Shown: piece by piece, positions 1 to 33,415 of the stretch | How positions within the stretch are numbered: the stretch's first letter is position 1 | Layout of the letters: each line of letters opens with the position of its first letter | The notes under the pieces: generated by a model | What the model was told of the DNA's origin: nothing | The model's input: only the letters and a program-made list of their open reading frames with translations | The model's database searches: none | Made by a program: the position numbers and the translations under genes | DNA from: a virus | Lineage: Duplodnaviria > Heunggongvirae > Uroviricota > Caudoviricetes | Length of the DNA: 33,415 bases | Virus record (IMG/VR): IMGVR_UViG_2563366922_000004 | Strand: one strand, 5' to 3'

Positions 1-3152
<3,152 letters not shown>

Positions 3153-3172
<20 letters not shown>

Positions 3173-4472
3173 TCTCCCGCATATTGCCAGTATGGCCTTT
3201 AATGAGCCGCTGATGCTTGAACCCGCCTATGCGCGGGTTTTCTTTTGTGCGCTTGCAGGCCAGCTTGGGATCAGCCGCCTGACGGATGCGGTATCCGGCG
3301 ACAGCCTGACTGCCGGAGAGGCACCCGCGGCGCTGGCGTTATCCGTTGATGATGACGGACCACGACAGGCCCGCAGTTATCAGGTCATGAACGGCATCGC
3401 CGTGCTGCCGGTGTCCGGCACGCTGGTCAGTCGGACGCGAGCGCTGCAGCCGTATTCGGGGATGACCGGTTACAACGGCATTATCGCCCGTCTGCAACAG
3501 GCTGCCAGCGACCCGATGGTGGACGGCATTCTGCTCGATATGGATACGCCAGGCGGGATGGTGGCAGGGGCATTTGACTGCGCTGACATCATCGCCCGTG
3601 TGCGTGACATAAAGCCGGTATGGGCGCTGGCCAACGACATGAACTGCAGTGCAGGTCAGTTGCTTGCCAGTGCCGCCTCCCGGCGTCTGGTCACGCAGAC
3701 CGCCCGGACAGGCTCCATCGGCGTCATGATGGCTCACAGTAATTACGGTGCTGCGCTGGAGAAACAGGGTGTGGAAATCACGCTGATTTACAGCGGCAGC
3801 CATAAGGTGGATGGCAACCCCTACAGCCATCTTCCGGATGACGTCCGGGAGACACTGCAGTCCCGGATGGACGCAACCCGCCGGATGTTTGCACAGAAGG
3901 TGTCGGCATATACCGGCCTGTCCGTGCAGGCTGTGCTGGATACCGAGGCTGCAGTGTACAGCGGTCAGGAGGCCATTGATGCCGGACTGGCTGATGAACT
4001 TGTTAACAGTACCGATGCGATCACCGTCATGCGTGATGCACTGGATGCACGTAAATCCCGTCTCTCAGGAGGGCGAATGACCAAAGAGACTCAATCAACA
4101 ACTGTTTCAGCCACTGCTTCGCAGGCTGACGTTACTGAGGTGGTGCAAGCGACGGAGGGCGAGAACGCCAGCGCGGCGCAGCCGGACGTGAACGCGCAGA
4201 TCACCGCAGCGGTTGCGGCAGAAAACAGCCGCATTATGGGGATCCTCAACTGTGAGGAGGCTCACGGACGCGAAGAACAGGCACGCGTGCTGGCAGAAAC
4301 CCCCGGTATGACCGTGAAAACGGCCCGCCGCATTCTGGCCGCAGCACCACAGAGTGCACAGGCGCGCAGTGACACTGCGCTGGATCGTCTGATGCAGGGG
4401 GCACCGGCACCGCTGGCTGCAGGTAACCCGGCATCTGATGCCGTTAACGATTTGCTGAACACACCAGTGTAA
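3153..4472 (+). CDS. C: Head maturation protease / minor capsid protein C (439 aa), GTG start
   Basis: ORF track opens at 3039, but lambda C begins MTAELRNLPHIASMAFNEPLMLEP, which corresponds to the in-frame GTG at 3153; length from 3153 is 439 aa as in lambda; overlaps end of B. Confidence 0.88.
3867..4472 (+). CDS. Nu3: Scaffolding protein Nu3, in-frame internal start within the 3' part of C (201 aa)
   Basis: In lambda, Nu3 is the last 606 nt of C in the same frame; there is an in-frame ATG exactly 606 nt before the C stop (MDATRRMFAQKV...). Confidence 0.6.
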   Translation: MDATRRMFAQKVSAYTGLSVQAVLDTEAAVYSGQEAIDAGLADELVNSTDAITVMRDALDARKSRLSGGRMTKETQSTTVSATASQADVTEVVQATEGENASAAQPDVNAQITAAVAAENSRIMGILNCEEAHGREEQARVLAETPGMTVKTARRILAAAPQSAQARSDTALDRLMQGAPAPLAAGNPASDAVNDLLNTPV

Positions 4473-4481
4473 GGGATGTTT

Positions 4482-4814
4482 ATGACGAGCAAAGAAACCT
4501 TTACCCATTACCAGCCGCAGGGCAACAGTGACCCGGCTCATACCGCAACCGCGCCCGGCGGATTGAGTGCGAAAGCGCCTGCAATGACCCCGCTGATGCT
4601 GGACACCTCCAGCCGTAAGCTGGTTGCGTGGGATGGCACCACCGACGGTGCTGCCGTTGGCATTCTTGCGGTTGCTGCTGACCAGACCAGCACCACGCTG
4701 ACGTTCTACAAGTCCGGCACGTTCCGTTATGAGGATGTGCTCTGGCCGGAGGCTGCCAGCGACGAGACGAAAAAACGGACCGCGTTTGCCGGAACGGCAA
4801 TCAGCATCGTTTAA
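4482..4814 (+). CDS. D: Head decoration protein D (110 aa)
   Basis: [27 protein letters not shown]...AISIV matches lambda gpD; ORF track start at 4476 includes 2 extra codons, ATG at 4482 matches lambda. Confidence 0.92.
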
Positions 4815-4834
4815 CTTTACCCTTCATCACTAAA

Positions 4835-4856
4835 GGCCGCCTGTGCGGCTTTTTTT
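4835..4856 (+). terminator. Short GC hairpin (GGCCGC-ctgt-GCGGC) followed by T7 run between D and E
   Basis: Sequence aaaGGCCGCctgtGCGGCttttttt read directly; lies in the D-E intergenic spacer. Confidence 0.4.
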
Positions 4857-4869
4857 ACGGGATTTTTTT

Positions 4870-5145
4870 ATGTCGATGTACACAACCGCCCAACTGCTGG
4901 CGGCAAATGAGCAGAAATTTAAGTTTGATCCGCTGTTTCTGCGTCTCTTTTTCCGTGAGAGCTATCCCTTCACCACGGAGAAAGTCTATCTCTCACAAAT
5001 TCCGGGACTGGTAAACATGGCGCTGTACGTTTCGCCGATTGTTTCCGGTGAGGTTATCCGTTCCCGTGGCGGCTCCACCTCTGAATTTACGCCGGGATAT
5101 GTCAAACCCAAGCACTTAGCATGGCTTTCTGAGGCTTTCGTGTAG
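4870..5145 (+). pseudogene. E: Major capsid protein E, 5' fragment: 82 native codons then 9 insert-derived codons (LAWLSEAFV) and stop
   Basis: MSMYTTAQLLAANEQKFKFDPLFLRLFFRESYPFTTEKVYLSQIPGLVNMALYVSPIVSGEVIRSRGGSTSEFTPGYVKPKH matches lambda E residues 1-82; similarity ends abruptly at 5115/5116. Confidence 0.9.
5107..5115 (+). repeat. Left att core copy CCCAAGCAC (attL side)
   Basis: Matches the right copy CCGAAGCAT at 16152-16160 in 7 of 9 positions; both lie exactly where lambda-E homology ends and resumes. Confidence 0.6.
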
Positions 5146-5227
5146 TTGCTGGTTTTTACACTTAATCTTTTGATAATAAAGAATAAGTTTATCTGGCGCT
5201 TTCACTGAATTTTCCTCGTTATCTGTG

Positions 5228-5263
5228 TGTTGCAATCATCTCTGTATTGCAGCTTGTATTGCT
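5228..5263 (+). promoter_or_regulatory. Cluster of TGT(A/T)TTGCA direct repeats upstream of int; candidate integrase arm-type sites
   Basis: tgttgcaa (5228-5235), tgtattgca (5243-5251), tgtattgct (5255-5263); the same TGTATTGCA motif recurs twice near the other end at 16043-16063. Confidence 0.4.
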
Positions 5264-5277
5264 TTTTGGGGCTAAAA

Positions 5278-6513
5278 ATGGCTGGCGAGAACAAACTGAG
5301 CGACAAAGCGCTTAAAGGATATCTGGGGAAACCCAGAGAAAAGCAGATCACCATTGCTGATGGAAAGGGGCTTTCTATTCGTGTGAGTACTAAAGGGGCT
5401 GTGAGCTTTGTTTTCTTCTACAGGTTAGCAGGTGGCCGGGCTGCTCCGGTCTGGCTAACGTTGGGTAAATATCCTGATATGTCACTCAAACAGGCAAGGG
5501 AAAAGCGCGACGAGTGCCGTGGTTGGTTGGCTGACAAACGTGATCCGCGTATCCAGATTAAGATTCAGGCTGAAGAACGCTTAAAGCCGGTCACAGTGGA
5601 GGATGCACTAAATTACTGGTATGAAAATTACTGTAAGGTGCGTCGTAAAACTCATGCTGTAACGCTTGGCAGATTTCGAAAGCATATCTTTCCCTATATC
5701 GGTCATTTGCCCGTAAATGACACTCACCTATATGAATGGCTGGACTGTTTTGACCGAATTAAACGTAATGCACCAGTTATGGCGGCGTATGTTTTTTCTG
5801 ACACTAAATTAGCTCTTCGTTTTTGTCGGGTACGCCAGTACGCGACGTGTGATGCTTTAAAGGATTTGCGCATGAGTGATGTGGGGCAGATTGCAGGTAA
5901 GCGGGATCGGGTTCTGGATGAAGCCGAACTCGGCCAGCTCTGGAAGGCAATTTTTGTCGAGCCTGATTTAAAACTAATGTCTGAATACACGCGAAAAATG
6001 TTTGTGCTTTGTACAGTATTTGGATGTCGAATGAGTGAAGCCCGATTATCAGAATGGAGCGAATGGGATCTCGAAAGTTGGGTTTGGACTGTACCAAAAG
6101 ATCACTCAAAAACTGGTGTTGAAATCGTCAGACCAGTACCTGAAATTCTACGACAGTGGGTAACGGATGTTCACGAAGAGACAAAACATACTGGTTATGT
6201 GCTGGGAAGTCTGCGAATTAGAGAAAGCGTAAGCAAGATTGGGGGGAAAATCGGTAAACGTTTGGGCCATGAAAAACAATGGTCACTACACGACCTTAGA
6301 AGAACGCTATCTACTCATCTAAGTGATCTCGGTGTTGAATTTTATGTAGTAGAACAACTGTTAGGCCATGCGCTACCTGGCGTGGCAGGTGTTTACAATC
6401 GGAGTAAGTTTATGGCTAAAAAACTGGATGCTCTGGAACTCTGGACTACATATCTCAATAGCATCGCAGGTGCTGATTCAAAAGTGACAATCCTCAAACA
6501 AAAGGCTGGTTAA
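5278..6513 (+). CDS. int: Tyrosine recombinase / integrase (P4-like), probable ATG start at 5278
   Basis: N-terminal arm-binding-like region (GKYPDMSLKQAREKRDE) and C-terminal catalytic motifs (HDLRRT, LLGH, GVYNRS); ORF track opens at GTG 5227 but the homologous N-terminus begins MAGENKLSDKAL. Confidence 0.88.
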   Translation: MAGENKLSDKALKGYLGKPREKQITIADGKGLSIRVSTKGAVSFVFFYRLAGGRAAPVWLTLGKYPDMSLKQAREKRDECRGWLADKRDPRIQIKIQAEERLKPVTVEDALNYWYENYCKVRRKTHAVTLGRFRKHIFPYIGHLPVNDTHLYEWLDCFDRIKRNAPVMAAYVFSDTKLALRFCRVRQYATCDALKDLRMSDVGQIAGKRDRVLDEAELGQLWKAIFVEPDLKLMSEYTRKMFVLCTVFGCRMSEARLSEWSEWDLESWVWTVPKDHSKTGVEIVRPVPEILRQWVTDVHEETKHTGYVLGSLRIRESVSKIGGKIGKRLGHEKQWSLHDLRRTLSTHLSDLGVEFYVVEQLLGHALPGVAGVYNRSKFMAKKLDALELWTTYLNSIAGADSKVTILKQKAG

Positions 6514-6514
6514 C

Positions 6515-6742
6515 ATGAAAAAAATGGCAATTGTTGATAAAAAGGGTCTGGAGTACATTCCTAACATTGATCGTATGATCCGTGAGAAAGAATGTCGGGA
6601 GCTAACCACTCTTGCGAACAGCACACGCTGGAAGCTGGAGAAGGAAGGAAAATTTCCTAAGCGGATCAAGATTGGCGCTACTGCGGTAGCTTACCGTCTC
6701 TCCGAAGTTCAGGCATGGATTAGGGGGGAATGGCGGACATAA
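6515..6742 (+). CDS. alpA: AlpA-family HTH transcriptional regulator / excisionase-like protein (75 aa)
   Basis: Small protein directly after int with an AlpA-like helix-turn-helix region (ATAVAYRLSEVQAWIRGE); typical int-alpA pair of P4-like elements and PICIs. Confidence 0.8.
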   Translation: MKKMAIVDKKGLEYIPNIDRMIREKECRELTTLANSTRWKLEKEGKFPKRIKIGATAVAYRLSEVQAWIRGEWRT

Positions 6743-6778
6743 ATGTTGTAGTAAATTGTTATATAAAAGGGTGTAAGC

Positions 6779-7654
6779 ATGGCTACTCGAAAAAAAAATA
6801 GCGTAGAAATGAAAACTGTTTGTGAACTAATCATATCAAGAGATGATATGAAAGATAAAATTCAAGACAGAATTCAAAAAGGATTATTACTCCTACAGAA
6901 AAGCATAAATAACAATAGTGACTTGGAGCTGTTTAATGCTGATTACAGGAAATGGAGTGATTTTAATGCTGAGCTACTGAAGCGTAGTTTCACAAATGAT
7001 GATTTCAAAGAAGAATATGAAGGTGGGGCATTTGGTGTTATTTCATTGTACGAGACTTCCTTGGGAGAAAAAATCAGTGAGGCTACGCGTAAACTCCAGA
7101 GTAAGATAAGAAAACTAGAGTCGATTATGGAGCGACTGGAGTTAATTCCTATATCTTCCAAAGTTGTTGAAGAAAATATTGAAGTACCTCAGAGTTCAGC
7201 GGTAAAAACCAAAAAGGTATTCATTGTTCATGGAAGAGATGAAATATCAAAAACCAACTTAGAAGTGTTTTTAAGAGAAATTGGCTTAGAACCTATTGTT
7301 CTCCATAGGCAAGCTGATGTAGGTCAGACAGTGATTGAGAAATTTGAAGCAAATAGTGATGTTGGTTTCGCATTCATTCTTCTCACACCTGATGAGATCG
7401 CTTATTTATTGCCGCAAGACTCTTTACCTGATAATGAAAGAGAAAAGGAGTTACGTGCACGACCAAATGTAATGTTTGAATTTGGTTATTTCGTAGGGAA
7501 ATTAGGTCGTTCTAAGGTTTGTTGTCTATACACAGGTGATGTAGTGATTCCAAGTGATTTGAATGGTCTTATTTATAAAAAATTCAATTCTTCTATTGAA
7601 GAAGTAGCATATAGCATTATTAAAGACTTGCGAGCTACTGGTTACGCAGTTTAG
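6779..7654 (+). CDS. Two-domain protein: N-terminal coiled-coil-like region plus C-terminal TIR-like domain; candidate defence effector
   Basis: C-terminal half has the motifs I recall for bacterial TIR-like (COG4271-type) proteins: VFIVHGRD...LLTPDE...RARPNVMFEFGYFVGKLGR; the gene and its flanks are strongly AT-rich compared with neighbours. Confidence 0.55.
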   Translation: MATRKKNSVEMKTVCELIISRDDMKDKIQDRIQKGLLLLQKSINNNSDLELFNADYRKWSDFNAELLKRSFTNDDFKEEYEGGAFGVISLYETSLGEKISEATRKLQSKIRKLESIMERLELIPISSKVVEENIEVPQSSAVKTKKVFIVHGRDEISKTNLEVFLREIGLEPIVLHRQADVGQTVIEKFEANSDVGFAFILLTPDEIAYLLPQDSLPDNEREKELRARPNVMFEFGYFVGKLGRSKVCCLYTGDVVIPSDLNGLIYKKFNSSIEEVAYSIIKDLRATGYAV

Positions 7655-7683
7655 TAAATTCTTTGAACTAAAAATCTGCATAG

Positions 7684-7716
7684 ATATAGAGCCATTCGAG
7701 ATAAATGGCTCTATAT
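7684..7716. terminator. Perfect 13 bp inverted repeat with 7 nt loop between convergent genes; likely bidirectional terminator
   Basis: ATATAGAGCCATT-cgagata-AATGGCTCTATAT read directly; sits between the stop of 6779-7654 (+) and the stop of 7730-7909 (-). Confidence 0.5.
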
Positions 7717-7729
7717 GAAATATTATCTG

Positions 7730-7909
7730 TTAAATTTTGACTTCATATCCGCGTTGCTGTAGTTCTTTGCGAATAATCCTTTTAATCCAGGCTGCTAAAG
7801 ATTCGTCTCCATCTACTTGCTGTGCTTGCTCCATCAACTCCCTCAACTCAGGATCTAACCGAAACTGGAACGGAGGATTACCACGTCTTTGATTTTTGTG
7901 TGTTGACAC
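7730..7909 (-). CDS. Small Arc/MetJ-type ribbon-helix-helix DNA-binding protein (59 aa, GTG start); not in the ORF track
   Basis: Manual minus-strand translation gives (V)STHKNQRRGNPPFQFRLDPELRELMEQAQQVDGDESLAAWIKRIIRKELQQRGYEVKI, with a beta-strand then two helices as in Arc; start codon overlaps palindromes. Confidence 0.5.
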   Translation of the reverse strand: MSTHKNQRRGNPPFQFRLDPELRELMEQAQQVDGDESLAAWIKRIIRKELQQRGYEVKI

Positions 7910-7957
7910 GTCAATTACACCCGATGTAATGTGTTAATGTGTGATGACACATTACAT
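7903..7957. promoter_or_regulatory. Divergent control region: palindrome TTGAC-AC-GTCAA (7903-7914) and 10 bp inverted repeat ATGTAATGTG / CACATTACAT (7924-7933 / 7948-7957); candidate operator and promoter
   Basis: Inverted repeats read directly; TTGACA at 7903-7908 is a plausible -35 for the rightward operon; located between the RHH gene (-) and the 8040 operon (+). Confidence 0.35.
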
Positions 7958-8039
7958 ACGTGTTTAGGAAAATGCAACGCCTCGACGTGCGGGAACACCA
8001 TCGAGGCGTCTAACCAACCCGTTAAATGAGGTAACGATT

Positions 8040-8405
8040 ATGGCTGGAACACAGCATACCCAAACTCACCCTAAATTTATATACACCTTTCTGGCACTAC
8101 ACCACGACCGCATGGCAGATGGAGCAACTACGGTACATGTAGCCGCTGACACGCTGGTTGATGCCCGCAAGATGGTTAAGGAGATGGGCTATACTGCGGC
8201 TTTCTGGAAAGGGCGTGAAGAAAACACGCTGTTTATTCAGAAATGCGAAAACAATTTCATCTGGCGTTTTATCGCCCTGAGCACCGCACAACCGCGCGTG
8301 ATTCACATCGTGGCCACCAGCGAACAGGAAGCACGCCAGCAATCCCCGGCTGGCTGCGTGATGGTATTCGCCGCCCGTATTCGTCAGGGGGTATGCCATG
8401 CCTGA
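8040..8405 (+). CDS. Hypothetical protein; C-terminal part resembles Icd-like (cell-division-inhibitor-like) small proteins of P4-like elements
   Basis: C-terminal segment FIWRFIALSTAQPRVIHIVATSEQEARQQ...VFAARIRQG resembles the Icd-like pattern from memory; GAGG Shine-Dalgarno about 9 nt upstream of ATG 8040; first gene of a + operon. Confidence 0.45.
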   Translation: MAGTQHTQTHPKFIYTFLALHHDRMADGATTVHVAADTLVDARKMVKEMGYTAAFWKGREENTLFIQKCENNFIWRFIALSTAQPRVIHIVATSEQEARQQSPAGCVMVFAARIRQGVCHA

Positions 8406-8718
8406 TATGTCAAATTACCAGTACCTGATTAATCCGCATTTTAACTGTGAGCATGATATTGCTAAAAAGGTTTATTCCGCTGCGGATGGGGCTACTGACA
8501 ATATATCAATGGCTGTTGCGTCAATTGGTAGCCTGATGTGGCATGCGTCAGAAAATGAGGACTATGACGAAAAGGCTATGCGCATTGATATGGGTAATAT
8601 CGGTTTGTTACTGGCAATGCTTGGGCAGTTTGATATTTCGTTACGGTGCACCATTGAAAATGCCACAGATGCATTAAATGCCATAAAGAAAGCGAATACT
8701 GATTCAAATCGGGGATAA
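8398..8718 (+). CDS. Hypothetical protein (106 aa)
   Basis: ORF with ATGCCTGA start/stop overlap with the upstream gene (translational coupling); no recognisable family. Confidence 0.45.
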   Translation: MPDMSNYQYLINPHFNCEHDIAKKVYSAADGATDNISMAVASIGSLMWHASENEDYDEKAMRIDMGNIGLLLAMLGQFDISLRCTIENATDALNAIKKANTDSNRG

Positions 8719-8724
8719 ATAATC

Positions 8725-9024
8725 ATGAGAACATATTTATCTGGCTTGACTGCCAGCGGTTATGCACACCCCAAAATTATCCCCGGCGCTATTTATCTGG
8801 ATAAGAACGGTAACAGAGTAACGGTAAAAGAACTGATGTTTGACCGTGTGTATTTTATTCGTGATGGCTATTCATTTCATAGTTCGCTGAACGTGGAGAT
8901 CTTTATTAGCAGATTCAGGCGGGAAATCCCGCTTTCCAGAAATAACCATGTGTCATGTATGGATGTTGATAAAAAACTACAGGAACTGAAAAACATGATT
9001 GCCGCGTGGAGAGAGCAGAAATGA
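8725..9024 (+). CDS. Hypothetical protein (99 aa)
   Basis: ORF in operon context immediately upstream of the primase gene; no recognisable family. Confidence 0.45.
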   Translation: MRTYLSGLTASGYAHPKIIPGAIYLDKNGNRVTVKELMFDRVYFIRDGYSFHSSLNVEIFISRFRREIPLSRNNHVSCMDVDKKLQELKNMIAAWREQK

Positions 9025-10838
9025 AAAAAGCGCCAAATTTAAAACACCAGCCGCGTGACAAAATGACGGAAGTCATCATTTTTGCGGGTAGTGATGCGTG
9101 GGCACATGCGAAACAGTGGCAGGAACAGGACGGGCGACTGGCTGGCGATAACGTGCCACCTGTCTGGCTTGGAGAGCAACAACTTGCCGAACTGGACAAC
9201 CTGCAAATCGTACCGGACGGACGCTATCGCGTGCGTCTCTATCAGGCGGGGTTATTGCGTCCGGGGCTTGTTAATACCATCGGGCAGAAACTGGCAGTGG
9301 CAGGTGTCAGGGATGCTGATTATTACCCTGAAGGAATGCACAGCCAGAAACGGGAGAACTGGCGCGAATATCTGGAACGTGAACGGGCAGAGCAGGCGGA
9401 AAAGAAAAAGGTAGTTGAACTGCCTGTAAAGAAAAAAGAGCGGGTAAAAGACGATAACGCTTCATCACTGGCGCTTAACCAGATGGGAGCAAGTCAACGC
9501 GGCGAAGTTCTCCTGGCACATTATGGCGGTGAACTGGCGATTCATGCTGACTCTGACACTGTTCACCATTACAACGGCGTTGTATGGGAGCCAGTACAGG
9601 ATAAAGAATTACAGCGAGCTATGGCACAGATTTTCATTGATGCGGAGATCAGCTATTCGCAGAACGCCATTAAATCGGCGGTCGATACCATGAAGTTAAG
9701 TTTGCCTGTAATGGGGAATACAGCCCGTAACCTGATTGGATTCAGTAACGGGGTATTTGATACCAGAACAGGTAATTTTCGGGAGCATAACAAAAACGAC
9801 TGGTTGTTAATTGCCAGTGAATTACCTTTCAGCCCACCAGCAGAGGGGGAAACGCTGGCAACACATGCGCCGAATTTCTGGAAGTGGTTACGCCGTTCGG
9901 TGGCTGAGAATGACCGCAAGGCGGATCGCGTACTGGCTGCATTATTCATGGTGCTGGCGAACCGGTACGACTGGCAGTTATTCATTGAGGTAACAGGTCC
10001 AGGGGGAAGTGGTAAAAGCGTGATGGCGGAGATTTGCACCATGCTGGCGGGTAAGGCCAACACAGTATCGGCAAGCATGAAGGCGCTGGAAGATGCAAGG
10101 GAACGCGCGTTAGTGGTTGGCTTTTCGCTGATTATCATGCCGGATATGACCCGCTACGCTGGTGATGGGGCAGGGATTAAGGCTATTACAGGCGGTGACA
10201 AGGTGGCAATTGACCCGAAACACAAAGCCCCCTACTCAACGCGTATTCCGGCAGTAGTGCTGGCGGTTAACAATAACGCCATGTCATTCAGTGACCGCAG
10301 CGGGGGGATCTCACGTCGTCGGGTGATATTCAATTTTTCGGAAGTTGTACCGGAGAACGAACGCGATCCAATGCTGGCGGAAAAAATAGAAGGTGAGTTG
10401 GCGGTAGTGATTCGCCATCTGCTTACACGGTTTGCTGACCAGGACGAAGCCAGACGCCTGTTATATGAGCAGCAGAAATCTGAAGAAGCACTGGCGATAA
10501 AGCGAGAGGGGGATTCGCTGGTGGACTTCTGCGGCTATCTCATGGCGTCGGTAATGTGTGATGGCCTGTTAGTGGGTAATGCTGAAATTGTGCCATTCAG
10601 CCCACGCAGGTATCTCTATCATGCCTATCTGGCTTATATGAGGGCACATGGGTTTGGTAAACCTGTAACACTGACGCGCTTCGGTAAAGATATGCCGGGG
10701 GCAATGGCGGAATATGGCAGGGAGTATATGAAACGGAAAACGAAGCACGGTTTGCGTTCAAACGTGACACTGACGGAGGAATCAGAAGACTGGATGCCAT
10801 CATGTGTATCGGTCACTAATGACGATAGCAAAAATTAA
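9006..10838 (+). CDS. Replication protein: primase / SF3-type helicase (P4-family), start 9006 or 9021
   Basis: Walker A motif VTGPGGSGKS and Walker B-like SLIIMPD; 610 aa; immediately followed by an iteron array. Confidence 0.82.
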   Translation: MERAEMKKAPNLKHQPRDKMTEVIIFAGSDAWAHAKQWQEQDGRLAGDNVPPVWLGEQQLAELDNLQIVPDGRYRVRLYQAGLLRPGLVNTIGQKLAVAGVRDADYYPEGMHSQKRENWREYLERERAEQAEKKKVVELPVKKKERVKDDNASSLALNQMGASQRGEVLLAHYGGELAIHADSDTVHHYNGVVWEPVQDKELQRAMAQIFIDAEISYSQNAIKSAVDTMKLSLPVMGNTARNLIGFSNGVFDTRTGNFREHNKNDWLLIASELPFSPPAEGETLATHAPNFWKWLRRSVAENDRKADRVLAALFMVLANRYDWQLFIEVTGPGGSGKSVMAEICTMLAGKANTVSASMKALEDARERALVVGFSLIIMPDMTRYAGDGAGIKAITGGDKVAIDPKHKAPYSTRIPAVVLAVNNNAMSFSDRSGGISRRRVIFNFSEVVPENERDPMLAEKIEGELAVVIRHLLTRFADQDEARRLLYEQQKSEEALAIKREGDSLVDFCGYLMASVMCDGLLVGNAEIVPFSPRRYLYHAYLAYMRAHGFGKPVTLTRFGKDMPGAMAEYGREYMKRKTKHGLRSNVTLTEESEDWMPSCVSVTNDDSKN

Positions 10839-10850
10839 ACTTATGGAATA

Positions 10851-11075
10851 ACTGTTCACCACTGTTCACCCTGTCATAAATATCTTTTATATCAGTATAT
10901 TATAGGGTGAACAGTTATTTATGAACTGTTCACCAAACTATTCACTGTTCACCTTTTTGATTGTTTATTGAGCTTCAAGGGTGAACAGTGGTGAACAGTT
11001 GGTGAATAGTTTTTGTGAAACTGTTCACCCCTTAACATTATGAATTAAAAGAGAAAATATCAAAAGGTGAACAGG
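10851..11075. repeat. Iteron-type replication origin: about 10 copies of CTGTTCACC / GGTGAACAG in both orientations with an AT-rich centre
   Basis: Copies read directly at about 10852, 10862, 10906, 10926, 10945, 10979, 10990, 11000 (variant GGTGAATAG), 11021 and 11066; directly downstream of the primase gene. Confidence 0.7.
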
Positions 11076-11125
11076 TGAAGGGTTAAAACGCAAAAATTTT
11101 AATTTACTGCTGTGAGATAAAGCCT

Positions 11126-11371
11126 ATGACAGCGAAGCACACAAAAAAATCACAATCGCACGCCCTTGATTTGACGGAACACTGGTTAAGGGTGTCGATA
11201 AAAATCATTGACCGCAACGCCGGGGAAGGATATGCGAAAGCACATCCCGAACTGATTAGCGCATTCATGACAACGGCAGCTGCAAACTTTGCCACGCTGA
11301 CAGAACGGGAGATTGCCGAAGCGGAACAGGTGACAACCATCAACGTTAAAACCGGAGAGCAGACAGCATGA
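11126..11371 (+). CDS. Hypothetical protein (81 aa)
   Basis: ORF whose stop overlaps the start of the downstream SSB-like gene (ATGA); no recognisable family. Confidence 0.35.
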   Translation: MTAKHTKKSQSHALDLTEHWLRVSIKIIDRNAGEGYAKAHPELISAFMTTAAANFATLTEREIAEAEQVTTINVKTGEQTA

Positions 11372-11790
11372 CAGCACAGATAGCGGCTTACGGACGGCTG
11401 GTGGCTGACCCGCAGTTAAAGACCACCAGCAAGGGTACACAAATGACGATGGCGAGTATGGCGGTCCCCCTTCCGTGCAGCCAGGCAGATGACGGAACGG
11501 CGCCGATGTGGTTATCCGTCCTGGCGTTTGGCAGACAGGCCGACGCACTGGCAAAACACCACAAAGGCGAACTGGTGAGCGTGGCGGGTAACATGCAGGT
11601 AAGCCAGTGGACAGGCCAGAACGGCGAAACGCGGCAGGGCTGGCAGGTTATCGCAGACAGTGTAATCAGTGCCAGAACGGCGCGACCGGGCGGCAAAAAA
11701 GGTCAACAGGGCCAGGCTACTGACGCACTGAACAGGGCAAAACAACAGTCGGGGAATGATGATCCGTACGGCGATAATATACCGTTTTAA
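11368..11790 (+). CDS. ssb: Single-stranded DNA-binding protein (SSB-like, 140 aa)
   Basis: OB-fold-like N-terminal region and acidic C-terminal tail ending DDPYGDNIPF, resembling the E. coli SSB tail DFDDDIPF. Confidence 0.65.
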   Translation: MTAQIAAYGRLVADPQLKTTSKGTQMTMASMAVPLPCSQADDGTAPMWLSVLAFGRQADALAKHHKGELVSVAGNMQVSQWTGQNGETRQGWQVIADSVISARTARPGGKKGQQGQATDALNRAKQQSGNDDPYGDNIPF

Positions 11791-11807
11791 ATTCTGCAAA
11801 TAAAAAA

Positions 11808-11836
11808 ATGCCGGAAGAAAATAGATTTTCCGGCAT
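11808..11836. other. 9 bp stem hairpin (ATGCCGGAA...TTCCGGCAT) preceded by an A7 run; possible terminator after ssb
   Basis: Inverted repeat read directly. Confidence 0.3.
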
Positions 11837-12001
11837 GCTACATAAATCCCGACCAAAGGAAGTAAATACATTAACACGAATTATCAGCACTGAAGTTGTC
11901 ACGGCATATTTTATACAACATTGCACTTGGTTGCATGTATTCGCATAGCAGACATCGGTAATAGAATATATTCACAATTATTTGTAATGAATGTAAAGAG
12001 G

Positions 12002-13048
12002 ATGAGTATGGTTGATTTATATTCGCCTACACAGCTTGTGCAGGTGGCTAATGCTGAAGATGTGCAAAAAAAATTAAATGCGTTGTTTACCAGTTTGTTT
12101 TTCACTCGCTCGGTAATGTTTGAATCGAGAGACATTATTCTTGATACGATCGACGATCCAAATATCCCGATCGCGGCGTTTTGCTCTCCTATGGTGGGCA
12201 GTAAAGTTTCACGAGATGAGGGATACGAATCAAAAACAATTCGCCCTGGCTATATGAAACCGAAAAGCAGCATTGATCCAAATAAGTTAGCTGTGCGCCC
12301 TGCTGGTGTGTCACCTGAGCAATACAATGCTTTTGGGGCGCGTAATATTAAAGTTAAACAGGCGATTGTAAATCAGGCTAAAGCTATTCGTACACGTATT
12401 GAATGGCTTGCTGTTCAGGCAATCACAACGGGGAAAAATATCATTGAGGGCGATGGTATTGAACGTTATGAGCTGGACTGGAATATAAAACCACAAAATA
12501 TCATCACTCAGTCTGGCGGTACTGAGTGGTCAGGTAAGGATAAAGAAACTTTTGATCCAAATGATGATATTGAGAGCTACGCAGAATTTAGTGAGGGCGT
12601 CACTAATATCATCATTATGGGCGGTAATGTATGGAAGAAATACCGTTCATTCAGAGCGATAAAAGAGGCTCTGGATACCCGTCGTGGTTCTAATTCCGAA
12701 CTGGAAACGGCCCTTAAAGACCTTGGTGATTCGGTGAGTTTTAAAGGGTATATGGGCGATGTTGCGATTGTTGTTTACAGCGGGCGTTATACCGACGAGG
12801 ACGGAACTGAAAAACATTTCCTTGATCCTGATTTGATGGTGCTTGGCAATACGGCTCTTCAGGGGATTGTCGCTTATGGCGGTATTCAGGATCCGGAGCT
12901 AATCCGGATGGGGCTGACTAAAGCCGAACTTGCACCGAAAAACTATATTGTGCCTGGTGATCCGGCTATTGAATATGTGCAGACACATTCAGCACCACAG
13001 CCAATACCGGCCCGTATCAATCGTTTTGTTACCGTTCGCATTGGCTAA
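12002..13048 (+). CDS. Insert-encoded major capsid protein, diverged homolog of lambda gpE (about 349 aa)
   Basis: MSMVDLYSPTQLVQVANAEDV... aligns along its length with lambda E (shared motifs ITQSGGTEWS, LDTRRGSNSELETA, GDVAIVVYSG) but is clearly diverged; start chosen by analogy with lambda E (MSM...), ORF track opens at 11921. Confidence 0.85.
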   Translation: MSMVDLYSPTQLVQVANAEDVQKKLNALFTSLFFTRSVMFESRDIILDTIDDPNIPIAAFCSPMVGSKVSRDEGYESKTIRPGYMKPKSSIDPNKLAVRPAGVSPEQYNAFGARNIKVKQAIVNQAKAIRTRIEWLAVQAITTGKNIIEGDGIERYELDWNIKPQNIITQSGGTEWSGKDKETFDPNDDIESYAEFSEGVTNIIIMGGNVWKKYRSFRAIKEALDTRRGSNSELETALKDLGDSVSFKGYMGDVAIVVYSGRYTDEDGTEKHFLDPDLMVLGNTALQGIVAYGGIQDPELIRMGLTKAELAPKNYIVPGDPAIEYVQTHSAPQPIPARINRFVTVRIG

Positions 13049-13058
13049 GGGGGGAGCA

Positions 13059-13400
13059 ATGGCTACTCATTACACTGAACTCATGGCTGGCACTGAAGCA
13101 CTGGTTACTACGCTGGGGATATTTTCAGCTAATAAAGGGGTAATTCCTGCATTTACGCCACTGATGCAGGAAGATACAACAGGTGCACTGGTGGTATGGG
13201 ATGGTACGAGTGCAGGTAAAGCTGTTTATGTTTCCGCTGTACAACTCGATACAGCGAAAAAAACACAGGCTCAGGTCTATAAGACAGGTGTCTTAAATGT
13301 TGATGCTCTTAACTGGCCTGAGTCAGTAAAAGAACTGTCAGTAAAGGTTGCAGCGTTTGTTGGCTCAGGTATTTCTGTTCAGCCGCTGGCTCGTGTGTAA
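13059..13400 (+). CDS. Insert-encoded head decoration protein, diverged homolog of lambda gpD (113 aa)
   Basis: MATHYTELMAGTEALVTT...ALVVWDGTSAGKAV...YKTGVLN parallels lambda D ([13 protein letters not shown]...YKSGTF); start ATG 13059 preceded by GGGGAG. Confidence 0.78.
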   Translation: MATHYTELMAGTEALVTTLGIFSANKGVIPAFTPLMQEDTTGALVVWDGTSAGKAVYVSAVQLDTAKKTQAQVYKTGVLNVDALNWPESVKELSVKVAAFVGSGISVQPLARV

Positions 13401-13411
13401 AGGGGGATACA

Positions 13412-13795
13412 ATGCAGAATCATTACAATGACCTTAAGCCAATTGCCGAAATGATGTATCCGGATCCAGCAGTAGAGGAATTAAAGGCTATTGCTGACAA
13501 AATGCGTTTAAGCGAGCGTCTTGTTGATATGAATCAGGTGATGGAACTTACAACCCTGAGTCGTCGTACACTGCTAAACCTTGAAGCACGTGGAGAGTTC
13601 CCCGAACGCGTGCAGGTTACGGAAGGGCGTAAGGCCTGGTATTTAAGCGAAGTGATCGACTGGATAAACAATATTCCGCGCGCTTCTGAATATTGCCGCG
13701 TACCTGTCCCAAAAAAGCCAGATGCGGCGCTATGCCTCAAGATTGATCGTGTACGCCGCAATGCACGGGATGGTCGCTATAAGCTGATTGGTTGA
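13412..13795 (+). CDS. HTH protein (AlpA/MerR-like winged helix region), immediately upstream of cos; possible packaging accessory or late regulator
   Basis: Central segment MELTTLSRRTLLNLEARGEFPERVQVTEGRKAWYLSEVIDWINN resembles AlpA-type HTH; function not assignable from sequence. Confidence 0.45.
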   Translation: MQNHYNDLKPIAEMMYPDPAVEELKAIADKMRLSERLVDMNQVMELTTLSRRTLLNLEARGEFPERVQVTEGRKAWYLSEVIDWINNIPRASEYCRVPVPKKPDAALCLKIDRVRRNARDGRYKLIG

Positions 13796-13839
13796 TGAAA
13801 TTAGGGCCCGTTCTGGCTGGCGGGTCCTTTCCGGCGATC

Positions 13840-13890
13840 CGGCAGGTTACGGGGCGTCAGGCGCGCGGGTTTTCGCTATTTATGAGCATT
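13840..13890. promoter_or_regulatory. cos site of the insert (cosN-like): GTTACG-GGGCGTCAGGCG-CGCGGGTTTTCGCTATTTATGA
   Basis: Flanking bases match my recollection of lambda cosN (GTTACG / CGCGGGTTTTCGCTATTTATGA) while the 12 nt between them (13852-13863) differs from lambda's GGGCGGCGACCT; lies just upstream of a Nu1-like gene, as in lambda. Confidence 0.6.
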
Positions 13891-14011
13891 TTAAGGGGAC
13901 TGGTGGTGGTTTTGTTGTTCGCTATATCTGTATGAATAATAAGAGAAAAATACAATCAATACACCAACCTGAAACAGTAATTAAGTTGTGGTATCAATGA
14001 AATTACACCTG

Positions 14012-14539
14012 ATGAACAAAAAAAACATGGCAAAAAGTTGCCGTGTAAGCGCCACTGCGTTCGATAAGTGGGGAGTGATTCCCGTCGAGCGTAAGGGCCG
14101 TGAGGCGTTCTATGATGTTGCCAGTGTAATAGATAATCGGGTTAACAATGCAATCAGCCAGATTACAAACGAAACGGGCGATATTGATGACGATGAACTT
14201 TTACGCGTCAGGATCAGATTACTGACAGCACAGGCAGAGGCGCAGGAGCTTAAAAACGAGCGCGAACGCGGCGACGTTATTGATACAGAGTTTTGTATGT
14301 ATGTTCTTTCCAAACTGGCGAGTCAGATTTCATCTATCATGGACAGCCTGCCGCTTACCATGCAAAGGCGCTTCCCACAGATGACTCCGGCTATGCTGGA
14401 TGGACTTAAAAAGGAAGTGGCTAAAGCCTGTAATGCCAGTGCCGGCGTTGCTGACAACCTCCCACAGATACTGGCTGATTATCTGATGGAAAGTACAGGA
14501 AACGTACCGGATAAGTTGCAGCTGAATAAGGATAAGTAA
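14012..14539 (+). CDS. Terminase small subunit, Nu1-like, with divergent N-terminal DNA-binding region (start 14012, or 13997/14027)
   Basis: C-terminal two-thirds parallels lambda Nu1 (RLLTAQAEAQELKN...TEFCMYVLSKLASQISSIMDSLPLTMQRRFP vs lambda RLTRAQADAQELKN...TAFCTFVLSRIAGEIASILDGLPLSVQRRFP); N-terminus differs. Confidence 0.78.
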   Translation: MNKKNMAKSCRVSATAFDKWGVIPVERKGREAFYDVASVIDNRVNNAISQITNETGDIDDDELLRVRIRLLTAQAEAQELKNERERGDVIDTEFCMYVLSKLASQISSIMDSLPLTMQRRFPQMTPAMLDGLKKEVAKACNASAGVADNLPQILADYLMESTGNVPDKLQLNKDK

Positions 14540-14550
14540 CGTAGTACGCT

Positions 14551-14826
14551 ATGACTGAATCCGAACTACTGAAAGTAATCTGCCATGCTGGTGGAGTCAG
14601 CCACCAGCATGACGAACAGACCACGCAGCCGGGCAGTGTCACCGCTGAAAATTACGCTCGTGTGGTTGCTGAGGTTATGTGGCGTGACGGTATAGAACTG
14701 AACGGACAGGATTGCTTAGTCATCCGCACCAAAGTGCTGGCTATACTGGCAGCTAGGCGGAGGCAGGGACAACGCCAGAACGTTGCATCGTACCAGTGGA
14801 AGAAGCCTGACAGACTGCGGCGATAA
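14551..14826 (+). CDS. Hypothetical protein (91 aa)
   Basis: ORF directly downstream of the small terminase gene; no recognisable family. Confidence 0.4.
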   Translation: MTESELLKVICHAGGVSHQHDEQTTQPGSVTAENYARVVAEVMWRDGIELNGQDCLVIRTKVLAILAARRRQGQRQNVASYQWKKPDRLRR

Positions 14827-15122
14827 CTCTTTGATTTTCTCGACGGCCCCAAAATGGGCCTTACCATAGCCAGCTAATAAATGAGCAAGCCTCAAAAGTG
14901 AGGTTTGTGGCCGTTTGGCCTATTCATATGCTAACTCGTTGATATTCCTGACGACGCAAATTTACGCCTTGTGGCTGGTAGTCGAATTGCAAATTTGCAA
15001 CTCAACTATGAAACTACAGGTAGTTTGGGTAGTAAAAGCAACACACTGATTTTGGGGCTTCTTCGCGATACCTAATATTATGGTATCGGTGGAAGAGATA
15101 TCGTTTCTCATAGGTTAGCACC

Positions 15123-15142
15123 GAGGGCGGAGTTCCGCCCTC
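15123..15142. other. Perfect inverted repeat GAGGGCGGA-gt-TCCGCCCTC in the ORF-free spacer downstream of the HEPN gene
   Basis: Read directly; no clear U-run on either strand, so terminator function is uncertain. Confidence 0.3.
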
Positions 15143-15228
15143 ATCGAAAAATTGCTTACGAGTCGTCAAAATAAATTAATCGACTGAGTATAATGATTAA
15201 CTAATTGCTCGTGTTACTTCATTATACG

Positions 15229-15990
15229 TTATTTCCCATCTTTAAGGTTTAACCAAGTGTTAATTAAAAAAAGAGCCATTGAGCCTGATAAATTTACTGC
15301 AAGTTCGGCATGCCTTGGGGATGGCTTAATTGATGAGCTGTTCGTTCCATGTGCATCACCGAGTTTATTACGAAGAGTACCTAACCCATTTACAACTGCA
15401 GAACAACCGCCGAGAATTTGTTTGAAGATATTTTCAGTATGTTGGTCGGCAGATAGGTTAAGTTCTTTTGAAAGAGTTTTATAAAGCTCTGACATTTCAA
15501 TATTTTTATTATTATACTGAATGCCCATATCATCAAGAATGTGTTTGCAAACTGTTTCAAGAAGTGTTCTTGCGGAGGTTATCGCACCATCCGGATCTGT
15601 ATGGCGCCGTTCAAGTGCTTTTATCCAAACGGCGTGGACTCCATCCTCGTTAAACTTTCTTAATACATCAGATATGTCTTCATCCGCTGGAGCTTTATTT
15701 TTCCCTTCTAGATAGTCCAGCATCGGCTGAAATGCCTTATAAATCAAATCTCTCCGGGGGGCATACTTTTCAGTCTTTTTTATAAATCCCCAAAATTCTT
15801 TTAGTGAGCGATTAGTTCTCACAAACTCTGGTAATAGCTGATGTAAAGGAGGATTTTGTAAGAAATATGTTCTTAGAAGCAAATAATCATTATTAGCTTC
15901 ATCCTGGGCTCCTGTAGCTCTTGCAATTAGTATGTTTTGAAGCGCTACTGCGCGCTCTAGGTCATTTTGAAGGGTATCTATAATATTCAT
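15229..15990 (-). CDS. HEPN-domain protein of the Abi_C (abortive infection C-terminal) type, 253 aa
   Basis: Contains R-x6-H motif in LRNKLGDAHG preceded by ...ITSARTLLETVCKHILDDMGIQY...LYKTLSKELNL...ENIFKQILGGCSAVVNGLGT, matching my recollection of Abi_C; only minus-strand gene in the insert besides the RHH; AT-rich. Confidence 0.65.
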   Translation of the reverse strand: MNIIDTLQNDLERAVALQNILIARATGAQDEANNDYLLLRTYFLQNPPLHQLLPEFVRTNRSLKEFWGFIKKTEKYAPRRDLIYKAFQPMLDYLEGKNKAPADEDISDVLRKFNEDGVHAVWIKALERRHTDPDGAITSARTLLETVCKHILDDMGIQYNNKNIEMSELYKTLSKELNLSADQHTENIFKQILGGCSAVVNGLGTLRNKLGDAHGTNSSSIKPSPRHAELAVNLSGSMALFLINTWLNLKDGK

Positions 15991-16042
15991 AACAAATCTT
16001 TATTCACTTCATTTGTGGGTTGATAATTGAATGGTTTGTACA

Positions 16043-16063
16043 TTGATTTCTGTGTATTGCAGT
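16043..16063 (+). promoter_or_regulatory. Two TGTATTGCA direct repeats near the right end; candidate integrase arm-type sites
   Basis: Same 9-mer as at 5243-5263 near the left end; 12 bp spacing. Confidence 0.4.
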
Positions 16064-16151
16064 GTGTATTGCAACATAGCCATTCAGGTAGAGATTATGC
16101 TCTATTTTTCCTCTTATATCATTCACATACTTACACCATTGACTCATGTAG

Positions 16152-16160
16152 CCGAAGCAT
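16152..16160 (+). repeat. Right att core copy CCGAAGCAT (attR side; E codons P-K-H)
   Basis: Direct repeat partner of 5107-5115; immediately followed by E codon 83 (gaa gtg aat = EVN). Confidence 0.6.
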
Positions 16161-16940
16161 GAAGTGAATCCGCAGATGACCCTGCGTCGCCTGCCGGATG
16201 AAGAACCGCAGAATCTGGCGGACCCGGCTTACCGCCGCCGTCGCATCATCATGCAGAACATGCGTGACGAAGAGCTGGCCATTGCTCAGGTCGAAGAGAT
16301 GCAGGCAGTTTCTGCCGTGCTTAAGGGCAAATACACCATGACCGGTGAAGCCTTCGATCCGGTTGAGGTGGATATGGGCCGCAGTGAGGAGAATAACATC
16401 ACGCAGTCCGGCGGCACGGAGTGGAGCAAGCGTGACAAGTCCACGTATGACCCGACCGACGATATCGAAGCCTACGCGCTGAACGCCAGCGGTGTGGTGA
16501 ATATCATCGTGTTCGATCCGAAAGGCTGGGCGCTGTTCCGTTCCTTCAAAGCCGTCAAGGAGAAGCTGGATACCCGTCGTGGCTCTAATTCCGAGCTGGA
16601 GACAGCGGTGAAAGACCTGGGCAAAGCGGTGTCCTATAAGGGGATGTATGGCGATGTGGCCATCGTCGTGTATTCCGGACAGTACGTGGAAAACGGCGTC
16701 AAAAAGAACTTCCTGCCGGACAACACGATGGTGCTGGGGAACACTCAGGCACGCGGTCTGCGCACCTATGGCTGCATTCAGGATGCGGACGCACAGCGCG
16801 AAGGCATTAACGCCTCTGCCCGTTACCCGAAAAACTGGGTGACCACCGGCGATCCGGCGCGTGAGTTCACCATGATTCAGTCAGCACCGCTGATGCTGCT
16901 GGCTGACCCTGATGAGTTCGTGTCCGTACAACTGGCGTAA
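16161..16940 (+). pseudogene. E: Major capsid protein E, 3' fragment (codons 83-341, beginning EVNPQMTLRRLPD...)
   Basis: Translation matches lambda E from residue 83 to the C-terminal ...FVSVQLA; 82 + 259 = 341 codons, the full length of lambda E. Confidence 0.9.
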
Positions 16941-16981
16941 TCATGGCCCTTCGGGGCCATTGTTTCTCTGTGGAGGAGTCC

Positions 16982-17380
16982 ATGACGAAAGATGAACTGA
17001 TTGCCCGTCTCCGCTCGCTGGGTGAACAACTGAACCGTGATGTCAGCCTGACGGGGACGAAAGAAGAACTGGCGCTCCGTGTGGCAGAGCTGAAAGAGGA
17101 GCTTGATGACACGGATGAAACTGCCGGTCAGGACACCCCTCTCAGCCGGGAAAATGTGCTGACCGGACATGAAAATGAGGTGGGATCAGCGCAGCCGGAT
17201 ACCGTGATTCTGGATACGTCTGAACTGGTCACGGTCGTGGCACTGGTGAAGCTGCATACTGATGCACTTCACGCCACGCGGGATGAACCTGTGGCATTTG
17301 TGCTGCCGGGAACGGCGTTTCGTGTCTCTGCCGGTGTGGCAGCCGAAATGACAGAGCGCGGCCTGGCCAGAATGCAATAA
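16982..17380 (+). CDS. FI: DNA packaging protein FI (132 aa)
   Basis: MTKDELIARLRSLGEQLNRDVSLTGTKEELALRVAELKEELDD... matches lambda FI; ATG at 16982 preceded by GGAGGAG. Confidence 0.9.
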   Translation: MTKDELIARLRSLGEQLNRDVSLTGTKEELALRVAELKEELDDTDETAGQDTPLSRENVLTGHENEVGSAQPDTVILDTSELVTVVALVKLHTDALHATRDEPVAFVLPGTAFRVSAGVAAEMTERGLARMQ

Positions 17381-17391
17381 CGGGAGGCGCT

Positions 17392-17745
17392 GTGGCTGAT
17401 TTCGATAACCTGTTCGATGCTGCCATTGCCCGCGCCGATGAAACGATACGCGGGTACATGGGAACGTCAGCCACCATTACATCCGGTGAGCAGTCAGGTG
17501 CGGTGATACGTGGTGTTTTTGATGACCCTGAAAATATCAGCTATGCCGGACAGGGCGTGCGCGTTGAAGGCTCCAGCCCGTCCCTGTTTGTCCGGACTGA
17601 TGAGGTGCGGCAGCTGCGGCGTGGAGACACGCTGACCATCGGTGAGGAAAATTTCTGGGTAGATCGGGTTTCGCCGGATGATGGCGGAAGTTGTCATCTC
17701 TGGCTTGGACGGGGCGTACCGCCTGCCGTTAACCGTCGCCGCTGA
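17392..17745 (+). CDS. FII: Head-tail connector protein FII (117 aa)
   Basis: MADFDNLFDAAIARADETIRGYMGTSATITSG... matches lambda FII. Confidence 0.9.
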   Translation: MADFDNLFDAAIARADETIRGYMGTSATITSGEQSGAVIRGVFDDPENISYAGQGVRVEGSSPSLFVRTDEVRQLRRGDTLTIGEENFWVDRVSPDDGGSCHLWLGRGVPPAVNRRR

Positions 17746-17756
17746 AAGGGGGATGT

Positions 17757-18335
17757 ATGGCCATAAAAGGTCTTGAGCAGGCCGTTGAAAACCTCAGCCG
17801 TATCAGCAAAACGGCGGTGCCTGGTGCCGCCGCAATGGCCATTAACCGCGTTGCTTCATCCGCGATATCGCAGTCGGCGTCACAGGTTGCCCGTGAGACA
17901 AAGGTACGCCGGAAACTGGTAAAGGAAAGGGCCAGGCTGAAAAGGGCCACGGTCAAAAATCCGCAGGCCAGAATCAAAGTTAACCGGGGGGATTTGCCCG
18001 TAATCAAGCTGGGTAATGCGCGGGTTGTCCTTTCGCGCCGCAGGCGTCGTAAAAAGGGGCAGCGTTCATCCCTGAAAGGTGGCGGCAGCGTGCTTGTGGT
18101 GGGTAACCGTCGTATTCCCGGCGCGTTTATTCAGCAACTGAAAAATGGCCGGTGGCATGTCATGCAGCGTGTGGCCGGGAAAAACCGTTACCCCATTGAT
18201 GTGGTGAAAATCCCGATGGCGGTGCCGCTGACCACGGCGTTTAAACAAAATATTGAGCGGATACGGCGTGAACGTCTTCCGAAAGAGCTGGGCTATGCGC
18301 TGCAGCATCAACTGAGGATGGTAATAAAGCGATGA
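17757..18335 (+). CDS. Z: Tail completion protein Z (192 aa)
   Basis: MAIKGLEQAVENLSRISKTAVPGAAAMAINRV... matches lambda Z. Confidence 0.9.
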   Translation: MAIKGLEQAVENLSRISKTAVPGAAAMAINRVASSAISQSASQVARETKVRRKLVKERARLKRATVKNPQARIKVNRGDLPVIKLGNARVVLSRRRRRKKGQRSSLKGGGSVLVVGNRRIPGAFIQQLKNGRWHVMQRVAGKNRYPIDVVKIPMAVPLTTAFKQNIERIRRERLPKELGYALQHQLRMVIKR

Positions 18336-18727
18336 AACATACTGAACTCCGTGCAGCCGTACTGGATGCACTGGAGAAGCATGACACCGGGGCGACGTTT
18401 TTTGATGGTCGCCCCGCTGTTTTTGATGAGGCGGATTTTCCGGCAGTTGCCGTTTATCTCACCGGCGCTGAATACACGGGCGAAGAGCTGGACAGCGATA
18501 CCTGGCAGGCGGAGCTGCATATCGAAGTTTTCCTGCCTGCTCAGGTGCCGGATTCAGAGCTGGATGCGTGGATGGAGTCCCGGATTTATCCGGTGATGAG
18601 CGATATCCCGGCACTGTCAGATTTGATCACCAGTATGGTGGCCAGCGGCTATGACTACCGGCGCGACGATGATGCGGGCTTGTGGAGTTCAGCCGATCTG
18701 ACTTATGTCATTACCTATGAAATGTGA
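18332..18727 (+). CDS. U: Tail terminator protein U (131 aa)
   Basis: [45 protein letters not shown]... matches lambda U. Confidence 0.9.
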
Positions 18728-18734
18728 GGACGCT

Positions 18735-19475
18735 ATGCCTGTACCAAATCCTACAATGCCGGTGAAAGGTGCCGGGACCACCCTGTGGGTTTATAAGGGG
18801 AGCGGTGACCCTTATGCGAATCCGCTTTCAGACGTTGACTGGTCGCGTCTGGCAAAAGTTAAAGACCTGACGCCCGGCGAACTGACCGCTGAGTCCTATG
18901 ACGACAGCTATCTCGATGATGAAGATGCAGACTGGACTGCGACCGGGCAGGGGCAGAAATCTGCCGGAGATACCAGCTTCACGCTGGCGTGGATGCCCGG
19001 AGAGCAGGGGCAGCAGGCGCTGCTGGCGTGGTTTAATGAAGGCGATACCCGTGCCTATAAAATCCGCTTCCCGAACGGCACGGTCGATGTGTTCCGTGGC
19101 TGGGTCAGCAGTATCGGTAAGGCGGTGACGGCGAAGGAAGTGATCACCCGCACGGTGAAAGTCACCAATGTGGGACGTCCGTCGATGGCAGAAGATCGCA
19201 GCACGGTAACAGCGGCAACCGGCATGACCGTGACGCCTGCCAGCACCTCGGTGGTGAAAGGGCAGAGCACCACGCTGACCGTGGCCTTCCAGCCGGAGGG
19301 CGTAACCGACAAGAGCTTTCGTGCGGTGTCTGCGGATAAAACAAAAGCCACCGTGTCGGTCAGTGGTATGACCATCACCGTGAACGGCGTTGCTGCAGGC
19401 AAGGTCAACATTCCGGTTGTATCCGGTAATGGTGAGTTTGCTGCGGTTGCAGAAATTACCGTCACCGCCAGTTAA
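18735..19475 (+). CDS. V: Major tail tube protein V (246 aa)
   Basis: [22 protein letters not shown]... matches lambda V; ORF track opens at 18705 but the lambda start corresponds to ATG 18735. Confidence 0.9.
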
Positions 19476-19490
19476 TCCGGAGAGTCAGCG

Positions 19491-19913
19491 ATGTTCCTGA
19501 AAACCGAATCATTTGAACATAACGGTGTGACCGTCACGCTTTCTGAACTGTCAGCCCTGCAGCGCATTGAGCATCTCGCCCTGATGAAACGGCAGGCAGA
19601 ACAGGCGGAGTCAGACAGCAACCGGAAGTTTACTGTGGAAGACGCCATCAGAACCGGCGCGTTTCTGGTGGCGATGTCCCTGTGGCATAACCATCCGCAG
19701 AAGACGCAGATGCCGTCCATGAATGAAGCCGTTAAACAGATTGAGCAGGAAGTGCTTACCACCTGGCCCACGGAGGCAATTTCTCATGCTGAAAACGTGG
19801 TGTACCGGCTGTCTGGTATGTATGAGTTTGTGGTGAATAATGCCCCTGAACAGACAGAGGACGCCGGGCCCGCAGAGCCTGTTTCTGCGGGAAAGTGTTC
19901 GACGGTGAGCTGA
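19491..19913 (+). CDS. G: Tail assembly chaperone G (140 aa)
   Basis: MFLKTESFEHNGVTVTLSELSALQRIEHLALMKRQAE... matches lambda G. Confidence 0.9.
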   Translation: MFLKTESFEHNGVTVTLSELSALQRIEHLALMKRQAEQAESDSNRKFTVEDAIRTGAFLVAMSLWHNHPQKTQMPSMNEAVKQIEQEVLTTWPTEAISHAENVVYRLSGMYEFVVNNAPEQTEDAGPAEPVSAGKCSTVS

Positions 19914-20329
19914 GTTTTGCCCTGAAACTGGCGCGTGAGATGGGGCGACCCGACTGGCGTGCCATGCTTGCCGGGATGTCATCCACGGAGTATGCCGACT
20001 GGCACCGCTTTTACAGTACCCATTATTTTCATGATGTTCTGCTGGATATGCACTTTTCCGGGCTGACGTACACCGTGCTCAGCCTGTTTTTCAGCGATCC
20101 GGATATGCATCCGCTGGATTTCAGTCTGCTGAACCGGCGCGAGGCTGACGAAGAGCCTGAAGATGATGTGCTGATGCAGAAAGCGGCAGGGCTTGCCGGA
20201 GGCGTCCGCTTTGGCCCGGACGGGAATGAAGTTATCCCCGCTTCCCCGGATGTGGCGGACATGACGGAGGATGACGTAATGCTGATGACAGTATCAGAAG
20301 GGATCGCAGGAGGAGTCCGGTATGGCTGA
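19491..20329 (+). CDS. T: G-T fusion tail assembly protein made by -1 programmed frameshift at slippery heptamer GGGAAAG (19889-19895)
   Basis: Slippery sequence G GGA AAG is present in the G frame near its 3' end; the -1 frame continues as VFDGELSFALKLAREMGRPDW... (lambda T) to a stop at 20329. Confidence 0.7.
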
Positions 20330-22883
20330 ACCGGTAGGCGATCTGGTCGTTGATTTGAGTCTGGATGCGGCCAGATTTGACGAGCAGATGGCCAGAGTCA
20401 GGCGTCATTTTTCCGGTACGGAAAGTGATGCGAAAAAAACAGCGGCAGTCGTTGAACAGTCGCTGAGCCGACAGGCGCTGGCTGCACAGAAAGCGGGGAT
20501 TTCCATCGGGCAGTATAAAGCCGCCATGCGTATGCTGCCTGCACAGTTCACCGACGTGGCCACGCAGCTTGCAGGCGGGCAAAGTCCGTGGCTGATCCTG
20601 CTGCAACAGGGGGGGCAGGTGAAGGACTCCTTCGGCGGGATGATCCCCATGTTCAGGGGGCTTGCCGGTGCGATCACCCTGCCGATGGTGGGGGCCACCT
20701 CGCTGGCGGTGGCGACCGGTGCGCTGGCGTATGCCTGGTATCAGGGCAACTCAACCCTGTCCGATTTCAACAAAACGCTGGTCCTTTCCGGCAATCAGGC
20801 GGGACTGACGGCAGATCGTATGCTGGTCCTGTCCAGAGCCGGGCAGGCGGCAGGGCTGACGTTTAACCAGACCAGCGAGTCACTCAGCGCACTGGTTAAG
20901 GCGGGGGTAAGCGGTGAGGCTCAGATTGCGTCCATCAGCCAGAGTGTGGCGCGTTTCTCCTCTGCATCCGGCGTGGAGGTGGACAAGGTCGCTGAAGCCT
21001 TCGGGAAGCTGACCACAGACCCGACGTCGGGGCTGACGGCGATGGCTCGCCAGTTCCATAACGTGACGGCGGAGCAGATTGCGTATGTTGCTCAGTTGCA
21101 GCGTTCCGGCGATGAAGCCGGGGCATTGCAGGCGGCGAACGAGGCCGCAACGAAAGGGTTTGATGACCAGACCCGCCGCCTGAAAGAGAACATGGGCACG
21201 CTGGAGACCTGGGCAGACAGGACTGCGCGGGCATTCAAATCCATGTGGGATGCGGTGCTGGATATTGGTCGTCCTGATACCGCGCAGGAGATGCTGATTA
21301 AGGCAGAGGCTGCGTATAAGAAAGCAGACGACATCTGGAATCTGCGCAAGGATGATTATTTTGTTAACGATGAAGCGCGGGCGCGTTACTGGGATGATCG
21401 TGAAAAGGCCCGTCTTGCGCTTGAAGCCGCCCGAAAGAAGGCTGAGCAGCAGACTCAACAGGACAAAAATGCGCAGCAGCAGAGCGATACCGAAGCGTCA
21501 CGGCTGAAATATACCGAAGAGGCGCAGAAGGCTTACGAACGGCTGCAGACGCCGCTGGAGAAATATACCGCCCGTCAGGAAGAACTGAACAAGGCACTGA
21601 AAGACGGGAAAATCCTGCAGGCGGATTACAACACGCTGATGGCGGCGGCGAAAAAGGATTATGAAGCGACGCTGAAAAAGCCGAAACAGTCCAGCGTGAA
21701 GGTGTCTGCGGGCGATCGTCAGGAAGACAGTGCTCATGCTGCCCTGCTGACGCTTCAGGCAGAACTCCGGACGCTGGAGAAGCATGCCGGAGCAAATGAG
21801 AAAATCAGCCAGCAGCGCCGGGATTTGTGGAAGGCGGAGAGTCAGTTCGCGGTACTGGAGGAGGCGGCGCAACGTCGCCAGCTGTCTGCACAGGAGAAAT
21901 CCCTGCTGGCGCATAAAGATGAGACGCTGGAGTACAAACGCCAGCTGGCTGCACTTGGCGACAAGGTTACGTATCAGGAGCGCCTGAACGCGCTGGCGCA
22001 GCAGGCGGATAAATTCGCACAGCAGCAACGGGCAAAACGGGCCGCCATTGATGCGAAAAGCCGGGGGCTGACTGACCGGCAGGCAGAACGGGAAGCCACG
22101 GAACAGCGCCTGAAGGAACAGTATGGCGATAATCCGCTGGCGCTGAATAACGTCATGTCAGAGCAGAAAAAGACCTGGGCGGCTGAAGACCAGCTTCGCG
22201 GGAACTGGATGGCAGGCCTGAAGTCCGGCTGGAGTGAGTGGGAAGAGAGCGCCACGGACAGTATGTCGCAGGTAAAAAGTGCAGCCACGCAGACCTTTGA
22301 TGGTATTGCACAGAATATGGCGGCGATGCTGACCGGCAGTGAGCAGAACTGGCGCAGCTTCACCCGTTCCGTGCTGTCCATGATGACAGAAATTCTGCTT
22401 AAGCAGGCAATGGTGGGGATTGTCGGGAGTATCGGCAGCGCCATTGGCGGGGCTGTTGGTGGCGGCGCATCCGCGTCAGGCGGTACAGCCATTCAGGCCG
22501 CTGCGGCGAAATTCCATTTTGCAACCGGAGGATTTACGGGAACCGGCGGCAAATATGAGCCAGCGGGGATTGTTCACCGTGGTGAGTTTGTCTTCACGAA
22601 GGAGGCAACCAGCCGGATTGGCGTGGGGAATCTTTACCGGCTGATGCGCGGCTATGCCACCGGCGGTTATGTCGGTACACCGGGCAGCATGGCAGACAGC
22701 CGGTCGCAGGCGTCCGGGACGTTTGAGCAGAATAACCATGTGGTGATTAACAACGACGGCACGAACGGGCAGATAGGTCCGGCTGCTCTGAAGGCGGTGT
22801 ATGACATGGCCCGCAAGGGTGCCCGTGATGAAATTCAGACACAGATGCGTGATGGTGGCCTGTTCTCCGGAGGTGGACGATGA
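20322..22883 (+). CDS. H: Tail tape measure protein H (853 aa)
   Basis: MAEPVGDLVVDLSLDAARFDEQMARVRRHFSG... matches lambda H; same length. Confidence 0.95.
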   Translation: MAEPVGDLVVDLSLDAARFDEQMARVRRHFSGTESDAKKTAAVVEQSLSRQALAAQKAGISIGQYKAAMRMLPAQFTDVATQLAGGQSPWLILLQQGGQVKDSFGGMIPMFRGLAGAITLPMVGATSLAVATGALAYAWYQGNSTLSDFNKTLVLSGNQAGLTADRMLVLSRAGQAAGLTFNQTSESLSALVKAGVSGEAQIASISQSVARFSSASGVEVDKVAEAFGKLTTDPTSGLTAMARQFHNVTAEQIAYVAQLQRSGDEAGALQAANEAATKGFDDQTRRLKENMGTLETWADRTARAFKSMWDAVLDIGRPDTAQEMLIKAEAAYKKADDIWNLRKDDYFVNDEARARYWDDREKARLALEAARKKAEQQTQQDKNAQQQSDTEASRLKYTEEAQKAYERLQTPLEKYTARQEELNKALKDGKILQADYNTLMAAAKKDYEATLKKPKQSSVKVSAGDRQEDSAHAALLTLQAELRTLEKHAGANEKISQQRRDLWKAESQFAVLEEAAQRRQLSAQEKSLLAHKDETLEYKRQLAALGDKVTYQERLNALAQQADKFAQQQRAKRAAIDAKSRGLTDRQAEREATEQRLKEQYGDNPLALNNVMSEQKKTWAAEDQLRGNWMAGLKSGWSEWEESATDSMSQVKSAATQTFDGIAQNMAAMLTGSEQNWRSFTRSVLSMMTEILLKQAMVGIVGSIGSAIGGAVGGGASASGGTAIQAAAAKFHFATGGFTGTGGKYEPAGIVHRGEFVFTKEATSRIGVGNLYRLMRGYATGGYVGTPGSMADSRSQASGTFEQNNHVVINNDGTNGQIGPAALKAVYDMARKGARDEIQTQMRDGGLFSGGGR

Positions 22884-23209
22884 AGACCTTCCGCTGGAAA
22901 GTGAAACCCGGTATGGATGTGGCTTCGGTCCCTTCTGTAAGAAAGGTGCGCTTTGGTGATGGCTATTCTCAGCGAGCGCCTGCCGGGCTGAATGCCAACC
23001 TGAAAACGTACAGCGTGACGCTTTCTGTCCCCCGTGAGGAGGCCACGGTACTGGAGTCGTTTCTGGAAGAGCACGGGGGCTGGAAATCCTTTCTGTGGAC
23101 GCCGCCTTATGAGTGGCGGCAGATAAAGGTGACCTGCGCAAAATGGTCGTCGCGGGTCAGTATGCTGCGTGTTGAGTTCAGCGCAGAGTTTGAACAGGTG
23201 GTGAACTGA
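22880..23209 (+). CDS. M: Tail tip protein M (109 aa)
   Basis: MKTFRWKVKPGMDVASVPSVRKVRFGDGYSQRAP... matches lambda M. Confidence 0.9.
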   Translation: MKTFRWKVKPGMDVASVPSVRKVRFGDGYSQRAPAGLNANLKTYSVTLSVPREEATVLESFLEEHGGWKSFLWTPPYEWRQIKVTCAKWSSRVSMLRVEFSAEFEQVVN

Positions 23210-23907
23210 TGCAGGATATCCGGCAGGAAACACTGAATGAATGCACCCGTGCGGAGCAGTCGGCCAGCGTGGTGCTCTGGGAAATCGACCTGACAGAGGT
23301 CGGTGGAGAACGTTATTTTTTCTGTAATGAGCAGAACGAAAAAGGTGAGCCGGTCACCTGGCAGGGGCGACAGTATCAGCCGTATCCCATTCAGGGGAGC
23401 GGTTTTGAACTGAATGGCAAAGGCACCAGTACGCGCCCCACGCTGACGGTTTCTAACCTGTACGGTATGGTCACCGGGATGGCGGAAGATATGCAGAGTC
23501 TGGTCGGCGGAACGGTGGTCCGGCGTAAGGTTTACGCCCGTTTTCTGGATGCGGTGAACTTCGTCAACGGAAACAGTTACGCCGATCCGGAGCAGGAGGT
23601 GATCAGCCGCTGGCGCATTGAGCAGTGCAGCGAACTGAGCGCGGTGAGTGCCTCCTTTGTACTGTCCACGCCGACGGAAACGGATGGCGCTGTTTTTCCG
23701 GGACGTATCATGCTGGCCAACACCTGCACCTGGACCTATCGCGGTGACGAGTGCGGTTATAGCGGTCCGGCTGTCGCGGATGAATATGACCAGCCAACGT
23801 CCGATATCACGAAGGATAAATGCAGCAAATGCCTGAGCGGTTGTAAGTTCCGCAATAACGTCGGCAACTTTGGCGGCTTCCTTTCCATTAACAAACTTTC
23901 GCAGTAA
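23209..23907 (+). CDS. L: Tail tip protein L (232 aa)
   Basis: MQDIRQETLNECTRAEQSASVVLWEIDLTEVGGERYFF... matches lambda L. Confidence 0.9.
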   Translation: MQDIRQETLNECTRAEQSASVVLWEIDLTEVGGERYFFCNEQNEKGEPVTWQGRQYQPYPIQGSGFELNGKGTSTRPTLTVSNLYGMVTGMAEDMQSLVGGTVVRRKVYARFLDAVNFVNGNSYADPEQEVISRWRIEQCSELSAVSASFVLSTPTETDGAVFPGRIMLANTCTWTYRGDECGYSGPAVADEYDQPTSDITKDKCSKCLSGCKFRNNVGNFGGFLSINKLSQ

Positions 23908-23912
23908 ATCCC

Positions 23913-24656
23913 ATGACACAGACAGAATCAGCGATTCTGGCGCACGCCCGGCGATGTGCGCCAGCGGAGTCGTGCGGCTTCGTGGTAAGCACGCCGGAGG
24001 GGGAAAGATATTTCCCCTGCGTGAATATCTCCGGTGAGCCGGAGGCGTATTTCCGTATGTCGCCGGAAGACTGGCTGCAGGCAGAAATGCAGGGTGAGAT
24101 TGTGGCGCTGGTCCACAGCCACCCCGGTGGTCTGCCCTGGCTGAGTGAGGCCGACCGGCGGCTGCAGGTGCAGAGTGATTTGCCGTGGTGGCTGGTCTGC
24201 CGGGGGACGATTCATAAGTTCCGCTGTGTGCCGCATCTCACCGGGCGGCGCTTTGAGCACGGTGTGACGGACTGTTACACACTGTTCCGGGATGCTTATC
24301 ATCTGGCGGGGATTGAGATGCCGGACTTTCATCGTGAGGATGACTGGTGGCGTAACGGCCAGAATCTCTATCTGGATAATCTGGAGGCGACGGGGCTGTA
24401 TCAGGTGCCGTTGTCAGCGGCACAGCCGGGCGATGTGCTGCTGTGCTGTTTTGGTTCATCAGTGCCGAATCACGCCGCAATTTACTGCGGCGACGGCGAG
24501 CTGCTGCACCATATTCCTGAACAACTGAGCAAACGAGAGAGGTACACCGACAAATGGCAGCGACGCACACACTCCCTCTGGCGTCACCGGGCATGGCGCG
24601 CATCTGCCTTTACGGGGATTTACAACGATTTGGTCGCCGCATCGACCTTCGTGTGA
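23913..24656 (+). CDS. K: Tail tip assembly protein K (ORF as read is 247 aa; 3' end overlaps I by about 100 nt)
   Basis: MTQTESAILAHARRCAPAESCGFVVSTPEGERYF... matches lambda K; lambda K as I recall is annotated shorter (about 199 aa), so the true stop may differ from this ORF end. Confidence 0.8.
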   Translation: MTQTESAILAHARRCAPAESCGFVVSTPEGERYFPCVNISGEPEAYFRMSPEDWLQAEMQGEIVALVHSHPGGLPWLSEADRRLQVQSDLPWWLVCRGTIHKFRCVPHLTGRRFEHGVTDCYTLFRDAYHLAGIEMPDFHREDDWWRNGQNLYLDNLEATGLYQVPLSAAQPGDVLLCCFGSSVPNHAAIYCGDGELLHHIPEQLSKRERYTDKWQRRTHSLWRHRAWRASAFTGIYNDLVAASTFV

Positions 24657-25225
24657 AAACGGGGGCTGAAGCCATCCGGGCACTGGCCACACAGCTCCCG
24701 GCGTTTCGTCAGAAACTGAGCGACGGCTGGTATCAGGTACGGATTGCCGGGCGGGACGTCAGCACGTCCGGGTTAACGGCGCAGTTACATGAGACTCTGC
24801 CTGATGGCGCTGTAATTCATATTGTTCCCAGAGTCGCCGGGGCCAAGTCAGGTGGCGTATTCCAGATTGTCCTGGGGGCTGCCGCCATTGCCGGATCATT
24901 CTTTACCGCCGGAGCCACCCTTGCAGCATGGGGGGCAGCCATTGGGGCCGGTGGTATGACCGGCATCCTGTTTTCTCTCGGTGCCAGTATGGTGCTCGGT
25001 GGTGTGGCGCAGATGCTGGCACCGAAAGCCAGAACTCCCCGTATACAGACAACGGATAACGGTAAGCAGAACACCTATTTCTCCTCACTGGATAACATGG
25101 TTGCCCAGGGCAATGTTCTGCCTGTTCTGTACGGGGAAATGCGCGTGGGGTCACGCGTGGTTTCTCAGGAGATCAGCACGGCAGACGAAGGGGACGGTGG
25201 TCAGGTTGTGGTGATTGGTCGCTGA
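24554..25225 (+). CDS. I: Tail tip assembly protein I (223 aa)
   Basis: MAATHTLPLASPGMARICLYGDLQRFGRRIDLRVKTGAEAIRALATQLP... matches lambda I. Confidence 0.85.
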   Translation: MAATHTLPLASPGMARICLYGDLQRFGRRIDLRVKTGAEAIRALATQLPAFRQKLSDGWYQVRIAGRDVSTSGLTAQLHETLPDGAVIHIVPRVAGAKSGGVFQIVLGAAAIAGSFFTAGATLAAWGAAIGAGGMTGILFSLGASMVLGGVAQMLAPKARTPRIQTTDNGKQNTYFSSLDNMVAQGNVLPVLYGEMRVGSRVVSQEISTADEGDGGQVVVIGR

Positions 25226-25285
25226 TGCAAAATGTTTTATGTGAAACCGCCTGCGGGCGGTTTTGTCATTTATGGAGCGTGAGGA

Positions 25286-28200
25286 ATGGGTAAAGGAAGC
25301 AGTAAGGGGCATACCCCGCGCGAAGCGAAGGACAACCTGAAGTCCACGCAGTTGCTGAGTGTGATCGATGCCATCAGCGAAGGGCCGGTTGAAGGTCCGG
25401 TGGATGGATTAAAAAGCGTGCTGCTGAACAGTACGCCGGTGCTGGACACTGAGGGGAATACCAACATCTCCGGTGTCACGGTGGTGTTCCGTGCCGGTGA
25501 GCAGGAGCAGACACCGCCGGAGGGGTTTGAATCCTCCGGCTCCGAGACGGTGCTGGGTACGGAAGTGAAATATGACACGCCGATCACCCGCACCATTACG
25601 TCTGCAAACATCGACCGTCTGCGCTTTACCTTCGGTGTACAGGCACTGGTGGAAACCACCTCAAAGGGTGACAGGAATCCGTCGGAAGTCCGTCTGCTGG
25701 TTCAGATACAACGTAACGATGGCTGGGTGACGGAAAAAGACATCACCATTAAGGGCAAAACCACCTCGCAGTATCTGGCCTCGGTGGTGGTGGGTAGCCT
25801 GCCGCCGCGCCCGTTTAATATCCGGATGCGCAGGATGACGCCGGACAGCACCACAGACCAGCTGCAGAACAAAACGCTCTGGTCGTCATACACCGAAATC
25901 ATCGATGTGAAACAGTGCTACCCGAACACGGCACTGGTCGGCGTGCAGGTGGACTCGGAACAGTTCGGCAGCCAGCAGGTGAGCCGTAATTATCATCTTC
26001 GCGGGCGCATTCTGCAGGTGCCGTCGAACTATAACCCGCAGACGCGGCAATACAGCGGTATCTGGGACGGAACGTTTAAGCCGGCATACAGCAACAACCC
26101 GGCCTGGTGTCTGTGGGATATGCTGACCCACCCGCGCTACGGCATGGGGAAACGTCTTGGTGCGGCGGATGTGGATAAATGGGCGCTGTATGTCATCGGC
26201 CAGTACTGCGACCAGTCAGTGCCGGACGGTTTTGGCGGCACGGAGCCGCGCATCACCTGTAATGCCTACCTGACCACGCAGCGTAAGGCGTGGGATGTGC
26301 TCAGTGATTTCTGCTCGGCGATGCGCTGTATGCCGGTATGGAACGGGCAGACGCTGACGTTCGTGCAGGACCGACCATCAGATAAGGTGTGGACCTATAA
26401 CCGCAGTAATGTGGTGATGCCGGATGATGGCGCGCCGTTCCGCTACAGCTTCAGCGCCCTGAAGGACCGCCATAATGCCGTTGAGGTGAACTGGATTGAC
26501 CCGAACAACGGCTGGGAGACGGCGACAGAGCTTGTTGAAGATACGCAGGCCATTGCCCGTTACGGTCGTAATGTCACGAAGATGGATGCCTTTGGCTGTA
26601 CCAGCCGGGGGCAGGCACACCGCGCCGGGCTGTGGCTGATTAAAACGGAACTGCTGGAGACGCAGACCGTGGATTTCAGCGTGGGTGCTGAAGGGCTTCG
26701 CCATGTACCGGGCGATGTCATTGAAATCTGCGATGATGACTATGCCGGTATCAGCACCGGTGGTCGCGTGCTGGCGGTGAACAGCCAGACCCGGACGCTG
26801 ACGCTCGACCGTGAAATCACGCTGCCATCCTCCGGTACCACGCTGATAAGCCTGGTTGACGGAAGTGGTAATCCGGTCAGCGTGGAGGTTCAGTCCGTCA
26901 CCGACGGACTTAAGGTGAAAGTGAACCGGGTTCCTGACGGCGTTGCAGAATACAGTGTGTGGGGGCTGAAGTTGCCGACGTTGCGTCAGCGCCTGTTCCG
27001 CTGTGTGAGTATCCGTGAGAACGATGACGGCACGTATGCCATCACTGCCGTGCAGCATGTACCGGAAAAAGAAGCCATCGTGGATAACGGGGCGCACTTT
27101 GACGGCGACCAGAGCGGCACGGTGAATGGTGTCACGCCGCCAGCGGTGCAGCACCTGACCGCCGAAGTCACCGCAGACAGCGGGGAATATCAGGTGCTGG
27201 CGCGCTGGGACACGCCGAAGGTGGTGAAGGGCGTGAGTTTCCTGCTTCGCCTGACCGTGGCAGCGGATGACGGCAGTGAGCTGCTGGTCAGCACGGCCCG
27301 GACGGCGGAAACCACATACCGCTTCAGGCAACTGGCGCTGGGGAACTACAGGCTGACAGTCCGGGCGGTAAATGCGTGGGGGCAGCAGGGCGATCCGGCG
27401 TCGGTATCGTTCCGGATTGCCGCACCGGCAGCACCGTCGAGGATTGAGCTGACGCCGGGCTATTTTCAGATAACCGCCACGCCGCATCTTGCCGTTTATG
27501 ACCCGACGGTACAGTTTGAGTTCTGGTTCTCGGAAAAGCGGATTACCGATATCAGGCAGGTTGAAACCACAGCCCGCTATCTTGGTACGGCGCTGTACTG
27601 GATAGCCGCCAGTATCAATATCAAACCGGGCCATGATTATTACTTTTATATCCGCAGTGTGAACACCGTTGGCAAATCGGCATTCGTGGAGGCCGTCGGT
27701 CGGGCGAGCGATGATGCGGAAGGTTACCTGGATTTTTTCAAAGGCAAGATAACCGAATCCCATCTCGGTAAAGAGCTGCTGGAAAAAGTTGATCTGACGG
27801 AGGATAACGCCAGCAGACTGGATGAGTTTTCGAAAGAGTGGAAGGACGCTAACGATAAATGGAATGCCATGTGGGGCGTCAAAATTGAGCAGACCAAAGA
27901 CGGCAAACATTATGTCGCGGGTATTGGCCTCAGCATGGAGGACACGGAGGAAGGCAAGCTGAGCCAGTTTCTGGTTGCCGCTAACCGTATCGCGTTTATT
28001 GACCCGGCAAACGGGAATGAAACGCCGATGTTTGTGGCGCAGGGCAACCAGATATTCATGAACGACGTGTTCCTGAAGCGCCTGACAGCCCCCACCATTA
28101 CCAGCGGTGGCAGTCCTCCGGTATTTTCCCTGACATCAGACGGAAAGCTGACCGCTAAAAATGCGGATATCAGTGGTAGTGTGAATGCGAACTCAGGAAC

Positions 28201-28699
28201 GCTCAACAATGTCACGATTAACCAGAACTGTACGATTAAGGGCATGCTGGAGGCGACTCAGGTCAGAGGTGACTTCGTTAAAGCTGTATCCAAATCATTT
28301 CCGAAACAGGCTGGTACGTGGGGTAACACGGAAACACCAAACGGGACGGTTACAGTCACCATCAGCGATGATCATAACTTTGACCGTCAAATCATTATTC
28401 CGCCCATTATCTTTAACGGAATAGCGTATAGCGATCCGGGAAGTGGTAATAACCCGGGAGGTACAAGATACACGGGTTATGGTTTTGAAGTTCGCAAAAA
28501 CGGTGTATTAATCGCATCCAGAGAAACTAAAGGGGCCATTCCCGGTAGCTACAGTGCGGTTATTGATATGCCGAGTGGCAGGGGAAGCGTCACTCTGGAG
28601 TTTAAGGTTTTCCATAAAGGCAATCAGTGGGCAGGTAATATCACCGACTGTACGGTGATTGTGACCAAAAAAGCCGCTTCCGGCATCAGTATTCGTTGA
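25286..28699 (+). CDS. J: Central tail fibre / host specificity protein J (1137 aa) with C-terminal region diverged from lambda
   Basis: N-terminal 900+ aa resemble lambda J; the last ~150 aa ([42 protein letters not shown]...) differ from the lambda J receptor-binding end as I recall it. Confidence 0.92.
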
Positions 28700-28718
28700 A
28701 ATTGTTATAACCCATATA

Positions 28719-28745
28719 AGGGCACCAGAAATGGTGCCTTTTTTA
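28719..28745 (+). terminator. Intrinsic terminator after J: GGCACCA-gaaa-TGGTGCC followed by T6
   Basis: Hairpin plus T-run read directly, 20 bp after the J stop. Confidence 0.55.
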
Positions 28746-28768
28746 TTGCAGAAAAGCGAGAGGTAATT

Positions 28769-29368
28769 ATGCGTAAACTTTATGCCGCCATTTTGTCCGC
28801 AGCCATTTGTCTGGCCGTATCCGGTGCGCCTGCATGGGCGTCTGAACATCAGTCCACGCTGAGCGCGGGGTATCTTCATGCCTCGACGAACGTTCCCGGC
28901 AGCGATGATCTGAACGGGATTAACGTGAAATACCGTTATGAGTTTACGGACACACTGGGGCTGGTGACGTCATTCAGCTATGCAGGAGACAAGAATCGCC
29001 AGCTTACCCGTTACAGCGATACCCGCTGGCATGAAGATTCCGTGCGTAACCGCTGGTTCAGCGTGATGGCGGGGCCCTCTGTGCGCGTGAATGAATGGTT
29101 CAGTGCGTATGCGATGGCGGGCGTGGCTTACAGCCGTGTGTCGACTTTTTCCGGGGATTATCTCCGCGTAACTGACAACAAGGGGAAAACGCATGATGTG
29201 CTGACCGGAAGTGATGACGGTCGCCACAGCAACACGTCTCTGGCGTGGGGGGCTGGCGTGCAGTTTAACCCGACCGAATCCGTGGCCATTGATATTGCTT
29301 ATGAAGGTTCCGGCAGTGGTGACTGGCGCACTGACGGTTTCATCGTGGGTGTCGGTTATAAGTTCTGA
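28769..29368 (+). CDS. lom: Outer membrane protein Lom (Ail/Lom family beta-barrel), 199 aa
   Basis: Signal-peptide-like N-terminus [24 protein letters not shown] and C-terminal ...GVGYKF typical of Ail/Lom barrels; position after J as in lambda. Confidence 0.88.
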
Positions 29369-29392
29369 TTAGCCAGGTAACACAGTGTTATG

Positions 29393-29419
29393 ACAGCCCG
29401 CCGTTTCAGGCGGGATTTT
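29393..29419 (+). terminator. Intrinsic terminator after lom: CCCGCC-gtttca-GGCGGG followed by a T-run
   Basis: Hairpin plus ATTTTTTG read directly. Confidence 0.55.
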
Positions 29420-29426
29420 TTGTGGG

Positions 29427-32400
29427 GTGAATATGGCAGTAAAGATTTCAGGTGTACTGAAAGACGGCACAGGAAAACCGGTACAGAACTGCACAATCCA
29501 GCTGAAAGCAAAACGTAACAGCACCACGGTGGTGGTGAACACGCTGGCCTCAGAAAATCCGGATGAAGCCGGGCGTTACAGCATGGACGTTGAGCACGGT
29601 CAGTACAGCGTTATTCTGTTGGTGGAGGGATTCCCGCCATCACATGCCGGGACCATTACCGTGTATGAAGATTCCCGACCCGGTACGCTGAATGATTTTC
29701 TCGGTGCCATGACGGAGGATGATGCCCGTCCGGAGGCACTGCGCCGTTTTGAGCTGATGGTGGAAGAGGTGGCGCGTAACGCGTCCGCGGTGGCACAGAA
29801 CACGGCAGCCGCGAAGAAGTCAGCCAGCGATGCCAGCACATCAGCCCGTGAGGCGGCAACCCATGCGACTGATGCTGCAGGCTCAGCACGCGCAGCCAGC
29901 ACGTCAGCCGGACAGGCCGCGTCGTCGGCTCAGTCAGCGTCTTCCAGCGCAGGATCGGCATCAACAAAGGCTACTGAAGCATCAAAAAGTGCTGCCGCTG
30001 CAGAGTCCTCAAAAAGCGCGGCGGCCACCAGTGCCGGTGCAGCAAAAACGTCAGAAACGAATGCGGCAGCGTCACAACAATCAGCCGCCACTTCTGCATC
30101 CACCGCGACTACGAAAGCGTCAGAAGCAGCCTCCTCAGCCCGGGATGCGGCGGTTTCAAAAGAGGCGGCAAAATCATCAGAAACGAACGCATCCTCGAGC
30201 GCCAGTAGCGCAGCTTCCTCGGCAACGGCGGCAGCAAATTCCGCGAAGGCGGCAAAAACGTCCGAGACGAACGCTAAGTCTTCTGAGACGGCAGCGGAAC
30301 AGAGTGCCTCCGCAGCAGCAGACTCAAAAACAGCGGCTGCATCATCTGCCAGCGCCGCGTCAACAAGTGCCGGGCAGGCCTCAGCCAGTGCCACCGCTGC
30401 CGGAAAGTCGGCAGAAAGTGCTGCATCGTCTGCTTCAACAGCCACAACGAATGCTGGCGAAGCCGCTGTACAGGCCAGCGCAGCCGCGAGGTCAGCTTCC
30501 GCAGCGAAGACATCCGAGACGAACGCGAAAGCGTCGGAAACCAGCGCAGAATCCTCAAAAACGGCTGCCGCATCATCCGCCAGTTCGGCGGCGTCATCGG
30601 CATCATCTGCGTCTGCTTCAAAAGATGAGGCGACCAGACAGGCGTCAGCAGCGAAGGGCAGCGCCACGACAGCATCCACGAAGGCGACAGAGGCAGCTGG
30701 CAGTGCGACGGCGGCAGCACAGAGCAAAAGTACGGCGGAATCCGCGGCAACGCGCGCCGAGACAGCGGCAAAACGGGCAGAGGATATTGCATCCGCCGTG
30801 GCGCTTGAGGATGCGAGCACGACGAAAAAGGGGGTAGTACAGCTCAGCAGTGCGACCAACAGTACGTCTGAAACGCTGGCGGCAACGCCAAAGGCAGTAA
30901 AATCAGCCTATGACAATGCAGAGAAACGTCTGCAGAAAGACCAGAACGGCGCTGATATACCCGATAAGGGACGCTTCCTGAACAACATTAACGCGGTCAG
31001 TAAAACAGACTTTGCTGATAAGCGCGGTATGCGTTATGTGCGGGTTAACGCTCCTGCAGGTGCAACATCTGGAAAATATTACCCTGTTGTTGTTATGCGT
31101 TCTGCTGGCTCAGTAAGCGAACTGGCATCAAGGGTCATTATCACCACGGCAACGCGAACCGCAGGCGATCCGATGAATAACTGCGAGTTTAACGGATTTG
31201 TTATGCCTGGTGGCCGGACTGACAGGGGGCGTTATGCTTATGGAATGTTCTGGCAATATCAAAACAATGAACGAGCCATCCACTCAATAATGATGAGTAA
31301 TAAGGGCGATGATTTGCGCTCTGTGTTCTATGTTGATGGCGCTGCTTTCCCTGTTTTTGCGTTTATCGAAGATGGCCTGTCAATATCCGCACCTGGTGCT
31401 GATCTGGTTGTTAATGATACGACCTATAAGTTTGGGGCAACAAATCCGGCGACTGAATGTATCGCGGCGGACGTTATCCTTGATTTTAAGAGTGGGCGTG
31501 GTTTTTATGAGTCTCATTCGTTAATCGTTAACGATAACTTGTCGTGCAAAAAACTTTTTGCCACAGACGAAATTGTAGCGCGTGGTGGTAATCAGATTCG
31601 AATGATAGGTGGGGAGTATGGTGCATTATGGCGTAATGATGGCACTAAAACTTACCTGCTGCTTACCAATCAAGGTGATGTTTATGGTGGCTGGAATACA
31701 TTAAGACCGTTTGCTATTAATAACGCAACCGGCGAACTGATTATTGGAACCAAACTGTCCGCAAGTCTGAACGGTAATGCATTAACAGCAACAAAGCTGC
31801 AAACGCCAAGACTGGTTTCTGGTGTTGAGTTTGATGGTTCCAAAGATATTACTTTAACCGCCGCGCATGTGGCTGCTTTTGCCAGAAGGGCAACGGATAC
31901 ATATGCCGATGCGGATGGTGGCGTTCCCTGGAATGCCGAATCAGGCGCTTACAATGTCACCCGCTCTGGCGACAGCTATATTCTGGTTAACTTCTATACC
32001 GGAGTCGGAAGTTGCCGGACCCTGCAGATGAAGGCGCATTACAGAAATGGAGGTCTGTTCTACCGTTCCTCAAGAGATGGCTATGGTTTTGAGGAAGACT
32101 GGGCAGAAGTTTATACCTCGAAAAATCTTCCACCAGAAAGCTACCCAGTCGGCGCACCAATCCCGTGGCCATCAGATACCGTTCCGTCTGGCTATGCCCT
32201 GATGCAGGGGCAGACTTTTGACAAATCTGCATACCCGAAACTTGCAGTGGCTTATCCGTCAGGCGTTATTCCTGATATGCGTGGCTGGACGATTAAGGGC
32301 AAGCCCGCCAGTGGTCGTGCCGTATTGTCTCAGGAACAGGACGGCATTAAATCGCACACCCACAGCGCCAGCGCATCCAGTACGGATTTGGGTACGAAAA

Positions 32401-32831
32401 CCACATCGTCGTTTGATTACGGCACTAAATCCACGAATAACACCGGGGCTCATACGCATAGTCTGAGCGGCTCTACAAGCTCGGCTGGAGCACACTCGCA
32501 CGTTGATGGGCGCAGGTTTAATACAAGCACTTTTAAAGACACCTATCAGTATGGTTCTACAGCTGTCGGAAGTAACTCATACCAGGTACAAGGGGCGGTT
32601 GGTCTGGGCGTTGGTACGATGGCGAATACGAACTCTGCTGGCGCGCACACCCACTCACTGTCCGGCACTGCTGCAAGCGCAGGCGCACACGCACATACTG
32701 TCGGTATTGGTGCACACACGCACTCCGTTGCGATTGGTTCACATGGACACACCATCACCGTTAACGCTGCTGGTAACGCGGAAAACACCGTCAAAAACAT
32801 TGCATTTAACTATATTGTGAGGCTTGCATAA
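29427..32831 (+). CDS. stf: Side tail fibre protein Stf (1134 aa) with a long Ala/Ser/Thr-rich repeat region and C-terminal GxHxH fibre repeats
   Basis: N-terminus [37 protein letters not shown]... as in lambda Stf; repeated AKTSETNA-type units; multiple GAHTHS / GAHSH / GSHGH motifs near the C-terminus. Confidence 0.88.
29760..30830 (+). repeat. Degenerate tandem coding repeats (Ala/Ser/Thr-rich, [17 protein letters not shown] units) inside stf
   Basis: Recurring DNA units such as gcaaaaacgtcagaaacgaatgc / gcggcaaaaacgtccgagacgaacgc / gcgaagacatccgagacgaacgc. Confidence 0.6.
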
Positions 32832-33415
32832 TGGCATTCAGAATGAGTGAACAACCACGGACCATAAAAATTTATAATCTGCTGGCCGGAACTAATGAAT
32901 TTATTGGTGAAGGTGACGCATATATTCCGCCTCATACAGGTCTGCCAGCAAACAGCACCTATATTGCACCGCCAGATATTCCTGCTGGCTTTGTGGCTGT
33001 TTTCAACAGTGATGAGGCATCGTGGCATCTCGTTGAAGACCATCGGGGTAAAACGGTTTATGACGTAGCGTCAGGGGGCGAGTTATTTATTTCTGAACTC
33101 GGTCCGTTACCGGAAAATGTTACCTGGTTATCGCCGGAAGGGGAGTTTCAGAAGTGGAACGGCACAGCCTGGGTGAAAGATGCAGAAGCAGAAAAACTGT
33201 TCCGGATCCGAGAGGCGGAAGAAATAAAAAACAGCCTGATGCAGGTAGCCAGTGAGCATATTGCGCCACTTCAGGATGCTGTAGATCTGGAAATCGCAAC
33301 GGAGGAAGAAACCTCATTGCTGGAAGCCTGGAAAAAGTATCGGGTGTTGCTGAACCGTGTTGATACATCAACTGCACCTGATATTGAGTGGCCTACGAAC
33401 CCTGTCAGGGAGTAA
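32831..33415 (+). CDS. tfa: Tail fibre assembly protein Tfa (194 aa); stop codon is the last 3 bases of the window
   Basis: [44 protein letters not shown]... matches lambda Tfa; ATG overlaps the stf stop (ATAATGG). Confidence 0.85.

Follow-up and report, generated by a model that had tools for sequence, protein, structure and literature searches.

How can a satellite inserted in the major capsid gene of a lambda-type prophage have its own DNA packaged when it carries no large terminase (TerL) gene? The locus that raises this question lies in a 33,415-nucleotide stretch of viral DNA (IMG/VR record IMGVR_UViG_2563366922_000004, the whole of which we refer to as the window). That the satellite is a genuine insert, as a preliminary description of this DNA had taken it to be, is established by the split of the lambda E gene. 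Nucleotides 1-245 of E correspond to window positions 4870-5114 and nucleotides 236-1026 to positions 16149-16940, with ~11.0 kb between the halves, so that helper E is interrupted at nt 236-245. The satellite genes share the strand of E and, according to the annotation of an identical RefSeq locus (L001) that was used alongside Pfam, run in the order int, HTH, TIR protein, icd-like, DUF4222, D5-type primase, SSB, E-like capsid, D-like decoration, AlpA-like, cos, terS, orf91 and Abi_C, the last on the reverse strand. Comparison with published elements (Tommasini, Mageeney & Williams 2023, PMC10111431) gives zones in the order integration, Bro, replication and late, with int, AlpA and primase present, and the element is a PICI embedded in its helper (HE-PICI), of the 11capE family described there. 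Two genes that border the region of interest are conserved as well. The AlpA-like gene keeps its place by synteny across TerS-type PICIs, EcCICFT073 having an unnamed gene in that slot, and orf91, a PICI gene conserved after either terS or rppA, is 57-66% identical to its counterparts in EcCICFT073, the O157 PICI and the CFS3313 PICI. In composites of this kind the helper terminase lies ~15 kb upstream of the satellite cassette.

Table 1. Features of the satellite and of its cos-terS region (window coordinates).
Feature	Position	Strand	Remarks
HE-PICI, 11capE type	5115..16150	+	~11.0 kb; inserted in helper major capsid gene E, co-oriented
AlpA-like HTH gene	13412..13795	+	directly 5' of cos; Pfam Phage_AlpA 1.4e-8; PHROG 2790
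cosQ heptamer GGGTCCT	13822-13828	+	23 bp before the 12-mer; sequence and spacing as in helper and lambda
cosN 12-mer GGGCGTCAGGCG	13852..13863	+	predicted 5' cohesive end
cosN right flank CGCGGGTTTTCGCTATTTATGAG	13864..13886	+	same as helper up to 13885; lambda I2-region equivalent
Candidate satellite cosB R3-equivalent TGGTGGTGGTTTTGTTGTT	13901..13919	+	cos positions 50-68; core GGTGGTGGT at 51-59
Second conserved block CAATACACCAACCTG	13957..13971	+	cos positions 106-120
Small terminase gene terS	13997..14539	+	Nu1 family, 180 aa
orf91	14551..14826	+	PHROG 1561

The preliminary description had noted lambda cosN flanks around a different 12-mer, and this reading was borne out. A degenerate lambda-cos pattern has one match in the window, with 0 expected from 100 shuffles, and positions 13845-13885 read GGTTACG, GGGCGTCAGGCG and CGCGGGTTTTCGCTATTTATGA in succession. 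The helper's own cos, which lies upstream of the window and was taken from L001, is essentially lambda cos. The satellite is identical to it from 13821 to about 13882-13885 except for one A>G and five changes in the 12-mer, and the likeness ends at ~+35, ahead of lambda R3. Relative to the helper 12-mer GGGCGGCGACCT, positions 6, 8, 9, 10 and 12 are changed while 1-5, 7 and 11 are kept, and both flanks of the cosN nick sites are identical to the helper's. The cosQ heptamer, an element that acts in termination (PMC9026076), is invariant across 11 satellite cos sites, and so is CGCTATTTATGAG in the right flank among satellite cos sites.

The variant 12-mer GGGCGTCAGGCG also occurs in a sister HE-PICI without terS (L006) and in a lambda-type prophage (L024) whose Nu1 and gpA are 98% and 99.3% identical to the helper's. 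The 12-mer is thus used naturally beside a near-identical gpA, and because L024 makes this pairing, the helper nuclease gpA should accept the variant 12-mer and cut it. We considered the 12-mer as a signature of satellites and rejected it, since it is present in a lambda-type prophage and other natural 12-mers occur in phages. Unlike EcCICFT073, which has cos1 and an inverted cos2, the window holds a single cos, with no second, inverted site.

Past the nuclease site the satellite departs from lambda. The lambda cosB arrangement R3-I1-R2-R1 is not found, as no lambda R sequences occur in the satellite region. The candidate element listed in Table 1 occupies the location of R3 in lambda (positions 50-65) and N15 (48-60; PMC9026076), and its GGTGGTGGT core stands at position 51 in 20/20 satellite-TerS loci versus 0/112 phage-type cos loci. 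From this family-wide association we infer that the satellite TerS binds at the 13901..13919 motif. Across E. coli, Kosakonia, Enterobacter and Superficieibacter this motif and cosQ/cosN are kept, whereas the sequence between them diverges. The block at 13957..13971 is likewise kept from E. coli to the Kosakonia and Superficieibacter satellites while its neighbouring sequence diverges. Its complement GGTTGGTGTATTG loosely resembles the R3 motif and could be an inverted second site, and no second R site is established in the satellite cosB. No IHF consensus with <2 mismatches was found in 13864-14012, neither a sigma-70 promoter nor a plus-strand terminator was found between cos and terS, and the region has no Rfam match.

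The next gene had been described as a Nu1-like gene about 130 bp downstream of cos, and we found that terS starts 133 bp after the 12-mer and belongs to the Nu1 family. Pfam Phage_Nu1 (PF07471) matches with E=1.1e-24 (87.4 bits against a cutoff of 30), PHROG 57 matches at 9e-53, and hhalign aligns residues 6-166 with residues 3-180 of lambda Nu1 at a probability of 99.85%. The start was placed at ATG 13997 because HL(L/M)NKKNM is conserved across homologues. The protein begins with an N15-type DNA-binding domain, followed by a coiled-coil region, an assembly domain and a C-terminal domain that is divergent and ends in a 13-residue tail. A low-confidence AlphaFold2 model from a 16-sequence alignment (mean pLDDT 58.6) has a strand, two helices, two strands and a helix, an order that would fit the Nu1 DNA-binding domain, and a PDB sequence search with TerS gave no meaningful match, the Nu1 DNA-binding domain included.

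The distribution of identity along the protein runs against the preliminary description, which held that the N-terminus had been replaced and the gpA-interacting C-terminus conserved. In lambda numbering, identity to helper Nu1 is 42-43% for residues 1-55, 28% for 56-99, 51-54% for 100-140 and 29% for 141-181. The central assembly domain is therefore best conserved and the C-terminus is among the least conserved parts, while the N-terminal domain is collinear with the winged helix-turn-helix region of Nu1 and shares ~60% of its residues with the N15/EHEC-phage TerS type, its recognition helix being altered (TAFDKWGV in the satellite and QAFDKWGV in N15, versus RTIQNWQE in lambda). In our reading of the alignment, the IFG contacts of the lambda DNA-binding-domain dimer stand opposite SCR in the satellite. 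The 29% identity of the last 41 residues to helper Nu1 may be set beside the 32% between a phage-21-like TerS and lambda. As established with lambda/21 hybrids, phage 21 TerS does not serve lambda gpA. Direct binding to helper gpA is therefore not implied by the sequence of the satellite C-terminus.

The satellite TerS is an orphan. No TerL gene is present in the satellite, nor was one found downstream of terS in any of the 16 satellite-TerS loci whose sequence reached far enough; 4 further loci were too short for this. Homologues with 57-60% identity across genera occupy the same E-D-AlpA-cos-terS satellite module, and TerS homologues have so far been found in satellites only. The cos-terS cassette is present in 763/5426 complete E. 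coli genomes (~14%), O157 and O26 islands included, and is under purifying selection: averaged over 10 E. coli alleles, dN/dS rises from 0.04 in the DNA-binding domain to 0.14 in the assembly domain and 0.17 in the C-terminal domain. Within the satellite clade the C-terminal region is the least conserved (37-68%). The TerS of a Superficieibacter PICI is a chimera in which a satellite-type N-half (77-89%) is joined to a lambda-like C-half (80% and 63%), which is what one would expect were the C-half the module that is matched to TerL. We found no functional study of a Nu1-like TerS from a cos-type PICI in the literature, and the sole mention that we found is a remark that a terS homologue is present in some Gram-negative PICIs (PMC6092414).

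Collectively these data suggest an explanation that we think fairly probable, namely that the satellite TerS, together with its cognate cosB, redirects helper gpA and so constitutes a packaging-specificity cassette. The cassette would consist of a lambda-type cosQ-cosN cut by helper gpA, a satellite-specific cosB and a cognate full-length Nu1-family TerS. Upon induction of the helper the satellite would be expressed, excised and replicated, and the N15-type winged-helix domain of TerS would bind GGTGGTGGT(K)TTGTTGTT at cos positions 51-68, an element that helper Nu1 should not recognise. Helper gpA would thereby be positioned on the satellite cosN and would nick it to give GGGCGTCAGGCG cohesive ends, after which concatemers would be packaged rightward until the downstream satellite cos is cut by way of cosQ and cosN. 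The likely product would be about four copies (~44 kb) within a head of the helper's size or, should the satellite E and D homologues re-size the capsid, a single copy in a small one. Since the satellite is without a TerL, it presumably uses the helper's gpA, recruited either directly by the C-terminal domain of TerS or through mixed oligomers with helper Nu1. Because the C-terminus is not helper-like, direct recruitment is put forward as a proposed step only. A preference for satellite over helper DNA might follow. The core of the preliminary description, a satellite with its own cos and its own specificity subunit exploiting helper gpA, is thus supported on comparative grounds by purifying selection, by the linkage of DNA-binding domain and cosB motif and by the lack of TerL, while its argument from a conserved C-terminus is not. 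The comparison with the prophage's own cos and Nu1 that it had called for showed that cosQ and cosN are common to both, that the 12-mer and cosB differ and that Nu1 is homologous throughout.

An experimental precedent for such redirection exists in EcCICFT073, where cos1-rppA was shown to redirect packaging (Fillol-Salom et al. 2019, PMC6739421), Rpp standing for 'redirecting phage packaging' (PMC6739421; Murialdo & Feiss 2022, PMC9026076). EcCICFT073 is the same kind of island, with the same slot (capsid E homologue, D homologue, HTH gene, cos, specificity gene, orf91), a lambda-like cosQ and cosN, a cosB that is non-lambda at the R3 position and a product with a Nu1-type N-terminal DNA-binding domain. 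In PICIs of O157 and O26 located at the same roxA/phoQ site, the place of CFT073 rppA is taken by terS. TerS might instead act as Rpp does: unable to bind gpA itself, it would co-assemble with helper Nu1 via either the assembly domain or the dimer of DNA-binding domains and poison recognition of the helper cosB, with the Nu1 C-terminus bridging to gpA and helper TerS being required as for EcCICFT073. Occupation of the rppA slot in syntenic PICIs is in agreement with such a mode, as is the finding that the assembly domain, and not the gpA-binding C-terminus, is the part best conserved relative to helper Nu1. We nevertheless regard it as unlikely. Known Rpps are 139-154 aa long and lack a C-terminal domain, whereas the satellite TerS is a full-length Nu1 homologue that aligns to the end of lambda Nu1 and keeps this domain under selection, and the exchange of the C-half in one lineage for a lambda-like one is sensible only if the C-half does something. 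The residues at the dimer contacts differ from lambda's in our alignment, and TerS has no sequence similarity to RppA (BLASTP E=6.3; hhalign probability 0.06%). Between the two cassettes the cos sites differ: in Rpp-type cos1 the reverse complement ACCACCACC occupies 55-63, whereas the satellite core lies at 51-59. Given the dissimilarity of the two proteins, we rejected the notion of TerS as a lengthened Rpp or as its direct ancestor; the RppA DNA-binding domain NRTTIRAWTKQGMPY, in a translation made by eye, looks lambda/21-like and not N15-like, which likewise counts against Rpp ancestry.

A second alternative, which we judge improbable, is that the cassette is tuned to some other lambdoid terminase, for example an EHEC/N15-like one, and would work poorly or not at all with the resident lambda-type prophage, which would mainly serve as an integration target. 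TerS comes nearest to that of N15/EHEC phages (46-48% over its whole length, 59-61% for the DNA-binding domain, and 41% in the C-terminus compared with 29% for helper Nu1), an alignment of the cos-cosB region with an EHEC-type prophage cos gives 78%, and O157 and O26 strains, which carry EHEC/N15-like phages of this sort, have near-identical cassettes in chromosomal PICIs. N15 itself offers a close parallel: the DNA-binding domain of gp1 is 59% identical, the N15 and satellite 12-mers both have G at position 12, and N15 has a compact single-R cosB with one G/T-rich element at ~50-60 (GGTTGTTGTTT; PMC9026076), whereas the satellite motif consists of (GGT)3 followed by TTGTTGTT. The C-terminal half of N15 gp1, however, is lambda-like (76-80% to lambda) and its gene adjoins that of TerL, in contrast to the divergent C-half (54% and 29%) of the orphan satellite protein. 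Against a mismatched helper, no phage TerS C-terminus is close (41% at most), TerS-type HE-PICIs lie inside lambda-type helpers (Nu1 99%) in at least two E. coli lineages (window/L001; L076/L077), and the integrase clade targets helper late genes specifically (PMC10111431).

That the cassette is an inert relic, a passively captured piece of phage late DNA in a satellite moved otherwise if at all, is very improbable in view of the low dN/dS across TerS domains, the conservation of terS across genera in one module, the 20/20 TerS-cosB association and the abundance of the cassette in E. coli, even though helper late genes are indeed captured in the late zones of PICIs (PMC10111431), the sister HE-PICI L006, with the same integrase type as the window's element, has lost terS and has a lambda-type cosB and a truncated Nu1 stub, and one of the 11 E. 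coli-type terS alleles examined is frameshifted.

Other satellites that depend on a helper terminase place the redirection of gpA by a cognate TerS and cosB in context. Eco567.11capE, for which excision and replication were shown and virions were not detected (PMC10111431), has the same site in capsid gene E, the same gene organisation and the same co-orientation with the helper late operon. It is described as having no terS and as matching the helper cos over 258 bp (90% identity), so that it would depend on the helper cosB (PMC10111431); the window's element, unlike it, shares only cosQ/cosN with the helper and has its own cosB and TerS. P4 and SaPIbov5 are also cos-packaged satellites dependent on the large terminase and virion proteins of the helper, but they copy the whole helper cos and use the helper TerS unchanged, whereas the present satellite alters the recognition half of cos and supplies a matching subunit. 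SaPI TerS_S, as Ubeda 2007 is cited in PMC6739421, is more similar in principle: a homologue of helper TerS with a different DNA specificity, no satellite large terminase and a packaging site of its own. The SaPI system belongs to Firmicutes, uses pac/headful packaging and has the aid of Ppi; in the present element packaging is cos-type, the nuclease site cosN/cosQ is common with the helper so that cosB alone differs, and we identified no Ppi-like function.

The cos-terS cassette therefore looks like a widespread, uncharacterised variant of known satellite packaging tricks. Gram-negative cos-type PICIs are now explained by one mechanism, Rpp, and the cassette suggests a second, SaPI-like solution in which a full TerS is combined with its own cosB and only the nuclease site is common with the helper. 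Should this be borne out, the parts of lambda cos that can change while the helper nuclease is still used would become apparent and, since chimeric C-halves exist, there would be a natural system for dissecting how TerS is matched to TerL; light would also fall on the origin of Rpp, and it would be easier to predict the phages by which islands with defence and virulence genes are mobilised. A bolder version, which we find doubtful and put forward tentatively, is that the complete satellite TerS replaces helper Nu1 outright and makes helper TerS dispensable (a third, autonomous route of cos piracy), that its fast-evolving, recombining C-terminal domain is an arms-race interface with helper large terminases, and that the (GGT)3 element, confined to satellites and inverted in Rpp-type islands, marks a shared satellite cosB ancestral to both TerS and Rpp cassettes. 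Such a shared cosB, if true, would bear on where Rpp came from.

A contig scan with the satellite TerS alignment, whose peptide patterns were overly strict, returned 4 loci, among them the Kosakonia and Superficieibacter satellites and two loci from Alteromonadales. The two Alteromonadales loci carry an N15-like cosB element.

Because the window begins within the helper gpA gene, we read the helper's cos and Nu1 from a complete genome with the identical locus (NZ_AP022222), in whose prophage both are essentially those of lambda. The degenerate lambda-cos pattern has one match in the window and 0 in 100 shuffles; the sequence there is GGTTACG GGGCGTCAGGCG CGCGGGTTTTCGCTATTTATGA. Alignment to the helper cos shows that 13821-13882 is the same apart from one A>G and five changes in the 12-mer, which reads GGGCGTCAGGCG in the satellite and GGGCGGCGACCT in the helper. 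Similarity to the helper cos ends altogether at about +35, short of the lambda R3 position. Pattern match and alignment thus agree with the preliminary description, which had reported lambda cosN flanks around a different 12-mer. The comparison it had proposed with the prophage's own cos shows that cosQ and the cosN flanks are common to both sites and that the 12-mer and cosB differ.

Features of the satellite and its cos-terS region
Feature	Window position	Remarks
TIR-domain gene	6779-7654	likely anti-phage cargo
Capsid E homologue	~12041-13048	
Decoration D homologue	~13059-13400	
cosQ heptamer GGGTCCT	13822-13828	canonical 23-bp spacing
cosN 12-mer (13852-13863) with flanks	13845-13885	
Candidate R3-equivalent core GGTGGTGGT	13902-13910	cos 51-59
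Second conserved block CAATACACCAACCTG	13957-13971	between cosB and terS
terS (Nu1 family)	13997-14539	ATG start, 133 bp past 12-mer
91-aa ORF (orf91)	14551-14826	start 12 bp past terS; PHROG 1561
Abi_C gene	15229-15990	reverse strand; likely anti-phage cargo

The variant 12-mer was rejected as a satellite signature, as exactly GGGCGTCAGGCG is also found in a lambda-type prophage (L024) together with lambda cosB and a Nu1 of 98% identity. The gpA of L024 is 99.3% identical to that of the window's helper over 581 residues. Since this prophage pairs GGGCGTCAGGCG with a near-identical gpA, the helper nuclease very probably accepts the satellite site. The clade's other satellites carry the canonical GGGCGGCGACCT, GGGCGTCGACCT, GGGCGGCAGACT or GGGCGGCAGCGT, and lambda-type phages have GGGCGGAAGGCG, GGGCGGCGTCCG and others. 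Lambda-type cos sites showed at least 10 different natural 12-mers, and nearly every variant seen keeps positions 1-5, 7 and 11. The window shares both cosN flanks with locus L005, with different 12-mers, and shares the left flank and 12-mer with the sister satellite L006, with a different right side and cosB type. The 12-mer therefore appears, from these alignments, to swap as a unit independent of both flanks. We infer that the cohesive ends of satellite and helper would not anneal to each other, so that a molecule packaged from satellite cos to helper cos in an unexcised composite could not circularise. A second helper/embedded-satellite pair with differing 12-mers (helper GGGCGGCGTCCG, satellite GGGCGGCAGCGT) lies about 16.5 kb apart on one IMG/VR contig (L114/L115), and its helper TerS is not lambda-type.

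IMG/VR was scanned for lambda-type cosQ-cosN with any 12-mer, and the loci (at least 120) were classed according to which protein is encoded downstream and whether a gpA homologue is there; the counts also cover the other loci compared in this analysis. Among the matches listed, 20/20 loci with a satellite-type TerS have GGTGGTGGT beginning at cos position 51, with (K)TTGTTGTT directly after it, and neither GGTGGTGGT nor its complement occurred in the other 112 loci (73 lambda-Nu1, 17 EHEC, 10 phage-21-like, 1 N15 and 11 unclassified). A TerL gene was likewise absent, among the matches listed, from every satellite-type locus with enough downstream sequence. The satellite element (51-68) overlaps the R3 positions of lambda (50-65) and N15 (48-60) (PMC9026076), and N15/EHEC-type phages have GGTTGTTGTTT in its place. 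Across 11 aligned cos regions of satellites ranging from E. coli to Kosakonia, cosQ, the cosN flanks, the position-51 element and CAATACACCMACYTG (~106-120) were kept and the remaining intergenic sequence diverged. The block at 13957-13971 is conserved in every satellite cos region that was compared; as its complement loosely resembles the R3-like motif, it may be a second TerS site in inverted orientation.

The gene expected about 130 bp downstream of cos is indeed of the Nu1 family (Pfam 1.1e-24; PHROG 57 at 9e-53), and hhalign places its residues 6-166 collinearly on lambda Nu1 3-180 with 99.85% probability. In lambda numbering, the satellite TerS is 42-43% identical to helper Nu1 in the DNA-binding domain (residues 1-55), 28% over residues 56-99, 51-54% in the assembly domain (100-140) and 29% in the gpA-binding region (141-181). 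The last value compares with 32% for the phage-21-like TerS of CFT073 against lambda over the same residues, and lambda/21 hybrid work has found phage 21 and lambda TerS not to be interchangeable for TerL binding (PMC9026076). The C-terminus is thus not helper-like, contrary to the earlier view that the gpA-interacting part is conserved. Nor has the N-terminus been replaced, as was also suggested: it is homologous to that of Nu1 and of N15 type, being 59-61% identical to the domains of N15 gp1 and EHEC-type prophage TerS. What stands is its divergence in detail. The lambda recognition-helix positions read TAFDKWGV in the satellite, QAFDKWGV in N15 and RTIQNWQE in lambda, and the satellite's wing is shorter than lambda's by three residues, so that the specificity determinants are unlike those of helper Nu1.

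Mean pairwise dN/dS among 10 distinct E. coli terS alleles was 0.04 in the DNA-binding domain, 0.16 in the linker, 0.14 in the assembly domain, 0.17 in the C-terminal domain and 0.32 in the 13-residue tail; one further E. coli allele carries a frameshift. The value of 0.17 indicates that the C-terminal domain is kept under selection despite its difference from that of the helper. Among satellite TerS proteins, identity is highest in the DNA-binding domain (76-93%) and lowest in the C-terminal domain (37-68%). A chromosomal PICI of Superficieibacter sp. (L015, 10001-10504) encodes a natural chimera with a satellite-type N-half (87-89% identical in the first region, 77-79% in the second) and a lambda-like C-half. 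The latter is 80% (residues 100-140) and 63% (141-181) identical to lambda, whereas its identity to the remaining satellite TerS is 66-68% and 39-44%. This is the pattern that would be expected if the C-half were a module matched to the large terminase.

The best-supported reading of this anatomy, linkage, selection and distribution is that the satellite small terminase and its cognate cosB place helper gpA on a cosN that the helper can cut. The satellite TerS would bind its own cosB element and, so bound, position gpA on the satellite cosN, favouring packaging of satellite DNA. The manner of gpA recruitment is the weak step. A serious rival is that helper Nu1 bridges satellite TerS to gpA through the assembly domain, which is conserved between the two proteins; retention of the divergent C-terminal domain and the existence of the Superficieibacter chimera favour direct binding of gpA through that domain. 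EcCICFT073, an Rpp-type PICI, is reported to be packaged as multimers into helper-sized heads (PMC6092414). As four copies of the ~11.0-kb satellite come to ~44 kb, multimer packaging in helper-sized heads is plausible here by size; the E and D homologues may have a part in making small heads.

The 741-bp cos-terS stretch (coverage at least 80%) is present in 763 of 5426 complete E. coli genomes. The cassette occurs in chromosomal PICIs at roxA/phoQ in O157:H7 and O26:H11 and at cspD/clpS in CFS3313, in E. coli capsid-gene HE-PICIs (the window, L076 and L077), and, with TerS ~60% identical and the same E-D-AlpA-cos-terS module, in capsid-gene HE-PICIs of Enterobacteriaceae assemblies annotated as Enterobacter and Citrobacter; it is also present in Kosakonia and Superficieibacter. 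The satellite is one of the helper-embedded PICIs that Tommasini, Mageeney and Williams reported as a family; the prototype, 11capE, is described as lacking terS and as having 258 bp in common with the helper cos, 90% identical (PMC10111431). L006 represents this terS-less form, with a lambda-type cosB (R3, R2, R1) and a Nu1 stub only, and has the same integrase type and variant 12-mer as the window element, which is therefore a sister whose cos recognition half was exchanged and which gained a complete TerS. EcCICFT073, the PICI that has been studied by experiment, occupies the same roxA/phoQ site as the O157:H7 and O26:H11 PICIs and has the same module, with cos1 and rppA in the slot of cos and terS. 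No similarity was detected between satellite TerS and RppA (BLASTP E=6.3; hhalign probability 0.06%); terS and rppA are alternative cassettes in one slot. Rpp-type cos1 (EcCICFT073) carries, at 55-63, ACCACCACC, the exact reverse complement of GGTGGTGGT a few bp off; among the matches listed, neither 9-mer is found in the 112 phage-type cos loci. Despite these mutually inverted 9-mers, the two DNA-binding domains look like different lineages, with no detectable relation outside the generic Nu1-type HTH. The inversion may be a coincidence within a triplet repeat, or it may go back to an ancestral satellite cosB that became inverted or to a third factor common to both.

Strategies characterised in the literature are Rpp, pac-type TerS_S with Ppi, carriage of the helper's cos, and capsid-forming PICIs. 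A terS homologue has been remarked on in some Gram-negative PICIs (PMC6092414), and our literature search returned no functional or comparative treatment of the Nu1-type cassette or its cosB motif. On the reading given above, the cassette would do in cos-type packaging what TerS_S does for SaPIs, and would be an alternative to the Rpp cassette; it is both widespread and testable.

The helper's major capsid gene is truly split by the satellite: lambda E nucleotides 1-245 lie at 4870-5114 and 236-1026 at 16149-16940, overlapping by ~10 bp (E 236-245), so that the helper cannot produce capsid protein from its own gene before satellite excision. The satellite encodes an integrase, an HTH protein, a TIR-domain protein, Icd-like and DUF4222 proteins, a D5-type primase, SSB, the E and D homologues and an AlpA-like protein, followed by cos, TerS, the 91-aa ORF and Abi_C; it lacks genes for a large terminase, a portal and a protease. 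Orf91/orf93 proteins are 57-66% identical across PICIs, after terS or rppA alike, making the 91-aa ORF a candidate accessory packaging or interference factor. The likely anti-phage cargo comprises a CAP12/Pycsar-type TIR-domain protein and an Abi_C abortive-infection protein, and L006 has HEPN and DUF262 genes at the second cargo position. Near the right end, in the tail-fibre assembly region, 33174-33372 matches Rfam IS009 (227.8 bits).

Follow-up and report, generated by a model that had tools for sequence, protein, structure and literature searches.

Close to the right end of a phage satellite, a minus-strand gene with the look of an abortive infection toxin (hereafter abi) adjoins about 400 bp of hairpin-rich sequence, which raises the question of whether the two form a single toxin–regulator locus. 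Both lie in the window analysed here, a stretch of 33,415 nucleotides of a Caudoviricetes virus (IMG/VR record IMGVR_UViG_2563366922_000004). A reading of the sequence alone had placed gene and spacer in one AT-rich cargo islet and suggested that the spacer could encode a small RNA or an antitoxin-like regulator. We consider it probable, taking the explanation as a whole, that spacer and abi are unrelated neighbours within the right-hand part of the satellite: an AbiJ-type cargo gene next to the 3′ untranslated end of the satellite late/packaging operon.

The window is a lambda-like prophage whose major capsid gene E holds an 11,045-bp helper-embedded satellite (HES) of PICI type (between AAGCA cores), co-oriented with the gene that it splits; over the flanks, identity to lambda D/E is 99.5%. 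This composite is carried, for example, by strain 550 (NZ_CP058223). An identical copy in RefSeq is annotated on the plus strand with int, HTH, TIR, primase, SSB, capsid, decoration, HTH, terS and orf91 and on the minus strand with abi, and it is bounded by two halves of a ‘major capsid protein’. Besides abi, which runs opposite to all satellite late genes, the only minus-strand gene annotated in the insert encodes a 59-aa hypothetical protein near 7730–7909, and the earlier statement that abi is the sole minus-strand gene in its part of the insert holds for the right half. Size, integrase, AlpA-type regulator, primase with origin, unidirectional late zone and co-orientation within a helper late gene are all as in PICIs and HES; AlpA and Nu1 domains were detected among the satellite proteins. 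The satellite belongs to the published HES class (10.1101/2022.07.18.500453), and resembles Eco567.11capE of E. coli NRG857c (Tommasini, Mageeney, Williams, same source), likewise an 11-kb island co-oriented in a lambda-type gene E, with its own E-family capsid gene, int, AlpA, P4-type primase, late zone and doubled att-arm motif. Whereas 11capE is described as lacking terS and having 258 bp of cos in common with its helper (10.1101/2022.07.18.500453), the window satellite has its own Nu1-type terS, and its cos similarity covers 73 bp with an altered cohesive-end sequence. The words abortive, cargo, defense and TIR were not found in the text of that paper. A second cargo gene, encoding a TIR protein, adjoins int at the 5′ end of the satellite. 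With the satellite embedded in its helper, the locus nests the defence cargo within the satellite and the satellite within the prophage (Table 1).

Table 1. Features at the right end of the satellite and its boundaries, in window coordinates.
Feature	Position	Strand	Remarks
Left copy of crossover core AAGCA	5110–5114		
orf91, satellite gene (phrog_1561)	14551–14826	+	91 aa; basic C-terminus; always directly 5′ of spacer modules
Variable part of putative 3′ UTR	14824–14982	+	two units beginning TAACNNGTTGATATT (14824, 14932)
Short hairpins in variable part	14843–14858; 14887–14906		GGCCCCAAAATGGGCC; AAGCCTCAAAAGTGAGGTTT
Conserved non-coding element, ~160 nt	14983–15142	+	satellite backbone
Palindrome GAATTGCAAATTTGCAACTC	14983–15002		in ~160-nt element
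AAACTAC/GTAGTTT repeats	15011–15034		in ~160-nt element
Invariant GATTTTGGGGCTT	15047–15059		in ~160-nt element
Hairpin CGATACC-loop-GGTATCG	15066–15088		in ~160-nt element
Small hairpin	~15093–15108		in ~160-nt element
GC-rich stem of putative terminator	15123–15142		in ~160-nt element
Candidate binding sites, if read as double-stranded DNA			palindrome GAGTTGCAGATCTGCAACTC; AAACTAC/GTAGTTT; TACCC/GGGTA; TAAC..GTTGATATT units
Cargo 3′ flank, AT-rich	15143–15228	−	downstream of abi stop; A/U-rich 9-bp hairpin ~15187–15226
abi, predicted stand-alone AbiJ-type abortive infection gene	15229–15990	−	253 aa; ATG start
Cargo 5′ flank	15991–16019	−	29 nt
Right att arm	16020–16159	+	doubled motif TGTGTATTGCA 16051–16073; crossover core AAGCA 16155–16159
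Lambda gene E resumes	16160		

The minus-strand cargo gene is predicted to be a genuine, if unremarkable, anti-phage gene of AbiJ (HEPN) type. Its product, named ‘abortive infection family protein’ in the identical RefSeq copy, matches Pfam PF14355 (Abi_C) with E = 1.3e-23 and 83.3 bits against a cut-off of 24 (residues 168–243, nt 15262–15489; profile positions 2–82 of 83) and PADLOC AbiJ at 2.2e-21 (residues 129–243); the profile search thus bears out the Abi_C-type identity that the sequence-only reading had proposed. The HEPN motif LRNKLGDAHG was also correctly noted there: R207 (codon 15370–15372), N208 and H214 (codon 15349–15351), with six residues between R and H, are invariant as R-N-x5-H across 35 homologues of 58–100% identity. 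In the structure model the C-terminal domain has the all-alpha HEPN fold, and the N-terminal domain (approximately residues 1–125) is all-helical and modelled with confidence. This arrangement is that of the AbiJ family (PF14355; Anantharaman et al. 2013, PMC3710099), single genes on mobile elements whose helical N-terminal domain is fused to an Abi_C/HEPN domain at the C-terminus, where R-x(4-6)-H is conserved; unlike that family, the window protein aligns by its C-terminal half only, and its N-terminal 125 residues have no Pfam match at E ≤ 1. Even for lactococcal AbiJ, a mechanism has yet to be established (PMC13064643). By analogy with known HEPN Abi proteins, the helical N-terminal domain would restrain the HEPN RNase as long as no phage-derived cue is present; once there is one, RNA cleavage would arrest the cell and abort the infection by a competing phage.

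No partner ORF of at least 60 aa lies next to abi that could be the MNT gene of a HEPN–MNT pair, and its homologues have no conserved neighbour either. They stand alone in three unrelated contexts, namely a SIR2 defence island, the end of a fis-integrated PICI and a plain chromosomal site. The closest foreign copy, in Klebsiella, is similar in DNA sequence (81%) over 15239–16001 only, i.e. the ORF, and homologues from Klebsiella and metagenomes have the ORF in common within unrelated flanks. In the fis-integrated PICI of K. oxytoca, an Abi gene of 70% identity occupies the equivalent slot in the equivalent orientation.

The cargo itself is an AT-rich insertion of 877 bp with one gene (15143–16019). 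Alignment to the satellite backbone stops at 15142, homology to L195, a capE-type satellite that lacks Abi, picks up again at 16020, and the 3′ flank of the cargo is conserved neither with abi elsewhere nor with the backbone. GC content falls to 0.386/0.382 over 15001–16000, as expected from the earlier description of abi as AT-rich, compared with 0.42–0.53 in other parts of the insert and 0.55–0.63 in the flanking prophage; at 14501–15000 it is 0.496, an ordinary composition for the spacer. The proposed AT-rich cargo islet therefore stands as cargo in the 3′ accessory region of a PICI, but it comprises 15143–16019 only and excludes the spacer. Because the 5′ flank is too short for a full promoter, any promoter of abi has to be within the att-arm region or reach into it; a promoter-like site is present on the minus strand at 16122–16094. 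The slot between packaging end and att arm is empty in the related elements L002, L003, L004, L195 and L211–L214 and holds a different HEPN gene in L137, and is thus a satellite 3′ accessory or immune hotspot with variable content among related elements. In PICIs, immune genes are reported from the 5′ or the 3′ end of the island (Fillol-Salom et al. 2022, as cited in PMC11364771). PICI accessory regions and the P4 defence hotspot (Rousset et al. 2022, PMC9122126) similarly place variable, AT-rich, single-gene defence cargo between packaging module and att site; here, in contrast, the slot is empty in most relatives sampled, and the cargo is antisense to helper late transcription because the satellite is embedded in its helper.

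Up to the cargo, the spacer (14827–15142) consists of two TAAC..GTTGATATT units followed by the conserved hairpin-rich element. The units at 14824 and 14932 are a local 108-nt duplication of 72% identity, with short hairpins after each. As had been read from the sequence, 14827–15228 is free of ORFs of at least 60 aa (the largest are 44–59 aa), and the inverted repeats are in place: cctca/tgagg at 14890–14903, ttgcaaatttgcaa at 14987–15000, gatacc...ggtatc at 15067–15087 and gagggcggagttccgccctc at 15123–15142. This richness in hairpins exceeds chance, the 402-nt spacer having a fold energy of −126.4 kcal/mol, compared with −96.7 ± 5.4 kcal/mol in dinucleotide shuffles (z = −5.5; 0/100 as good); the palindromes fold at least equally well on the minus strand (z = −6.0 vs −3.6). 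Neither Rfam 15 over 14500–16200 (no match even at E ≤ 1) nor ARAGORN identified an RNA family, tRNA or tmRNA, and these identities were rejected. No consensus sigma-70 promoter was found in the spacer or its relatives, and the spacer has no motif in common with other parts of the satellite except 9–11-mers expected by chance. The spacer was also rejected as a cos site, the sole cos-like match in the satellite being at 13820–13892, upstream of terS (a cosN-like 12-mer with up to two mismatches occurs nowhere in the window), and as a replication origin or P4 crr, the primase iterons TGTTCACC being clustered at 10840–11080 only, 3′ of the primase gene. A pairing of GCCCCAAAAT (14846) with ATTTTGGGGC (15049), and also with the int leader at 5264, was noticed and dropped, as it is not conserved in relatives. 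The preceding gene product, strongly basic at its C-terminus, had nothing but chance ankyrin matches among PDB sequences, on which an Rpp-like identity was rejected, and its AlphaFold model (pLDDT 57) was too poor for structure search.

It is the distribution of the spacer that separates it from abi. Of 5,426 E. coli genomes, 703 (~13%), pathogenic lineages among them, have the ~160-nt element, nearly always without abi: only 41 genomes carry abi and a further six carry more distant homologues (four more matches to the abi query covered attP-arm sequence only and were left out). Downstream of orf91 homologues the spacer is kept at 72–85% in satellites that differ in type and in site of integration, and the element itself at 75–95% identity across satellites that differ in neighbouring genes and integrases, similar to or above the adjacent orf91 coding sequence (72–79%); it is unchanged among carriers integrated at thiM, phoQ, yejO, hpt and prophage A and E genes. 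The module had no match in 50,697 phage records, and a 16-mer scan of genome contigs returned chance matches in unrelated phyla only; taxonomic breadth outside E. coli is judged from the orf91 protein search, whose 398 proteins are Escherichia almost throughout; the element also has copies in Salmonella and Citrobacter. Literature searches by sequence words yielded unrelated primer coincidences only, and the EHEC sRNA papers found concern other loci. The Pas sRNAs, compared by description only, were rejected as counterparts, since they are described as encoded by prophages, with Stx-converting phages suggested as their source, whereas the module had no match among the phage records. The ~160-nt element is conserved, structured, satellite-specific and unannotated, and has not been described previously. 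It is absent from the model island EcCICFT073, which has orf91, so the core is dispensable for EcCICFT073 induction, packaging and transfer.

In the explanation that we favour, the late/packaging operon would run from capsid, decoration, AlpA-like gene, terS and orf91 into 14827–15142 as its 3′ UTR, the element would end in an intrinsic terminator in relatives, and in the window the Abi cargo would have been inserted after the stem. In L002 and L003 the terminal hairpin scores as a plus-strand intrinsic terminator (11 bp and a T-rich tail in L002), and each of the three alternative 3′ tails among relatives is a hairpin followed by a T-rich run. In the window the stem is intact and followed by ATCGAAAAATTG, with no terminator-like site reported; the cargo starts right after the stem in place of the U-tract, and with the U-tract lost the terminator may not terminate. 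The spacer would most likely act as plus-strand RNA, either as an mRNA 3′-end structure or insulator or as a 3′-UTR-derived RNA. Stem H3 changes from C-G to U-A in four sequences, via U.G in three, and from A-U to C-G in one; the set comprised 30 closely related sequences, with both-sided changes in two pairs only and most stems invariant. One-sided changes are mostly C-to-U opposite G, tolerated only in plus-strand RNA. As in the 3′-UTR structures and sRNAs of enterobacterial operons, conserved hairpins lie between the last stop codon and an intrinsic terminator and are conserved as highly as the coding region; unlike in that class, there is no Rfam family for the element and the U-tract is missing in the window copy. 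Lambda sib/tI retroregulation would be a phage precedent for structured RNA at the far prophage end.

The orientation of abi suggests that late transcription crossing the satellite during helper induction would run antisense to abi and could silence it. A more specific proposal, which we put forward tentatively and regard as unlikely, is that element and orf91 together form a satellite-specific RNA module, a 3′-UTR-derived regulatory RNA or a read-through switch, in which U-tract loss in the window would couple late read-through to antisense silencing of abi. If so, satellite and helper would be spared from Abi during their own induction.

Alternatively, the element may be recognised as double-stranded DNA, an array of binding sites for orf91, the AlpA-type regulator/excisionase or the integrase, lying upstream of attP and int once the satellite is circular. 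The centre of the first palindrome accommodates this: G9/C12 is replaced by A9/T12, a symmetric change from GATC to AATT with GATT intermediates that keeps a perfect DNA palindrome at positions unpairable in a hairpin loop, and would fit a dimeric DNA-binding protein equally. The short repeats are oriented, occur in one to four copies and always lie beside orf91, whose basic C-terminus also suits the idea, and the element is near the att end, a few hundred bp upstream of int in circular form. However, its 300–1,000 bp distance from the crossover core exceeds a normal attP, it is constant while the carriers’ integrases and att sites differ, and EcCICFT073 is functional without the core. The small-hairpin stems, moreover, vary in sequence with complementarity retained, pointing to recognition of structure rather than sequence, and the U.G-compatible substitutions favour plus-strand RNA, leaving a binding-site array unlikely in our judgement.

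We give a slim chance to the core being a gene for a small protein, which in most relatives would have ~40 aa (MGWLVGELQICNSTMKLRKLPVVWVVRVTPRFWGLLAIPK) and in the window no more than 26–44 aa, translated from its own start or by read-through of orf91. A plus-strand frame is open in 27/30 variants, is preserved by a 9-nt indel, has a potential ATG/GTG/TTG at the equivalent codon in most loci and in many runs straight on from the orf91 stop, which in the metagenomic variant L140 is GAA in place of TAA; 44% of its substitutions are synonymous against 11–33% in the other plus-strand frames, and PGAP called a 52-aa ORF here in some genomes, though in another frame. Yet the third-position excess is not significant (21/11/16), an antisense frame with a common wobble position looks nearly as good, a convincing Shine–Dalgarno sequence is absent and the C-terminus differs with each tail type. 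In the window the frame is truncated by a 4-nt indel, a 9-nt deletion and a TGA (15047–15049), and conservation runs 95 nt past the stop; in type-A relatives, too, ~70 nt past the small-ORF stop are conserved.

At most a slim chance attaches to the spacer being functionless mosaic debris of terminator hairpins or recombination junctions that hitchhikes with the right end of the satellite. Variability of the sort expected is present, as TAAC-type units differ in copy number, tandem duplications 434 nt apart occur in L128, L142 and L158, spacers are truncated in L195 and L137 and interrupted by an IS in L174, and EcCICFT073 does without the core; against it stand identity on par with or above that of orf91 amid differing genes and integrases, the compensatory changes in stem H3 and a fold energy far under that of the shuffles.

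The antitoxin reading, on which the spacer would regulate the HEPN toxin as in type III systems (ToxIN, AbiF, AbiV), is very improbable and appears largely refuted by distribution: the spacer is structure-rich and adjoins abi, and the HEPN Abi proteins AbiV and AbiF do use RNA antitoxins (PMC13064643), but it lies 3′ of abi and convergent rather than upstream and co-directional, 14500–16050 holds no tandem repeat array (a type III antitoxin array was rejected on this ground, the sole array in 14500–16300 being the att-arm doublet, 12 nt × 1.9, upstream of the abi start), abi homologues keep the ORF alone rather than co-inheriting the spacer, carriers of the element far outnumber those of abi, and self-inhibition has been proposed for those AbiJ-family proteins that have N-terminal domains (PMC3710099). 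What survives of the earlier suggestion is a possible small or structured RNA, belonging to the satellite backbone rather than to abi.

Phage satellites are known to carry one-gene defence systems in terminal hotspots, and the Abi gene is a further case. For annotation, the lesson is that a structured ‘spacer’ beside a toxin-like gene is not an antitoxin until co-inheritance has been checked. The non-coding element is a more useful lead than the Abi gene: if it is a functional RNA or a binding array, it would represent an unstudied step in the biology of PICIs and cf-PICIs, and would offer a convenient sequence signature for the right ends of satellites.

The 402-nt spacer that separates orf91, a 91-aa satellite gene, from the minus-strand AbiJ-type gene abi holds a conserved, structured and unannotated element. 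As the sequence-only reading had noted, it lacks any ORF of ≥60 aa, and all four named inverted repeats were located; the spacer folds at -126.4 kcal/mol, against -96.7 ± 5.4 kcal/mol for dinucleotide shuffles (z = -5.5). orf91 and the DNA following it were 72-79% conserved in ~1,600 E. coli genomes, and the ~160-nt core by itself was found in 703 E. coli genomes, with no annotation apart from sporadic ab initio ORF calls. Its carriers comprise cf-PICI-like islands with HNH, TerS and TerL (relatives' loci L002, L211, L214), capsid, decoration and Nu1 types (L004, L212, L195) and ClpP-capsid types (L003, L213), and their insertion sites vary (thiM, phoQ, yejO, tqsA, hpt, mug and clpA; prophage genes A and E). 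The module had zero matches in 50,697 phage records, and orf91 has just 398 homologues, nearly all from Escherichia. Across 41 distinct aligned copies, the common core consists of a palindrome, AAACTAC/GTAGTTT repeats, an invariant GATTTTGGGGCTT and the hairpin CGATACC-loop-GGTATCG, followed 3' by a hairpin tail that comes in three alternative forms.

Four loci (L128, L142, L158, L174) carry the element twice, 434 nt apart and with unlike tails; the second copy in L174 is broken by an insertion-sequence end directly after GATTTTGGGGCT. In a related satellite, IMG/VR contig 2690316346_000015 (L137), the element is truncated within the tail, and the same slot holds a different minus-strand HEPN gene (180 aa; PF05168, E = 1e-4). 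Behind each orf91 homologue lie one to four TAACNNGTTGATATTYC units, on the plus strand only, the first of which contains the orf91 stop codon; after every copy comes a short hairpin whose stem is GC and whose loop is A/T-rich.

Features of the satellite and its flanks (window numbering unless marked L215, the E. coli CFT073 island EcCICFT073)
Feature	Coordinates	Strand	Remarks
attachment cores	5110-5114, 16155-16159		AAGCA
left-end repeats	5226-5265		three TGT(G/A)TTGCA copies
second AT-rich cargo	6779-7654		291-aa protein, CAP12/Pycsar-type TIR domain, Pfam E = 1.2e-33
replication origin	10840-11080	both orientations	~10 TGTTCACC iterons, just 3' of primase gene
packaging site, cos-like	13820-13892		just upstream of satellite's own Nu1-type terS
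orf91	14551-14826	+	phrog_1561
spacer	14827-15228		
conserved core	14983-15142		
inverted repeats	14890-14903, 14987-15000, 15067-15087, 15123-15142		
TAACNNGTTGATATTYC units	14824-14840, 14932-14948; L215:3653-3822	+	
abi	15229-15990	-	253 aa
doubled motif	16051-16073		TGTGTATTGCA, near right end
promoter-like site	16094-16122	-	ATGATA-17-CATAAT
EcCICFT073 cos-like sites	L215:~2529-2606; L215:~3264-3315	+; -	both upstream of orf91

The window is a lambda-like prophage whose flanks share 99.5% identity with lambda D and E, gene E being in two pieces. The AAGCA cores bound an 11,045-bp element, whose insertion accounts for the split in gene E; the insert is co-oriented with this lambda-type major capsid gene and brings E-family capsid and decoration genes of its own. 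An identical copy of the composite is annotated in E. coli strain 550, where plus-strand genes for integrase, HTH, TIR protein, Icd-like, DUF4222, primase, SSB, major capsid, head decoration, HTH, terminase small subunit and a 91-aa hypothetical protein precede a minus-strand 'abortive infection family protein', the whole set being flanked on both sides by 'major capsid protein' fragments. For helper-embedded satellites the type example is an island of 11 kb within capsid gene E, and our insert has the same configuration (Tommasini, Mageeney and Williams; 10.1101/2022.07.18.500453). The insert is a PICI-type satellite and matches this published class.

The TIR cargo adjoins the integrase, in the 5' accessory region. 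The origin iterons, which we take to be phage P4 type I iterons, would imply a P4 alpha-type replicon. Flanks of the cos-like site are 89% identical to the helper cosQ/cosN region; at the cohesive-end positions 6/12 differ (GGGCGTCAGGCG vs GGGCGGCGACCT), and satellite sticky ends would therefore not match those of lambda. The doubled motif and the left-end repeats probably serve as arm-type sites for integrase in attP; where relatives use other integrases, different doubled motifs stand at the same place (e.g. GTGTGGTCAGTT twice in L002).

The minus-strand ORF is genuine, and its product contains LRNKLGDAHG. A profile search returned Pfam PF14355 (E = 1.3e-23, residues 168-243) and the PADLOC AbiJ model scored 2.2e-21; R207, N208 and H214 are invariant in 35 of the best homologues, and the AlphaFold2 model is all-helical (pLDDT 85). 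The proposed HEPN/Abi_C identity is therefore solid. Among 5,745 homologues from a search of 5.8 billion proteins, the best 120 are full-length with 58-100% identity and, where named, always 'abortive infection family protein'. AbiJ proteins fuse a HEPN domain to varied N-terminal domains, proposed to detect the invader and hold the RNase in check (Anantharaman et al., PMC3710099); even for lactococcal AbiJ the mechanism is not yet demonstrated (PMC13064643). An RNase and abortive-infection mechanism is accordingly a prediction for our protein.

abi is AT-rich, as had been read (GC 0.38 vs 0.42-0.53 elsewhere in the insert and 0.55-0.63 in flanking DNA), and the proposed AT-rich islet holds for 15143-16019 only, the spacer being of ordinary composition. 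Tails of the window's type score as plus-strand intrinsic terminators in L002 and L003 (11-bp stem, T-rich tail). In the window, backbone homology ends at 15142, directly past the 8-bp core of the terminator stem, and the tail after the stem is ATCGAAAAATTG, with no terminator-like site reported there, which puts the insertion point of the Abi cargo at the terminator foot. Past the other boundary of the cargo, 16019/16020, the sequence is again homologous to that of an Abi-less capE-type satellite. Upstream of abi there is just one promoter-like site, within the conserved att arm and farther out than the doubled integrase motif, so abi transcription may start in the backbone and pass the arm sites.

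The suggestion that the spacer encodes an antitoxin-like partner of the HEPN gene found no support in comparison with foreign loci. The foreign copy closest in sequence, from Klebsiella (86% protein identity), sits in a defence island beside a SIR2 gene; a K. oxytoca PICI integrated at fis carries a 70% homologue at its 3' end, again antisense to the island genes; and a 60% homologue lies between housekeeping genes. DNA similarity to these three loci spans at most 15239-16001, the ORF and ten bases upstream. No tandem repeat array was found in the spacer and no small gene adjacent to abi. A toxin-antitoxin-like link is not supported. E. coli abi occurs in 41/5,426 genomes, each time in the same composite. 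The spacer itself forms part of the satellite's backbone.

As to what the element does, we rank a structured 3'-UTR/terminator first. The element sits after the late operon's final stop codon and ahead of a terminator; two pairs in stem H3 are compensated (C-G to U-A via U.G, and A-U to C-G); one-sided C-to-U changes opposite G, tolerated only in a plus-strand transcript, are frequent (13/27 sequences at one pair); and all three alternative tails are a hairpin followed by a T-rich run. A DNA-binding array, ranked second, would fit the centre of the first palindrome, which varies symmetrically (GATC, GATT, AATT), and the oriented TAAC..GTTGATATT units, present in one to four copies behind each orf91 gene. 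We also considered an encoded peptide, for which one plus-strand frame is open in 27/30 variants, often shares the phase of the orf91 stop, and has 44% synonymous changes vs 11-33% in other plus-strand frames, but the excess at third positions is not significant, and a TGA at 15047-15049 truncates the window copy, yet 95 nt more stay conserved. The metagenomic variant L140 (IMG/VR contig 3300045988_159602) has GAA in place of the orf91 stop TAA, so that orf91 and the open frame across the element are fused in phase. Cos, ori or crr, and an Rfam family or tRNA were rejected as identities of the spacer, with the cos-like sequence and the iteron cluster lying elsewhere and no Rfam or tRNA match; no promoter consensus was found within it.

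The model PICI EcCICFT073 (L215:1-4200) has an orf91 homologue and TAAC units without the 160-nt core, so that this island does not need the core for induction, packaging or transfer. abi is an ordinary gene, a further AbiJ-family member in a known hotspot of a known satellite class, and of the whole finding only the unannotated spacer element merits follow-up.

Follow-up and report, generated by a model that had tools for sequence, protein, structure and literature searches.

Gene J of the window (the whole stretch of 33,415 nucleotides that was analysed) encodes a lambda-type tip attachment protein whose C-terminal receptor-binding end belongs to the class of phage 434 (h434), a class discrete from those of lambda, 21 and others. 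This end was joined to a lambda-like body at a sharp junction and was part of a block of approximately 1.1 kb which continued past the J stop codon into lom. Based on homology to 434 and to lambda h434, OmpC and not LamB is most likely the receptor of this J.

Genomic context and features of the window

The stretch was found to be the late region of a lambda-like prophage in the E. coli chromosome, with identical loci in, for example, WP8-S17-ESBL-12 and 550. Comparison of the ORF order and RefSeq annotation with the lambda map showed that the genes were arranged as in lambda: A, W, B, C, D, E, FI, FII, Z, U, V, G, T, H, M, L, K, I, J, lom, stf and tfa. Within the tail cluster, J followed M-L-K-I and preceded lom-stf-tfa, which also matched the lambda map. 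The features of the window referred to below are as follows.

4870-5115 and 16152-16940: fragments of a lambda-type E gene, split by the PICI
5116-16151, plus strand: helper-embedded PICI of approximately 11 kb in the major capsid gene E, flanked by the split lambda-type E
25286-28699, plus strand: J, tip attachment protein or central tail fibre, an intact ORF with a translation of 1137 aa; gpJ in RefSeq at an identical locus
25286-28205, plus strand: J body, residues 1-973, with hub, FNIII/Ig domains, helical shaft and beta-prism fibre; lambda-like
28206-28699, plus strand: diverged J segment, residues 974-1137 (164 aa), a 434-type receptor-binding end according to alignments and PF12421
28206-29288, plus strand: non-lambda (434-like) mosaic block with breakpoints at 28206 and 29289, holding the J receptor-binding end, the terminator and most of lom
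28718-28741, plus strand: 434-type terminator-like hairpin 3' of J, with a stem of 10 pairs and then a run of T
28769-29368, plus strand: lom (Ail/Lom family), an ORF of 199 aa; 'Ail/Lom family outer membrane beta-barrel protein' in RefSeq
29427-32831, plus strand: stf, side tail fibre, an ORF of 1134 aa from a GTG start (1132 aa in RefSeq, as stfR 'phage tail protein')

Gene J and its lambda-like body

The window's J was compared with lambda J (NC_001416, 15505-18903) and phage 434 J (OL657226, CPT_434_21). Protein alignment of residues 1-973 showed 97.3% amino acid identity with lambda J, which bears out the preliminary description that most of J resembles the lambda protein, and 98.7% identity with 434 J. 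The DNA of the body from position 25800 on was 96.1% identical to lambda and 97.3% identical to 434, and the dN/dS of the body was 0.05-0.10. All six Pfam domains of the series were found above their curated cut-offs and in the order FNIII-A_GpJ, Phage-tail_3, Ig_J, Ig_J_second, Phage_Tail_Tip and Ig_GpJ_C. With the full domain series in lambda order and its position in the tail cluster, J is a lambda-type tip attachment protein.

Junction and the diverged C-terminal end

A maximum-likelihood scan of the DNA placed the left breakpoint at window position 28206, which corresponds to codon 974. The mismatch rate against lambda was 3.9% on the 5' side of this position and 51% on the 3' side, a sharp change of rate which indicates a mosaic junction and neither drift nor chance. 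The natural junction lies close to the swap point of engineered J chimeras (lambda residue 964). Downstream of it, residues 974-1137 showed 38.2% identity with three indels in comparison with lambda J, and 95.7% identity at equal length without indels in comparison with 434 J. The last approximately 150 residues had been described as different from lambda J, and the difference indeed covered 164 residues (38% identity). The region first given for it, 27900-28699, began approximately 300 nt too early, since 27900-28205 was still lambda-like (91-99% identity per 100 nt) and, within J, the divergence was confined to 28206-28699. An assembly artefact or chance as the source of the divergence was ruled out, as the same sequence was present with clean junctions in many independent complete genomes.

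Extent of the exchanged block

The mismatch rate against lambda was approximately 50% throughout 28206-29288 and 4-11% outside this block. The terminator region after J was unlike that of lambda and 98-100% identical to that of 434, whose annotation has a terminator at the corresponding position. The lom gene up to approximately 29288 (the first approximately 173 codons) was 92-100% identical to 434 and 30-76% identical to lambda per 50 nt, while past this point identity to lambda was 82-96%, and the window, 434 and lambda were alike again from 29289. The divergence thus runs past the J stop codon into lom, which gives an exchange unit of approximately 1.1 kb, as in phage 434. It was also observed that lom had been exchanged jointly with the J receptor-binding end, and that the last approximately 25 lom codons and the following terminator were common to the window and lambda.

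Receptor-binding class of the J end

A translated search with the last 164 residues of J against 50,697 phage records matched 243 records. At least 90% identity was shown by 74 of the 243, no record among the 50,697 fell between 60 and 90%, and all remaining classes among the 243 showed 38-47% identity to the window's end, with lambda at 38.5%. The end was 100% identical to that of phage ev099, 98.8% identical to those of Perceval and many Stx1a/Stx2c phages, and 95.7% identical to those of 434 and lambda h434 imm21; near-identical alleles also included IdasGreatGrand. Overall, the J end is a member of the 434 class.

Alignment against the J proteins of lambda, 21, HK97 and N15 showed that the end was not of the ordinary lambda type (38%). 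A phage 21, HK97 or N15 type was also ruled out, with 44.6% identity, approximately 21% identity and absence of a homologous domain, respectively. The near-identical alleles in 434, ev099, Perceval, IdasGreatGrand and many Stx phages ruled out a novel receptor-binding domain.

In comparison with the 434 allele, the J end showed a dS of 0.28 and a dN of 0.023. The resulting dN/dS of 0.08 shows that the protein was conserved while the DNA diverged, which points to strong purifying selection and a conserved function. The seven replacements (window residue first, 434 residue last) were S1004A, Q1008K, A1009V, N1019D, S1049D, R1099G and W1115R. Positions 1004, 1008, 1009, 1019, 1049, 1099 and 1115 were also recurrently variable among the aligned 434-type alleles.

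Domain identity and predicted fold

Residues 1001-1136 of J matched PF12421 ('Tip attachment protein J, C-terminal receptor binding domain') with 90.9 bits against a cut-off of 26.2. A PDB sequence search showed that the last 237 residues match lambda gpJ (8IYK, 8XCJ) and A8 gpJ713 (9WCA/9WCB) end to end, with E values of 1e-72 to 1e-81. The AlphaFold model of the same 237 residues, a monomer of a trimeric fibre, was of moderate quality with a mean pLDDT of 70.9. The top four Foldseek hits of the model were 8xcj, 8xck, 9wca and 9wcb (E values of 1e-14 to 1e-19; TM 0.69 normalised to the 9wcb chain), in which 8xck and 8xcj are lambda gpJ713 closed and LamB-bound and 9wca and 9wcb are A8 gpJ713 closed and OmpC-bound. 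The Pfam, PDB sequence and fold matches together identify the segment as a homologous Ig-like receptor-binding domain of an allelic class other than that of lambda. The predicted model backs the fold and not the receptor contacts.

Predicted receptor

Lambdoid phages exchange the receptor-binding ends of J as modules, and 434 is specific for OmpC; both facts date back to the 1970s and have since found use in engineering. Host specificity is set by the gpJ C-terminus, and a lambda phage in which J is replaced by the 434 gene binds OmpC, which 434 itself uses as receptor (PMC3509688; PMC11101478). For lambda gpJ, four distal loops enter the porin trimer, the domains splay, the change passes up the fibre and the tail tip opens; the loops of OmpC clash with the open lambda domain (PMC11101478). 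Particles are redirected to OmpC by engineered chimeras in which lambda gpJ is exchanged beyond residue 964 (PMC11338833). Phage phi330 also uses OmpC, and an identity of only 35-40% between its domain and that of 434 was reported. Papers on temperate phages of the ECOR collection, on phages of EHEC and on genome-wide screens for receptors assigned a receptor to no 434-type allele except that of 434 itself.

OmpC is favoured as the receptor here because the 434 J end shifts adsorption from LamB to OmpC in the lambda h434 hybrids. The different receptor specificity suggested in the preliminary description was therefore supported, as the diverged part is the PF12421 receptor-binding domain of a discrete non-lambda class, and this class can now be named as that of 434 and is tied to OmpC by the published hybrids.

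As a whole, we consider it highly probable that an exchanged 434-type module of approximately 1.1 kb provides J with an OmpC-binding tip in a lambda-like tail cluster. The J 3' end, the terminator and most of lom would have been introduced by recombination as one 434-type module into lambda-like tail genes, and the module would encode the Ig-like domain with which the trimeric central fibre binds the receptor at its tip. On the model of 434 and the lambda h434 hybrids, the distal loops of this domain would dock into the trimeric porin OmpC and not into LamB. Binding to OmpC may then drive a rearrangement of the fibre and opening of the tail tip for DNA ejection, as modelled on the structures of lambda gpJ with LamB and A8 gpJ with OmpC. 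Every particle with tails of this prophage, including the particles of the embedded PICI, would need OmpC on the recipient, and adsorption would gain an additional specificity from the long side fibre Stf.

Another reading accepts the 434-type domain and proposes that the seven substitutions shift its specificity, so that only certain OmpC alleles would be accepted, or that OmpF, LamB, PhoE or a prophage-borne porin would be used besides or instead of K-12-type OmpC. The replacements relative to 434 do fall at positions which vary among the 434-type alleles, and phage 21, which natively uses LamB, gains OmpC as a further receptor through one mutation in J (PMC11336670). A few substitutions can hence change receptor use in this family, which makes allele-level differences in the accepted OmpC variants possible; two OmpC-targeting gpJ chimeras were shown to accept different subsets of 23 natural OmpC variants (PMC11338833). 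However, the divergence from 434 was mostly synonymous (dN/dS 0.08), the identity of 95.7% came without indels and the class stood sharply apart from all others, and a shifted specificity was considered unlikely.

That J is degenerating in a defective prophage, with a C-terminal divergence of no current function, might be read from the interrupted capsid gene E and from the many partial E. coli J copies in databases, but it is very improbable given a full-length open frame (1137 aa as in 434) with all six Pfam domains intact, a J dN/dS of 0.05-0.08, a clean swap to a known functional allele without scattered damage, and an E interruption which is a precise PICI insertion that excision would reverse (PMC10111431).

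Side tail fibre and other prophage genes

The side-fibre region occupied window positions 29427-32831 and 32831-33415. The stf gene was intact and long in the window (1134 aa), unlike the frameshifted stf of laboratory lambda and the 437 aa side fibre of 434. Over its last 343 aa, Stf shared 87-93% identity with the side fibres of Kati, PhiR34_1 and ev099. Weaker matches to its C-terminus, with identity of at most 72% among those listed, reached unrelated coliphages, and Yersinia, Salmonella, Shigella and Tequatrovirus records were also among the hits. Alongside J, the side fibre forms an independent second determinant of host range on this tail.

A gene annotated in RefSeq as 'porin OmpC' was observed in the same prophage upstream of the window (L003 8313-9395, minus strand), with the antiterminator gene quuD on one side and the lysis genes essD/rrrD/rzpD on the other. 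Other lambdoid prophages have lc/nmpC in this position. The prophage with a J that probably targets OmpC also bears an OmpC-like porin. With the lc gene of phage PA-2 as precedent, an OmpC-like prophage porin could relate to superinfection exclusion, and a literature search on this link to the PA-2 lc porin gave nothing usable. Tentatively, the variable residues 1004, 1008/1009, 1019, 1049, 1099 and 1115 might tune the domain to the OmpC alleles of E. coli lineages and so set the reach of the prophage and its embedded PICI, with the OmpC-like porin as a matched superinfection-exclusion or decoy device; this proposal was considered rather doubtful. In addition, iss (increased serum survival lipoprotein, a bor homologue) was found adjoining the lysis genes of the same prophage, outside the window (L003 11186-11479).

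Embedded PICI

The genes annotated in the PICI included int, an HTH regulator, a TIR protein, an Icd-like protein, primase, SSB, capsid, decoration protein, TerS and Abi. The junctions of the element with E shared an imperfect core of approximately 10 bp, A(A/G)CC(C/G)AAGCA, and excision at this core would restore E. The element matched the published 11capE in prophage 50icd, at the site E:Phage_cap_E:80 (PMC10111431). The whole PICI with its flanks was found in 40 of 5426 complete E. coli genomes, and the best 15 of the 40 were 100% identical.

No tail genes were present in the annotation of 5116-16151. A PICI without tail genes would plausibly use the tails of its helper and inherit the specificity of J and Stf, and it is a reasonable inference that the PICI particles carry the helper's J and share its specificity. 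For annotation, the value of the finding is that the tails of this prophage, and so also the PICI particles, are predicted to need OmpC and not LamB.

Two likely anti-phage genes were also observed in the PICI, a TIR-domain protein and an abortive-infection family protein, at 6779-7654 and 15229-15990 (minus strand). Both were located in stretches of low GC content, with 37-41% GC compared to 55-60% in the phage genes.

Frequency of the 434-type end

DNA of the 434-type J end (80-100% identity) was found in 2112 of 5426 complete E. coli genomes with up to seven copies per genome, whereas lambda's own J end was found in 98 of the 5426, all with at least 99% identity. The five genomes listed among the lambda-type matches were all from laboratory K-12 or B strains, and three of these were DE3 lysogens. 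A protein search also found the J-end domain in E. albertii and Shigella sonnei, with matches mostly to truncated or chimeric J fragments. The lambda allele is rare and the 434 type common in natural E. coli, so being unlike lambda does not make an allele unusual. This J end is the modular host-range allele h434 of the textbooks and was already known; the preliminary description had overlooked this, and also that the allele is far commoner in nature than that of lambda.

Comparison with known J proteins

The N15 gp21 protein occupies the same position in the tail cluster as the window's J, with the C-terminal domain absent in the alignment. HK97 J also has this position, and its C-terminus was only loosely alignable at approximately 21% identity. 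The J of phage 21 is similar to the window's J in having a homologous receptor-binding domain on a lambda-type fibre, but the domain was 44.6% identical, is of another class and natively binds LamB (PMC11336670). The A8 gpJ chimera (9WCA; 9WCB with OmpC) likewise carries a homologous domain on a lambda-type fibre and is a solved OmpC-bound example, but its domain was 46% identical and belongs to another specificity class. Lambda J (P03749; PDB 8IYK, 8XCJ and 8XCK; receptor LamB) shares the domain architecture, the C-terminal Ig-like fold and 97.3% identity over residues 1-973 with the window's J. It differs in the last 164 residues, which were 38% identical with three indels, and the lambda domain binds LamB.

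Finally, the J of 434, the 'h434' host-range determinant, is like the window's J 1137 aa in length without indels and is followed by the same terminator and lom type. It differs by the seven amino acid replacements in the receptor-binding end, and the side fibre of 434 has 437 aa compared to approximately 1134 aa in the window. Unlike the J of 434, the window's J sits in a chromosomal prophage with an embedded PICI.
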